Source: Macrostomum lignano (lineage: Eukaryota). Taken from it: a stretch of 64,000 nucleotides of DNA. Under the pieces are notes generated by a model. It saw nothing but the letters and a program-made list of their open reading frames with translations, made no database searches and was not told the DNA's origin. Where the stretch lies: assembly GCA_002269645.1 (NCBI GenBank), contig NIVC01000023.1:434001-498000 (forward strand), in the 5' to 3' direction. The position numbers and the translations under genes were made by a program. The stretch's first letter is position 1; every line of letters begins with the position of its first letter. This document shows, piece after piece, positions 1 through 64,000 of this stretch.

Positions 1-3000
1 ATGTATTAGATAGATAATTGTGTTTGTATTGTATACAACAGTATTATATACAATTGTATTATTTTTATCGTATGATTCGTATTTATTGGCCTATTATGTA
101 GTAGTGCCATTTTGCTATAGGCCTAGTGGTTTACATTTCAATTAGGTTTATGACTGTGTACGTGTAAGTGTAACATGTAGCTGCAGGCTAGGCCTACTTT
201 ATTTTAGGCCTACAAGTACAACTGTGTATAGCTAGCCTAGACTAGAGGGCATACAGCATATTATAGGCATAGGTCTTCTTTGAATGTTACTGTGTAAATT
301 TAATTAATTGTGCCTTTCTTGCTGCCTGTCTTTAGGGCCTATTTTAAGTTTTCAAGGGCCTTGAGTGCTAGAGTGACAGCAGCTAGACTAGGTCAGGATT
401 GTGACAGGTCAGGTCAGGTCAGGCCCTATATACTCAGCAACATTGAAAGACACTTGTTATTTGCACTATACCATATACTATTGTTATTTACATGGTAGGC
501 CTAACTAAAATAAATATTAGTTTTATATACTGTGACATTATGTATGTGTGTGTACTTGTCTTATAGGCCCTACTATAGGTATAGCTATGGTCCAGTTATA
601 TTTGAATAAATTGCATTTTCATTTGTTTCTTTTGAAACACAGTTTCTTTTGTACTTAAAATTATTAATAGGCCCTAGTATTAAGCTAATAAAAGTGCTAA
701 GCTATAAACATATAAATCATGCCTAAGCTCTGGCTAGGGCTTATCTGGGTTTTTAAGGTTGGAAATCCAGTTGCCAGCTGGCCTATAGGGCTCAAAATAC
801 AGTTGCCAATGGCTATTTTTGGTTGCCTATTGGCAATTAGCTAAATTCTTGAAGATAGATATTTCTTGCTTATGTTTTAAACAAGAGAATATCTAAGAGA
901 GAATATCTAAGAGAATAGATATTTAAACAATTAAACTTAACTAAATTATGAATAATATTTGTTGCTAATAACAATATTAGTCTAAACTAATAATGGTTAA
1001 TGCTATTATATTGATTCATATGGCATTCTTAATTTAATTATAAAATCATTTTTTGAAGTCAGCAACTAGCATGGAAAAAATGAAGTTGGGCAATTCCATA
1101 TAATTATGGTCGTAACATGACAGGCTTTTTTTACTTATAAAATGAAATCTAATAATAGAATACACTAAACCAATATTTTAAATGAAAGATTTTTTTGTCA
1201 AGAATATTTTTATAGAGTTTCATGTAGATATCATCATTAATATAGATGCTATTAAACCTTGAATGGCACTTCTGGTCGTAACGACAGGATTTTTGACAGA
1301 TAGAAACTAAAAGGTAAAAGTCTTATAACATTTTTCATTTTTGATATTTTGCAATAAATTTTTTAAAATTCGACTAAGAACATCTTCAGAAATCATACTC
1401 TTTTTGTAGAATATATAAACTCAAAAAGGCAACAAAGATACAAAAGAAAAGGCAGCCTTATGGTCGTAACATTCTGGTCGTAACATATTTTGTTCTGTCA
1501 ATTCAGTAACTTAGAGGTACCAATATATTAAAAATATAATTGATTATTTGTTCATCAATACTTTTATCTGATGATGCAAGTACTATACTTTTATCTATAG
1601 TTTGTTTCAACCTTCCAAAGCTTTCTATTTGTTTTTAAAAGGTTCACAAACTTAATGATGTCTTTTGCTTAAAAAACTGTCCAAATTTTTACAAAAATTA
1701 CTTTTTGCCACTTGATAACATACTAATCTAACATTTTATCATTCATTTATTCTTAGATTGTAGATGTTACACATAAAAACATTTGGTAAAAAAATTGGCT
1801 AATCAGGCAGTGGCAAGCAAAAATATTGACTTTTTTCTATTTTCCAAATATGTCCATCTTATATGGAATGAGCCAGTTGCCAGATTGGCCTCTTATAGTC
1901 TTATACCAAAAATCTAATTGTCAATAAAATTTTCAAAAGGCCAAAAACCCCATATCGGCATATAGCCCAAAAACCCAGTCTAAACTCAATTTATTGGCTT
2001 TAGTTAGTTCAAACTCATCATGAAAATAAAAGATGCTAAAACAAATATTGAGTACTTGATAGTCCCTAATAAGATAGCTTTTTAATATTATCTCAGTTAT
2101 ATTATAAATATTAAATAATAGGCCTTTTAGTAATATTTATATTTATTTATATAATACTTTATAAATAACAACTGCTAGGCTTATATTTAAGAGTTGCTAT
2201 CATAGAAGATTCTTTTTTATGGTTGCCACTTTGAGAGTACAGATAAAGTCTCAATCTTTGCATATGTCACAATTTAGCTATGTCACTGCAGATTCAAGTT
2301 AAAGAATAAAGTAGGGGTAGTAGTGTGCAAAGGTTGGACATATTAAAGGCAAAGTTAGGCCATAGGGCCTACCCCAATTAGTTTTTTACCTTTTTAGAAT
2401 AGTCAAAAAATTACTCATTGGCATGCAAGTATAGAGTGGCAACTTTTAATGTTGCTAAATAAGCCTATATCAATATGCCTATATTTAAGACCAAAAAACT
2501 TTTTATCTCAATGTACCAAAAGTCAGACTCAAAATCTGCCCCAATGTGGCAATGTCTGATTCCTTAAAACTCAGACTCAAAACTCAAAATCTATTTCAGA
2601 TGCCCTAAAATAGGCCTAATCCCCTACTCTCAAATCTTATTTATATGCAACAAAATTCTGGTGTACAATAGACCTGTAAAAAATATTTTACTTCCATTGC
2701 TTCTATCAGAGATATATTTGTCTCTATTTATGTCTTTGTCCCCTCCCTTGATGTGAATCATGGCTACCTGCCTAATTCTCAAAAATTTGTAGGGAAAATT
2801 CTCACATGATGCAAGGTAATAGGAAGTTTAGTACCATGTGTATAATGTGCATCAAAGAGTTGGCCAAGTTGTTTAATATGCTTCTGTTGTAGGCCTAGGG
2901 TATAGCAATGTTGTTTTGTTGACTTGTTATCATTGCTAGAATAATGTAGAATGCTAAAACAGGTCCTTTATTGTTGCAATACCTGCAGTCTATTGGTGTA

Positions 3001-4134
3001 TACTTGGTAGATTAGATCTTAAATATATTGCTTGCAGTGTGCAAAGCAAAATTTTTTTGCATACATTGTCTATATTCATTTCTTTGGCTGATTCCAAGCA
3101 GAAACACCAATGTTTCCTCACAAAAATCTTGCCCACAAACAAAACCCTCCCGATTAGACCATTCTAGTGCAAGAAACTGCCAGAAAACCTGCCCAGTAAG
3201 AAACCACCCAAAAAACCACCTAGAGAAGAGTTTCCAACTGAAAAAACCACCAAACACTTATCAGTTTCTTTCAGAGACTCTAGCCATTTTGAAAATTGGA
3301 ATCAACAAAGGAACCCACTAGAAACTTTGGCTGGTTCTCACAAAGCTTTGGATGATTCCTGCAGAATCCACCATTTAGTATTTACTCTCTTTCAAGAAAC
3401 CGCTAAGAAGAAACCACCCAAAAAACCACCAAGAGAAGAGTTTCCAACTGAAAAAACCACCCAGGAAACTGCACAATGGCTGGCGGGTTCTTTGGCAGTT
3501 TCTGAAACAAAATCCACCCAGGAAACAGCCAAGCGTTAGGTGGGTGATTTGGTGGATTCTGCACATTTTATGCGTTACATCCAGCCAATTGTTGGTTGTT
3601 TCCTCTATACTACAGAGGTAGGCCTTCTTTGGCTTGTTTTTGTAATAAAATTCCTGCCTAAAAAACTGCTATATTTTGTAGAAGGGGTCTATCTTAAGCC
3701 TAAAGTCCAATTTATTCATTTATGATTTAGTCTTTTATATATATCTTAAGATATACTATTTGAATAGGTTAGAAGAACAATCAGTAATAGTCAATAGAAT
3801 CAGGCTAATACTTTAACAAGTCCTTTGTCAATGTTATTTATATGGTACTAATGCAGGCTTAGCCTTGGTGCCAAGGCTCTATTAGATTATAGCTATAGTT
3901 GATAGGATACTTTCTATCTAGCAACCTGGATATAAAGGCAATGGCCCATTAGGGCCAGTTAGCATTAGCAAAAAGTAGTACTTAAGGATAGCATTTATAA
4001 ATAAATCACTAGTTGCTCATTGTTTAGCAGCTTTAGGTTAGGCCTAGTAGTATCTGAGAACAATGTATATGCCTAACAATCAATAGTTTAGGCATAGATC
4101 CATCCAGAATAGCAAAGTAGGTTGCCATGCTTAG

Positions 4135-4292
4135 GTGCAACCTTAGGATTTACTTGGCCATTTCTATTGGCAACACACACACATGTAAGTTGCTATTGGA
4201 TATAATAGTAGTCATGTGACTGCTCTATGCCAATAGCAACTTATATGTATGTGTTGCCAATAGAAATGGCCGGGTGGTTCCCAAGGTTGCAC
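4135..4292. mobile_element. Degenerate foldback hairpin / MITE remnant
   Basis: Arm 4135-~4198 (gtgcaacctt..ggccatttctattggcaacac..taagttgctattgg) is the reverse complement of ~4230-4292 (ccaatagcaactta..gtgttgccaatagaaatggcc..aaggttgcac). Mismatches are mostly C/T and G/A. No TSD seen. Confidence 0.6.
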
Positions 4293-5201
4293 ATGTATAT
4301 AGGTTGCAATTATAAGGACTACCTCTAGCCTATCAAGCAAGATATTGCATAGCACCTATTAATAGCTAGATCTTCAAGACTATTATTAGCTAGCATTAGA
4401 GTAGAAAACTATTTGAAGTTGGCAAAAGACATGCCAAGCCTGCTGTAGCCAGTCTTAAAGGATGACATTGAGTTCAATGATTAGGATTCAAGGTATAATT
4501 ATCATTTCCCCTTTGGGCAGCATTAGTAGAGTCTCAATGCCCACATGAAGCACCTTAGTCTTCTTAGTACTAATCTGCAGACCTATGCAAGCACCTTCCT
4601 TGAAGAGTAGGTTTTGTTTTTCTCTGTGCCAACTTTCAGGCTATAGTAGTAGACAAAATGTTGTCAACATAGGCCAAGCAATGGAGTTGGACCTCAAGAT
4701 TCTGCAATCTGTGGCATAAAGTGACTACAAATCTATCCTTTTATTACAGAGTCATATAGAGCATATAAGTTCATCAGTAAGACAAATAGCAAAGAGAAAG
4801 GTGTCACCTTGTAGCATACCAGAGCTAGTTGAAAAACTTTGCAATGTATCTATTGGATACTTTAATAAAGGCCATAGAATTGTTATTATATCAATGACTA
4901 TCTATCATTGGCTGCTTGATAGACAGATTGATTTAAAGAAGCTAATGAAAATGATTGAGATGGGCTTTAGCCACCTATTAAATATACAACTTCTAAAATA
5001 TACTTGCTAGTATAAATTAGTTTTGATTGAAACTTTGTTTTGTGACTTACAAATTGGAGCAAATATATGTCTATATAGATGGCATTATATAAAAAACATT
5101 AATTGATACTTAATATAAAATCTTGAAATTAAAAAACCATTAAAATTGTATTTCAAAAACTGATTCTATTGCTCAAAGAATAACAAAAAACAAAAGAGTA
5201 T

Positions 5202-6974
5202 GACGCTTCTATGATTGTTTACATGACGCTTCTATGATTTTTTACATGACGCTTTTATGATTTTTACATGACACTTCTTTTTAAAAAGTCTTTTAGTTTT
5301 CCTGACGTTGAAAAGCTTTAATTAAAAAAATTATACTCTATGAAAATTCGAACCATCGTCGCTGCATTTAGCAGTTCAGTCTGTTCACCTCTAGGCTAGC
5401 TCTCATCGTTTTGATAACATGAAATTTTGCACTTATATAATTCAACACTTTAAAATCCAAGCATCGAGCAAATCACACGAAGCAGTTATGACATAATCAG
5501 TTTCTCAGTCAGTCAGTATCAGTTAACAATATGGTTACGCAATTTAAATCAAGTCTGGTGCTACGCTTCCACACTGCATTTTCAATTCAAGTCGGAGTTA
5601 CAATTCAGTTATGATGCAATATAATTCAGAATCAGAATTCAACCAGTCAGTTTTTTCTCTAGCATTCTTACAATGCATTTCAAGTCGAAAACTTTGCTTG
5701 ACCTTTGCAAAAAAGCATGTTTTTCGAATATTTAATGCCTTTAGCATCGAGCAATTTCTTAGCCACGATGCATGTACAGTCACGGGAAAATTTCTGATCG
5801 AACAGTGCAAGTTCGAACAAAATTGGTCCAGCCATTTTTTCTCTAATCGATTACAAGCAAGCAAGCAAGATTTTCATTTTTAGTATATAGGATTAATAAA
5901 TATACAACTTCTAAAATATACTTGCTAGTATAAATTAGTTTTGATTGAAACTTTGTTTTGTGACTTACAAATTGGAGCAAATATATGTCTATATAGATGG
6001 CATTATATAAAAAACATTAATTGATACTTAATATAAAATCTTGAAATTAAAAAACCATTAAAATTGTATTTCAAAAACTGATTCTATTGCTCAAAGAATA
6101 ACAAAAAACAAAAGAGTATTTGGTTAACATTTTCACTTTTGTTTTGACCTTGTATAACTTATATATATCTAGGATTGAAATTTGGCTATGCCTTTGCATA
6201 TTTGACATACCATTGGTATATTTTTTTTAAATTTGTTCCAATTGGGCATTTGGTTTGGCATTAGATCAAAACTTTTTTTAGATCATTTAGGATCTTAGAT
6301 CTTTGTTTAACCAAATTTGTTTTAGATTAGTTGTAATTTTTTAATCTAATCAATAAAAACACTTTATATATACCTAAAAAAATTCTAAAAGATCTTTAAT
6401 TGAGAATTAAAAAGTAGAAAAATATAACTCAATTCATATGTTATATATATATTTTGAAATATTCTATTATTACTAAGGTTGTTTTAGACACCTATATCTT
6501 TTACAGTTTAAGGTTAAGGCAAAGAGATACATATTATATTCTATGCATTCTATATGCAATATAATGTGATATGTATATAGAATATTTGGGCCATAGACAA
6601 AAGCCATTAGACCCCTATGCAAACTCTATAAACAGTGTTAGAAATTTCTTAGGTATTTAAAAATGCTCAACTTTTGGCAAGCAAGCACATGGTATTGCTA
6701 TGAAATTTTGTTTCATTAAAACAGATGTGAAAGAAAATGTAGGTATGTAGTATGTTGCAAACTAATTAACCAAATACCAAAAATCATAAGGAAGGTACAT
6801 TAGAAAAAGTATTAAAAAAACACTAAAAATGAAAAAAATAAGAGAAGAAAAAGAGTAAAAACTTGCACAAGAGGCCATGTATTAATTGAAACTAAAGAAA
6901 AAATGATTGTAGTGCAAAGCTATGTCACAAAAAGGCTTTCTAAATACAACTATATCATATTTTCATGGAAAACT
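5202..6974 (+). repeat. Copy 1 of a ~1.78-kb near-identical direct duplication
   Basis: Matches ~9000-10771 at offset 3796-3797. The ORF pairs 5598/9394 and 5611/9407 are identical. I noticed one substitution and a 1-nt poly-A length difference. Confidence 0.9.
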
Positions 6975-8100
6975 CGTTGGGGAGCCAAAGAAATGCAATA
7001 CACGTTTTTTTAATAAGCTACATGTATCCTTGAAATCTTAAAAAATCTCCTGTCAAACCTTGTAAGCCTTGACATGTCAGTAATTCCCCCCCCACAAGCT
7101 TTAACATATCAACTTCCCCCCTTGACATCTCAGCAATGCCCCCAATAAGCCTTGGAAATCTAAAAATATCTGTCAACCTTCTAACCCTAACCCTAGCCTA
7201 ACCCTAACCCTAACCCTAACCCTAACCATAACCCTAACCTAACCCTAAAGCATTGAAATTTCAGTAATTCTCTCTAAGAGTCATAATAGCACTACTACAG
7301 GATTATAGCGATTCCCTACAAGCCTCGACATCGTAGGGATTCCCAAATGAATCTCTTAACTTCGACATGAAGCTTTTATTTTTTACATTATGCTTTTTTA
7401 TTATCAGCGATCCCTCCCCTGAGGAGGCATCAAATAATGTAATAAAAAGTTACAATAAGTTTTCAATAAACTACATGTAGCTTCTGACTTTAGCCTTGAA
7501 ATCTCATTTATACCCCCGTGAGCCTTGGCATCTCAGCTATTCCCCCCGTAAGCCTTGACATGTCAGCGATGGCCCCCATAAACCTTGAAAACTAAAAAAT
7601 CCCCTGTTAACCTTGAAACCCGATAAAATATAACCCTCAACCCAAACCTGACCTAACCTAACTTTAACCCAACCTAAAGCCTTGAAATCTCAGCAATTCT
7701 TCTCCCCTAAGCCTTGACATTTTAGTGATTCCTTCTTTAAGAATCACAGCACTATAACGATTTCCACCAAGCTTTGACATCGTAGCAATTCCCAAATGAA
7801 TCTTTTAACTTCGACATGACTTTTCTTTTATGTATACATAGTGCTACTTTTATTTTTTACATGACTCTTCTTCTATCAGCGCCCCCCCCCCCCCCGTGGC
7901 GAGCCAACAAAGAATGCAATAAAAAATTGAGTAAAGTACATGAACTTTGAAGTAGCTTCTGACTTTTGCTTTGACATCTCAGAAACCCCCCCCCCCCCCC
8001 CCGTAATCTCAGTTATTCTCTGAGAGCCTTTACGTCTCATATTCTCTGAGAGCCTTTACGTCTCAGTTTTTCTCCCCAGCACAGCATTATAGCTGCATTT
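6975..8100 (+). repeat. Degenerate GAGCCTTGACATCTCAGCAATTCCC repeat region with interstitial (TAACCC)n
   Basis: Recurrent agccttgacatctcagcaat motif. Telomere-like ctaaccctaaccc run at ~7181-7247 and a degenerate one at ~7635-7676. The region is itself internally duplicated. Confidence 0.75.
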
Positions 8101-8149
8101 AACTTTTACATGACACCCTTCATGTCTGACATGACGCTTCTTTTATTCT

Positions 8150-9072
8150 ACCATGATGCTTCTTAATTTTTTAAATGACACTTTCATTAGTTTATAAATG
8201 AGGCTTCTATGATTTTTAAATGACACTTCTATGATTTTTTAAATGACGCTTCTATGATTGTTTACATGACGCTTCTATGATTGTTTACATGACGCTTCTA
8301 TGATTTTTTTAATTACGCTTCTATGATTGTTTACATGACGCTTCTATGATCTTTTAAATGACGCTTCTATGATTGTTTACATGACGCTTCTATGATTGTT
8401 TACATGACGCTTCTATGATTGTTTACATGACGCTTTTATGATTGTTCACATGACGCCTCTATAATTTTTTACATGACGCTTCTATGATTTTTTAAATGAC
8501 GCTTCTAAGATTTTTATATGACGCTTCTACGATTTTTTACATGACGCTTCTATGATTTTTTAAATGATGCTTCTATGATTTTTATATGACGCTTCTACGA
8601 TTTTTTACATGACGCTTCTATGATTGTTTACATGACGCTTCTATGATTTTTTACATGACGCTTCTATGATTGTTTACATGACGCTTCTATGATTTTTATA
8701 TGACGCTTCTATGATTGTTTACATGACGCTTCTATGATTTTTTTAATTACGCTTCTATGATTTTTAAATGACGCTTCTATGATTTTTAAATGACGCTTCT
8801 ATGATTGTTTACATGACGCTTCTATGATTTTTAAATGACGCTTCTATGATTGTTTACATGACGCTTCTATGATCTTTTAAATGACGCTTCTATGATTGTT
8901 TACATGACGCTTCTATGATTGTTTACATGACGCTTCTATGATTGTTTACATGACGCTTTTATGATTGTTCACATGACGCTTCTATAATTTTTTACATGAC
9001 GCTTCTATGAGTTTTTAAATGACGCTTCTATGATTTTTTACATGACGCTTTTATGATTTTTACATGACGCTT
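8150..9072 (+). repeat. 23-bp minisatellite (ATGACGCTTCTATGATTGTTTAC)
   Basis: About 38 tandem units. Only 3-4 units occur at 5200-5280. Confidence 0.95.
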
Positions 9073-10771
9073 CTTTTTAAAAAGTCTTTTAGTTTTCCTG
9101 ACGTTGAAAAGCTTTAATTAAAAAAATTATACTCTATGAAAATTCGAACCATCGTCGCTGCATTTAGCAGTTCAGTCTGTTCACCTCTAGGCTAGCTCTC
9201 ATCGTTTTGATAACATGAAATTTTGCACTTATATAATTCAACACTTTAAAATCCAAGCATCGAGCAAATCACACGAAGCAGTTATGACATAATCAGTTTC
9301 TCAGTCAGTCAGTATCAGTTAACAATATGGTTACGCAATTTAAATCAAGTCTGGTGCTACGCTTCCACACTGCATTTTCAATTCAAGTCGGAGTTACAAT
9401 TCAGTTATGATGCAATATAATTCAGAATCAGAATTCAACCAGTCAGTTTTTTCTCTAGCATTCTTACAATGCATTTCAAGTCGAAAACTTTGCTTGACCT
9501 TTGCAAAAAAGCATGTTTTTCGAATATTTAATGCCTTTAGCATCGAGCAATTTCTTAGCCACGATGCATGTACAGTCACGGGAAAATTTCTGATCGAACA
9601 GTGCAAGTTCGAACAAAATTGGTCCAGCCATTTTTTCTCTAATCGATTACAAGCAAGCAAGCAAGATTTTCATTTTTAGTATATAGGATTAATAAATATA
9701 CAACTTCTAAAATATACTTGCTAGTATAAATTAGTTTTGATTGAAACTTTGTTTTGTGACTTACAAATTGGAGCAAATATATGTCTATATAGATGGCATT
9801 ATATAAAAAACATTAATTGATACTTAATATAAAATCTTGAAATTAAAAAACCATTAAAATTGTATTTCAAAAACTGATTCTATTGCTCAAAGAATAACAA
9901 AAAACAAAAGAGTATTTGGTTAACATTTTCACTTTTGTTTTGACCTTGTATAACTTATATATATCTAGGATTGAAATTTGGCTATGCCTTTGCATATTTG
10001 ACATACCATTGGTATATTTTTTTTAAATTTGTTCCAATTGGGCATTTGGTTTGGCATTAGATCAAAACTTTTTTTAGATCATTTAGGATCTTAGATCTTT
10101 GTTTAACCAAATTTGTTTTAGATTAGTTGTAATTTTTTAATCTAATCAATAAAAACACTTTATATATACCTAAAAAAATTCTAAAAGATCTTTAATTGAG
10201 AATTAAAAAGTAGAAAAATATAACTCAATTCATATGTTATATATATATTTTGAAATATTCTATTATTACTAAGGTTGTTTTAGACACCTATATCTTTTAC
10301 AGTTTAAGGTTAAGGCAAAGAGATACATATTATATTCTATGCATTCTATATGCAATATAATGTGATATGTATATAGAATATTTGGGCCATAGACAAAAGC
10401 CATTAGACCCCTATGCAAACTCTATAAACAGTGTTAGAAATTTCTTAGGTATTTAAAAATGCTCAACTTTTGGCAAGCAAGCACATGGTATTGCTATGAA
10501 ATTTTGTTTCATTAAAACAGATGTGAAAGAAAATGTAGGTATGTAGTATGTTGCAAACTAATTAACCAAATACCAAAAATCATAAGGAAGGTACATTAGA
10601 AAAAGTATTAAAAAAAACACTAAAAATGAAAAAAATAAGAGAAGAAAAAGAGTAAAAACTTGCACAAGAGGCCATGTATTAATTGAAACTAAAGAAAAAA
10701 TGATTGTAGTGCAAAGCTATGTCACAAAAAGGCTTTCTAAATACAACTATATCATATTTTCATGGAAAACT
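9000..10771 (+). repeat. Copy 2 of the ~1.78-kb direct duplication
   Basis: See copy 1. Identity ends at catggaaaact (6974/10771). Confidence 0.9.
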
Positions 10772-11029
10772 AATGTTTATTAGCTAGTTAATATTCATAA
10801 TTTTGTGCAATTTTGTTAGTTGTAGATATTTTTACTAGATTTTTTGAGCAAACTTTAACTGCCAATTCAAATTGCTTCTATGCAGTAAATACACTTGTAT
10901 TATATGAGGCCAAAGCCAATCGAATTATGGTTTATAAATCATTGTCAATGTACAATTTGATTTTATATTATTTTTCAATGTTATCTCTCAACTTTTCTGC
11001 TTTTTTTCAGAGTCGGTAAATTATATATA

Positions 11030-14000
11030 ATGGACAATATAACCGAATTGCCCAACTCTGGTAGTACTACTGAAAATGGCAATGATTTTGAGAAAATATG
11101 TAAGTAGAAATTGCATTTCAAAAATTGCAAATCATATATTTGCACAATACTACTATTACTTGTTCAAAAGAGTAGCATTGTTTGATCATTTTTATTGTTA
11201 ATTTTCAGATAAGCAGGAAGAACAAAAACTGGTTGTAAGCCTTGAACTAGCAAAGGAGTATGGTCTCCAGAAATATCGAGTCACTGATTGGCCTATGTCC
11301 TCTTGTAAGACCTTTATACCTTTCCTTTGTGAGTCTGTATTACAGATATAAAATAAATTGGCTTGTTGACGGTGTCTTGGCTGTCAGGATATTCACTGTC
11401 AGGATATTCACTGTCAGGATATTCACTGTCGGGATATTCACTGTCAGGATATTCACTGTCAGGATATTCACTGTCAGGATATTCACTGTCGGGATATTCA
11501 CTCAAGATATTCACTGTCAGGATATTCACTGTCAGGATATTCACTGTCAGGATATTCACTGTCAGGATATTCACTGTCAGGATATTCACTGTCAGGATAT
11601 TCACTGTCAGGATATTCACTCAAGATATTCACTGTCAGGATATTCACTCAAGATATTCACTGTCAGGATATTCACTGTCAGGATATTCAATCAGGATATT
11701 CACTCAGGATATTCACTGTCAGGATATTCACTGTCAGGATATTCACTCAAGATATTCACTGTCAGGATATTCACTCAAGATATTCACTGTCAGGATATTC
11801 AATCAGGATATTCACTCAGGCTAATTCACTGTCAGGATATTCACTCTCAGGCTAATTCACTGTCAGGATACTCACTGTCAGGCTAATTCACTGTTAGTAT
11901 ATTCACTTGAGATATTCACTGTCAGGATATTCACTGTCATTAAAGGTGGCTGAATCGTTGGTTGTTTTATTTTTTCTGGTCAGTGTGTGTGTGAAACCGT
12001 ATGGTCAAGCCTTATCATAAATAGCAACTGTAAATAAATTTTACAGTTGCGAAGCAAATTTATGGCGTTTTTCTGTGTGCACTTTTACGGTGCAAGAATA
12101 CCTCAAGTTTCAGACAGATTGACCCGATTATAAAGACACTGAATCATGGTTATGCTTCATCATCTATGTTGATGCCAAAGGAGTAGAGGATAAATCTCTT
12201 GACTTACTTTGGCTTCCCCCTTTATGGGGTACTGTGATAGAACTGCCACACCCTTCATTTAAAGCCATTCGATCCATGATTATATCTCAAAATGTGCTTA
12301 AATCTCGAAAAATGAGATTTTGAAAATCGATTCTTAAAATGGGTGGTGGGAGATTTTGATGATTAGTGTGAACGGGGTGAATATTTTAATGATGGAATTT
12401 CAAATTGGTAAAATTTTAAACACTGAGTCTCAATAATGGGTTAAGATTTTGATACCAGAATATATAAGGGGTAAGAATTTACTACCCAAATCTCTAAGGG
12501 GTGAGATTTTGATCCCCAAATCTTTGAAGGGTAAGATTTTGATGCCTAAATGTCGCAGAAGTGAGATTTCGATACCTGAATCTCGCAGTGCTGAGATTTC
12601 GATACCTGAATCTCGCAGAGGTGAGACTTTGATACCTGAATCTCGCAGAGGTGAGACTTTGATACCTGAATCTCGCAGAAGTGAGACTTTGTTACCTGAG
12701 TCTCACAGAAGTGAGACTTTGATACCTGAATCTCGAAGAGGTGAGATTTTGATACCTGAATCTCGCAGAGGTGAGACTTTGATACCTGAGTCTCGCAGTG
12801 GTGAGATTTCGATACCTGAATCTCGCAGAGGTGAGACTTTGATACCTGAGTCTCGCAGTGGTGAGATTTCGATACCTGAATCTCGCAGAAGTGAGATTTT
12901 GATACCTGAATCTCGCAGAGGTGAGACTATGATACCTGAGTCTGGCAGAGGTGAGACTTTGATACCTGAATCTCGCAGAGGTGAGACTATGATACCTGAG
13001 TCTCGCAGAGGTGAGACTTTGATACATGAGTCTCGCAGAAGTGAGATTTTGATACCTGAATCTCGCAGAGGTGAGACTATGATACCTGAGTCTCGCAGAG
13101 GTGAGACTTTGATACCTGAATCTCGCAGAGGTGAGACTTTGATACCTGAGTCTCGCAGAGGTGAGACTTTGATACCTGAATCTCGAAGAGGTGAGACTTT
13201 GATACCTGAATCTCGCAGAGGTGAGACTATGATACCTGAATCTCGCAGTGGTGATATTTTGATACCTGAAACTCACAGATTTGAGATTTTCATGCCGCAA
13301 TCATCAAATGGTTAGATTCTGTAAGTGGTTAGATTTTTATGCCTGATTATTAAATAAGTGAGATTTTTATGCCAAAGTTCCCAAAAGAGGAATTTCGTAC
13401 TGTATACCTGGCTCTCAGAAGTGGCAGATTTGGCGCCTGAATCCCAAGGGCGACAATGTATTGCAATAATTTCATTTGAGATTATTAATCTATGCTTCAA
13501 AATCATGAACATCTCCAGATCAGCTGATCGACCAGCCTTGCCGGCAGTCGCCTCGTATCTCCAAGAAGGCGCGTTATTTTCATCGCCTCGTGTCCGAGTC
13601 CACTGCCGTCGCCATTAACAACAGGACCCTGCGCGGCTGTCAAGTGAAAGACCTGTGCTCTGTGGCGCTTGAATTGAGAACAAATTTGACTAGAGAATGG
13701 AGACTGTGTCTGACGAAATTTAAACGTGAGCTTTGATTTTCTTATCATCTATTCTCATATTCATTGTAATCTAGTCTGATATTCATTGTAATCTAGTCTC
13801 ATATTCATTGTAATCTAGTCTCATATTCATTGTAATCTAGTCTCATATTCATTGTAATCTAGTCTCATATTCATTGTAATCTAGTCTCATATTCATTGTA
13901 ATCTATTGTCATATCCATTGTAACCTAGTCTCATATTCATTGTAACCTAGTCTCATATTCATTGTAATCTAGTGTCATATCCATTGTAATCTAGTCTCAT

Positions 14001-17000
14001 ACCCATTGTAATCTATTCTCATATCCATTATAATCTATTCTCATATCCATTGTAATCTATTCTCATATCCATTATAATCTATTCTCATATCCATTGTAAT
14101 CTAGTCTCATATCTATTATAATCTAGTCTCGTATCTATTATAATCTAGTCTCATACCCCTAATATTCAAGTGACATATCCTTTATTATCCAGTCTTGTAT
14201 CCGTTGTAACCTAGGCTCATACTTGCCTAATCTAGTCTAATCCCTGCTATATTTAGTCCCACACCTGTTCATCATCTATTTGTATTTATTAAAACTACTC
14301 ATTCGCCGTTTTATAACCAGCTTTCATATATTGTACTTCCTGTCTTTTCGTCACCTTGAATTTCGTATGAACATTGTAATGAACATTAATCCTTTATCCT
14401 CCTCTCCCCAAAAACCCAAGCCACAGCCTCTCCCAGTTCTGGTCTGTATCGCGTTGGCAGTCTCAGCCGGTTGCGGTATCCAATGGCTAAGCAGCAAATA
14501 TTCTCCGGCCTTAACGGTAATAAAGTGACCATTGCTACGTTTGATCACAAAACATTCAGCCATTTGGAGAGCCTGACGGATCTGGTGTTGGGATATTGGA
14601 ACGCCGAGGCTAGGTGTAAAGGTGAGTAAGATTTTACAGTAATTTCAGTAGTATTACTAAAACTGTTTTTGCTGTCCTAACCGTAATAAAAGACGGTGAT
14701 CTAGTCTCATAGCTAATTATAATCTAGTCTCATAGCTGACTATAAATTTAATCTCATAGCTGATTATAATCTAGTCTCATAGCTAATTATAATCTAGTCT
14801 CATAGCTGACTATAATCTCAGCTATGAGACTATAAATTTAATCTCATAGCTGATTATAATCTAGTCTCGGCTGATTATAATCTAGTCTCATAGCTGATTA
14901 TAGTCTAGTATCATAGCTGATTATAATCTAGTCTCATCGCTGATTATCTAGTCTCATAGCAAACAATAGTTTAGTCTCATAGCTGTTTAAAATCTAGTCT
15001 CTTAGCTGAGTATAATCTCCAGTCAGTCAGGTGGTCTGTATCACGCCCCTGCCCCTTAACTAATGCCATTCAGTCAGTAGGTATCGTCTTTTTACCTTGA
15101 TATTGCACTATTTGGCTTAGTTACACGCGCACCTGTTAGCTAGCTGAATAGCTAGTGAGAAATAATTAGGGATCATAGAACCGGAGAAAGTAGATGGCAG
15201 ATCTTGATAAACACAAAAAGTGTATGATAAAATGCATTGTTTAATTACTAGTACACTTGTTACCCCTGTGTATACCTATATAAATATTCTCCATATAGTA
15301 AAAGTAATGTAATATAAGTTGAATATTATATTCCAGCACTGCAGACTCATATTTGGATTCTAAACCTTTTGGCAGTAAGCAGTTATTATAATTATTATAT
15401 TACGTTGTACCTACATGATAAGTGTTGTAATTTATTGCATAACATTTGTTGCAATGATATGACAGCATACTAGCATGCAGATGTATTACATAACGTTATT
15501 ATGTGCACAAGTAGTTAGCAAAGCTTTGCACCTTGCAATCTGTATTCTACATGTGCATGTATTTTATTAAGAGCACCGCAATTTTAGTTTTATCCTTTGG
15601 TCGGTTTTTTTTCTGAATAAACATACAGAAGTTATAAAAGGTACGAGCTATCCTGTGCTCTTACCCTGTGGGTCACTCCTGAGCAGTGATTTTACCCTGT
15701 GGGTCACTTCTGTCCAGTGTTTTTACCCTGTGAGTCACTCCTGATCAGTGCTTTTACCATGTGAGTCACTCCTGATCAGTGCTTTAACTCTGGGTCACTC
15801 CTGTCCAGTGCTTTTACCCTGTGAGTCACTCCTGTTCATTGTTTTTACCCTGTGGGTCACTCCTGTCCAGTGTTTATACCCTGTGGGTCACTCCTGTCCA
15901 GTGCTTTCACCCTGTGGGTCACTCCTGATCAGTGAGTGCTTTCACCCTGTGGGTCACTCCTGTTCATTGTTTTTACCCTGTGGGTCACTCCTGTCCAGTG
16001 TTTATACCCTGTGGGTCACTCCTGTCCAGTGCTTTCACCCTGTGGGTCACTCCTGTCCAGTGTGTAGGCCAGTGACTCACTCTAGCTTATTTTTGTCTAT
16101 ATACCGCACATATACTTTAATTGCTTTATTCATTCTTTATATTTGTCTGTCTTGCGTGTCTCTTTATCTGTTGTACTCGTATTTAGGTTACTGTTCCCCT
16201 GTGCCCTAGAAACCAGGTATACGTGTCGTGGCGTGTTGTTTTTGTTTTAATTTAAATAATACTGAAGCTCTAGAATAGATTCGAAATAAATCAACTAGAG
16301 AATAGATTAGTAGGTATTTTGGGTTTTAGCCAAACTAAGAATTTCAAGTCATTTTTTAGCTATTTTATTGTTGCGGCTTCAAATTAGAAATATACATTCA
16401 CAACCTTATTCGAATCCTCTTTACCCTAATCCATCCCACCTTGATCCACCCCACCCTAATCCATCCATGCTCTAATCTCTCCCCCCTAATCCATCTCACA
16501 TTAATCCACCTCACCCTAATACATGACCCCCTATCTGACCCCCCTACATGACCCCTATCTGACCCCCCTACATGACCCCTATCTGACCCCCTACTTGACC
16601 CCTATCTGACCCCCTCTGACCCTTATCTGACCCCCTCTTATATGACTCCATCTGACCCCCTCTTATATGACTCCATCTGACCCCCTATCTGACCCCTTAA
16701 CCCATCCCCTTCCCCTTATCCCACAGAAGCAGTTGGAGCTCTTTGGCGCCGCAGTCGCCGCTGGGCCCGCAGCTGTCCGGTGCGCAGCTCCCCGCATCGG
16801 GTAGGCGTAATGCGCGATTACGTTAGATTAGCGTTGGCTCGCTACTTTGACGGTATGGAATTTTCATCTCAGGAGCACCAGCAGCAGACACAACAACAGC
16901 AGCAGCAACAGTTACTGTCACAGCCGCCAACTTTATACTCACCAGACCTTCTTGGCGATGCGCTCAGTGTGGATCTGGGCCAGCTGTTGTCATCGCCAGG

Positions 17001-18432
17001 TCAGGCGGATGCTGATGCTGTAACTCATTATGACAGCCTGTACCCAAGCCTGTTCTACGGCTTCTGTCATGCCAGTCATTCGCAGCAGGCGTCCACGGTT
17101 AACAATCACCATCGGCAAGAAGCTAGGGTAGAGAGGGAGGTCAATAAAATTGATGAGGAAAGAAGCTCTGCATTGCAGACTCCTGTATTTGAGCCTATTA
17201 GCGAAGACGAAGGCGATGGCGGTGTTAGGGAAGAATTGTCGATAGAAGATTATTTGTTAACGGCGGATGCCAGCTCGGAGGTTGGCACCGAGGCGGCTGC
17301 CGCTGCGGCTGATTCGCTGTTTAAATTCGGTCAGGGCTCAGACTTTTCCAGCGGTGCGGCCGACCTGCCGAATGGCGACGACCTGGGAGAAGCTCCATTA
17401 AGTTTATTGTCTAGCTCGGATAATCCGATGTCTAATCCTACTATTAGTAGTCAGCATTTTGGACCGGCTACTCCTGCGACCTCATCATTGTCTGAGCTGC
17501 ATCCGCATCAGCAACAGCATCAGCAGCTTCAACAGATTGCTGAACAGTCAGACAAGCATTCTGACGACATTAATAGCGATGCTGATAGTCTAGACATTGA
17601 CTGTCTGGAAGTTGTTGACGTGTTAACTATTGACGATCTTAACAAAGACTCCTCCGATCAAGAAACAAAGACTTTAGATCCGCCAGTGATAGCTGAAAGT
17701 TATTTGAATTCCTGCGATTGCTCCGCAAGTCCAATTATTGACAATTTCGATGTCTTTGACACGACAATGTCGGATAGGAAATTCACTGTCCCGGAGCCGT
17801 TGGCTAATGCCTATCAACAGCTGGCTAGAGCTTTGCAGGCAGCTTATAACAGCGCTGTGGATTTCCAGTGTCATCAGGAACCGCAGCAACAGTCTAGCAC
17901 CGTTGCTTCTAGTAGCAGCAGAAAACGTAGTCATTCCGACATTGAAGCTTCTCAAAGTTTGCCTTCATGCGTTGATAAGCGTCGCCGAGCCGAAGCCGAG
18001 GCCGCCGAAGCTATGGTTGCCATGGCAACTAATCGCCTCAACAATATCAGGCGAATAGACGATACTAGATTAGAGTGCTTGGAATATTTGGACACAGAGT
18101 TAAATGGGGTAGTTAGCGAGGCCGCTGTTGGCAATGCCGCTAGCGGTGTCCAATGCAACAGTGACCGGCAATTGGCCGCTAGGCCGCCCCCGAGGCCCAT
18201 TGTGCCGCTGTCCCACCAGACCTTGACTCTTACGGGTGCTTGGCGACAAACTCAGCTGTCCGTCGTCTCTACTGCTAGCCCTGCCGCCGCCACTGTAGCT
18301 ATCTCGGCCACAGGCTCCGACGCTGCTACCGCCATTACTAATGGAGAGTGCTGGAGCGTTGACTTCGATGCCGGCAATGACTTGGTTATTGGCAGCAGGC
18401 TCTCCAGTGGAAATGCGGTCAGGTACACCTAG
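11030..18432 (+). CDS. Multi-exon hypothetical protein (~791 aa; basic/helical N-terminal part, polyQ and acidic low-complexity C-terminal part, possible NLS)
   Basis: Exons 11030-11099, 11209-11304, 12047-12148 (weaker donor GTTATG), 13519-13725, 14427-14621 and 16727-18432. All junctions are GT..AG in phase 1 and join into one open frame that ends in the 550-aa track ORF. No family recognised. Confidence 0.75.
11381..11939 (+). repeat. 15-bp intronic minisatellite (TCAGGATATTCACTG)
   Basis: About 37 units in intron 2 of the hypothetical gene. Confidence 0.95.
12340..13490 (+). repeat. 30-bp intronic minisatellite (GATACCTGAATCTCGCAGAGGTGAGACTTT), homogeneous core ~12560-13270 with diverged flanks
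   Basis: The tandem unit is visible directly and explains ORFs 12449 (+) and 12692 (-). Confidence 0.95.
13745..14240 (+). repeat. 22-bp intronic minisatellite (TCTAGTCTCATATTCATTGTAA)
   Basis: About 20 units, decaying toward the 3' side. Confidence 0.9.
14698..15020 (+). repeat. 23-bp intronic minisatellite (AATCTAGTCTCATAGCTGATTAT)
   Basis: About 13 units. Shares the AATCTAGTCTCATA core with the 13745 array. Confidence 0.9.
15650..16062 (+). repeat. 30-bp intronic minisatellite (TTTTACCCTGTGGGTCACTCCTGTCCAGTG)
   Basis: About 14 units. Explains ORF 15748. Confidence 0.9.
16425..16700 (+). repeat. C-rich degenerate repeat (ATCTGACCCCCT / CCCTAATCCAT) just before the 16726 acceptor
   Basis: Short tandem units are visible. 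Confidence 0.8.
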
Positions 18433-18466
18433 GTAGGCTTGCTCACTGGCTTGCTCTGTGTTATAG

Positions 18467-18494
18467 TCTGTCTGCCTTTCTGTCTGTCTGTGTG

Positions 18495-18545
<51 letters not shown>

Positions 18546-18594
18546 GTGTCTGTCTGTCTGTCTGTATGTGTGTGTGTCTGTCTGTCTGTCTGTG

Positions 18595-18635
<41 letters not shown>

Positions 18636-18684
18636 GCCTTCCTGTCTGTCTGTGTGTGTCTGTCTGTCTGTCTGTCTGCCTTCC

Positions 18685-18773
<89 letters not shown>

Positions 18774-18776
18774 TAG

Positions 18777-18817
<41 letters not shown>

Positions 18818-18952
18818 TAGTGTCTGTCTGTGTCTGTCTGTGTCTGTCTGTCTGTCTGTCTGCCTGCCTTCCTGTCTGTCTGTCTGTCTGTCTGTCTTAG
18901 TGTCTGTCTGTGTCTGTCTGTGTCTGTCTGTCTGTCTGTCTGCCTGCCTTCC

Positions 18953-19017
<65 letters not shown>

Positions 19018-19232
19018 TAGTGTCTGTCTGTCTGTCTGTCTGTCTGTCTGCCTTCCTGTCTGTCTGTCTGTCTGTCTGTCTGCCTTCCTGTCTTTCTGTC
19101 TGTCTGTCTGTCTGCCTTCCTGTCTTTCTGTCTGTCTGTCTGTCTGTCTGTCTGTGTGCCTTCCTGTCTGCCTGTCTGTCTGTCTGTCTGTGTCTGTCTG
19201 TGTCTGTCTGTCTGTCTGTATGCCTGCCTTCC

Positions 19233-19264
<32 letters not shown>

Positions 19265-19265
19265 C
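18467..19265 (+). repeat. (CTGT)n microsatellite
   Basis: About 800 bp of tetranucleotide repeat with variants. Explains the VCLS ORFs. Confidence 0.97.
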
Positions 19266-19897
19266 TGCTTATCTGCCTCAGTATTTTCTCAAGAGCTTGT
19301 TTATCCCTAATTTGTTACGCATTGCTATATAGCAACCCTGCATTGCAATCAAAGCTTCACATTGCTATGTACCCCCTCCCTAGCAGAAAAATATAACTAT
19401 GCCTTTGTATTTTCGTATATAGATGCTGGCTTGTGCAGTTAGATGCAGGCAATGGAAGTAATAATTTCAAAGCGGATCTCCCGAGCGCAGAGATATCTTA
19501 TAAGTAGAGCCACGAATCCTTCCATGCATGTGCGGCAATGTGACTGTCTCCTTATAGCGAAACTGCTGATCTAGTCGTTTCCTGGCACTCGTTTCTGCCT
19601 ATATTCTATAAATAATAATATTTATCTAGTATTTCATAGTTAAGCTACTAAATGGATAGTTCTATCCAAAATCTAGGCTCAAATGCGTGTTATTTTTGGT
19701 TGAAATCAATTCTAGAATTGAAAAAGCACACTGCTCCCTTTGGGTTAGTACCAGTATTTTCTGACTACAGATTTAGCATTTCATTGCTCAGGTCGCGATA
19801 ACTGAATTCTCGTTCCCCTTCGTATCTTTTTCTGATCAGTTTTGTCAATTTTTGTTATAGATTTTGTTCAAATACAATATAATCCCTGTTAAGTCCC

Positions 19898-20965
19898 TCC
19901 TGTGTGTCACCTGTGTCACCTGTATCTCTTGTGTGTGTCACCTGTGTGTGTGTCCTGTGTGTGTCACCTATATCTCCTGTGTGTGTCACCTGTATCTCCT
20001 GTGTGTGTCACCTGTATCTCCTGTGTGTGTGTCACCTGTATCTCTTGTGTGTGTCACCTGTGTGTGTGTCCTGTGTGTGTCACCTATATCTCCTGTGTGT
20101 GTGTCACCTGTATCTCCTGTGTGTGCGTTACCTGTATCTGCTGTGTGTGTCACCTGTATCTCTTGTGTGTGTCACCTGTGTGTGTGTCCTGTGTGTGTCA
20201 CATATCTCCTGTGTGTGTCACCTGTATCTCCTGTGTGTGTCACCTGTATCTCCTGTGTGTGTGTCACCTGTATCTCTTGTGTGTGTCACCTGTGTGTGTG
20301 TCCTGTGTGTGTCACCTATATCTCCTGTGTGTGTGTCACCTGTATCTCCTGTGTGTGCGTCACCTGTATCTGCTGTGTGTGTGTCACCTGTATCTCTTGT
20401 GTGTGTCACCTGTGTGTGTGTCCTGTGTGTGTCACCTGTGTGTGTGTCCTGTGTGTGTCACCTATATCTCCTGTGTGTGTGTCACCTGTATCTCCTGTGT
20501 GTGCGTCACCTGTATCTGCTGTGTGTGTGTCACCTGTATCTGCTGTGTGTGTCACCTGTATCTCCTGTGTGTGTCACCTGTATCTGCTGTGTGTGTGTCA
20601 CCTGTATCTCCTGTGTGTGTGTCACCTGTATCTCCTGTGTGTGTGTCACCTGTATCTCCTGTGTGTGTCACCTGTATCTCCTGTGTGTGTCACCTGTATC
20701 TCCTGTGTGTGTCACCTGTATCTCCTGTGTGTGTGTCACCTGTATCTCCTGTGTGTGTGTCACCTGTATCTCCTGTGTGTGTGTCACCTGTATCTCCTGT
20801 GTGTGTGTCACCTGTATCTCCTGTGTGTGTGTCACCTGTATCTCCTGTGTGTGTGTCACCTGTATCTCCTGTGTGTGTGTCACCTGTATCTCCTGTGTGT
20901 GTCACCTGTATCTCATGTGTGTGTCACCTGTATCTCATGTGTGTCTCACCTGTATCTTATGTGTC
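19898..20965 (+). repeat. (GT)-containing minisatellite (GTGTCACCTGTATCTCCTGTGT, 22-24 bp)
   Basis: Tandem units with a variable number of GT dinucleotides. Explains ORFs 19864-19904. Confidence 0.95.
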
Positions 20966-22880
20966 CTTTCGGCACCTCAGCAGCTTTGCTGTGCTTCTTT
21001 TCCTCATTCATTGGCTTTTTTGTTTGCTCCATTTAATCGCCGGTCGCGCTGTCAAGGACACCTCTCTTCCTCGTTCTCATTGTCATTTCTCTAAACCCCT
21101 CCTTTTTTAATTTCGTTCAAAATTATAGAATTATAGTGTGACTACTAATTCTTTCGCAATTCCTTACCCTTTTGTCTTTACTTTAATTCAGAATCCTTCA
21201 AATCCTTTAGTTTTCAGTTAAAAAATCTTATCTAAAGCTATTTCATTAGCAGCTTTTTAAAAACAGTTAAACGGAACAATTATTTGTTTTACTGCCAGTA
21301 GGCTGAAAGTGCTTCTTTTCTTTTACTTATTTTCTTTTATTACTTTGTCATTTTTAGATCCGTCTGGAGCTGACAGATTTGGGTGGAGCGCTACCAGCAC
21401 AAATAAAATGTATTTCTTTTACTAAGCATTTCTGTGATCTATTCGTGTGTATTTATTCAACATTATTGGCTTGCAAAACTGAAACATTCTATCTATTGTA
21501 TATTGCGTATTCGTTACATTTCATTCGTTGAAATTTGTTTTAATATGGTTGAAGCTCTCACTTTCTTGTAATAAACAATTTTGTTGTTTATTGTTGATCA
21601 GTACGGCGCGTTTTCACGTGTTTGGCTTAGATTAATATATGTGTTTCTTAGAATTTTACGAGAGGTGTGCGGACTTTCCAGACACCAATCGTATTTTGTG
21701 TTGGCCTTTTTACTCAATAAATTTGTTGTCTTTTGTGTTCTGTGTTTGCGGGTTTGGTTTGGTTTTTATTCGGTTTTAAGGGCCATCTCCAGTATACCAA
21801 GTATAACTGTCACCCTTTGCATGCTGATTGTTTGACTTTGTTGAATTTTTATTAAAAAATGGAAATTGTATAAAAAAAGATCTCAGCTGTTTGAAATGCG
21901 AGCAAAGATTATTTCATTTTTTGATGACATCTTTTTCACTTGTCGCTATTCTTGACTACTTCATTTTTCATTGTTTTTCTTAAAAGTTGAGCTAAGTGTG
22001 CTTAGAAATTAAGGTAAATCTTGAATCGATAGAGCCCTTAATGTTTAAGTAGTATAGGCATGCATTAATTTATTCTTCAATACACGTCCTGGAATAAGCG
22101 TGTTGTAGAACAAAATTATAGAATAGATGATTTCAACTATGGGAGAGTCATATTTACAATTTGCCGTAGTTATCAGCATTAAGAACGAAGGTGATAGGAC
22201 AATTTAAATAGATCGATTTTAATAGAATATCGCGTTTGTAATGATGTGCTTATATAATTAAAATGAAAAAACACTCAAAGCCAGATTATAACATTCCATT
22301 GATTTCTTTAGTATGTTTGAATTGATAAACTTGTATAACTCTGGTTTCGCACTGGCTTGAATTGTACATTAGCCTGCTTGTCCCGTTCCCGTTAAATAAT
22401 AGCCACTGACGCATTAACACCTGCTAATTGAGCGGCAGGGAAAGCACCAAAGTAGTTGATGCAACCAGCTGTCTATGGCCAAAACTCTATCAACCGCCCC
22501 CACAATTTCTTAAGTCTACTTTATAGAAAACAAAAATAGTCTATGGTTGTGGTTGGGAGGACTTCGTCCCTGCGCCCTGATCAACTTCGAAGTTGGGGCT
22601 CCGCCCCTACTACACCCCTTAGGGAAAAACATTCTACGGTAAAATATCTGACAGGTATTGGTAGTGGTAGTTAAAGTGTAACCCTGTGCTTGGGCCACCC
22701 GTTATAGTTCGTGCAAATAACTAATCAACAAATCTTATGACAATAATATTAGTTGAGGCCCATATTTACAATGTTAAACATATGGTTCTATTGAACCGAT
22801 CACGGTTGAGTTTTGATTCGATTAAGTCTTGAAAAAACGGGAGCATACAAGGTTAGTATGCTAGAAAACTTGCTCAATGA

Positions 22881-25800
22881 TCAAAGCGTCGTCTCTCGTG
22901 ACGGATTCGTTTTTCCTGTTGTTATGTTTGACAGAAATTTGCTGTTAGAAATGTTTGTTGGCCCGTCGTCGCATAGTACGCTATAGTTAGACGAATAGAC
23001 TTCGTCGGATACAGCCGTTTCTAAGGCAACCGCAGTGGTTGCCGTAGCCGTGGTTGTCATGGTTTCCATTGTATTGTCTTCTTCAAGTGGCGGTTCGCCC
23101 AGAATATTGTGATTGCATATTGGACAGGTCTGATTGGCAACTAGCCAATTGTTGAGGCATTGCAAATGAAATCCGTGTCCGCAGGGCAGCGTACGGTGTG
23201 GCTCGTTGGTGTTTTGAAACGGCTCCAAGCAGGTTGAGCAACATTTTCGGCGAAGATGCTGGGTCAGATGCTGGTCCGCTGCTGATCCTGCCATCTTGGG
23301 GTTCCTTATTAACAGCGTCCCAGCTGTGTTGTTGGTTTCCCGATAGGAGTAGAACTGAAGAAAGAAATGGCTACCGGCAATATACAGTGGACATTAAACT
23401 TTTTGGCTAAAACAATCATAAGCCAAATACGTGGCAAAAATAGTCGTGCTATTAAAGTTCTGTCGTCAACAACGTCTACTGCAGTAAGACAACGTTTGAA
23501 GTGTAGACGAGTGTTTACTAGTGCTATTGTGTTTTGTAATTGTCCTCTGTCTGTTTGAAGTTTTATTCAACTAGAGCCAAATATTATTATAAAGCTTCTC
23601 CTACCTTAACTAGCAGCCCGATTCCGATGATGCAGAAGGCCAGAAAGAACAGTAGGAAGGCCGCAATCTCCGCGTAGAATGTCATCCGAGTGGTTTCGTG
23701 ACCTCGGTTCCCAGTGTGACCACTGTACCGACTTTTGACGCGTGAAGCGGGTCGAATATCAACCTTGGCGTGGTATTTTGCTAAATCGAGCGACTCCAAC
23801 AGGTCTAAATTTGTTGCATCTCTTGAGTCTACTATTGCCACCGTGATGTTGAAGCCTTCTTGGTCTTTTCCAGCTTCCATTAGCTGTGGAATCAATAATT
23901 CAGAAGACCTAGTTTAATGCTGATATCCTACTTCAAGTAGCATATCATCATACCAGAATTCTAAATATAATCTACCTGTTTTCGCAGGTGTCCGTGAGCG
24001 TTGCGCACGTCGAACACTAATCCAACGGCGCCTCGTTTAGCCGCCCTCCGAGTCTGCTCAGCCAGTCGATTGCAGGTGCTTGGCGCAAACCAATCGGATT
24101 CTTTGGGATAGACTAGGCCAATCCATGCCTCGTGGTGCAGTTGATCGGTGTCTTCGCGACACAGACCCAGCGATAATATCTGTTAGAAGGTTTTTTCGGC
24201 TACTTATTAAGTATTTTATATACAAGTTTGCAACTTTCAAAAAAAAATGTGTGGTCACCAAGGTTCTAAACTTAGAACAGCGTCACGAGGCTTGGGCATG
24301 AACTTAGGTTTCAAATACGCTCGTAATTAAGAACGTAAAACTTAATTTCTTGGAAAAATACTTGCTTTTTGAAAATTTGAAACTTTTTTGAAACTTAAAA
24401 ATACTTAATTAGATTGCCTTTAAAAGCAGAATCAAATGCTCGTCTTTTAATATGACATCCAATTTTATTGTTGCTATAATTTTTGTAAACATCAGGCATT
24501 TATAAAATTTACAAATTTTAATTTTTTCCTAAAGCTGAAACTTTCTTCGAAAAGTTGTCCTTGTTTCAATTCTGTGTAGACATTTATTTAATCGGCCTAA
24601 TTTACTTTCATAATTACTTAGCATTTCATGTTCTTATAGAATGAACGACACTCATAGGATTTTTCGGACAATTATCGATACAAGCGAGAGAATAGTCATC
24701 ATTCAAGAGACGTCTATTTCGGAAAAATACGTTCAAATCAGAGTTTGATATTTTGCAGGATTGAAATGAAAATTCACTAGTTGGTATAAGCTACTACAGA
24801 GCCTATTTCCAGATTTGGATCGATAGGGCGTGGCAACTGAGCTATCAAATGGGGCAGTCTGGTGCACCGCCTTTGTTGCTAATGAAGGCATAGCTTAGCT
24901 ATAATCAATAGGAGTTGACAGTGCGTGTAGCAGGATGAAGTCAACAGGAAAGAGATTGACTAAACTTTTCTTGTTTAGCTTTCCATGCGGCTAGTTCCGT
25001 TTATCCATGCATCCATTTTACCTGACAGGGCATATCGTTTTCACTTTTATTATATCTCAAACAGACAACCCGTCCCGTTCGTGTGTATCGTCACTTCACC
25101 GCGCATCTCTATACCTGGCATATTTCCTTCCTATTTCTCCATACTAATTGCGCTGCTCTGGTACGTCTTTAATGCAACTCACAGTTTTACTCTGTTGAGT
25201 ATCGATTATTTGCCTTTGCCTGGTTTTTAAACAAAAAAGATGAACGTAGTGGGAGAGGATGAAGTTTAACGATGAATAGCTATTTGTATGGCAGAACTAG
25301 AAGCTATTTTCTCTTACAAGCTACAGTATATGCACTGTTGATTTCAGAATTTTTCCAACATTTCTGAGCTCGAATTCTTATCTGCAGGTTTATAAGCCTA
25401 TTAAAATATGCAATATAATTCACTCAAAAAGGTCGCAACTTTTTCTAGCAGATACTGAGAAATGTCTAAAGAGATAAAGTGAAACTCAACCAAAGTTTTT
25501 GAGCTATCAAAGCCAAAGATGGGATTGTAGCCTAGAGACTAGAGCGCCGGACTCGGCTGAAAGGTCGGGGTTTCGATTCTCGATCTACTCAGAACAAATT
25601 GTGTCCTTACGCAAGATAATTAACTCTGCATTGCTTCAGTTCACCCAAGCTGTAAAATGGGTGTCAGCATTATCTGGGGTAATTGAGGGTGTGTGTGGCC
25701 GACTCCCCAGTCCTTGGGCTGAACAGCCGTACGCAACCTTCAGATGAGCTGTCGGTTGCACATCTGCGCATTCGCGCAGGTGTAATCAATTATTAATATT

Positions 25801-28800
25801 AATATTAAAGCCAAAGAAAAATTGCAGAAATTTTTCGGGATGACCTGATAAATAACTAGACTGTTTTGGTTGCATAAAATACCTTAATTGAGGCTGCAGC
25901 CAGAGCTCCAAATATAGATTTTGTTGCAGACAGGGTGAGTGGGTATAGCCTTATTAAAGCGAGATTGACAAGTTAAATGACCGGAGGAGGCGAAAGCGAG
26001 GAATAATGAGGGGAAGGGGGGCAGAGAGACAGACAGAACGGATTGAAAAGGGGGAAGAGAGTTGAGCTTCTGCCACCTGGGTGTGAAGAGTGTGCGTGTG
26101 TGTGGCAATTCTATTGTGAATCTGCAAACGTGGGGAAGGTGGTTTCAGGGAAGAAGACTTGAGAGCGAAAGCTGCTGGGGCTGCACGGGAGGAAGGGCTA
26201 TTCTAGTGGGCGGAGTCGACCTTGCTCCAGCACTTGTGCTGTATTGGGTGAGAAACAGACAGCCAGCGCTGTGGTGTGCGTCACTTTCTCTTTTTCTTCC
26301 TAATTTTTCTCCCGGTTTCTCTCGCTCCCAGCTCTGCTCGCGTTGTTATATACCTGAGTAGAATTCAAGTGTAGCGCGGGTTTGAAATTTTTAAGCACCA
26401 ACACTGGGCTGGCTGAAAACTTTAATAATACGAGTAAACTACTTTGCTACTGCTAGTCAGCGTCGTCATGCGTCATCGCTTTTTACTCAAAATGGACTCT
26501 CAATTCCTTCTCTGGGGCGGGTCGGGCCTTGACGCCAAGTGTGAACAGAAATCCCAGTGCTCTCATTCTCTCCTAGGATTGACAGGTAGCTACTCCCGCC
26601 CCCCGAGGAGGGGGCCCACAATAAGTATGGCCGTCTGGTGGGTTTTTTATTGTTGAGTAGAAATTGAAGTCGACTCTGTTATAAGTTTCCTAATAATCGA
26701 TTCTGCTGCTGACGAGACTGTAGCTGTGAAAAATGGAGAAGCAGTGACGCAATCACATGGATTCCAACTATCTAAGAAACAGTTTGAGAGGCTTGTCTCT
26801 TTGGCTGAGTCAGACAGGCCATGTATAGAGGCCGTGTTCTGGAGGCAAGGGTGCTTATCGAATGATTGACAGCTATAACTAACTTTCCCTCTTTCCTGTG
26901 TCTATCTCCATCTCTCTCTCAATTTCTCTGTCAATTACTCACTCTCTCGCCTCATTTTGATTCCGTCTGTTTCCTTCCTATCTAGCCTGTTTAAGCACTG
27001 AAAACAATGCTTCATATATTTATATCTGCCTGCATGGTTGGTGTTTTTGCTAAGTAGAATTTAAAGCAGACATGCTGTATACTGTAGCCTAACGGGAGAC
27101 TGCAGACTATACTGTGGTTAATGCTGATTTCTAAGAAAAAAGTAGTTGATGCTTGAGAATACGAATTCGCCCTGTGCGCTCCGTGTTCTGTCAGGCTGTC
27201 AATTCTCTTTCCATTTTTTCTTTATTTCACGTTCGCTTAGTATAGGTTTTGTCAGCCTAACTGAGAATAAAGCCATCCAAAGTGAGAATCCTGCCTACGC
27301 TGACTGCGAAGGGCCTGGCTGCGTGCAGCCTTAGTCTATGGGCCATAGACTATAAAGGATAAGCAAAGTGATAAAAAGCCATCCAATGTGAGAATCCTGC
27401 CTACGCTGAATACGAAGGGCCTAGCTGCGTCCAGCCTAGTCTATGAGCCATAGACTATAAAGGACAAGCAAAGTTTTAAAAAGACATTATCCAGTGTGTT
27501 CCTGTTTCCGTTATTCCGTTCAAGCTATTGGCTAGTCATATGGCTCAGAAGGTATAAAAATAAAACAATACGACGCATAGACCAATCGATTCTCACATTG
27601 GATGGCTTTTTATCACTTTGCTTGTCCTTTATTGTCTATGGCCCATAGACTAAGGCTGCACGCAGCCAGGCCCTTCGCAGTCAGCGTAGGCAGGATTCTC
27701 ACTTTGGATGGCTTTATTCTCAGTTAGGCTGACAAAAGCAATACTTGTTTTCTGCTATATAGTGCATAAGTCGATCCTACCTACTCGTCACGTGCCTTGT
27801 CTCTATCACCGATCCTGCTACACGAAGCACTGAAACCCATGGGTCTGTTGCTTTGCTACAAAAAATTGATTCGTAATTCAAATTTCCGTCTTTAATTTCC
27901 TATAAAAACTTACCCCCGTTTCCTGCTTTGTCACCGGCTGCCTAGTTTGATTAAAATCTTTTTAATAAAAATTATAAAACTGTTTATCACTGCTGCTGTT
28001 TGAGGAACAGTCGCCGTTCTAGTAGCCTTAAGATGATTTATTGAAAGTTTGTTCCAAGGTTTATTTATTGATACCAAGATAGCTGAAAAAACAGATGGAA
28101 TATTTCACAATGCTAGTTTTGGTAAACAGAAACGATCTTAGCGATTTGTGTGGATAACAACGCTTAAGATACTTATTGTACTTGGATTTTCTATATTCCT
28201 AGCTTGTGCATCCTGCATAGCATGCGGTACTGTATATCCAATCAATATAGCACTTATTAGAAGAATCATTTCCTCATAGGAAGCTGCTTTTCAGGTATCG
28301 GGTGTCGATCCGGTTGGAAATATTCTCCTTTGTTGTATTGATTTTTTACCTTAAGTCTCTTTTCCCAGTTAGACTTCAGGCTTGGTTTGGTATAAATATG
28401 ACTGATTAGTGACTTACAGGATAGTTAATAGGAGCTTTTTAGAATTTTTAGGGGAATTTTCGTCAATGCCATTAAATTCTATCTGCTTTTTTCCTTTTCC
28501 AAAACCCATTGTTCTGTTCAATTCATTATATATTGCTCTACTCCCTACTATCGTTAGCACAAGGCATTATTATAACTGACTTGCTGCCACTCCTCTGCAC
28601 AGTGTTTTATTGATTTCGATACATACTGACAGCTTTAACAAGTGAGCATGTCAGTTCGGTGCCCGATAAATTATTATCTTACAAATACAATTTCACTGAC
28701 AATTGTCAACTGTTGGTCAGATATCTTACATACTAACTGACAATTGTCAACTGTTGGTCAGATATCTTACAGACTAACTGACGATTGTCAACTGTTGGTC

Positions 28801-30272
28801 AGATATCTTACAGACTACTGACAATTGTCAACTGTTGGTCAGATATCTTACAGACTGACGATTGTCAACTGTTGGTCAGATATCTTACAGACTACTGACA
28901 ATTGTCAACTGTTGGTCAGATATCTTACAGACTACTGACAATTGTCAACTGTTGGTCAGATATCTTACAGACTACTGACAATTGTCAACTGTTGGTCAGA
29001 TATCTTACAGACTACTGACAACTGTCAACTGTTGGTCAGATATCTTACAGACTACTGACAACTGTCAACTGTTGGTCAGATATCTTACAGACTACTGACA
29101 ACTGTCAACTGTTGGTCAGATATCTTACAGACTACTGACAATTGTCAACTGTTGGTCAGATATCTTACAGACTGACAATTGTCAACTGTTGGTCAGATAT
29201 CTTACAGACTGACAATTGTCAACTGTTGGTCAGATATCTTACAGACTACTGACAATTGTCAACTGTTGGTCAGATATCTTACAGACTACTGACAACTGTC
29301 AACTGTTGGTCAGATATCTTACAGACTACTGACAACTGTCAACTGTTGGTCAGATATCTTACAGACTACTGACAACTGTCAACTGTTGGTCAGATATCTT
29401 ACAGACTACTGACAATTGTCAACTGTTGGTCAGATATCTTACAGACTGACAATTGTCAACTGTTGGTCAGATATCTTACAGACTGACAATTGTCAACTGT
29501 TGGTCAGATATCTTACAGACTACTGACAATTGTCAACTGTTGGTCAGATATCTTACAGACTACTGACAATTGTCAACTGTTGGTCAGATATCTTACAGAC
29601 TGACAACTGTCAACTGTTGGTCAGATATCTTACAGACTGACAACTGTCAACTGTTGGTCAGATATCTTACAGACTGACAATTGTCAACTGTTGGTCAGAT
29701 ATCTTACAGACTGACAACTGTCAACTGTTGGTCAGATATCTTACAGACTGACAACTGTCAACTGTTGGTCAGATATCTTACAGACTACTGACAATTGTCA
29801 ACTGTTGGTCAGATATCTTACAGACTGACAACTGTCAACTGTTGGTCAGATATCTTACAGACTAACTGACAATTGTCAACTGTTGGTCAGATATCTTACA
29901 GATTTTAATTTAATGCGACTTTTGAACAGAAGTCTTAAGCTTTTTAAGAAACTATTTATCAGAATAAGAAATATTTCGATCTATTTTTAAAAAGAGCTCA
30001 CGATCTTCATTTTACCCTGTAGCTCGTATTTGGCTCACCTTGACCAGATTTCCACTGCTGTTGAACGCTTCATTCGACGTCTTTGGAGCATAAAATCCGG
30101 CTAGTCGAACAATTCTATCTTGGCCTTGTTTGCCGCGTGGCAAAGCTGATTGCTGAATACTCACGCTAATATTGGCTCTAGTCCACTGCCAGCCCTGTGC
30201 TGTGATCTTTAGTTCGCTGCTGACCACAAGCAGCGCGATAGTAATTGATAGCAGGCCAGGTGATTTTGCCAT
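22881..30272 (-). CDS. ZNRF3: ZNRF3/RNF43 (PLR-1)-like transmembrane RING-H2 E3 ubiquitin ligase, ~396 aa
   Basis: Exons 30272-30039, 24179-23976, 23883-23605 and 23354-22881 all join in phase 0 at GT..AG. Signal peptide MAKSPGLLSITIALLVVSS. The PA ectodomain motifs SLGLC, AWIGLV and RRAAKRGAVGLVFDV match remembered ZNRF3 PLGLC, GWVGVV and KRAVQRGATAVIFDV. TM segment followed by LLVK. C3H2C3 RING (CSTC..CGHGFHLQC..CPICNHNI). Confidence 0.88.
25520..25806 (+). mobile_element. tRNA-derived SINE with CORE-like central domain
   Basis: A-box-like TAGCCTAGAGACTAG and B-box-like GGTTTCGATTC. Central TGTGTCCTTACGCAAG..TTAACTCT..CTTCAGTTCACCCAAGCTGTAAAATGGG resembles the MIR/CORE consensus. (AATATT)n tail. 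Perfect 11-bp TSD AAAGCCAAAGA at 25509-25519 and 25807-25817. Confidence 0.85.
27247..27737. mobile_element. Foldback/MITE-like element with ~150-bp inverted termini
   Basis: 27247-~27397 is a near-perfect reverse complement of ~27587-27737. The arms are built from a ~104-bp unit that is tandemly duplicated on the left. Internal GTCTATGGGCCATAGAC hairpin. No clear TSD. Confidence 0.85.
28696..29902 (+). repeat. 37/40-bp minisatellite (CTGACAATTGTCAACTGTTGGTCAGATATCTTACAGACTA) in ZNRF3 intron 1
   Basis: About 31 units. Many units contain the perfect palindrome TGACAATTGTCA. Confidence 0.97.
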
Positions 30273-31351
30273 TCTAACGGTTGTTTTTTTCCCTCAAAGC
30301 TTCTGTTTCATTATCATTTGGATTTTTCGAATAGCTCATTAAATAAGGATCCCATTTCCCTACTTACTGCATCTTCCATATGGCGCCTGTATCGTTTTCT
30401 CATTGGCTGTTGTCTGCTAAATTGCTCAGTGGCCAGGCGCTATAGGCTGGGCGTTAAATTGCCCCCTATGTTTGTCATTCTTTTCTAAACTGTTAGAAAT
30501 CGCACCATTGGGTTTTGAGACCGATATTTTGCACGTTGATAAGTAATGCCTAGTATTTTAATTTTACTGTCAAATTAGTATAATAGACTAGTAATCTATG
30601 CTCCTCCGCTGGGTGAAACTATATTTTAAAGAAATAAATGACCCGTTCGTTTGTTAATTTATGAAAACTCAAGAATCATAGATATGCACTTAGTTTTTTT
30701 GTAGATTAAGGTTACATTGTACATCACTTTTGTTATTTGGCATACTGATTTTCTTAGATATAGATGCCAATACCAGTAATGTCCAATGCTAATTTCTTAG
30801 ATCTATCTATAGAGTGGATTTCACGAAGTGAAAATGATGAAAGCCTGTTGAAACACAAATGAAACTAAGAGTCTAAGACTAAGAATCTAAGACTAAGAAT
30901 CTAGGACTAAGAGTCAGACTAAGAATATAAGACTAAGGGTCTAAGACTAAGGGGCTAAGACTAAGAATCCAAGACTAAGAATCTAGGACTAAGAGTCTAA
31001 GACTACGGAATCTAAGTCTAAGAATCTTAGACTAAGAATGATGAAAGCCTGTTGAAACACAAATGAGACTGAGTCTAAGACTAAGGGTCTAAGACTGAGA
31101 GTAATAATAAGAGTCTGCGAATAAGAATTTAAGACTAAGAGTGTAAAACTAAGATGGTAACAATAAGGGTCTAAGACTAAGAATCTAAGACTAAGACTAC
31201 TGATTCCAACACTAAAAGTCTAAGTCATGAATCATGACAAATTTTAAATATTCATCTCATCTCGATACCCACTAGCACTCCGATTTTTGATTATTATTTT
31301 CAGCACCGACTCCGTCCATTTAGTCGGTTAGTCAGACAACACCAAATAAAT
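30273..31351. promoter_or_regulatory. Divergent intergenic/promoter region between ZNRF3-like (-) and NT5DC1 (+)
   Basis: Start codons lie head-to-head 1.08 kb apart. An ATGGCG (YY1-like) and an ATTGG (CCAAT) motif occur at ~30380-30408. TSS not determinable. Confidence 0.45.
30865..31197 (+). repeat. CTAAGACTAAGAAT 14-bp degenerate repeat
   Basis: Tandem units, plus a duplicated ATGATGAAAGCCTGTTGAAACACAAATGA block. Confidence 0.85.
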
Positions 31352-32840
31352 ATGGAGCGTCTGTTTGACTACGACGCAGTCGGTTTCGACATCGATCTCA
31401 CGCTGGGCCGTTATCAGTTGCGCAATCTGGTCAGTCTAGTTTACGTTCAATTGGCAGACTATTTAGTTAAGCATCGCGGCTATCCCGATCATCTGCGCAG
31501 TCTTGACTGGTCATCGCCAATTGAGTGTGGCTTAATGAGTAGGGCCGCTATTTTAGACAAAATAGGCGGCAATCTGCTTTTGATGTCGCCCACAGGTGCA
31601 GCATTGAGAGTTTGTCACGGCAGCAAACAGTTGGACGCTAAATTAGCTTATCCGCCAGACGGTCGGCCGCCGTTTGCTCAAGCCGTTCTCAATAGCGGCT
31701 ATCGACACGAACGAGATGGTCGCTATCGATTTCAGGATACTCACTACGACTTGCCTGGCAGTTTGATATTCGCTAAATTGGTGCGTTGGGGAGGGGGGGG
31801 GCTTCAGGACCTCTGGTTGCGCAGCCACATTCATTTGGGGCTTTGTGAGCACAAAAACTGAAAATGGCCAGGTGGGTTGCAGTACAGTACAGTACAGTAC
31901 AGTGCAGTACAGTATGATGCTTCATATACGTGCTGATATTAAACTAAAAGCAACTTGGCTTCATCAACAGGTGGACTTGGCAGAAGAGAATCGAACCACC
32001 CCACTGACTGACTGCAGCAGCCTTTGGCAGGATTGCTACTCAGCTTTGCTTCACGTCTACTCAGATGATGGCGCTTATTTTAAATATGTATTAGCTAATC
32101 CCAGCGCTTACCTGTGCCCGGTGACCTCCGGAGTTCGAGCGCTGCTCAAACAGCTTCGCCAACGCGGCATTTATATCTTTTTATTATCATCCTCTGAGGC
32201 TCAGTTCGCTGCCAGACATCTTGAGCACATTCTGGGTCAGGATTGGCCGGATTTATTCGACGCCTGCCTGTTGGAGGCTGGGAAGCCGAACTTTTTTATG
32301 AAAAAGTCCAAATCGTATTATTCAAGCTCGGCTAGTTACTACAGCAGCTACGAAAGCTTCGAACGCCTTCCTTTCGGTCGGGGTAAAGCTTACATCAGCG
32401 GCTGTGCGGAAGAATTTGAATGGAAATTTCTTGGACAATGTGATGATAAAACTCAATCCAGTAAGATTGCCTACTTTGGCGATTCTGTCCGATCGGATTT
32501 AGTCACGGCTTCTTTAGTTGCTAAGTGGGACATCTGGATGGTTATTGAAGAGCTGAATTTGCTGCCCAACTCTGCTGGCACAATTCCCGAGCTGGCTTCT
32601 AAACTAATTGTTAACCAATCGGCGAATGCAGCTGCTGCTACTGCTAGTAGTAGCCATGAAGGCTGTCGACTATCGAGTGACGCTTGGCTTGCTGGTTTAT
32701 GCTCGTCTAAAGACCGTGAAGGCGACCAATCACAAGGCGACGATTTCACGGTGAATGGCGAGGTGACACTGTGGGCCTCGATGTTGGCGAGTCACGCCAC
32801 CGCTGTGATGTCCTGTCTGGAAGATTTATTGCCAGTTTAG
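31352..32840 (+). CDS. NT5DC1: 5'-nucleotidase domain-containing protein 1 (HAD family), ~432 aa
   Basis: Exons 31352-31780 and 31971-32840 (TTG|GTGCGT .. caacag|GTG, phase 0). HAD motif I DIDLT, YDLPG, DLFD..KPNFF and motif IV GDSVRSD. The AVGFDIDLTLGRY start matches remembered NT5DC1 VVGFDLDHTLCRY. Confidence 0.9.
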
Positions 32841-33084
32841 CTAACATCTTACTCGGTAGTTAATGAATTTAACTGATTCATTTTTAAACAGTCTTTTTTG
32901 CGCCAGAACGGAGCAGCCATGCAGGCACAGGAAACTTACAGATTGGTCATTAAAAACGTGGTTTCACACAATTGTCGCAATCTTCAGGACATTTAAATAC
33001 TTTTAGTCCATGAAAGACATTTTTTAGAATGAAGAAATTTTTAACGATTTTATTATTAAATTGTCTTTCATCCGGATGTTTCCC

Positions 33085-33665
33085 AAGCTCGAAACTTAAC
33101 CAGTTCGAAACTTCACAAGCTCGAAACTGTATCAGCTCGAAACCTCACAAGCTCGAAACTGTATCAGTTCGAAACCTCACAAGCTCGAAACTGTATCAGT
33201 TCGAAACCTCACAAGCTCGAAACTGTATCAGCTCGAAACTTCTCAAGCTCGAAACTTCACAAGCTCGAAACTTTATCAGTTCAAAACTTCTCAAGCTCGA
33301 AACTGTATCAGCTCGAAACTTCACAAGCTCGAAACTGGATCAGTTCGAAACTTCTCAAGCTCGAAATTTTATCAGTTCGAAACTTCTCAAGCTCGAAACT
33401 GTATCAGTTCGAAACTTCTCAAGGTCGAAACTGTATCAGCTCGAAACTTCACAAGCTCGAAACTGTATCAGTTCGAAACCTCACAAGCTCGAAACTGTAT
33501 CAGCTCGAAACTTCACAAGCTCGAAACTGTATCAGTTCAAAACTTCACTAGCTGGAAACTTTACAAGCTCGAAACTTCATCAGCTCGAAACTTCATCAGC
33601 TCGCAACTTCACAAGCTCGAACTTTTATCAGCTCTAAAATTTATCAGCTCGAAACTTCACAAGCT
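33085..33665 (+). repeat. 18/36-bp minisatellite (AGCTCGAAACTTCACA / AGCTCGAAACTGTATC)
   Basis: Alternating units. Explains ORF 33029. Confidence 0.92.
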
Positions 33666-34416
33666 GTGATCGTTATAATCTTGGATCTCAGGATACCTAA
33701 AGCAGATGAGTTAGTTTCAAGCTTTTATAGTAGTGGATGCTGTCATTGATGATGCGAAATATCAATGGCGAATCTCAGTAGATCTCGGCAGAAATTTTTG
33801 TTTAATTTTTAAGTTTTAAGCCAGAGTTTTCTTTAAAATCCGGGACACTCGTGGCTCTCCGTTTGGAAGTGAATTAACAAAAACTTCTGTCATGGTTTTT
33901 GACCGTTGAATAAACCTATACAATTCCTATGTGATATAATTGTCGTTCTAATAATTGAAGCCATAATAATACTTTTTAAATAGTTGAGAATATAGTGTCT
34001 ACATGTACTATATCTGGGTGTATGATAAAATCAATGTTAATTGTTTATTTGTTGTTCTTATTGTATATTTTTATATAATTTCATAGTAATTAGCGCAATA
34101 CATATATTTAAAGTAGCAGTCATTTTATAGTTTTTAATGAGTTTTTCTTGCTGAAAAACAGCTTGCTTATATATTACAATATTTTTTTAGTTTTTTGTCG
34201 TCAATGTGCTTTCTTATTATACAGTAGATACACAATAGATTTCTGTATATTATGTATACGTATGTACTTTTGTTATCGTATTTAAAATGTCGTTAAGCAT
34301 TTTGAAAATAATTTCTATAAACAAAGATGTATCTCTTTTATTTTGCTTTGTTCCTTCGATCTAAATCTAGAACGTTTTGTCTTTATTACTTTTTAAATTT
34401 CACCTGTTATCAATAG

Positions 34417-35317
34417 GATTTCAGTGTATGACCATGGGATTTCAGTGTATGACCATAGGATTTCAATGTATGACCATGGGATTTCAGTGTATGACCATGG
34501 GATTTTAGTGTATGACCATGGGATTTCAGTGTATGACCATAGGATTTCAGTGTATGACCATGGGATTTCAGTGTATGACCATGGGATTTCAATGTATGAC
34601 CATGGGATTTCAGTGTATGACCATGGGATTTCAGTGTATGACTATAGGATTTCAGTGTATGACCATGGGATTTCAGTGTATGACTATAGGATTTCAGTGT
34701 ATGACCATGGGATTTCAGTGTATGACCATGGGATTTCAGTGTATGACCATAGGATTTCAATGTATGACCATGGGATTTCAGTGTATGACCATGGGATTTC
34801 AGTGTATGACTATAGGATTTCAGTGTATGACCATGGGATTTCAGTGTGTGACCATGGGATTTCAGTGTATGACCATAGGATTTCAATGTATGACCATGGG
34901 ATTTCAGTGTATGACCATGGGATTTCAGTGTATGACCATGGGATTTCAGTGTATGACCATAGGATTTCAATGTATGACCATGGGATTTCAGTGTATGACC
35001 ATGGGATTTCAGTGTGTGACCATGGGATTTCAGTGTATGACCATAGGATTTCAATGTATGACCATGGGATTTCAGTGTATGACCATGGGATTTCAGTGTA
35101 TGACCATGGGATTTCAGTGTATGACCATGGGATTTCAGTGTATGACCATGGGATTTCAGTGTATGACCATGGGATGTCAGTTTATGACCATGGGATATCA
35201 GTGTATGACCATGGGATTTCAGTGTATGACCATGGGATTTCAGTGTATGACCATGGGATTTCAGTGTATGACCATGGGATTTCAGTGTATGACCATGGGA
35301 TTTCAGTGTATGACCAT
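34417..35317 (+). repeat. 21-bp minisatellite (TCAGTGTATGACCATGGGATT)
   Basis: About 43 units. Confidence 0.97.
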
Positions 35318-35488
35318 CGACTCAGGGAGTGGCAATTCTAGAAGCAAGACCTAGATAAGTTTTTAGCTTTCATTTATGTTGAAATGCCCTATTATTAATT
35401 AATATTTTTTCACATTGTTCCATTTCAGTCCTGAGACTTTTCACCTTAATTGAACTCATTATTTGTTGTATTTAATTGTGTTTTATAA

Positions 35489-39026
<3,538 letters not shown>

Positions 39027-39574
39027 GTAGTTGGCAAAATCTTAAGTACTTTAAGCGCTTTAAATAAAAGATTGCAAAAAAATTAATCAGACAGAATGAC
39101 AGTCGCTTAATATTATATATTATACTTAATCATTTTTATCTCCTATTGTCAGCCAGGCTTAATGCACTTTGATTGATAATTTGGCTTCTATTTTGCATGT
39201 ACATGTTATATACTGCAGTGCTTTATGTATGCTTGTACGGTGACTGCGCTTAAACTTGAGAACAGGCTGCTGCTTCAATAGTTAAGTCCCAGACTCGAAT
39301 CCTACGGTTTTCATAACAAATGAGCCTGTTAATTTTTGTTTGAACTTCAAAATTTGCCTTTCAAAAAAACCAAATGGAAATTATACAAAACATTTTCATA
39401 TTGTGAGTCAATACTCTTTCGTGTTTTTTCTTTTGCTATTTTATTTGTCATATTTAAATATATATACTGACTGCTTGCTTGCCCGCTTTGAATTTGTTCG
39501 GATTCCTAAAACGTTTTATGTATTTTCCCCTATATTTAATTTCAATTTTTGTTAATATCCTGGTGACAGGAGCT

Positions 39575-39845
39575 TCTCACCCTACTTCTCGCTCACCCTT
39601 GATCTCACCCTACGTCTCGCAATCTCGCTCACTCTTGATCTCACCCTATTTCTCGCTCACTCTTGATCTCATCCTACTTCTCGCTCACTCTTGATCTCAC
39701 CCTACTTCTCACTCATTCTTGATCTCACCCCACTTCTCACTCGCTCTTGATCTCACCCTACTTCTCGCTCACTCTTGATCTCACCCTACTTCTCGCTCAC
39801 TCTTGATCTCACCCCACTTCTCACTCGCTCTTGATCTCACCCTGC
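39575..39845 (+). repeat. 28-bp minisatellite (TCTCACCCTACTTCTCGCTCACTCTTGA)
   Basis: About 10 units. Confidence 0.9.
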
Positions 39846-40659
39846 TTCTTAATCCGCAATTTTACAGACAGCTATCGAACAATCATTCATAATTAACACC
39901 CCAAGTCGTCTCACTGCAACAATTTAATACTCAATCTTAGATATTAGTTGCGCTTATTAGCTACGCTCCTATCAATCAACTAAACAATGAGCTTTTCATC
40001 CTTCACATCTGACCTACCCGACACTCAAGGTCACCATTTAAATTTGTGTTTTCATATTTGTTTATTATATACTGTTGAAATATAATCAATATTAGTATAT
40101 TTATTAGTATAGCAATATAATTGATTGTTTAATCAAATATAAGTATAAATTTATTTTATGTTATTTATCTCAGCAACACGCCTGCTCTCTGCTTGCACAG
40201 CAACCAACAACAACAATGTTAATAACTACTTTCTCAATAAATTTACTAAAGCTTTTTATTGTTGTTTTCCAAATCATTGACAAGCACTTTTATGCCCGAA
40301 AATATGGGGATTAAAAAGATCACTTTCTCTAAATTTGTGGGGAAATTTTTATCACTGTGCGTCAGTGTCTTTAATGCCTCTGCTTGTTGTGCAGCTTCAT
40401 ATGCTAGGCAATAATCCTTCGCTAAGCCCTGGCGGCTGTGCTGTCCCTGATTCGGGAATCGATGGATTCAAAGACCTGTTTTACGCGCTCAAATTTGGGT
40501 ATTAACTCGCAGGCGACGCTCATTTTGCGTGTACGCGAAAGTCGTTAAATTCTCAGCTGGCTGCGCATTATAAATCATAACAATTTTTTTGGTAGGACTT
40601 CACTGCTGCGGGTGAGGTAACAACCGCCTTTGATTTGGCACTGTTACTTGCTTCATCAG

Positions 40660-41615
40660 TCTGACCCTACCTCCTACTCTCACCCTACCCTCACCTACTC
40701 TCACCCCCTAATCTCACCGTACCCTCACTTCTCAAACCCTAATCTCACCCTACCCTCACCTATTCTCACCCCCTAATCTCACCCTACCCTCACCTATTCT
40801 CACCCCCTAATCTCACCCTACTCTCACCTATTCTCACCCCCTAATCTCACCCTACCCTCACCTATTCTCACCCCCTAATCTCACCCTACCCTCACCTATT
40901 CTCACCCCCTTATCTCACCCTACTCTCACTTCTCACCCCCTTGTCTCACTCTAACCTCGCCTTATCTCACTCTACCCTCACCTACTCACATCCTGCCCTC
41001 ACCTACTCTCACTCTACCCTCACCTACTCTCACCCTACCCTCGCCTATTCTCACCCCCTAATCTCACCCTACCCTCACCTATTCTCACCCCCTTATCTCA
41101 CCCTACTCTCACTTCTCACCCCCTTGTCTCACTCTAACCTCACCTTATCTCACTCTACCCTCACCTACTCTCATCCTGCCCTCACCTACTCTCACCCTAC
41201 CCTCACCTACTCTCACCCTACCCTCGCCTATTCTCACCCCCTAATCTCACCCTACCCTCACCTATTCTCACCCCCTTATCTCACCCTACTCTCACTTCTC
41301 ACCCCCTTTTCTCACTCTAACCTCACCTTATCTCACTCTACCCTCACCTACTCTCATCCTGCCCTCACCTACTCTCACCCTACCCTCACCTACTCTCACC
41401 CTACCCTCGCCTATTCTCACCCCCTAATCTCACCCTACCCTCACCTATTCTCACCCCCTTATCTCACCCTACTCTCACTTCTCACCCCCTTGTCTCACTC
41501 TAACCTCACCTTATCTCACTCTACCCTCACCTACTCTCATCCTACCCTCACCTACTCTCACTCTACCCTCACCTACTCTCACTCTACCCTCACCTACTCT
41601 CACTCTACCCTCACT
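40660..41615 (+). repeat. CTCACC-based higher-order C-rich repeat
   Basis: Short CTCACC(C/T) units nested in a ~180-bp higher-order period. Explains ORF 40941. Confidence 0.92.
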
Positions 41616-41618
41616 TAC

Positions 41619-41719
41619 ACTCTTTCGTCGTGTCGCACATGCTGCTCAGTGAGATACTATGCTGATTCACCAAGCCAGCCTCACTCTCCACCCACATGTA
41701 CTTCCATCCGTAACCCTGA
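41619..41719 (-). other. Candidate isolated coding exon (QGYGWKYMWVESEAGLVNQHSISLSSMCDTTKE)
   Basis: cttatcag| acceptor and |GTAAGT donor. Only the phase 2-to-1 frame is open. Parent gene unknown. Confidence 0.4.
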
Positions 41720-42236
41720 CTGATAAGCGACAGTAGAAGTTCGTCGCGTCCCGAGAAGCGAAATTTGCAATTCTCCGTGAAGTCGCACCGCTGTTTGAGT
41801 TTGCGTCAATACGTCTCTAGTGATTCGATGAAGCTTTTATTTTCCTAGCAATTGATTACTAATTAATTTGGCTCACTTCTACAGACTACCTAAAAGCTTT
41901 CAAAGCAGAGAAAATATATAATTATGTTAAAATTGAATGCAAGACTAACGAAATTAACTATGCTTATTGAGTTGCGCAGCTCTTCTGGGACTAAGGATGG
42001 CTTTTATTCAGCGACTGTCTAACTAATTGGTTGATTTCTTATTTTTGCCATCAGGTAAAACTTAACCTTGTAATTTCTTATCAGCAGCATTGTTTGTAGG
42101 TTTCTGCATGCAAATCATTTTGGATTGTCATTATTGTCGGTTTCTTAAAATTTTTAAGTTCATATCTTGGGGTAAAGCATTACACCTGATAATCCAGATT
42201 TCTAGACTAACGGTACCAGCAACTCCCCAGTGAGCC

Positions 42237-43592
42237 ATGGCATCTCAGCAACTCCCCATTGAGTCAATTGGCATCTCAGCAACTCCCCCATTGAGTCAAT
42301 TGGCATCTCAGCAACTCCCCATTGAGTCAATTGGCATCTCAGCAACTCCCCCATTGAGTCAATTGGCATCTCAGCAACTCCCCATTGAGTCAATTAGCAT
42401 CTCAGCAACTCCCCCATTGAGTCAATTGGCATCTCAGCAACTTCCCATTGAGTCAATTGGCATCTCAGCAACTCCCCCATTGAGTCAATTGGCATCTCAG
42501 CAACTCCCCATTGAGTCAATTGGCATCTCAGCAACTCCCCCATTGAGTCAATTGGCATCTCAGCAACTCCCCCATTGAGTCAATTGGCATCTCAGCAACT
42601 CCCCCATTGAGTCAATTGGCATCTCAGCAACTCCCCATTGAGTCAATTGGCATCTCAGCAACTCCCCATTGAGTCAATTGGCATCTCAGCAACTCCCCCA
42701 TTGAGTCAATTGGCATCTCAGCAACTCCCCCATTGAGTCAATTGGCATCTCAGCAACTCCCCATTGAGTCAATTGGCATCTCAGCAACTCCCCATTGAGT
42801 CAATTGGCATCTCAGCAACTCCCCCATTGAGTCAATTGGCATCTCAGAAACTCCCCATTGAGTCAATTGGCATCTCAGCAACTCCCCATTGAGTCAATTG
42901 GCATCTCAGCAACTCCCCCATTGAGTCAATTGGCATCTCAGCAACTCCCCCATTGAGTCAATTGGCATCTCAGCAACTCCCCATTGAGTCAATTGGCATC
43001 TCAGCAACTCCCCCATTGAGTCAATTGGCATCTCAGCAACTCCCCATTGAGTCAATTGGCATCTCAGCAACTCCCCCATTGAGTCAATTGGCATCTCAGC
43101 AACTCCCCATTGAGTCAATTGGCATCTCAGCAACTCCCCATTGAGTCAATTAGCATCTCAGCAACTCCCCCATTGAGTCAATTGGCATCTCAGCAACTTC
43201 CCATTGAGTCAATTGGCATCTCAGCAACTCCCCATTGAGTCAATTGGCATCTCAGCAACTCCCCATTGAGTCAATTGGCATCTCAGCAACTCCCCCATTG
43301 AGTCAATTGGCATCTCAGCAACTCCCCATTGAGTCAATTGGCATCTCAGCAACTCCCCCATTGAGTCAATTGGCATCTCAGCAACTCCCCCATTGAGTCA
43401 ATTGGCATCTCAGCAACTCCCCCATTGAGTCAATTGGCATCTCAGCGACTCCCCCATTGAGTCAATTGGCATCTCAGCAACTCCCCCATTGAGTCAATTG
43501 GCATCTCAGCGACTCCCCCATTGAGTCAATTGGCATCTCAGCAACTCCCCCATTGAGTCAATTGGCATCTCAGCAACTCCCCATTGAGTCAA
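42237..43592 (+). repeat. 31/32-bp satellite (GGCATCTCAGCAACTCCCC(C)ATTGAGTCAATT)
   Basis: About 43 highly homogeneous units. Confidence 0.97.
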
Positions 43593-44311
43593 TTTTTGGC
43601 ATCTAAGAAATTTCGTCGTTGACTAAATAACGACGTCGTCGTTAGTAAGAGCGTCGCGGTCTGGAAACTTCAAGGGCGCTTAAATCAATAACAAATGGCG
43701 CCAAAATCAATTATGTATATAGCGCTAAAACCCATGACAAATGGTGCCAAAATCCATGACAAATGGCGTTAAAATCCATGACAAATGGCGTTAAAATCAA
43801 TGAAGAATGTGCGCCAAAATCAACTGCCAAGCCTCGGTAAGAACCTGAGTGTCCCCATGTATTACATATATAGTTGCTTTATATGCTTAGTTCAAGCGTA
43901 TCTAAATAAAACTGACTTCTTCATCAGTTTCTGCAAGAAATTCGAGAAATACAGAATCCTAGTGCAAGCACACCTGCGCAGAAGTGTCCTGATTCGTCTG
44001 CTCGTCTGTACCAGATCGTATGATTTGCAAAAATTTAATTGCTGAAATTTGACCCGATTAGCTTTGATTCGAAAGGATTTCATTTTTTTTAAAGTAATGC
44101 GACGCTTCCATGTTGACTCAGTCTGAGTGGAGGGTTGGAACATAACCTGAGTACGTGTACAGATATATAAGAATGGTACGAGCTAGCTTATCGCACAAGG
44201 AATAATTGACGTCAATTAGTGGCTAATGCTCATTATAAAAACTACGAGTATGTTCGTCGCATCAAGCTTTCCAGTACACAAACCGGACACTTAAACATTT
44301 CTGTGACGTTA

Positions 44312-44684
44312 AACACCTTGATAACCTACTGCTAAACACCTTGATAACCTACTGCTAAACATTTTGATAACCTACTGCTAAACACCTTGATAACCTACTG
44401 CTAAACACCTTGATAACCTACAGCTAAACACCTTGATAACCTACTGCTAAACATTTTGATAACCTACTGCTAAACACCTTGATAACCTACTGCTAAACAC
44501 CTTGATAACCTACAGCTAAACACCTTGATAACCTACTGCTAAACACCTTGATAACCTACAGCTAAACACCTTGATAACCTACAGCTAAACACCTTGATAA
44601 CCTACTGCTAAACATTTTGATAACCTACTGCTAAACATTTTGATAACCTACTGCTAAACACATTGATAACCTACTGCTAAACAC
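44312..44684 (+). repeat. 23-bp minisatellite (AAACACCTTGATAACCTACTGCT)
   Basis: About 16 units. Confidence 0.93.
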
Positions 44685-44764
44685 CACGAAAATTGCAAAC
44701 ACAAAAATCTATTTGAGCACATTGATACGCTGCACAAACTTCGAGCTTGTAGATCTATGTATAG

Positions 44765-46550
44765 AATGACGTTTATTTTATGCCTGACATGACGCTTATA
44801 TAATGCCTGACATGAAACTCATTTAATGCCTGACGTGACGCTCATTTAATGCCTGACATGACGCTCTGAAAATTCAAACCCACATCGCTGCATTAACAGT
44901 TCAGTCTGTTCACCTCTAGGTTAGCTCTCATCGTTTTGATATCATGAATTTGTAGCACTTATAATTCAACACTCACACCAAGCCAGTTTTGATATAATTA
45001 TAGCTCGTACATCGCACATCGCAGCAATTAAACTCGAGCCTTGACATCTCAGAAATTCAGAGACTGTGTGTAGTGAGCGAGAGACAAGCCAGTCAGGTTT
45101 AGTCCAGAAAAACAAATTCAAAGGGTGGAGTTACTTTTATATTTAATCGAGAACGCATGTACGTATACAACCAGAGCGCGCATGTACATCGCATTCCCTT
45201 ACCTCCAGTCACTGACTAGCAAAACAAACCAGTGAGTACACTCACTTTACAACATTGACATCTCAGAAATTTCCTCAGTAAGCCTCGGCATCGCAGCAAT
45301 TATATTTGAGCCTTGACATCTCAGCCATTCTCCCAGCCCAGTAAGCCTTGACATCCCAACAACCCAACTCCCCTCCCCCCCCTCAAAAACTCAGCAATCC
45401 CCTAATTGTGAGCCTTAATATCTCAACAATTTCTTCATGAATTTCTTCATGGCAACTCAGCGATTGCCCCATGAGCCTTGATATCTTAGCAATTCTATCT
45501 TAGCAAGTTTGAATTAGCAAGTTTAGCAAATAGGATTGACAGAGCGGTTATTCTATGGTTGAAGCAAAACTGACCCTAACCCTAACCCTAACCCATAAGT
45601 GAGTCTTGGCATCTTAGCAATTCCCCCATGAGCCTTTAAAGGCAATTCCTCCATGAATTCCTTATGGTTGACACGAAGATTGTTTTATAATTGAACCCTA
45701 CCATAACCCTTAACCTCCAGCCCAGTCACAGCATTTCAGCAACTCCCTCTCAGCCAAGAGTTTCAGAAATTTCCTAATGAGCATTTGAAATCTTAGCAAT
45801 TTCCCCATGAGCCTGAAAATTTAGCAACTAACCTTTTGATATCTTGGCAATTTACATGAGTCTTATGCATGGTTGAACCCTAACCCTAAAACCTGCCAAG
45901 TCACAGCATTTCAGCAATTCTCACCATGAACCACAGCATTTCAGCAATTACCCAATGAACCTTGATATTTCGTGAATTTCAGCCATTCTTTTATGAGCCT
46001 TTGACATCTCAGCCAGTCTCCTGTGAACCTTAGCATCTCAGCAATACCCCATTCCCTCAAGAGCCACAGCGTACAGCATGTACCCAATGAGCCTTGATAT
46101 CTCAGCAACTCCTATTTGAGCCATATCCCCATGTTTCGCAATCGCAGAAATTCCCCTGAGCATTGAGCCACAGTATATGCATTGAGCATATTTCAGATAT
46201 CTCCCCATGAGCCTAAGACATTTCTCAATGAGTCTTTTATGTTTGACAGGCCAATTAATTTATGGTTTAACCCTACCTTACCCTAACAATCTCGGAAATT
46301 CCCCCAACAGCCACAGCATTCCATGCAGTAATTATCCCCATGAGCCTTGACAGCAAAGCAATTTTCCAATGAGCCTTTATAACTCAGCAATTTCACAAAC
46401 GAAACTTGAAATCAAAGCAATTCTCCTCAGAATCACATCGTTATAGCAATTCCCTTTGAGCCTTGACATCTCAGAAATTCTCCCATGAGTCTTGACATCA
46501 AAGCAATTTCCCATACCAGCCCTGACATCTCAGCAATTCCCAATGAGTGT
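44765..46550 (+). mobile_element. Diverged copy of the dispersed repeat family seen at 5.2-9.7 kb
   Basis: 23-bp GACATGACGCT units, then ~44866-44970 homologous to 5340-5450 (cagttcagtctgttcacctctagg.tagctctcatcgttttgata), then GAGCCTTGACATCTCAGCAATT units with TAACCC tracts. Confidence 0.7.
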
Positions 46551-46689
46551 TTTATGCTCGTCAGGCTGCTTCTGTTGTTATGGCTGGCATCGTGATTCTT
46601 TCTCGCTTTTTCTTGCGTTGAGTTTTCTTCTCTTTAAAAGAAGTTGTTATTAAAAAATTAAAGTGGTTTATCATCGCTTTAGCAACTGT

Positions 46690-46940
46690 TTATCAGCAGT
46701 TTAGCAATGGTTCACCAGCAGTTTAGCAATGCTTCACCAGCAGTTTAGCAATGGATCACCAGCAGTTTAGCAATGATTCACCAGCAGTTTAGCAATGCTT
46801 CACCAGCAGTTTAGCAATGGTTCACCAGCAGTTTAGCAATGGTTCACAAGCAGTTTAGCAATGGTTCACCAGCAGTTTAGCAATGCTTCACCAGCAGTTT
46901 AGCAATGCTTCACCAGCAGTTTAGCAATGGTTCACCAGCA
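46690..46940 (+). repeat. 22-bp minisatellite (CAGCAGTTTAGCAATGGTTCAC)
   Basis: About 11 units. Confidence 0.92.
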
Positions 46941-47254
46941 CTGTTTCGCTCAATCAGTGAGTAGATGGCCGCTAATCTACATGTTTCTCAATAATCGAAA
47001 CCACTTGAAATTGATTTGCAATCCTCTTGCATATTTATTACTTCATTGTACGTCAGATTAGCACTGCTCTCCCCGATTAGCGCTGCTCACCCAGATTAGT
47101 GATACCTCCTGCAAATTAGCACTTACATCAGATTAGCACTGCTCTAGAAGATTAACGCAGCCCCAGCAAAAGTATATTTAACTTTAAATGTTAAAAATCT
47201 GCATGAATCTGCATAGGAGACCGTAAATACTGTCACAGGTCTCAGAAATAAATC

Positions 47255-47328
47255 CGTTGCTTCAATGCAGGCTCGAACTGCCGACCTTCAGTCTATGCCT
47301 GTTACTGCCTGCCTACAACGCGGCTATC
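47255..47328 (-). pseudogene. tRNA-like Pol III head (SINE fragment or tRNA pseudogene)
   Basis: The minus strand reads TAGCCGCGTTGTAGG..AAGGTCGGCAGTTCGAGCC (A/B-box-like). No cloverleaf. Confidence 0.45.
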
Positions 47329-48217
47329 GTTTTTAATGACAGATATGGTCGAAATAAACCTCACTATTCAAGAAGTTTAGTAACTTCAGCAGTTTGAAGT
47401 GAACCCCCCAGAAATCTCCACAACAACCTGAAATTATCCCTTCATCTAATCCCGCAAAACAGACTGCAGTAATCTCTTGGCAGTCTGTATTTTATCTACT
47501 TTGCAGTCTAAAACTTTCATTAACATTAAGCATTTATACCCTCAGCGGCCTAGAATTGTCCTCTCAGCAGACTACAATAATTCACTTAGCAGTCCGCAGT
47601 AATCCCCTCAACAACTTGCATTTAATCCTTCACAGTTATTATCCACTAATAACTCTGTAGATAGTTATCCCTTCAGCAGCGCTCATAAGTCTGGAAGGTC
47701 TGCATGAATGACCCCTTCGACAATCTGCAGTTCCCCTCAGCAGTCTGCAGTCATTCCATTTGCAGTCTACAACTGTTCCCTTAACAATTCTCATTCATCC
47801 TCTCAGCAGTCTGCAGTTCTCCTCTCAGCAAGCTCCTCAGTATCCTCAGCAAACTGCAATGATCCTTTCAATAATCCAGAAATTTGCTCGGCATTGTACG
47901 GCTCACTAATCAATTTTCGATACATATCGGCAGTCTTTTGCACAACCCAGCATTTAGCAATACCTTCAGCAGTCTCGGAGCATCGTCTGCAGTTTAGCAA
48001 TTTCAAACTTTCATGGAGCTAGGCAGTACACATTGATGGGATCAGTAATACTCGAAGCAGTTTTTTTACAAATCAAATTTGCTTAGCGGCTTGTCTTGAG
48101 TAGCAAAAATAATTAATTGCTAATTAATAAAGATAATTTATTTGCTATTTAATCAAAAAAAATTTGCAATCAGTCGATGCACAGGCTACCAATAGTTGAT
48201 TTAATTCAATTTTATTT

Positions 48218-48295
48218 GTCCGCCGGGAATCGAACATTGGACCTTACGTCTAGCCTAAACCTAGTCCTAGTACCTACGGCGCGGCTACTCCGCCT
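48218..48295 (-). pseudogene. tRNA-like Pol III head (SINE fragment or tRNA pseudogene)
   Basis: The minus strand reads GGCGGAGTAGCCGCGCCGTAGG..AAGGTCCAATGTTCGATTCCCGG. The acceptor stem does not pair. Confidence 0.45.
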
Positions 48296-48945
48296 ACTGA
48301 TTGGAGATAAAATCAGCCACATATGTATGCTTCGGCACTTCGGCAGAGCCAATGCACAGTTAAATGAAATAGCAATTGTCTTTGCAGTCCCCCCTTGCAG
48401 TCAGCCAGGGTCAGAATGTACACACGCAGCCACTGATATTTTTTTCTCTCTTTGCACACTGCAGCCAGTATTGGGGCCTATACAGTGAAGAGACAAAGGT
48501 TGTGGCGCAATCATTTTTGGAATTGGAATTCAGCCAGTCAAGAATTCAATTTGGTGTGGCCTTCTATTAAAAGCATAGGGAGAACTCGTTTTTCGAATAT
48601 TTAATTCCTTTAGCATTGAAGCAGATAAAAGAAATTTAACCGTCTTTCTTCCAGATAATTGCAAATCTTTTGGCGAAAACCAAATTATTTGAATTATTTG
48701 AAAAAATACCAATTATTTGAACTTCATAAAAATATTGACTAAAAAACTCTTTAAATCCATTTATTAATAAATCCTTGCAGATGACCAAATCAAAAAGGTC
48801 TTGACCGGATTGGCGGCGCAATCATATATTTCCTATGTCACAGTTTATTTAACAAACAAAATAAAACAAACTCACGGCCATTTTAAAATTTTGGTCAGCG
48901 CTTGAGTTGTTTCATTCATTTATCGGCAGCTAATTATAAGCTCAC

Positions 48946-50366
48946 GGCAGTTGGTTCGCGTCGAACTCCAACTGATCGTCGAAACTTCGGCGTCGGCGGA
49001 TTCTGCGTTTTCGTCGACAGCATCCGGCGATGCCGTTGACGCAACAATGAATATTTCCAGGCAGCTCGATGCCGCGCTTGTAAACAGCCTCTTGATGAAG
49101 CGGCAGGTTGGAGTAGTCAGGTATCACAGGCGTGGATGATCGGTCTGGAGTGTTTTTGAGAGATTGGGAGAGTTGGAGACGAAAATGGGTTGCTTGTAGT
49201 TAAAGTAAAGGAATATCTCTACACCACCTATATGTACTAAAGGAATTGATAAGTTTTATACATGTAGTTAATTTGGGGAGAGCGTGTTAAGTGCAACTGA
49301 TAACAAGATAATAGGTGGTAGGAGTCAATGGCGCTACTGATAAAAGCAGGGTTGATGGCGTGGGGTGTTGGCTCAATGAACTTGGGGTTGGTATTGGCTC
49401 AATGAACTGGGGGTTGGGATGTTGGCTCAATGAACTGGGATTGGGCCGTGTTGGCTCAATGAACTGGGGTTGGGCCGTGTTGGCTCAATGAACTGGGGTT
49501 GGGCCGTGTTGGCTCAATGAACTGGGGTTGGGCCGTGTTGGCTCAATGAACTGGGTGGGGTGTTGGCTCAATGAACTGGGGGTTGGTATTGGCTCAATGA
49601 ACTGGGGGTTGGTATTGGCTCAATGAACTGGGGGTTGGTATTGGCTCAATGAACTGGGGGTTGGTATTGGCTCAATGAACTGGGGGTTGGTATTGGCTCA
49701 ATGAACTGGGGGTTGGGGTGTTGGCTCAATGAACTGGGGGTTGGGGTGTTGGCTCAATGAACTGGGGGTTGGTATTGGCTCAATGAACTGGGGGTTGGTA
49801 TTGGCTCAATGAACTGGGGGTTGGTATTGGCTCAATGAACTGGGGGTTGGTATTGGCTCAATGAACTGGGGGTTGGTATTGGCTCAATGAACTGGGGGTT
49901 GGGGTGTTGGCTCAATGAACTGGGTGGGGTGTTGGCTCAATGAACTGGGGTTGGTATTGGCTCAATGAACTGGGGGTTGGGGTGTTGGCTCAATGAACTG
50001 GGGGTTGGTATTGGCTCAATGAACCCGGGTTGGGGTGTTGGCTCAATGAACTTGGGTTGGGCCGTGTTGGCTCAATGAACTGGGTGGGGTGTTGGTTGCA
50101 TGAACTGAGTGGGGTGTTGGCTGAATGAACTGAGGTTGGGGTGTTGGCTCAATGAACTGGGGTTGGGGTGTTGGCTCAATGCTAAACAGTCTGCAACATA
50201 ATTGCATTTTAGCAAACGGACAAGGCATGCACCAATTTCAATTCAATCGCTCACCCTCCTGCTCAGGGTTGTCAAAGCTTGCAGCGGCCGAAGCTGCCAT
50301 CAGCACAGCCACAGCGGCAATGGTAGCCGAGGCGACAATCAGTTTAGTTATTACCCAGAGCTTCAT
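48946..50366 (-). CDS. Secreted prohormone/neuropeptide-like precursor (3' exon unresolved)
   Basis: Exon 50366-50255 (MKLWVITKLIVASATIAAVAVLMAASAAASFDNPEQE, donor G|GTGAGC) joins in phase 1 to exon 49144-48946 (pyrimidine tract ctccag|, donor CC|GTGAGC). Exon 2 encodes ..YKR-GIELPGNIHCCVNGIAGCC-RRKRRIRRRR-SFDDQLEFDANQLP. Confidence 0.8.
49365..50175 (+). repeat. 26-28-bp G-rich minisatellite (GGCTCAATGAACTGGGGGTTGGTATT) in the prohormone intron
   Basis: About 30 units. Confidence 0.95.
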
Positions 50367-51202
50367 TTTCTCTGCTAAGAATAAGCGCGCTTTAGTTAGC
50401 CACAAAGAATATTCTAATTATGATTTGTAGACTCAAGTTTGCTTATGATAAACTGCAGTGAGAGATTCGGCGAGTGCGAAAAAACGCAGATTTTATAGCA
50501 GCAAAATTTAATGAACAACGAAGCCAAAATCCAGTCAGCCAGTCAGCTACGAGTAGTTCTGTCCGCTTATTGTGCCACTAGAGACCGGTGGGGGAGTATT
50601 CGAGGAGCAGGAATCGAACAGTGACGATGAAAATGGATGTTTAAAAATCTGAAATGTTACGCCTGTCTGCATGTCAAACGCTTCCAAATCCCGGAATTCG
50701 ATGGATTCCCATGCGTGACGAATCAGAGCCACTGGCCAATCGTAGCGATACTGGTAGAAACAATTATATAATCAAATTACTTCTATATTACTTCTTTTCT
50801 ACTAATAGTAGAGTAGATTGCCTATTAAGTGAAAAAGTGAAAATCAAACGAAATGTACCGGTGTTAGGCTTTGCAATCTCCGTGCGCTTGCAGTCTCCGG
50901 CCGGAGATCGCAAGACGAATGTGACTCTGCTTTGCGATCTCCAGTCCCGGACAACGCAAGGCCTTGCGTTTTCCCTGATTTTGAGATCTCCGGGGTAGAA
51001 ATGAACATGAGCGGAGTACAGCCACGGGGCTAAAACTCTGCCAAATAATTACTGGTTGCATGTGCAGGGCCTTTAGCTCGTATATGATCTGTACACGGCC
51101 TTTATATGCAAACAGCTAATATATCTGTACCTAGCAGTGAGCTCTAGATGAATTACACAGATTGGGGTCCCAGGGGATAAAGGGGATAAAATGGGGATCT
51201 CA

Positions 51203-51419
51203 TGTCAACTTAAGGCTCTGGAATGGAACCCAAAGCAAGGCTCCAGACCAAACCGACTGGAATCGATAACTGGTCGGACCAGGGGACTAGAATCCCCAAG
51301 GAAGGGACCCGGATGGGATGTCTCGGCGATTCTAGTCACCAGGTCCGACCAGTTATCGATTCCAGTCGGTTTGGTCTGAAGCCTTGCTTTGGGTTCCATT
51401 CCAGAGCCTTAAGTTGACA
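51203..51419. mobile_element. 217-bp palindromic MITE-like element with TGT..ACA termini
   Basis: Arms of ~90 bp are near-perfect reverse complements, so both strands give the MEPKARLQTKPTGIDNWSD ORF. Spacer ~30 nt. No TSD. Confidence 0.85.
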
Positions 51420-51436
51420 CCCCCTTTGCAGTTTTT

Positions 51437-51900
51437 CGCCCAATACCAAATGTACGAGCGGACACGGTCGCTCGAGAACTGAAAAGCCTATTTGGCCTTT
51501 TTGGCTGGCCTCGCATTCTTCTGAGTGATCAAGGCAGGGAATTCTGCAATTCCATCATCGAGGCTTTGCTACAGGAGGGCCGGTACGGAAAGACGAGTAA
51601 CGAGTGCTTACCATCCTCAGACGAATGGACAAACTGAGAGGCTAAACCAAACGTGCCTCACCCTGCTTCGCAAGGTTTGCAACTCCCCAACTGACATTAA
51701 CTGGGATCGGCACCTGGACGCAATCCAACTTGCTTACAACAGCAGACGCAACTCAACGACTGTGGCTTCGCCTTTCAGTGCTGTTTTTGGCTTTGAGCCT
51801 CTGCTCGGAAGCGATGCGGCGGCTGCTCTCGGCCAGCCTACATCGGCTCCAGCATCAATGCAACGGCAATGGCTTGTAGAACTAATTCTGGTGACTAACC
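51437..51900 (+). pseudogene. Frameshifted Gypsy/Ginger-type DDE integrase core fragment
   Basis: One frame reads PIPNVRADTVARELKSLFGLFGWPRILLSDQGREFCNSIIEALLQE. After a +1 shift the next reads AGTERRVTSAYHPQTNGQTERLNQT..WDRHLDAIQLAYNS..SPFSAVFG. No RT, gag or LTR seen. Confidence 0.9.
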
Positions 51901-52374
51901 AATTGAACTAACTAATTAATTTAACTAACTACTAACTAGCTACGCACGTAATTTAACTAATTGACTGAAAACAAAAACAAAAGCTGCTTTTGGAATTTTT
52001 GACAATTTGGTATTTATTGCTTCTTTGCTTTGAAAACATTTACCTGACAAATCGTTCATTGCATTAGTTTTTCAACCTGCTTGTGACTTCCCGGGGGGGG
52101 GGGAGACTGCAAGTACCCCGGAGAACGCAAAGCATCCGGATACTTCACGATGCTTGGAATATCTGGGTGGAGATCGGAAGGCACTTGAACTATCTGGGCG
52201 GACAACACAAGACACGGATATCCGAAAGTATAACACCGGCATGTAAGTTTTTAGTTCGCTTTATCTGTTTTGCAGACGCCCCATTTACCAGCTAAAGTAC
52301 AAATTTGGTATGCACAAGGCCAACTACGAATATAATAACAGCTGAAACGTCCGGGAAGCCACATAACTCAGCAA

Positions 52375-52700
52375 CTAAAGATCTGGGAGGCTGGCTCAGC
52401 AACTGAGGACCTGGGAGACTGGTGGCCCAGCAACTGAGGATCTGGGAGGCTGGCCCAGCAACTAAAGATCTGGGAGGCTGGCCCAGCAACTGAGGATCTG
52501 GGAGGCTGGCCCAGCAACTGAGGATCTGGGAGGCTGGCCCAGCAACTAAAGATCTGGGAGGCTGGCCCAGCAACTGAGGATCTGGGAGGCTGGCCCAGCA
52601 ACTGAGGATCTGGGAGGCTGGCCCAGCAACTAAAGATCTGGGAGGCTGGCCCAGCAACTGAGGATCTGGGAGGCTGGCCCAGCAACTGAGGATGTGGGAG
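52375..52700 (+). repeat. 28-bp minisatellite (CTGGCCCAGCAACTGAGGATCTGGGAGG)
   Basis: About 11 units. Confidence 0.93.
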
Positions 52701-52959
52701 GCTGGCGATGTCCCAGTTTGCAACCGCTTGCGCACCAAAGTGCAGCAGCTGTTTTCAACAAATGAATGAGTCAGCACTTAGAGCACAATAAATCGAGTAC
52801 ATGGTTTTCTGCACATAACCACCTGCCAACGGAACAGCCTAGCAAAAATAAAAAAAGTTGAAGTATATTTATATTTACAACTTTATTGTCGAATGAAGGC
52901 GTGATCGGTCTTGATTTCTATGGATTGACCATCTGGCAAACAGACATGTACTGGTAGTA

Positions 52960-53830
52960 TAAGGTAGAAATAGACACAAAGGATACAAAGACACTTAAGT
53001 CGAAGAAATAAAGAAAAACCTAAAAAACAAAGACAACCCGAAACAGCTGGTACACAAACTGAAACGCAACTAGGACACACACATACACAACCAGGATAGA
53101 AACAGTCAGGACTCAACGAAAATCAGGATAGAAGGACACAAAAACGACCAGAACACACAGAGACACAAAGACTATCAGGACACACAGACACAAAGACAAC
53201 CAGGACACATACAGACACAAAGACAACCAGGACACACAGACACAAAGACAACCAGGACACACAGACACAAAGACAACCAGGACACACAGACAAAAAGACA
53301 ACCAGGACACACAGACACAAAGACAACCAGGACACACAGACACAAAGACAACCAGGACACAGACACAAAGACAACCAGGACACACAGACACAAAGACAAT
53401 CAGGACACACAGACACAAAGACAACCAGGACACACAGACACAAAGACAATCAGGACACACAGACACAAAGACAACCAGGACACACAGACACAAAGACAAC
53501 CAGGACACACAGACACAAAGACAACCAGGACACACAGACACAAAGACAACCAGGACACACAGACACAAAGACAACCAGGACACACAGACACAAAAACAAC
53601 CAGGACAGACAGACACAAAGACAACCAGGACACACAGACACAAAGACAACCAGGACACACAGACACAAAGACTACCAGGACACACAGACACAAAAACAAC
53701 CAGGACACACAGACACAAAGACAACCAGGACACAGACACAAAAACAACCAGGACACACAGACACAAAGACAACCAGGACACACAGACACAAAGACTACCA
53801 GGACAGACAGACACAAAGACAACCAGAGCA
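52960..53830 (+). repeat. 24/26-bp minisatellite (GACACAAAGACAACCAGGACACACA)
   Basis: About 30 units just downstream of the 1152-aa gene. Confidence 0.93.
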
Positions 53831-53916
53831 CATTCAAAAGAACCAACCACAGCAGGGCGAATAACAAAAGCGTAAAATCATCAGTTAGTAGCACTAGTAG
53901 TAGTGGTAAAAATGCG

Positions 53917-56900
53917 TCAAGCAGCCAGAAGGCAAACTGGAAATTTCTCAGTAACGAACAGAGTTTTCAACAGGGCCGGTCTCATTTTTAGAAACCGTTT
54001 CACTTGGCCAACAATAACGTCGCCAGGCCCCGGCTGGTCGGCGTTGATCCAGCGAACGGCGGATCGGGCGGCCGCCTGAGGCGACAGCGGCCCGACAATC
54101 ATTAGGCAGGCCAGGCAGCGACGGCGCAACGAACCAATTCTAGAGTCTTTGTTTCGATCAGCTGTTTTATCTAACAGCCGCTCAAGAAATGGAATCAACC
54201 GGCTGACAATCCAAGGCGGTTGAACGCCGCCTCCGCGGCACAGTTCGGCAATTGAACCCGGCTGAAGCAGATAATCTAATTCGTCGTCGTCAAGGCAACA
54301 ATCGGCGCTGTTATTATCGTCTCTATTATCAATAATAGCGGCTATCCCGGCATTAATCCGGTCTAAATAGCTCAACGGTTCGGCTGGCAAAGATTCGAGC
54401 ATGTCGATCCTGTGGGACAAGAAGAATGTCCAATCTATCACTGGATCGAGAGGCCAACCGTCCGGTATTGCGCTAGCAACCGCTCGAAACGCGGACGAAG
54501 TGTTCAAATCGCGAACAAAATCGTCGACAGGAAAAGAGCGCCGTTTCAATCGGCTGGCGGATTCGCCGCTGGGCGCCGCAGGCTGGTCGACCGTCTCGGA
54601 GTCGGGCGATCTGATCGGCGACAAGAGCGACGGCAAAACCTGTCGATTATTAATTGAACTTGCCACCGAGGCTTTGTCAAATTCGTCGTCTTCGTTAAAA
54701 TCGGCAATTGCCAGATTGCACGAAGCATTGTCGAAGTCTTCGCTATTTGTTGTGGAACAATTGGCAATTCGATGATGATGAGGATCGCTAGAAGCGGCAC
54801 TCGATGAAGCTGATGCAGTTGTTTTGACTCGGACTACACTTTCTTGTCTTTCTACAACCGTTTGAGTCGAATCTGTTGCTACTTCTGCTATGGAAAGTCT
54901 CGATTCGACAGGATCTTCTGCTGGATACTGAGCTTTTAGTTTTAGCTCAGTAGTATTGTTAGCATTTTGAAGTGTGACATCTTTTTCAGATGTGAAATCT
55001 TCGCTAAAAGAAGGTTCAATGAATTTTCTATTCTCATTGTGCAGTGAATCTTCCACAACCGTCACACTAAACGATTCATTTGAGTCTTCCATTGCATCAT
55101 TAACAGATGGTTCCTTAGCTTCTTCCACTGCGACAACAAACGAATCAGATGGTTCCTTAGCTTCTTCCACTGCGACAACAAACGAATCAGATGGTTCCTT
55201 AGCTTCTTCCACTGAGACAACAAACGAATCAGATGGTTCCTTAGCTTCTTCCACTGCAACAACAAACGAATCAGATGGTTCCTTAGCTTCTTCCACTGGG
55301 ACAACAAACGAATCAGATGGTTCCTTAGCTTCTTCCACTGAGACAACAAACGAATCAGATGGTTCCTTAGCTTCTTCCACTGAGACAACAAACGAATCAG
55401 ATGGTTCCTTAGCTTCTTCCACTGAGACAACAAACGAATCAGATGGTTCCTTAGCTTCTTCCACTGCAACAACAAACGAATCAGATGGTTCCTTAGCTTC
55501 TTCCACTGGGACAACAAACGAATCAGATGGTTCCTTAGCTTCTTCCACTGCGACAACAAACGAATCAGATGGTTCCTTAGCTTCTTCCACTGCAACAACA
55601 AACGAATCAGATGGTTCCTTAGCTTCTTCCACTGGGACAACAAACGAATCAGATGGTTCCTTAGCTTCTTCCACTGGGACAACAAACGAATCAGATGGTT
55701 CCTTAGCTTCTTCCACTGGGACAACAAACGAATCAGATGGTTCCTTAGCTTCTTCCACTGCGACAACAAACGAATCAGATGGTTCCTTAGCTTCTTCCAC
55801 TGCGACAACAACCGAATCAGATGGTTCCTTAGCTTCTTCCATAACAGCAGATTCCTTAGAATCTTCTACAGCAACATGTAAAACAGATGATTCCTCGTCT
55901 GATGTAACACTATCTGAATCCTCATTCTGCTCAACAATGGGCTCATCTGTCGTGGTGCCATCTGCATCCTGCACAATAGGCTCATCTGTTGCAGTGCCAT
56001 GTGCATCCTGCAAAACAATAGGGTCATCTGTTGCAGTGCCATCTGCATCCTGCAAAACAATGGGTTGATCTGTTGCAGTGCCATCTGCATCCTGCAAAAC
56101 AATGGGCTCATCTGTTGCAGTGCCATCTGCATCCTGCAAAACAATGGGTTGATCTGTTGCAGTGCCATCTGCATCCTGCACAATGGGCTCATCTGTTGCA
56201 GTGCCATCTGCATCCTGCACAATGGGCTCATCTGTTGCAGTGCCACCTGCATCCTGCACAATGGACTCATCTGTTGCAGTGCCTTCTGCATCCTGCACAA
56301 TGCGCTTATCTGTTGCAGTGCCATCTGCATTCTGCACAATGGGCTCATCTGTTGAAGTGCCATCTGCATTCTGCACAACAATAGGCTTATCTGTTGCAGT
56401 GCCATTTGCATCCTCATCCTGCAGGACAATAGTGACATCAGACGATGCTTCATCTCGACATTCTGCACTTATTTCAATAATGCCAGACGAAAGTTTCGCA
56501 TTGGACCTCGTGTTATAGGCAAACGACTTGATCGGCAAAGGAGGCTCTAATGGACGCCGTCTTTTGCTTTTAGCAGCGCCGCTTCCATTGCCTTCCTCTT
56601 CGCTGGATGTAGCATCCAGATCTACCCGGTGGGAATGCCTTCGCCGAATAACGCCAGTTTTTGGAGACTGGGATGTTTTAGACTTAGAGAAGTCAGCACC
56701 GCAACTAGCCGAAAGACTCTGTCTGTAGCGCTGATGTTTATTTCTACGGCTGCAATCTTTGTCGTACATTTGAAGCGTTCTTCTTGGACGCTGATTAACA
56801 GAAGACAGGCACTGCTCTATAGACAACTTTCTATTAGCAGCAGTCTTTGCTGTTTCATCGGAAACAATCACAACGGATTGATTGGAGGAGCACAGAGGCT

Positions 56901-57375
56901 TTTGTACATGCATTTGAGCTTCACTGTGAGGATTGGAGTTCTTAGGCCTGGTGGATTCTTCCGCCTGAGGTTGCGGTTTATCCTCATCATTATCCTCATC
57001 GCTAGAAGAGGTGGCGTCCAAATCAACACGCCTAGGACGCTTAGGTTGAACTGCTGACACCCCAGGATCGGTGGCGCGGCTGCTTGTTCGTTTAGACGCG
57101 CGACGTTTCGGCTGCTTCAACTGACTCAATTCTAGTCGAGCCTCCGCTAATTCGTGCCGAGTTCGCTGCAGGTTAGCTTCGGTTAATGACAGGGCAGCTT
57201 TCAATGCTGAGCAACGATTAGCCGATTCTCTAGCTCTGGCCAGTTCGGCTTCCAGCGAACTGACCCGGCGGCACTGTCTAGCATAGGCTCGATGAAGCTG
57301 GTCGCATTCAACTAGGAGAGACTTGGCTCTGAATAGGGCTCGGACCAAGTCTTCGCGACTGGCGTCGGACTGCAT
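53917..57375 (-). CDS. 1152-aa single-exon protein: N-terminal coiled coil, acidic tandem repeats, helical C-terminal domain; possibly ICE1 (little elongation complex)
   Basis: Uninterrupted ORF with non-repetitive ends and an acceptor (ttttcag) 16 nt upstream of the ATG. N-terminal LVRALFRAKSLLVECDQLHRAYARQC resembles remembered ICE1 YVEALITLKQKIINTDNLLTEYQKKC. The CDS call is strong; the ICE1 identity is tentative (~0.5). Confidence 0.85.
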   Translation of the reverse strand: MQSDASREDLVRALFRAKSLLVECDQLHRAYARQCRRVSSLEAELARARESANRCSALKAALSLTEANLQRTRHELAEARLELSQLKQPKRRASKRTSSRATDPGVSAVQPKRPRRVDLDATSSSDEDNDEDKPQPQAEESTRPKNSNPHSEAQMHVQKPLCSSNQSVVIVSDETAKTAANRKLSIEQCLSSVNQRPRRTLQMYDKDCSRRNKHQRYRQSLSASCGADFSKSKTSQSPKTGVIRRRHSHRVDLDATSSEEEGNGSGAAKSKRRRPLEPPLPIKSFAYNTRSNAKLSSGIIEISAECRDEASSDVTIVLQDEDANGTATDKPIVVQNADGTSTDEPIVQNADGTATDKRIVQDAEGTATDESIVQDAGGTATDEPIVQDADGTATDEPIVQDADGTATDQPIVLQDADGTATDEPIVLQDADGTATDQPIVLQDADGTATDDPIVLQDAHGTATDEPIVQDADGTTTDEPIVEQNEDSDSVTSDEESSVLHVAVEDSKESAVMEEAKEPSDSVVVAVEEAKEPSDSFVVAVEEAKEPSDSFVVPVEEAKEPSDSFVVPVEEAKEPSDSFVVPVEEAKEPSDSFVVAVEEAKEPSDSFVVAVEEAKEPSDSFVVPVEEAKEPSDSFVVAVEEAKEPSDSFVVSVEEAKEPSDSFVVSVEEAKEPSDSFVVSVEEAKEPSDSFVVPVEEAKEPSDSFVVAVEEAKEPSDSFVVSVEEAKEPSDSFVVAVEEAKEPSDSFVVAVEEAKEPSVNDAMEDSNESFSVTVVEDSLHNENRKFIEPSFSEDFTSEKDVTLQNANNTTELKLKAQYPAEDPVESRLSIAEVATDSTQTVVERQESVVRVKTTASASSSAASSDPHHHRIANCSTTNSEDFDNASCNLAIADFNEDDEFDKASVASSINNRQVLPSLLSPIRSPDSETVDQPAAPSGESASRLKRRSFPVDDFVRDLNTSSAFRAVASAIPDGWPLDPVIDWTFFLSHRIDMLESLPAEPLSYLDRINAGIAAIIDNRDDNNSADCCLDDDELDYLLQPGSIAELCRGGGVQPPWIVSRLIPFLERLLDKTADRNKDSRIGSLRRRCLACLMIVGPLSPQAAARSAVRWINADQPGPGDVIVGQVKRFLKMRPALLKTLFVTEKFPVCLLAA

Positions 57376-57479
57376 TGGTGAGTTTCGACGACTGAAAATT
57401 GGAATTAAATATGAATCATACTGGAAATCTAATTACTTTATTTGATAGTCTATAGATGCCTATGCACCTTTATCCAGAT

Positions 57480-58105
57480 TACTACAAAGACTCTTACCGG
57501 ATTTCGACAAAGACCCTTTACGGATTATCCACTGCTACAAAGATTTCCACTGACTCCTACCGGATTTCTACAAAGACCTTTACCGAATTTCTACAAAGAC
57601 CTTTACCGGATTTATACAAAGACCTTTACCGAATTTCTACAAAGACCTTTACCGGATTTATACAAAGACCTTTACCGGATTTATACAAAGACCTTTACCG
57701 GATTTATACAAAGACCTTTACCGGATTTCTACAAAGACCCTTGCTGGATTTCTACAAGGACCTTTCCCGGATTTCTACAAAGACCTTTACCGGATTGCTA
57801 CAAAGACCTTTCCCGGATTTCTACAAATACCTTTTCCGGATTTATACAAAGACCTTTCCCGGTTTGCTATAAATACCTTTTTCGGATTTCTACAAAGACC
57901 TTTCCCGGATTTCTACAAATATCTTTACCGGATTTCTACAAAGACCCTTACGGCATTTCTAAAAAGACCTTTCCCGTATTTCTACAAAGACCCTTGCTGG
58001 TTTTCTACAAGGACCTTTCCCGGATTTCTACAAAGACCTTTACCGAATTTCTAAAAAGCCATTTACCTGGATTTCTACAAAGACATAAACCAAATTTCTA
58101 CAAAG
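57480..58105 (+). repeat. 23-bp minisatellite (CCGGATTTCTACAAAGACCTTTA)
   Basis: About 25 degenerate units. Confidence 0.92.
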
Positions 58106-58879
58106 ACTACATAAAATAATATACAACAATAAAAAATAAAGATCGCGAAGTACGCTCGTACTTTAACTGACAAAAAATTCGCCCCGTTTAATTTTAGATA
58201 CAAAAAAGCATTATTTAATTTATAGGGTCACACTAACAGTAGTATCGAAAGCAAATAACTAATATTAATTGTTAAGTACGATGCTATACAATTATGACTG
58301 CAAGCAGCATACGCAGTAAACCTGACGATTGATAATGAGCATAACAATTGTTAGAATGTTTCACAACGTAGCGAGTGAATCAAGCCACTGAAGACTTGCT
58401 GTTCATTGTCTATGGCCCAAAAAGGGGGTCAAACAGCTAGCATAAATGAAAAAGTCAAGAAAAATGTAAAATCAGAAGGGTGCAATTCATAACAGCATTT
58501 TGGCTACGAGTGGTGCCTGTGCCTCAGGAAGCTTCGATCGAATCTAGCTCGCATTTTTTGTTATAAAAATCATAAATCAATTTTACTACTTATAATTAAA
58601 GGTTAAAATTTAAACGTTGGTAAATAAAAACGCTAAAAAAAACTGTGCACTACTATAAGCTATATATACAACTCGACTGAATTAACAGTAGTAATGCGCG
58701 GATTTTCTAACAATTGTTTTCACCCTTTATTGGCATTATTACAATTTTTTACCAAGCTATTTCCATCCGAATAGGTAAAAAATCTCTAAGTAAGTAATGA
58801 TGATTAGTCAGAGACAGATTTATGAATGGCTGTGGTGGCCTGTCTGTCTTATAGTGTCTGCCGTAGTGAATGCATATTT

Positions 58880-59745
58880 TAATGTGTCTGTGTGTCATCG
58901 ACATGTTCTATGTGTGTCTGTGTGTCCATAGACATGTTCTATGTGTGTCTGTGTGTCATAGCCATGTTCTATGTGTGTCTGTGTGTCATAGCCATGTTAT
59001 ATGTGTGTCTGTGTGTCATAGCCATGTTCTATGTGTGTCTGTGTGTCATAGACATGTTCTATGTGTGTCTGTCTGTCATAGACATGTTCTATGTGTGTCT
59101 GTGTGTCATAGCCATGTTCTATGTGTGTCTGTGTGTCATAGTCATGTTCTATGTGTGTCTGTGTGTCATAGCCATGTTCTATGTGTGTCTGTGTGTCATA
59201 GCCATGTTCTATGCGTGTCTGTGTGTCATAGCCATGTTCTATGTGTGTCTGTGTGTCATAGACATGATCTATGTGTGTCTGTGTGTCATAGACATGTTCT
59301 ATGTGTCTGTGTGTCATAGCGATGTTCTATGTGTGTCTGTGTGTGATAGCGATGTTCTATGTGTGTCTGTGTGTGATAGACATGTTCTATGTGTGTCTGT
59401 GTGTCATAGCCATGATCTATGTGTGTCTGTGTGTCATAGACATGTTCTATGTGTGTCTGTGTGTCATAGACATGTTCTATGTGTGTCTGTGTGTGATAGA
59501 CATGTTCTATGTGTGTCTGTGTGTCATAGCCATGATCTATGTGTATCTGTGTGTCATAGACATGTTCTATGTGTGTCTGTGTGTCATAGCCATGTTCTAT
59601 GTGTGTCTGTCTGTCATAGACATGTTCTGTGTGTGTCTGTGTGTGATAGACATGTTCTATGTGTGTCTGTGTGTCATAGACATGTTCTATGTGTGTCTGT
59701 GTGTCATAGCGATGTTCTATGTGTGTCTGTGTGTTTGTCTGTCTG
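58880..59745 (+). repeat. 30-bp minisatellite (GTGTGTCTGTGTGTCATAGCCATGTTCTAT)
   Basis: About 28 units. Confidence 0.95.
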
Positions 59746-59784
59746 CCTCCTTATTAACTGATAATAATAATTATTAATAAAGAT

Positions 59785-62261
59785 CTAAGCAGCCCCACTC
59801 TCGGTCAACAGTTTCACTTCGTACGCTCTAACCAATAGCCGGAATCTGCCGTCGGCTGGCAGCCGAAACGACGCGCTGGGCACCAAGCCGACAGTGTTGG
59901 AGCCGACACGGAGCGGGGCGCAGGTGCAAATGAAACAGCCGGCCTGACTCAGCGGCATCTGGCGCACGTTGTTCAGCCAAACCTCGCGCACTGAGCACCT
60001 GCCCCGGAGTCGAACCAACGGCGCCGCTGTAGCTTCGGCTCCGGTGTTGAACACGGCGTTGCCTAGCAACAGTACGCAAGGCAGCGACGGCAGCCGATCG
60101 GCAATGTCGAATTGAACAGACAGGCCAGGCCTGGGAAGAATGTGCAAACGGCCGACTGGGGCGAGCAGCCGAGCTGAGCTACCGAGAGCTGATTGGGCGC
60201 AGTCGGCCAGAGCCTGCGAAACGGCGTCGCAGTGACGCTGCAGCAAGCAGAGCAGCTCGCCTGCCAGTGGGCAGCTTCTGCGAGTGACAATGGGGAGGCG
60301 TGCGAATTCCAAGAACTGGGGTGATTTCCAAGAACTGGGGTGATTTCCAAGAACTGGGGTGATTTCCAAGAACTGGGGTGATTTCCAAGAACTGGGGTGA
60401 TTTTCAAGAAATGGGTAAGGGCGATTTCTAAGAACTGGGGTGATTTCCAAGAAATGTGTAAGGGCGATTTCTAAGAACTGGGGTGATTTCCAAGAACTGG
60501 GGTGATTTCCAAGAAATGGGTAAGGGCGATTTCTAAGAACTGGGGTACTTTCCAAGAACTGGGGTGATTTCCAAGAAATGGGTAAGGGCGATTTCTAAGA
60601 ACGGGGGTAATTTCCAAGAACTGGGGTGATTTCCAAGAAATGGGTAAGGGCGATTTCTAAGAACTGACGGTGATTTCTAAGAACTGAGGGGCAATTTTTT
60701 AGAGCAGGGGGTGATTTCTAAGAACTGAGGGTGATTTCTAAGAACTGAGGGTGATTTCTAATAACCGGGGGTGATTTCTAAAAATTGAGGGAGATTTCTA
60801 AGAAAGGGGAGGTGCAATTTCTAAGAACTGGGGATGACCTGGAACCAAATTCTAAGAAGGCTATTTTTCGCGTCTTAGGGTTAGGAGAGACTATTGTGGT
60901 ATCATTATAACAAAAATCTCGGCTTGGCTCTGCTCGTGCAATTAACGCCCAGCTTGAGGCCCAAACCCCCAAGCCACAGTGAAGTGTACATGCATAACGG
61001 TAAATAAAGTCAGGGGCCGCTGTACACTCGCATGTACCTAGGAAAGAAAGATAATCACCTGGCAACCACCATGGGATCTTTGAATAGCTGCTGCTGCTGG
61101 TCATTTCCAGCAGCTGTCCGGTGACCAGCAGCATCACCGGATGAAGAAGCTGACAAAGCCGATGCGGCAGGCAGCTGACACCAGGCGTTAACGGCACAGC
61201 CGTGCTGCAGCAGCAGTCGAACTGCTGCCACATTGCCCTGCCTCAGAGCGGCAGTCAGCGCCGTTTCTCCATTCCGCGCCTCATCGGCCCAATTCAGATC
61301 GCAAGCGCCAGCAGCCGATGAAGCTGGCGAGTGCAGCAGGCGAATCAAATCGCCCAGAGAGTTGGCCTCTACAGCCGCAATCAGCCTGGAAGAAGCTTTC
61401 GAAGGCGAAGAGGACAGACAGTCGGGCAGAGAAGCAACAGTCGGGCAATGGTCCAGTGCCGGGAGGGAGTCCAAGAATCTGTCTAATTCGCCTCCGGATT
61501 TGTAATACAAATTTGTGAGCGATGCGGCGGAATCATTGACAGCTGGATGGGATGCGACTGCTGTGAAAGTAGAGCTGTCGGATGCGCTTCGGAATTTGTT
61601 GAACAGACCCTGACTGTCCGACTGGCTGTTTTGCCGCTCCTGCTGCTCCTGTTGCTGCTGCTGTTGGTCTTTTTTCGGAAAATCGACCGCTGTCTGAGGT
61701 GCTTCCGCCTAACAAGAGGCGGCATGTGTTTTGGATTAACGAAATAATGAGATTGACCTGTCTGTCTGTTTGCCTGTATTTCTGTCTGTCTGTCTGTATT
61801 TGTCTCTCCATGTCCGTCTTATCTGTCTGTCCGTCTGTCTGTCAACCTGCCTGCCTGCCTGCCAGCCTGTCTGTCTGTCTGTCTTAGTGCCTGTCTGTCT
61901 GTCTGCCTGCCTGTCTCTCTGTCTACCTGCCTGTCTCTCTGTCTGTCTGCCTGTATGTCTTAGTGTCTGTCTACGAGATGACACAAAAACTTACCGCCTG
62001 CGGCTGTTTCTTATTTTTTCGTTTCTGCTGCCGCTTCTTCTGCCGCTGTTCACTGGTGAACGCTTGCAGAGCAGCCTCGCAGCCAATCAGGTTACTCCTT
62101 GGCTCCCACGTGTTCCAATCGTCCCCAAAGCCCTTCCATTTGATCAAATAGCGCATCGTATGGCCCCGACCCTTCACCCGCAGAATCTTTTCAACTTCGT
62201 ATTCGTTCTCGTGCTCGTTGGCGGCTGGCCAATCGCCGGCCGCTACCGATGGCTGGTCCAT
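59785..62261 (-). CDS. MPHOSPH8: MPP8 / M-phase phosphoprotein 8 orthologue (chromodomain + ankyrin repeats + C-terminal beta domain), ~469 aa
   Basis: Exons 62261-61995, 61708-61059 and 60277-59785 (phases 0 and 2; GCG|GTAAGT, gttag|, AG|GTGATT, cgcag|). Chromodomain YEVEKIL..YLIKWKGF..TWEP. Ankyrin GETALTAALRQGNVAAVRLLLQHGCAVN. C-terminal VRLRGRCSVREVWLNNVRQMPL and RLLVRAYEVKL match remembered human ARLCGPCSVQAVVLNDKFQLPV and KLLIGAYRVQL. Confidence 0.9.
60307..60860 (+). repeat. 19-bp minisatellite (CCAAGAACTGGGGTGATTT) in MPP8 intron 2
   Basis: Tandem units with 39-bp higher-order variants. Confidence 0.93.
61758..61970 (+). repeat. (CTGT)n microsatellite in MPP8 intron 1
   Basis: Degenerate tetranucleotide run. 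Confidence 0.9.
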
Positions 62262-62424
62262 GCAAAATGATTTCTTTCTCTTAGTACAAAATCTGCTCGG
62301 TTCAGCTGTCACCCCAGAGAATCAACAGGAGACTGCGGATGAAGCATACAGATTGACTCAGGAAAGAATCATTATTATAAAATAGATGAGAACAGAGGAA
62401 AGCTATTTGAAAGGCTGTTTTGGC

Positions 62425-63025
62425 AGACTGTGGTTTCTACAGCCTGTTTTTGTAGTTTCTACAGCCTGTATTTGTGGTTTCTACAGCCTGTATTTGTGGT
62501 TTCTACAGCCTGTATTTGTGGTTTCTACAGCCTGTATTTGTGGTTTCTACAGCCTGTATTTGTGGTTTCTACAGCCTGTATTTGTGGTTTCTACAGCCTG
62601 TATTTGTGGTTTCTACAGCCTGTATTTGTGGTTTCTACAGCCTGTTTTTGTGGTTTCTACAGCCTGTATTTGTGGTTTCTACAGCCTGTTTTTGTGGTTT
62701 CTACAGCCTGTATTTGTGGTTTCTACAGCCTGTATTTGTGGTTTCTACAGCCTGTTTTTGTGGTTTCTACAGCCTGTATTTGTGGTTTCTACAGCCTGTA
62801 TTTGTGGTTTCTACAGCCTGTATTTGTGGTTTCTACAGCCTGTATTTGTGGTTTCTACAGCCTGTATTTGTGGTTTCTACAGCCTGTATTTGTGGTTTCT
62901 ACAGCCTGTATTTGTGGTTTCTACAGCCTGTTTTTGTGGTTTCTACAGCCTGTATTTGTGGTTTCTACAGCCTGTTTTTGTGGTTTCTACAGCCTGTATT
63001 TGTGGTTTCTACAGCCTGTTCTTGT
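62425..63025 (+). repeat. 22-bp minisatellite (GGTTTCTACAGCCTGTATTTGT)
   Basis: About 27 units. Confidence 0.96.
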
Positions 63026-63374
63026 GATTTCCACAGCCTGTTTTGGGAGCTGTACTGCTAGGGTGTTTTGTACAATTATTAAACTACTGTCTTTGAACTG
63101 TAACAGCATAAAAAGCTTAAGATCAATAAAAGAAAGAGACAGACTGGCAATATTATCTGCGCAAATTCTGCTACATTTTGCGGTAATGAAAATAATATAA
63201 TTATAATAATACTACCAGAGTAAGAATAAAAAAGTACCAAAACAGATCTAAATTAATCTGCAAGTTATTAATAATTAAACAGTTCAATTACAAATATTCA
63301 TACAGATAAGGACAAAGAAAAACTTCGAGTCATACAGTTACAGATAAGGCAAAATTGGGTTGAATAACGAAATA

Positions 63375-63895
63375 CTCAATTAGATTAGCAATCTATTCTA
63401 CTAATATATATTTACCTGATTAGATTAGCAATCCGTTCTACTCATTCATATATAATCAACTAGATTAGCAATCCGTTCTACTCATTCATATACATGTATA
63501 ATCAACTAGATTAGCAATCCGTTCTACTCATTCATATATAATCAACTAGATTAGCAATCCGTTCTACTTATTCATATATAATCAACTAGATTAGCAATCC
63601 GTTCTACTTATTCATATATAATCAACTAGATTAGCAATCCGTTCTACTCATTCATATATAATCAACTAGATTAGCAATCCGTTCTACTCATTCATATATA
63701 ATCAACTAGATTAGCAATCCGTTCTACTCATGCATATATAATCAACTAGATTAGCAATCCGTTTTACTCATTCATATATAATCAACTAGATTAGCAATCC
63801 GTTTTACTCATTCATATCTACTCAATTAGATTAGCAATCTATTCTGCTCATATATATTTACCTGACTAGATTAGCAATCCGTTCTACTCATTCAG
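63375..63895 (+). repeat. 40-bp minisatellite (TTAGCAATCCGTTCTACTCATTCATATATAATCAACTAGA)
   Basis: About 13 units. Confidence 0.94.
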
Positions 63896-64000
63896 ACAAA
63901 TACTAGCAGTTATCCTTTATCTGTAAAAATATCTCAACAGAAATACGGAAACTTACACAAATGTACTATGAGACGAATAAATACATTTCTAAGAAAACCC

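Follow-up and report, generated by a model that had tools for sequence, protein, structure and literature searches.

A Macrostomum lignano gene predicted to encode the precursor of a 19-residue CC-x6-CC peptide

Invertebrate prohormones cut by the convertase PC2, such as the products of the planarian npp and spp genes, are small precursors in which an N-terminal signal sequence, encoded by an exon of its own, is combined with poorly conserved acidic spacers and a short conserved peptide located between KR and RR/KR sites. The flatworm neuropeptides described to date are mostly linear and C-terminally amidated. Searches for such peptides have leaned on amidation motifs, which miss non-amidated, disulfide-bridged peptides. 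The sampling of flatworm neuropeptide sets is incomplete (PMC13551398). One flatworm, Macrostomum lignano, has a PC2 homologue (RNA815_2403.2) that is expressed in the nervous system and is needed for development (PMC4490696). Outside the flatworms, framework V conotoxins consist of a CC pair, 4 to 6 residues and a second CC pair, with disulfides I-III and II-IV, and some of these toxins target GPCRs, the somatostatin-3 receptor among them (PMC4278219).

A gene on the minus strand of a 64,000-nucleotide stretch of M. lignano DNA (contig NIVC01000023.1), termed the window and numbered from its first nucleotide, resembles the PC2-cut prohormones in its small size, its predicted N-terminal signal sequence and its acidic spacers of low conservation, in the short conserved peptide lying between a KR site and RR/KR sites, and in the placement of the signal-peptide-like segment on a separate exon. 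The predicted peptide of 19 residues differs from the described flatworm neuropeptides in containing four Cys residues and no amidation Gly, and its sequence is unlike that of every neuropeptide family compared. This 19-mer is a good, though unproven, candidate for a signalling or toxin-like peptide that has yet to be described.

Gene model and transcript support

Joining positions 50366..50255 to positions 49144..48942 of the minus strand produced an in-frame coding sequence of 315 nt specifying a protein of 104 aa, MKLWVITKLIVASATIAAVAVLMAASAAASFDNPEQEDRSSTPVIPDYSNLPLHQEAVYKRGIELPGNIHCCVNGIAGCCRRKRRIRRRRSFDDQLEFDANQLP, followed by the stop codon (Table 1). Exon 1 ends in ...GAGG, followed by GTGAGC. 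A preliminary description of this DNA had proposed two exons separated by a repeat-filled intron, and the spliced product was identical to the protein that it had written out. The upper end of its span, 50366, was correct, but the lower end, 48946, was slightly displaced relative to the last sense codon, which ends at 48945, and the stop at 48942. The GTG-started fragment to which it had drawn attention is a 61-aa mechanical ORF at 48942..49127. Tandem and simple repeats make up ∼15% of the M. lignano genome (PMC5730564), and the 26-bp tandem repeat within the intron is probably ordinary repeat DNA of this species, lying outside the coding function. The intron of a paralogous gene, Mlig027086, also contains tandem repeats, but these are unrelated.

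Table 1. Features of the candidate precursor gene and their positions in the window
Feature	Position	Strand	Description
Exon 1 (coding part)	50255..50366	-	ATG at 50366; codes for residues 1-37 and the first base of Asp38
Intron	49145..50254	-	1110 nt; GTGAGC...CTCCAG (GT..AG); phase 1; splits the Asp38 codon as G/AC
Tandem repeat within intron	49360..50193	.	26-bp unit, ∼31 copies, 186-bp higher-order period
Exon 2	49144..48942	-	Immediately preceded by ...CTCCAG; includes the TGA stop
Acidic spacer, exon 2 part	49080..49144	-	DRSSTPVIPDYSNLPLHQEAVY; poorly conserved; net charge of entire spacer ∼-5
Lys60-Arg61	49074..49079	-	Predicted N-terminal proprotein-convertase site; invariant in the paralogue
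Predicted mature peptide	49017..49073	-	GIELPGNIHCCVNGIAGCC; 19 aa, residues 62-80
Polybasic RRKRRIRRRR	48987..49016	-	Residues 81-90; predicted C-terminal convertase/furin-type cleavage sites
Acidic C-terminal tail and TGA	48942..48986	-	SFDDQLEFDANQLP; net charge -4; poorly conserved in the paralogue
TGA stop codon	48944..48942	-	Final sense codon ends at 48945
AATAAA	48844..48849	-	Likely polyadenylation signal, ∼93 nt past the stop; seen as a sequence motif only

The spliced product matched two M. lignano proteins in GenBank, PAA52423.1 and PAA93639.1, residue for residue. Both entries are titled "hypothetical protein", and the CDS annotated on contig NIVC01000023.1 spans window positions 50366..48942. 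GenBank names the 104-aa protein BOX15_Mlig010892g1 and BOX15_Mlig031427g1, either of which may be the copy on this contig. The Mlig_3_7 annotation was built only from RNA-seq data, transcript assemblies and TransDecoder (PMC5730564). As the identical GenBank model is transcript based, it supports the exon junction, and the 50255-49144 splice predicted from the letters of the DNA agrees with it. The locus had also been described as hidden; this view was not upheld, since GenBank already annotates the gene, though only as a hypothetical protein. These comparisons indicate a transcribed M. lignano gene that is annotated but unnamed.

UniProt holds a longer, 202-aa model of the same locus under the label "Transmembrane protein". 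This model stitches in distant exons and was rejected at the window locus because its extra 3′ exon contains an in-frame stop here. The gene identifiers Mlig010892, Mlig031427 and Mlig027086 were not found in the supplements of Grudniewska 2018, Wudarski 2017, Brand 2020 or Weber 2018.

Precursor layout and conservation in a paralogue

The layout previously read from the translation, namely, a signal-peptide-like N-terminus, a KR site, a 19-mer with a CC-x6-CC block and a poly-Arg flank, was present in full. The N-terminus begins with an n-region, MKLWVITK, continues as an Ala/Val/Ile-rich hydrophobic core and reaches candidate signal-peptidase sites at small residues (...ASAAAS, approximately residues 26 to 30), after which the acidic spacer starts. 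A heuristic n-h-c analysis of the window copy likewise detected a positive N-terminal end, a hydrophobic core and several sites with small residues at (-3,-1) between residues 24 and 30, together with a long h-region of ∼21 aa. The predicted peptide is bracketed by basic sites, KR before residue 62 and RRKRR after residue 80. Its four Cys residues, arranged as two adjacent pairs (CC-x6-CC), and the absence of an amidation Gly can be read directly in the 19-mer, as had been described, and the loop between the pairs contains an Asn-Gly turn motif. The average mass of GIELPGNIHCCVNGIAGCC is 1873.2 Da in the reduced form and would, therefore, be ∼1869 Da with two disulfides. Along the precursor, net charge runs from -5 in the acidic pro-region to +9 in the very basic block and back to -4 in the tail, which is again acidic.

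Searches of Pfam, its conotoxin families included, and of PDB sequences gave no match at an E value of ≤10. An AlphaFold2 prediction from a four-sequence alignment (pLDDT, 49) contained no fold beyond the N-terminal signal helix and was too poor to be read for disulfide pairing. The lack of a Pfam match, of a PDB match and of a predicted fold is what one would expect of a precursor destined for cleavage, not of a folded domain.

A scan of 1.84 billion protein representatives detected Mlig027086, also of M. lignano, as the sole further relative (phmmer E value, 3.2e-8; BLASTP E value, 7e-14). A word-indexed search of 5.8 billion proteins, performed with a single sequence and with a four-sequence profile, returned only the M. 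lignano homeologues and Mlig027086. No relative outside M. lignano was thus detected among these 1.84 and 5.8 billion proteins. A metagenome scan with a protein pattern produced 143 pattern matches, 0 of which were confirmed, and the 27 metagenome matches to the DNA pattern CC-x-NG-xx-G-CC-RR were all out-of-frame chance occurrences on contigs of bacterial type; they had stops close by and lacked a KR. Neither the motif strings nor the gene identifier was found in text searches of the literature.

The window protein and Mlig027086 share a core, KR–G[IV]EL[PA]G[ND][IM][HY]CCVNGI[AP]GCC–RR[KR]RR, in which 19 of 26 residues are identical, and the mature peptides (GVELAGDMYCCVNGIPGCC in Mlig027086) are identical at 13 of 19 positions. 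RRKRR, the start of the polybasic run in the window protein, aligns with RRRRR of the paralogue. Elsewhere the two proteins are not recognisably conserved, with identities of 9/37 in the signal region, 6/26 in the spacer and 8/47 in the tail. The Cys/dibasic pattern that a genuine precursor had been expected to keep in relatives is therefore retained in this one, including all four Cys residues, the KR site and the poly-Arg run. Both genes have the same plan, consisting of a signal-peptide exon, a phase-1 intron within an Asp codon (G/AT in Mlig027086) and one exon for the remainder, which carries the spacer, peptide, basic sites and tail. The signal peptide of Mlig027086 is of textbook shortness, 19 to 20 residues, with the putative cut located between MRLTGLLALLSVLGTALSA and A.

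In the peptide, dN was ∼0.15 and dS ∼1.33, giving a dN/dS ratio of ∼0.1 over only 19 codons. These values indicate that the duplication is old and that the peptide is under purifying selection. In this old pair of paralogues, such selection is focused on the peptide together with the basic sites that flank it, and this pattern of conservation is the usual one for a convertase-processed peptide precursor. No amino acid differences occurred inside the core between near-identical homeologous copies (P0001 versus P0002; P0005 versus P0004). Exon 2 was 99.0% identical between homeologues (L001), compared to 93.5 to 98.6% for the flanking intron, a contrast with little power as a test of selection.

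The same data bear on a rival idea, under which this ORF arose by chance or lacks function, the region being transcribed and rich in repeats, and its prohormone look is coincidental. The protein is short, has no known domain and has no relatives that were found outside the species, and the nearby tandem repeats yield many spurious ORFs. However, a second locus at which synonymous divergence is saturated keeps the peptide, the four Cys residues, KR and poly-Arg in frame as well as the intron phase, and the ORFs are intact in all three homeologous copies of each gene. Recent gene conversion of the core block, which might otherwise account for such a likeness, is at odds with the many synonymous changes that the block contains. 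A coincidental ORF is, on this evidence, very improbable.

Predicted processing and possible functions

The reading that we favour, with a probability of roughly 0.6, is that this real and transcribed M. lignano gene encodes a 104-aa precursor of a secreted 19-mer that would most likely serve in signalling, as a neuropeptide or hormone. In the scheme that we infer for how the product is secreted, cut and bridged by disulfides, in which cell type it is made and what it acts on, the N-terminal hydrophobic segment would mediate entry into the secretory pathway and then be removed, a subtilisin-type proprotein convertase (PC2 or furin-like) would cut after Lys60-Arg61 and within RRKRRIRRRR, and the basic residues would be trimmed by a carboxypeptidase, releasing the 19-residue GIELPGNIHCCVNGIAGCC. 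The two adjacent Cys pairs could then form two disulfides across the six-residue V-N-G-I-A-G loop. The resulting peptide would be small, rigid and non-amidated and would work outside the cell, most likely by signalling via a receptor.

Several features would also suit a protein that is left uncut, either small and secreted or anchored in the membrane in type II orientation, in which the Arg-rich block and the Cys pairs work in the intact chain, where they might, for example, bind polyanions or metals or serve as a membrane-proximal motif. The window copy has a long hydrophobic segment (∼21 residues) that can be read as a signal anchor, which counts against the precursor reading, and the longer UniProt model carries the "Transmembrane protein" label. 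Nine Arg/Lys residues in ten exceed what a cleavage site requires, and the run may have a role of its own. Against an uncut protein, the signal peptide of Mlig027086 is short and of the classical, cleavable type, and consecutive Arg/Lys residues in proteins of the secretory pathway are efficient substrates of furin and related convertases. Furthermore, the KR site is invariant while the spacer and tail diverge freely, no folded domain is predicted, and the UniProt model that carries the label combines distant exons, one of them interrupted by a stop in the window. An uncut product is, hence, considered improbable.

The favoured precursor reading shares its processing steps with another explanation, in which the same secreted disulfide peptide has no neuro-endocrine signalling role but is made by glands and acts on a partner or outside the animal. 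Such a product might be toxin-like, serving in defence or predation, it might be antimicrobial, or it might belong to the reproductive glands (seminal fluid); in the antimicrobial variant, the Arg-rich stretch would stay on and would be neutralised in the precursor by the acidic spacer and tail. The CC-x6-CC arrangement is the pattern of framework V conotoxins (PMC4278219), many small secreted gland proteins are expressed in M. lignano (PMC5977470), the succession of an acidic pro-region, a basic block and an acidic tail occurs in many precursors of cationic defence peptides, and the apparent restriction of the family to one lineage is typical of fast-evolving effector genes. The paralogues, however, conserve a neutral-to-acidic 19-mer in a sequence-specific manner and not in charge alone, and the low dN/dS ratio speaks against the diversifying selection that is usual in toxins and seminal proteins. 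No venom apparatus is known in M. lignano, which counts against a toxin. The gene identifiers were also absent from the supplements of a seminal-fluid in situ screen and of a positional RNA-seq comparison, a weak argument as the files may be incomplete or may use other identifiers. A gland product appears unlikely, if less so than an uncut protein. The lack of amidation and of resemblance to known neuropeptides counts against a signalling role, as does the detection of the family in a single species among the proteins searched.

A new, lineage-restricted peptide family is plausible. A more specific proposal, and a doubtful one, is that the two genes represent a family of flatworm signalling peptides not described before, which are endogenous, are built on a CC-loop-CC ladder of two disulfides and act on a peptide GPCR of the worm. 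If true, the scaffold would have an endogenous example outside venom, and a new ligand-receptor pair would become available in a flatworm that is genetically tractable. A signalling role of any type would reveal an orphan family of peptides and, outside venoms, a compact scaffold with two disulfides; a gland or defence peptide would still be a new effector. As M. lignano is amenable to transgenesis (PMC5730564) and RNAi (PMC4490696), a gene as small as this one, whose product is clearly predicted, is directly testable. More generally, the "hypothetical protein" entries of this genome conceal candidate peptide precursors that comparison of paralogues within the species can reveal.

Comparison with known cysteine-containing peptides

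The preliminary description had not recognised the peptide among known flatworm neuropeptides. No described peptide matching the 19-mer was found in Pfam, PDB, the literature motif strings or the CCWamide, CLCCY, CCRFamide and CCAamide peptides, a comparison that bears out this view in part and is incomplete in not extending to the chief catalogues of flatworm neuropeptides (McVeigh 2009; Koziol 2016). These peptides of annelids and molluscs (the CCWamide/agatoxin-like peptide, CLCCY, CCRFamide and CCAamide) come from lophotrochozoan precursors that resemble the window precursor in layout, with a signal peptide (a predicted one in the window protein) and a spacer that is not conserved, then a basic site and a C-terminal peptide that contains Cys. 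They differ in the peptide itself: the CCWamide/agatoxin-like peptide has eight conserved Cys residues and an amidated aromatic end, and the Cys residues of CLCCY number at least six and form a knottin-like set, whereas the window peptide has only four; CCRFamide and CCAamide have other Cys patterns and are amidated. All four were rejected as relatives, as comparison of their sequences and descriptions revealed neither a CC-x6-CC block nor sequence similarity.

Two other candidates were rejected. A relationship to the A chain of insulin/relaxin, suggested by GI..CC, was discarded because a B chain and upstream Cys residues are absent and the spacing is CC-x6-CC and not CC-x3-C-x8-C; nor was there a Pfam insulin match. 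A transmembrane or palmitoylated juxtamembrane motif (CC beside poly-Arg) was discarded since a membrane helix would need a longer and less polar segment ahead of the motif than is present.

Allatostatin-C has the same C-x6-C spacing as the inner Cys pair of the window peptide and, like it, is present as a single copy at basic sites. The ring and C-terminal motif of insect allatostatin-C is ...CYFNPISCF, including F-N-P-[IV]-S. The window ring, CVNGIAGC, lacks this motif, there is no C-terminal Phe, and the window peptide has four Cys residues where allatostatin-C has two. The likeness to allatostatin-C that had been pointed out is not supported beyond the spacing of the ring.

The CC-loop-CC type of fold is known so far mainly from the framework V venom peptides of cone snails, and GPCRs of the somatostatin type are targets of some of these. 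The CC-x(4-6)-CC framework of these conotoxins (T-superfamily; TxVA, PVA and tau-CnVA) is present in CCVNGIAGCC, with 6 residues between the pairs, and the toxins are likewise short mature peptides released at a basic site from a precursor with a signal and a pro-region. What defines a conotoxin superfamily, however, is a conserved signal sequence, and the window protein had no conotoxin match in Pfam (E ≤ 10). The window peptide also differs in having nine residues before the first CC and an unrelated loop, VNGI[AP]G, and in coming from a flatworm host. On these grounds the likeness to framework V consists of the Cys pattern only. Of the resemblance drawn earlier, the shared CC-x6-CC pattern stands; no sign of kinship emerged from Pfam, where no conotoxin family matched, or from the proteins searched, where no relative lay outside M. 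lignano. The resemblance of the M. lignano peptide to framework V conotoxins is, judging from the sequences, most likely convergent.

Structure and annotation of the peptide gene

A two-exon gene on the minus strand, for which the preliminary description had proposed a hidden prohormone, was recovered from the window with the same splice join and the same product. Phase 1 joining of the coding exons gives 315 nt and a 104-aa protein, MKLWVITKLIVASATIAAVAVLMAASAAASFDNPEQEDRSSTPVIPDYSNLPLHQEAVYKR-GIELPGNIHCCVNGIAGCC-RRKRRIRRRR-SFDDQLEFDANQLP. The gene had been placed correctly, with a lower coordinate (48946) off by a base or so, and the GTG-started fragment mentioned with it is a mechanical 61-aa ORF (48942..49127). 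The gene is unnamed rather than hidden: exact look-up returned GenBank PAA52423.1 and PAA93639.1 (hypothetical proteins BOX15_Mlig010892g1 and BOX15_Mlig031427g1) as identical to the product. The window lies in reverse orientation on NIVC01000023.1 (assembly GCA_002269645.1), and the CDS annotated there spans 50366..48942 of the window. This annotation was built solely from RNA-seq-based transcript assemblies (StringTie/TACO and a de novo transcriptome; TransDecoder supplied the ORFs), with no ab initio prediction (PMC5730564); the proposed 50255|49144 junction matches the GenBank model and is, therefore, transcript-supported.

A longer UniProt/WormBase model, A0A1I8HXG2 (202 aa, "Transmembrane protein"), extends the gene by an upstream exon and uses a GTGAG overlapping the stop codon of the window gene (CC|GTGAGC) as the donor for an exon ~10 kb downstream. 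This model is not valid for the window because its downstream exon has an in-frame stop here. The acceptor ...TTATTCTTAG sits 9 nt ahead of the ATG of the window gene and could still serve for splicing within the 5' UTR or for trans-splicing.

Homeologues are expected in the recently polyploid genome of M. lignano (PMC5730564). The product of one such copy on another contig, Mlig010892g2, is 96% identical to that of the window gene. Exon 2 of these loci is 99.0% identical and the adjacent intron 93.5 to 98.6% identical, and the comparison has little power as a test of selection.

Conservation in a divergent paralogue

When 1.84 billion representative proteins were scanned in full with HMMER (E ≤ 0.001), only one further relative was detected, M. 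lignano Mlig027086 (E, 3.2e-8; pairwise BLASTP E, 7e-14), which has three genomic copies and the sequence MRLTGLLALLSVLGTALSAAQQLDEQQLRQQKPMPDAELLTDLIEKR-GVELAGDMYCCVNGIPGCC-RRRRRR-SAPG.... The core, consisting of KR, the 19-residue peptide and RRxRR, is identical at 19/26 positions, and the Cys/dibasic pattern noted previously is retained in this relative, with all four Cys. Outside the core the two proteins can essentially not be aligned (identities: signal peptide, 9/37; spacer, 6/26; tail, 8/47). The near-identical homeologues of either gene differ at few amino acids, none of them in the core. The 19 peptide codons differ by about 8 synonymous and 6 nonsynonymous changes; the resulting dS of about 1.33 and dN of about 0.15, indicative given only 19 codons, point to an old duplication with the peptide under purifying selection ever since. 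Recent gene conversion of the peptide block was ruled out by the many silent differences within it.

The two genes share a common plan. The signal peptide of Mlig027086 lies on exon 1, whose end reads ...CTC G|GTGAGC; its 553-nt intron ends ...CCCTCAG and is full of tandem repeats unrelated to those in the window-gene intron, and the codon split in phase 1 is again Asp (G|AT). A spurious ORF, against which the paralogue speaks, is effectively excluded.

Two extra Cys-containing segments, absent from the window gene, follow the peptide and RRRRRR in Mlig027086 (residues 73-115; 6624..6901 of its locus on NIVC01002013.1). The first, SAPGADEAQEKLRAACSCC, ends in CC and is followed by RRR, and the second, SALSSPSPCCLACRQLAHQLG, ends Gly-stop and may be C-terminally amidated. 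Having ten Cys in total, this precursor might be the source of further peptides or of a disulfide-linked multichain product.

Word-indexed searches of 5.8 billion proteins returned M. lignano clusters only, and two metagenome scans returned only chance matches. Within the annotated proteins searched, which include proteomes of many parasitic flatworms, the family is apparently restricted to the M. lignano lineage. Annotation often overlooks small precursors, and the collections cover neither unannotated flatworm genomes nor Macrostomum transcriptomes; hence, members outside M. lignano may exist.

Other features of the window

The 1,152-aa ORF neighboring the peptide gene has no Pfam domain. 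Within it lie two long tandem arrays, one of ~15 units (...PIVQDADGTATDE...) and one of ~18 units (...VEEAKEPSDSFVV...). The homeologous copies seem to carry different numbers of repeats, as gene models at this position encode 1,097, 1,052 and 799 aa. The chromodomain ORF and the weak integrase-core fragment look like LTR retrotransposon remnants, one of them ~1.2 kb upstream of the peptide gene. Minisatellite DNA makes up about 15% of the M. lignano genome (PMC5730564), and the numerous overlapping "ORFs" of 150 to 400 aa that arise from the long tandem repeats, in several frames and on both strands, were rejected as artefacts.

Features of the window
Feature	Position	Strand	Remarks
Exon 1, coding part	ATG 50366 to 50255	-	112 nt; ends ...CAG GAG G, then GTGAGC
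Intron	between 50255 and 49144	-	1110 nt; phase 1; Asp38 codon split G|AC
Intron tandem repeat	49360..50193		26-bp unit, about 31 copies
Exon 2, coding part	49144 to TGA 48944..48942	-	follows ...CTCCAG
AATAAA	about 93 nt past stop codon	-	sequence motif
A0A1I8HXG2 exons	51036..50845, 50372..50256, 39019..38909	-	UniProt/WormBase model
1152-aa ORF	53917..57375	-	uninterrupted; upstream neighbor of peptide gene, same strand
Two adjoining 5'-nucleotidase ORFs	31352..32840	+	cytosolic family PF05761, E 2e-13 and 1.5e-23; successive parts of profile; probably one gene split by short intron or frameshift
RING-H2 ORF, 137 aa	22881..23294	-	PF13639, E 7e-12; likely small E3 ubiquitin-ligase-type gene or exon
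Chromodomain ORF	61971..62312	-	PF00385, E 2e-14
rve_3 integrase-core fragment	51525..51911	+	E 0.002, below Pfam's cutoff
Ankyrin-repeat ORF	61055..61510	-	Ank_2, E 1e-7
Long tandem repeats, examples	11260..13315, 18439..21110, 34410..35354, 40941..42578, 52292..53894, 57442..59777, 62386..63200

Predicted processing and comparison with known peptides

From the N to the C terminus, the precursor comprises a hydrophobic region, an acidic and poorly conserved spacer, an invariant Lys-Arg, the peptide, an Arg/Lys run and a variable tail. The hydrophobic stretch of the window gene is about 21 residues long, and residues 24-30 offer several plausible (-3,-1) sites; Mlig027086 has a classical 19- to 20-residue signal peptide. 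Such anatomy and conservation are standard for precursors cut by subtilisin-type proprotein convertases and trimmed by carboxypeptidases, which would here act at the basic sites to release GIELPGNIHCCVNGIAGCC. The processing machinery is present in M. lignano, as a PC2 homologue is expressed in the nervous system and is essential for postembryonic development (PMC4490696). No Pfam family matched the 104-aa protein at a threshold as loose as E ≤ 10, the family profile found no relative in the PDB, and an AlphaFold2 model (four-sequence alignment; pLDDT, 49) was ordered only in an N-terminal helix, which fits a protein that is cut into pieces and not a folded domain. A small secreted or anchored protein that stays uncleaved is a minor alternative.

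The predicted peptide has 19 residues, a computed net charge of -1 and an average reduced mass of about 1873 Da, and amidation is not expected for want of a Gly after the final Cys. The two pairs of adjacent Cys are separated by six residues that form a loop with an Asn-Gly turn motif; the obvious arrangement would be a pair of disulfides spanning it.

The within-species comparison supports the prohormone-type architecture well; cleavage, disulfides and target are predicted. A neuroendocrine signal is the preferred reading because a neutral peptide is conserved sequence specifically and with a low dN/dS. A serious rival is an effector derived from glands, which could be toxin-like, reproductive, or antimicrobial if it keeps the Arg block. 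Identifiers of the window gene and paralogue are absent from the main texts of the literature searched and from the supplements of four M. lignano expression papers.

No paper in that literature contains the peptide motif strings, and a 2026 review, which regards flatworm neuropeptide complements as still poorly sampled, lists no such peptide (PMC13551398). The family is probably undescribed, in a comparison that excludes the flatworm catalogues McVeigh 2009 and Koziol 2016. An insulin A-chain-like start (GI..CC) was discarded, there being no B chain and the wrong Cys spacing. CCWamide/agatoxin-like peptide (eight Cys), CLCCY (a multi-Cys knot), CCRFamide and CCAamide are also different and unrelated. 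The suggested likeness to allatostatin-C does not extend beyond the inner C-x6-C spacing, as the two-Cys design and the family's ring/C-terminal motif are missing. The peptide does have the cysteine pattern of framework V conotoxins of the T-superfamily (CC, 4-6 residues, CC; pairing I-III and II-IV [PMC4278219]), and the same pairing may apply here. However, conotoxin superfamilies are defined by signal sequences, no homology is detectable and the host is a flatworm; the resemblance is one of scaffold only. Since certain framework V peptides target GPCRs of the somatostatin type (PMC4278219), the receptor idea raised earlier remains a reasonable experiment rather than evidence. The product is best classed as a new member, apparently lineage-restricted, of the known class of convertase-processed, disulfide-bridged secreted peptides, a clear prediction drawn from the sequences of one species that can easily be tested in this tractable animal.

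Follow-up and report, generated by a model that had tools for sequence, protein, structure and literature searches.

HUSH has been portrayed as a vertebrate system or as one that extends from fish to mammals (PMC7532188, PMC11295320). Two of its components are relevant here. TASOR-like proteins have been reported throughout Metazoa, with no flatworm mentioned in the main text of the paper that describes them (PMC10578480), and a TASOR transcript has been reported in the snail Lymnaea (PMC12294990). In human MPP8 the C-terminal domain (CTD) binds TASOR, for which R741, F813 and F548 of a pre-ankyrin peptide are needed, and the chromodomain also binds peptides of SETDB1, ATF7IP, G9a and GLP (PMC7618375). 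The likeness of the human MPP8 sandwich to PINIT domains, including that of PIAS3, has previously been published (PMC7618375). In the literature searched we found no paper linking HUSH, MPP8 or TASOR to Macrostomum, flatworms or planarians, and none mentioning HUSH together with Nematostella.

Here we describe a gene in a 64,000-nucleotide stretch of the Macrostomum lignano genome (hereafter the window) which is, with high confidence, the M. lignano orthologue of MPP8 (MPHOSPH8).

Results

The locus is a genuine three-exon gene on the minus strand of the window, with its ATG at 62261 and a TAG stop codon at 59787-59785 (table 1). The spliced coding sequence of 1410 nt is in frame, both introns are canonical, and the product of 469 aa has exactly the length claimed in a sequence-only reading that had joined three open fragments into one protein. 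The same two junctions occur in BOX15_Mlig011412g1, the GenBank model of a sister locus, which encodes a protein of 463 aa that is 96% identical; the exon 1/2 junction reads KKQPQA/AEAPQ there as well. That annotation derives from a transcriptome (genome-guided RNA-seq; PMC5730564), and hence the junctions have the support of a transcript-derived model. The gene product is already in GenBank under the label 'hypothetical protein'.

Table 1. Parts of the gene and domains of its product, in window coordinates
Feature	Position	Strand	Description
Exon 1	61995..62261	(-)	Codons 1-89, phase 0; chromodomain and basic helix; donor GTAAGT
Intron 1	61709..61994	(-)	286 nt, GT..AG; largely (CTGT)n-type microsatellite
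Exon 2	61059..61708	(-)	Codons 90-306, codon 306 split; in order, Q-rich low-complexity linker, ankyrin block and low-complexity insert; acceptor TTGTTAG, donor CAG/GTGATT
Intron 2	60278..61058	(-)	781 nt, GT..AG; 19/62-bp minisatellite at 60307-60833
Exon 3	59785..60277	(-)	Codons 307-469 and stop; last ankyrin-type helix, long helix and C-terminal beta-sandwich; acceptor TCGCAG
Chromodomain	62055..62201	(-)	Residues 21-69; Pfam Chromo E 2.4e-13
Ankyrin helix pairs	61205..61405	(-)	Residues 191-257; two well-formed repeats (Pfam, AF2)
MPP8-type C-terminal domain	59809..60264	(-)	Residues 311-462; profiles, AF2 and Foldseek

Several observations on the C-terminal domain point to MPP8. The domain opens with a long helix (residues 311-337), the counterpart of human alpha10, which is followed by a PINIT-like beta-sandwich of nine strands with RLLVRAYEVKL at its end. 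It scores 56.9 bits against a leave-one-out family profile, made from 32 MPP8 relatives with the Macrostomum sequences left out, where none of 5000 shuffles exceeded 7.8 bits, and a vertebrate-only MPP8 profile gives 16.2 bits (p 3e-7). In the whole PDB sequence set the sole match to the C-terminal 163 aa, encoded by exon 3, is human MPP8 (8qfb_B). An exhaustive profile search with the CTD alone recovered 165 cluster representatives among 1.84 billion, and all those with an informative name are MPP8 or MPP8-like, the others bearing generic labels. A word-indexed homologue search with a CTD alignment yielded vertebrate fragments for the most part; since that alignment included a human sequence, the search was discarded as evidence of relatedness, and the exhaustive and leave-one-out profiles were used instead.

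The predicted fold leads to the same family. An AF2 model of residues 185-469, based on an alignment of 33 diverse orthologues, had a pLDDT of 83.2 and a pTM of 0.82, with pLDDT mostly 82-96 in the C-terminal domain. A model of the full 469 aa (13-sequence alignment) gave a pLDDT of 43.7 and was not used for the fold search. The top four Foldseek matches of the partial model are chains of 8QFB (E 3e-14, TM 0.64-0.67, 276 columns), a result that depends in part on the sequence evidence, since the AF2 alignment included vertebrate MPP8 sequences. The first match outside MPP8 is the PINIT domain of PIAS3 (E 2.5e-3, 13% identity).

The remainder of the protein is collinear with MPP8. In single-sequence phmmer comparisons with Octopus (75 bits), Lingula (64 bits) and Antedon, the chromodomain and the ANK-CTD region align to the last residues, and the Octopus and Lingula MPP8-like proteins are the best matches outside Macrostomum among the proteins fetched. 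Collinearity with human MPP8, as proposed from the letters alone, is upheld by phmmer, by the profiles and by the fold match from the chromodomain to the last residue, the C-terminal domain included. In a neighbour-joining tree of the ankyrin and C-terminal regions, the cnidarian, spiralian, chelicerate, echinoderm and vertebrate proteins each form a group, and the flatworm protein stands beside Octopus. Judging from this tree, the history of the gene is consistent with vertical inheritance.

The aromatic cage of the chromodomain is intact, as the sequence-only reading had it: Y21/W42/F45 line up with F59/W80/Y83 in a gapless alignment to human MPP8 (human chromodomain 9h77_C). The domain as a whole scores slightly better against HP1/CBX5 (49 bits) than against MPP8 (44 bits) and so does not discriminate between these families.

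Between the chromodomain and the ankyrin block lies a low-complexity linker of about 115 aa, versus about 430 aa in human MPP8. Situated immediately upstream of the C-terminal domain, the block can be aligned with the orthologues' ankyrin repeats and is reduced. Pfam Ank_2 matches residues 198-263 (E 6.5e-7, 30.3 bits, versus 50-104 bits in orthologues), and the sole canonical Ank repeat in Pfam is at 235-264 (23.2 bits). The AF2 model has ankyrin helices at 191-203/207-215 and 239-245/249-257 and a remnant helix at 301-306, before the long helix. Residues 269-291, where a repeat is expected, are low-complexity and disordered (pLDDT <50). By Pfam and AF2 the five ankyrin repeats of the human crystal structure are thus not matched, the flatworm having about two good repeats and a remnant helix. 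The initial estimate of about three was thus roughly right.

It had also been supposed that an MPP8 in an invertebrate would be a novelty, a view that public databases contradict, as they already hold orthologues with the chromodomain-ankyrin-CTD architecture. RefSeq entries named 'M-phase phosphoprotein 8-like' come from corals, molluscs, a brachiopod, a nemertean, a mite and echinoderms; examples are found in Octopus (XP_036358095 cluster), Lingula (XP_013386278), Lineus (XP_064627542), Pocillopora (XP_027038422) and Patiria (XP_038077745). Related CTD-family entries from spiders and a centipede bear no MPP8 name. The flatworm gene is an added member of a metazoan-wide MPP8 family and represents no new system or mechanism. 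Among the named members it appears to be the first from a platyhelminth.

Nor did the suggestion of an 'ancestral minimal HUSH' survive comparison with these relatives. The invertebrate MPP8-like proteins share the architecture of the flatworm protein, but they are 727-1658 aa long and have clear multi-repeat ankyrin blocks, with stronger Ank_2 scores. Orthologues measure 988-1321 aa in cnidarians and 727-1658 aa in spiralians other than the flatworm, and no branch of the family tree is longer than that of the flatworm (mean distance 0.90 vs 0.74 among the others). The larger cnidarian and spiralian proteins and this long branch show that the small size reflects secondary reduction; the compactness of flatworm MPP8 is thus derived rather than ancestral, in a protein that is fast-evolving. 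Compact MPP8-like proteins of similar size are also found in the mites Brevipalpus obovatus (XP_074605635, 449 aa) and Oppia nitens (XP_054163077, 559 aa), where all three parts are retained and the ankyrin blocks are better preserved than in the flatworm. The mites are among the family members most distant from the flatworm and cluster with spiders, so that their reduction was independent. Short forms of MPP8 are therefore viable, and they evolved on more than one occasion.

Discussion

If the flatworm protein works as human MPP8 does, its chromodomain would read H3K9me3 or H3K9-like methyl-lysine motifs, and the ankyrin-plus-sandwich module would dock a TASOR-like scaffold with the DUF3715-SPOC-DomI arrangement (PMC7618375, PMC7532188). 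Together, methyl-lysine reading and TASOR docking would allow flatworm MPP8 to tether or spread heterochromatin silencing on repeats. We lean toward the hypothesis that this orthologue has conserved a TASOR-coupled silencing role. The more specific proposal, that the flatworm may retain a working HUSH-like complex around an MPP8 naturally pared down to 469 aa and some two ankyrin repeats, is one that we advance tentatively and with some doubt.

The most serious alternative is that the gene is a true MPP8 orthologue uncoupled from HUSH, which would act with other partners and not in a complex with TASOR or Periphilin. For example, the chromodomain could bind subunits of H3K9 methyltransferases, or the PINIT-like fold could present a substrate of the SUMO pathway. 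Consistent with this alternative, two of the residues that human MPP8 needs for TASOR binding (PMC7618375) are replaced in the flatworm protein, R741 aligning to Ser and F813 to Arg, and the ankyrin surface to which the TASOR SPOC domain binds in the human model is diminished, part of it having given way to the disordered insert. The flatworm branch is the longest of the family, and the human chromodomain takes peptides of SETDB1, ATF7IP, G9a and GLP as well. Yet the R741 and F813 positions vary in all invertebrate orthologues, those of spiders, Lingula and Octopus included, as one would expect if the site co-evolved with its partner and the partner was not lost. TASOR binding is, moreover, the sole known function of MPP8's CTD, and the sandwich core has accumulated one synonymous and no non-synonymous change between the two M. 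lignano copies. The animals reported to be without MPP8, Drosophila and Caenorhabditis, are those cited as being without HUSH (bioRxiv 10.1101/2021.11.29.466909). As for TASOR itself, a word-based search with residues 110-640 of the human protein (a query whose pseudo-PARP part is identical to PDB 6TL1) returned 22 proteins, all from vertebrates. This search requires shared 5-residue words, so that distant relatives escape it and the negative says little. A neighbouring ORF of 1152 aa, considered as a HUSH partner, was rejected, since it has no Pfam match and does not resemble the TASOR set. On balance we regard an uncoupled MPP8 as rather unlikely and favor TASOR coupling.

A second alternative, which we judge highly improbable, is that the locus is a redundant duplicate in decay, its reading frame intact in appearance and its function lost, in a genome that was recently duplicated. 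The DV1 genome does carry large duplicated blocks that are at least 95% identical (PMC5730564), and the protein has degenerate ankyrin repeats and low-complexity inserts. The gene is embedded in minisatellites, that of intron 2 being expanded in the sister copy (gene span 3514 bp, vs 2477 bp here). The whole-gene pN/pS between the copies is 0.67, a value drawn from only 18 substitutions and uninformative alone; only the split between domains and linker is telling. The folded domains differ by five synonymous changes and one non-synonymous change, whereas the linker, insert and tail have one synonymous and 11 non-synonymous changes, which points to constraint on the domains. Under neutrality, at least 5/6 synonymous changes would be seen with a binomial probability of about 0.005. 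Of the 12 amino-acid differences, 11 lie in the linker, insert or tail, with nine in the linker and insert of exon 2. The ORF and canonical splice sites are intact in both copies, an 18-nt indel between them preserves the reading frame, and the model of the sister copy is derived from transcripts. Exons are also better conserved (98.4-99.2% identity) than non-repeat intron and flanking sequence (96.4-97.3%); for intron 1 the figure is 81-84%.

Finally, an unrelated chromodomain-ankyrin protein, convergent in the manner of chloroplast cpSRP43 and with an MPP8-like C-terminus by chance, would account for the chromodomain matching HP1/CBX as well as MPP8 and for the presence of cpSRP43 among weak PDB matches, but it is extremely improbable given the C-terminal domain (the leave-one-out profile score against shuffles, the 8QFB fold match at E 3e-14, and a family of just 165 representatives whose informative names are all MPP8-like) and the end-to-end alignment with Octopus, Lingula and human MPP8 to their last residues, and a cpSRP43-type identity was rejected on the strength of that domain.

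Taken alone, the locus amounts to assigning orthology to a gene deposited as a 'hypothetical protein'. Should a working complex exist in the flatworm, TASOR-coupled, H3K9me-linked genome surveillance would be older than vertebrates, and the smallest natural TASOR-docking module would be defined. The description of HUSH as a system of vertebrates, or of fish to mammals, stands against database records of MPP8 and a 2023 paper on TASOR-like proteins, both of which span animals (PMC10578480). The flatworm protein also lets one ask how much of the ankyrin platform is needed. M. lignano is a model with RNAi and transgenesis, and more than half of its genome is repetitive; it is therefore a practical animal in which to ask whether MPP8 and TASOR originally served to silence repeats.

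Comparison with known systems

Described proteins of several kinds share parts with the flatworm protein. The PINIT domains found in Siz/PIAS SUMO E3 ligases (PIAS3, PDB 4MVT) have a beta-sandwich fold in common with its CTD; the flatworm protein has neither an SP-RING nor a SAP domain, and its likeness to PIAS is thus one of fold only. HP1/CBX proteins have the same cage positions and an equally similar chromodomain. However, alignments with HP1 require a one-residue gap after the NL motif, which the flatworm protein and members of the MPP8 family do not need, the chromoshadow domain of HP1 is missing in the flatworm protein, and the ankyrin-plus-sandwich module of the latter is missing in HP1. 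An HP1/CBX identity was rejected because of the C-terminal domain, with its 8QFB fold match and family profile score of 56.9 bits.

With human MPP8 (8QFB for the CTD; 9H77, 3QO2 and 3LWE for the chromodomain) the order of parts is identical: first an N-terminal chromodomain with a three-residue cage, then a disordered linker and ankyrin repeats, and last a long helix followed by the terminal PINIT-like sandwich. The two proteins differ in size, the human one having 860 aa and five ankyrin repeats against 469 aa and about two good repeats plus a remnant, and they are only 23-27% identical over the ANK-CTD region, but they have the motifs RL.G.CSV..V.LN and LL..AY.V.L in common.

Gene Structure and Genomic Setting

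Three-frame translation of window positions 59700-62400 gives three open stretches, connected by canonical splice sites. The spliced coding sequence of 1410 nt is in frame and encodes 469 aa, exactly the length put forward in an earlier, sequence-only reading. Tandem repeats surround and interrupt the gene, with six arrays falling within 6.5 kb around and inside it. These arrays also produce long spurious open reading frames (ORFs) in several frames.

Features of the MPP8-like gene and of the surrounding window (window coordinates)
Feature	Position	Strand	Details
Exon 1	62261-61995	minus	ATG at 62261; 89 codons; donor GTAAGT
Intron 1	61994-61709	minus	286 nt; acceptor TTGTTAG
Exon 2	61708-61059	minus	donor CAG|GTGATT
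18-nt in-frame insertion	~61124-61141	minus	residues 287-292 (HRTAAG); relative to sister copy
Intron 2	61058-60278	minus	781 nt; acceptor TCGCAG
Exon 3	60277-59785	minus	stop TAG at 59787-59785
Tandem array	57558-58107		period 23 bp
Tandem array	58883-59734		period 30 bp; 50 bp past stop
Tandem array	60307-60833		period 19/62 bp; minisatellite within intron 2
Tandem array	61758-61972		period 4 bp; (CTGT)n in intron 1
Tandem array	62429-63045		period 22 bp; ~170 bp upstream of ATG
Tandem array	63372-63894		period 40 bp
Uninterrupted ORF, 1152 aa	53917-57375	minus	directly downstream of MPP8-like gene, same strand
Exon-sized ORF, 331 aa	31845-32840	plus	5'-nucleotidase family PF05761, E 1.5e-23; HAD hydrolase
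Long ORF	12449-13315	plus	
Long ORF	16780-18432	plus	
Long ORFs	19864-21110	plus	three overlapping frames
Long ORF	34424-35341	plus	

Macrostomum lignano is a free-living flatworm, and a GenBank "hypothetical protein BOX15_Mlig011412g1" from it (463 aa) is 96% identical to the window protein over its full length. It is encoded at a sister locus (L001, contig NIVC01003689.1), where three exons and two junction peptides are identical in layout to those of the window gene. Identity between the loci is 98.4-99.2% in exons, 96.4-97.3% in non-repeat intron and flank, and 81-84% in the microsatellite intron 1; the intron 2 minisatellite is larger in the sister copy, which extends over 3514 bp versus 2477 bp for the window gene. 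The DV1 genome contains large duplicated blocks of at least 95% identity, and the GenBank annotation of the assembly was built from a genome-guided RNA-seq transcriptome (PMC5730564). Transcripts therefore underlie the exon structure of the sister copy, not that of the window copy. Several public UniProt/WormBase-type M. lignano models in this gene family are fragments or frameshifted versions of the one sequence, with pieces translated in the wrong frame, and database "paralogue" counts are therefore inflated.

The 1152-aa ORF has a coiled coil at its N-terminus, two long arrays of peptide repeats in its interior (..DADGTATDEPIVQ.. and ..VEEAKEPSDSFVVA..) and a non-repetitive C-terminus, and had neither a Pfam match nor similarity to our TASOR set. 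Its syntenic counterpart, called as a 1097-aa gene at L001 20543-23514, shares 77% identity with it across the first 682 residues. The 331-aa ORF probably belongs to a cytosolic 5'-nucleotidase gene, judging by its domain match. The other four plus-strand ORF regions gave no credible Pfam domain, only weak matches to short profiles of repeat-like character in which no stretch was matched; the regions probably derive from repeats or form exons of genes not yet annotated.

Domain Evidence for Orthology

The gene is very probably an MPP8 orthologue, and the C-terminal domain (CTD), a helix followed by a beta-sandwich, is the decisive part for this identity. Exon 3 alone, searched against the whole PDB sequence set, gave a single match, the human MPP8 CTD (8qfb_B), at a marginal E of 0.057 and in an alignment that reaches the last residue of 8qfb_B. 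It scored 16.2 bits against a profile of eight vertebrate MPP8 CTDs (p 3e-7; best of 5000 shuffles, 5.9) and 56.9 bits against a leave-one-out profile built from 32 members of the family, spanning cnidarians to vertebrates and containing no Macrostomum sequence (p 1e-19; best of 5000 shuffles, 7.8). Among the motifs common to the flatworm and human domains are RLRGRCSVREVWLN (human RLCGPCSVQAVVLN) and RLLVRAYEVKL (human KLLIGAYRVQL). The MPP8 CTD is not covered by a Pfam model, and none of 10 orthologues matched there.

The predicted fold agrees. For the full protein, with 13 sequences, AlphaFold2 gave a poor model (pLDDT 43.7), which was left out of the fold search; for residues 185-469, with 33 diverse orthologues and no templates, the model reached pLDDT 83.2 and pTM 0.82, with a long helix (311-337) followed by nine strands to residue 462. 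Foldseek ranked all four chains of 8QFB, a crystal structure covering the C-terminal region of human MPP8, at the top of its PDB matches (E 3e-14 to 9e-14, TM 0.61-0.67, 274-278 aligned columns at 23% identity). The fifth match was the PINIT domain of PIAS3 (E 2.5e-3), which the flatworm model resembles just as the human MPP8 CTD does, a resemblance already published for the latter (PMC7618375). Because the input alignment contained vertebrate MPP8, the fold match backs up the sequence evidence but is not fully independent of it. The MPP8 assignment of the sequence-only reading thus holds on CTD profiles, fold and alignment to the last residues, with splice junctions shared with the sister model.

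Pfam places a Chromo domain at residues 21-69 (E 2.4e-13). Its alignment with the human MPP8 chromodomain (9h77_C) is gap-free and sets Y21, W42 and F45 at the positions of F59, W80 and Y83, so that the Y/W/F aromatic cage had been read correctly. HP1/CBX chromodomain alignments score slightly above those of MPP8 but require a one-residue gap after the NL motif; on such comparisons the chromodomain by itself does not separate MPP8 from HP1. Ankyrin repeats are few: Pfam Ank_2 matches at 198-263 with 30 bits, versus 50-104 bits in invertebrate orthologues, one canonical repeat lies at 235-264, and the model has two helix pairs (191-215 and 239-257). Where orthologues carry another repeat, residues 269-291 are low-complexity and disordered (pLDDT below 50), followed by a remnant helix (301-306). 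Human MPP8 has five repeats (PMC7618375).

Constraint and Possible Role

Synonymous substitutions between the two copies number 6 and non-synonymous ones 12; the copies also differ by one in-frame 18-nt indel, which lies in the disordered segment that takes the place of an ankyrin repeat. The whole-gene pN/pS of 0.67 comes from few changes and says little by itself. Chromodomain, ankyrin block and CTD combined carry 5 synonymous substitutions and 1 non-synonymous, against 1 and 11 in the linker, the low-complexity insert and the C-terminal tail. By our own arithmetic on these counts, at least five of six synonymous changes would arise by chance with a binomial p of ~0.005, assuming that about a quarter of sites are synonymous. 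This split argues for constraint on the folded parts.

The protein has a complete methyl-lysine cage and the conserved ankyrin-plus-sandwich module, whose sole role known to us, in human, is docking TASOR SPOC-DomI. Flatworm MPP8 would read H3K9 methylation or H3K9-like motifs, its C-terminal module would recruit or stabilise a TASOR-like scaffold on repeats, and it may in this way help maintain heterochromatin in a repeat-rich genome (21% LTR elements, 15% tandem repeats; PMC5730564). We lean towards a function in TASOR-coupled silencing. Persistence of the partner is favoured by the sandwich being kept under constraint, and by the lineages reported without MPP8 being also described as without HUSH. 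The same two observations count against an MPP8 uncoupled from HUSH that has switched partner, which we regard as unlikely, although the reduced ankyrin platform and non-conserved TASOR-contact residues leave room for it. Human R741 and F813 lie in the DomI interface, and their mutation together with F548G abolished HUSH function (PMC7618375); the flatworm has Ser and Arg at the aligned positions. Both positions vary also in spider, Lingula and Octopus, and therefore the TASOR interface is not inferable from residue identity. That the window gene, with its folded parts apparently constrained, is a decaying duplicate seems highly improbable.

A 2023 paper reported that TASOR-like proteins (DUF3715-SPOC-DomI) occur throughout Metazoa (PMC10578480), and a snail study discusses a TASOR transcript (PMC12294990). 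HUSH is still termed a vertebrate system, with Drosophila and Caenorhabditis noted to be without MPP8 (PMC7532188; PMC11295320; bioRxiv 10.1101/2021.11.29.466909). A word-indexed search with human TASOR 110-640 (pseudo-PARP part verified identical to PDB 6TL1) returned 22 proteins, all vertebrate, a result of limited reach that does not mean absence. On these results the HUSH-like complex of the sequence-only reading stays a hypothesis.

A Reduced Member of a Metazoan Family

Searching 1.84 billion cluster representatives with a profile confined to the helix and sandwich gave 165 matching proteins (E ≤ 0.001), with the domain at the extreme C-terminus of the full-length ones. Matches occur in corals and a jellyfish (Pocillopora, Sanderia), molluscs (Octopus, Magallana, Dreissena, Gigantopelta, Biomphalaria, Elysia, Nucella, Batillaria, Sinanodonta, Potamilus), a brachiopod (Lingula), a nemertean (Lineus), spiders (Trichonephila, Nephila), mites (Oppia, Brevipalpus), a centipede (Strigamia), echinoderms (Antedon, Patiria, Lytechinus, Strongylocentrotus, Holothuria), and hagfish and jawed vertebrates; the named members include no second platyhelminth. 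All informatively named matches are MPP8 or "M-phase phosphoprotein 8-like", the rest being labelled "uncharacterized", "hypothetical" or "chromo domain-containing", and one cluster member is misnamed "flocculation protein FLO11-like". The N-terminal chromodomain and ankyrin block were present in 9 of 10 orthologues checked.

In a single-sequence phmmer search of all proteins collected for the analysis, Octopus (75 bits) and Lingula (64 bits) lead outside Macrostomum, with alignments covering the chromodomain and the ankyrin-CTD region down to the last residues. A neighbour-joining tree of the latter region recovers the main animal groups and places the flatworm beside Octopus on the longest branch (mean distance 0.90 versus 0.74 among others). 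These sequences point to one gene that has been inherited vertically and is evolving fast in the flatworm.

The sequence-only reading described a real gene, correctly and with care. An MPP8 in an invertebrate is no novelty, however: proteins from many invertebrates have for years borne such names from automated annotation, and TASOR-like proteins are reported to be pan-metazoan. The term "ancestral minimal" is contradicted by cnidarian (988-1321 aa) and other spiralian (727-1658 aa) orthologues, which are longer, with fuller ankyrin blocks; the small size is therefore a derived reduction and not ancestral. Neither a new system nor an ancestral minimal one is evidenced by the locus. It is useful as an annotation, and offers a sensible starting point for testing how HUSH functions outside vertebrates, since the animal is tractable. 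The gene is best described as a platyhelminth MPP8, divergent and secondarily reduced, within a metazoan family; the mite MPP8-like proteins (449 and 559 aa) parallel it, having been reduced independently.
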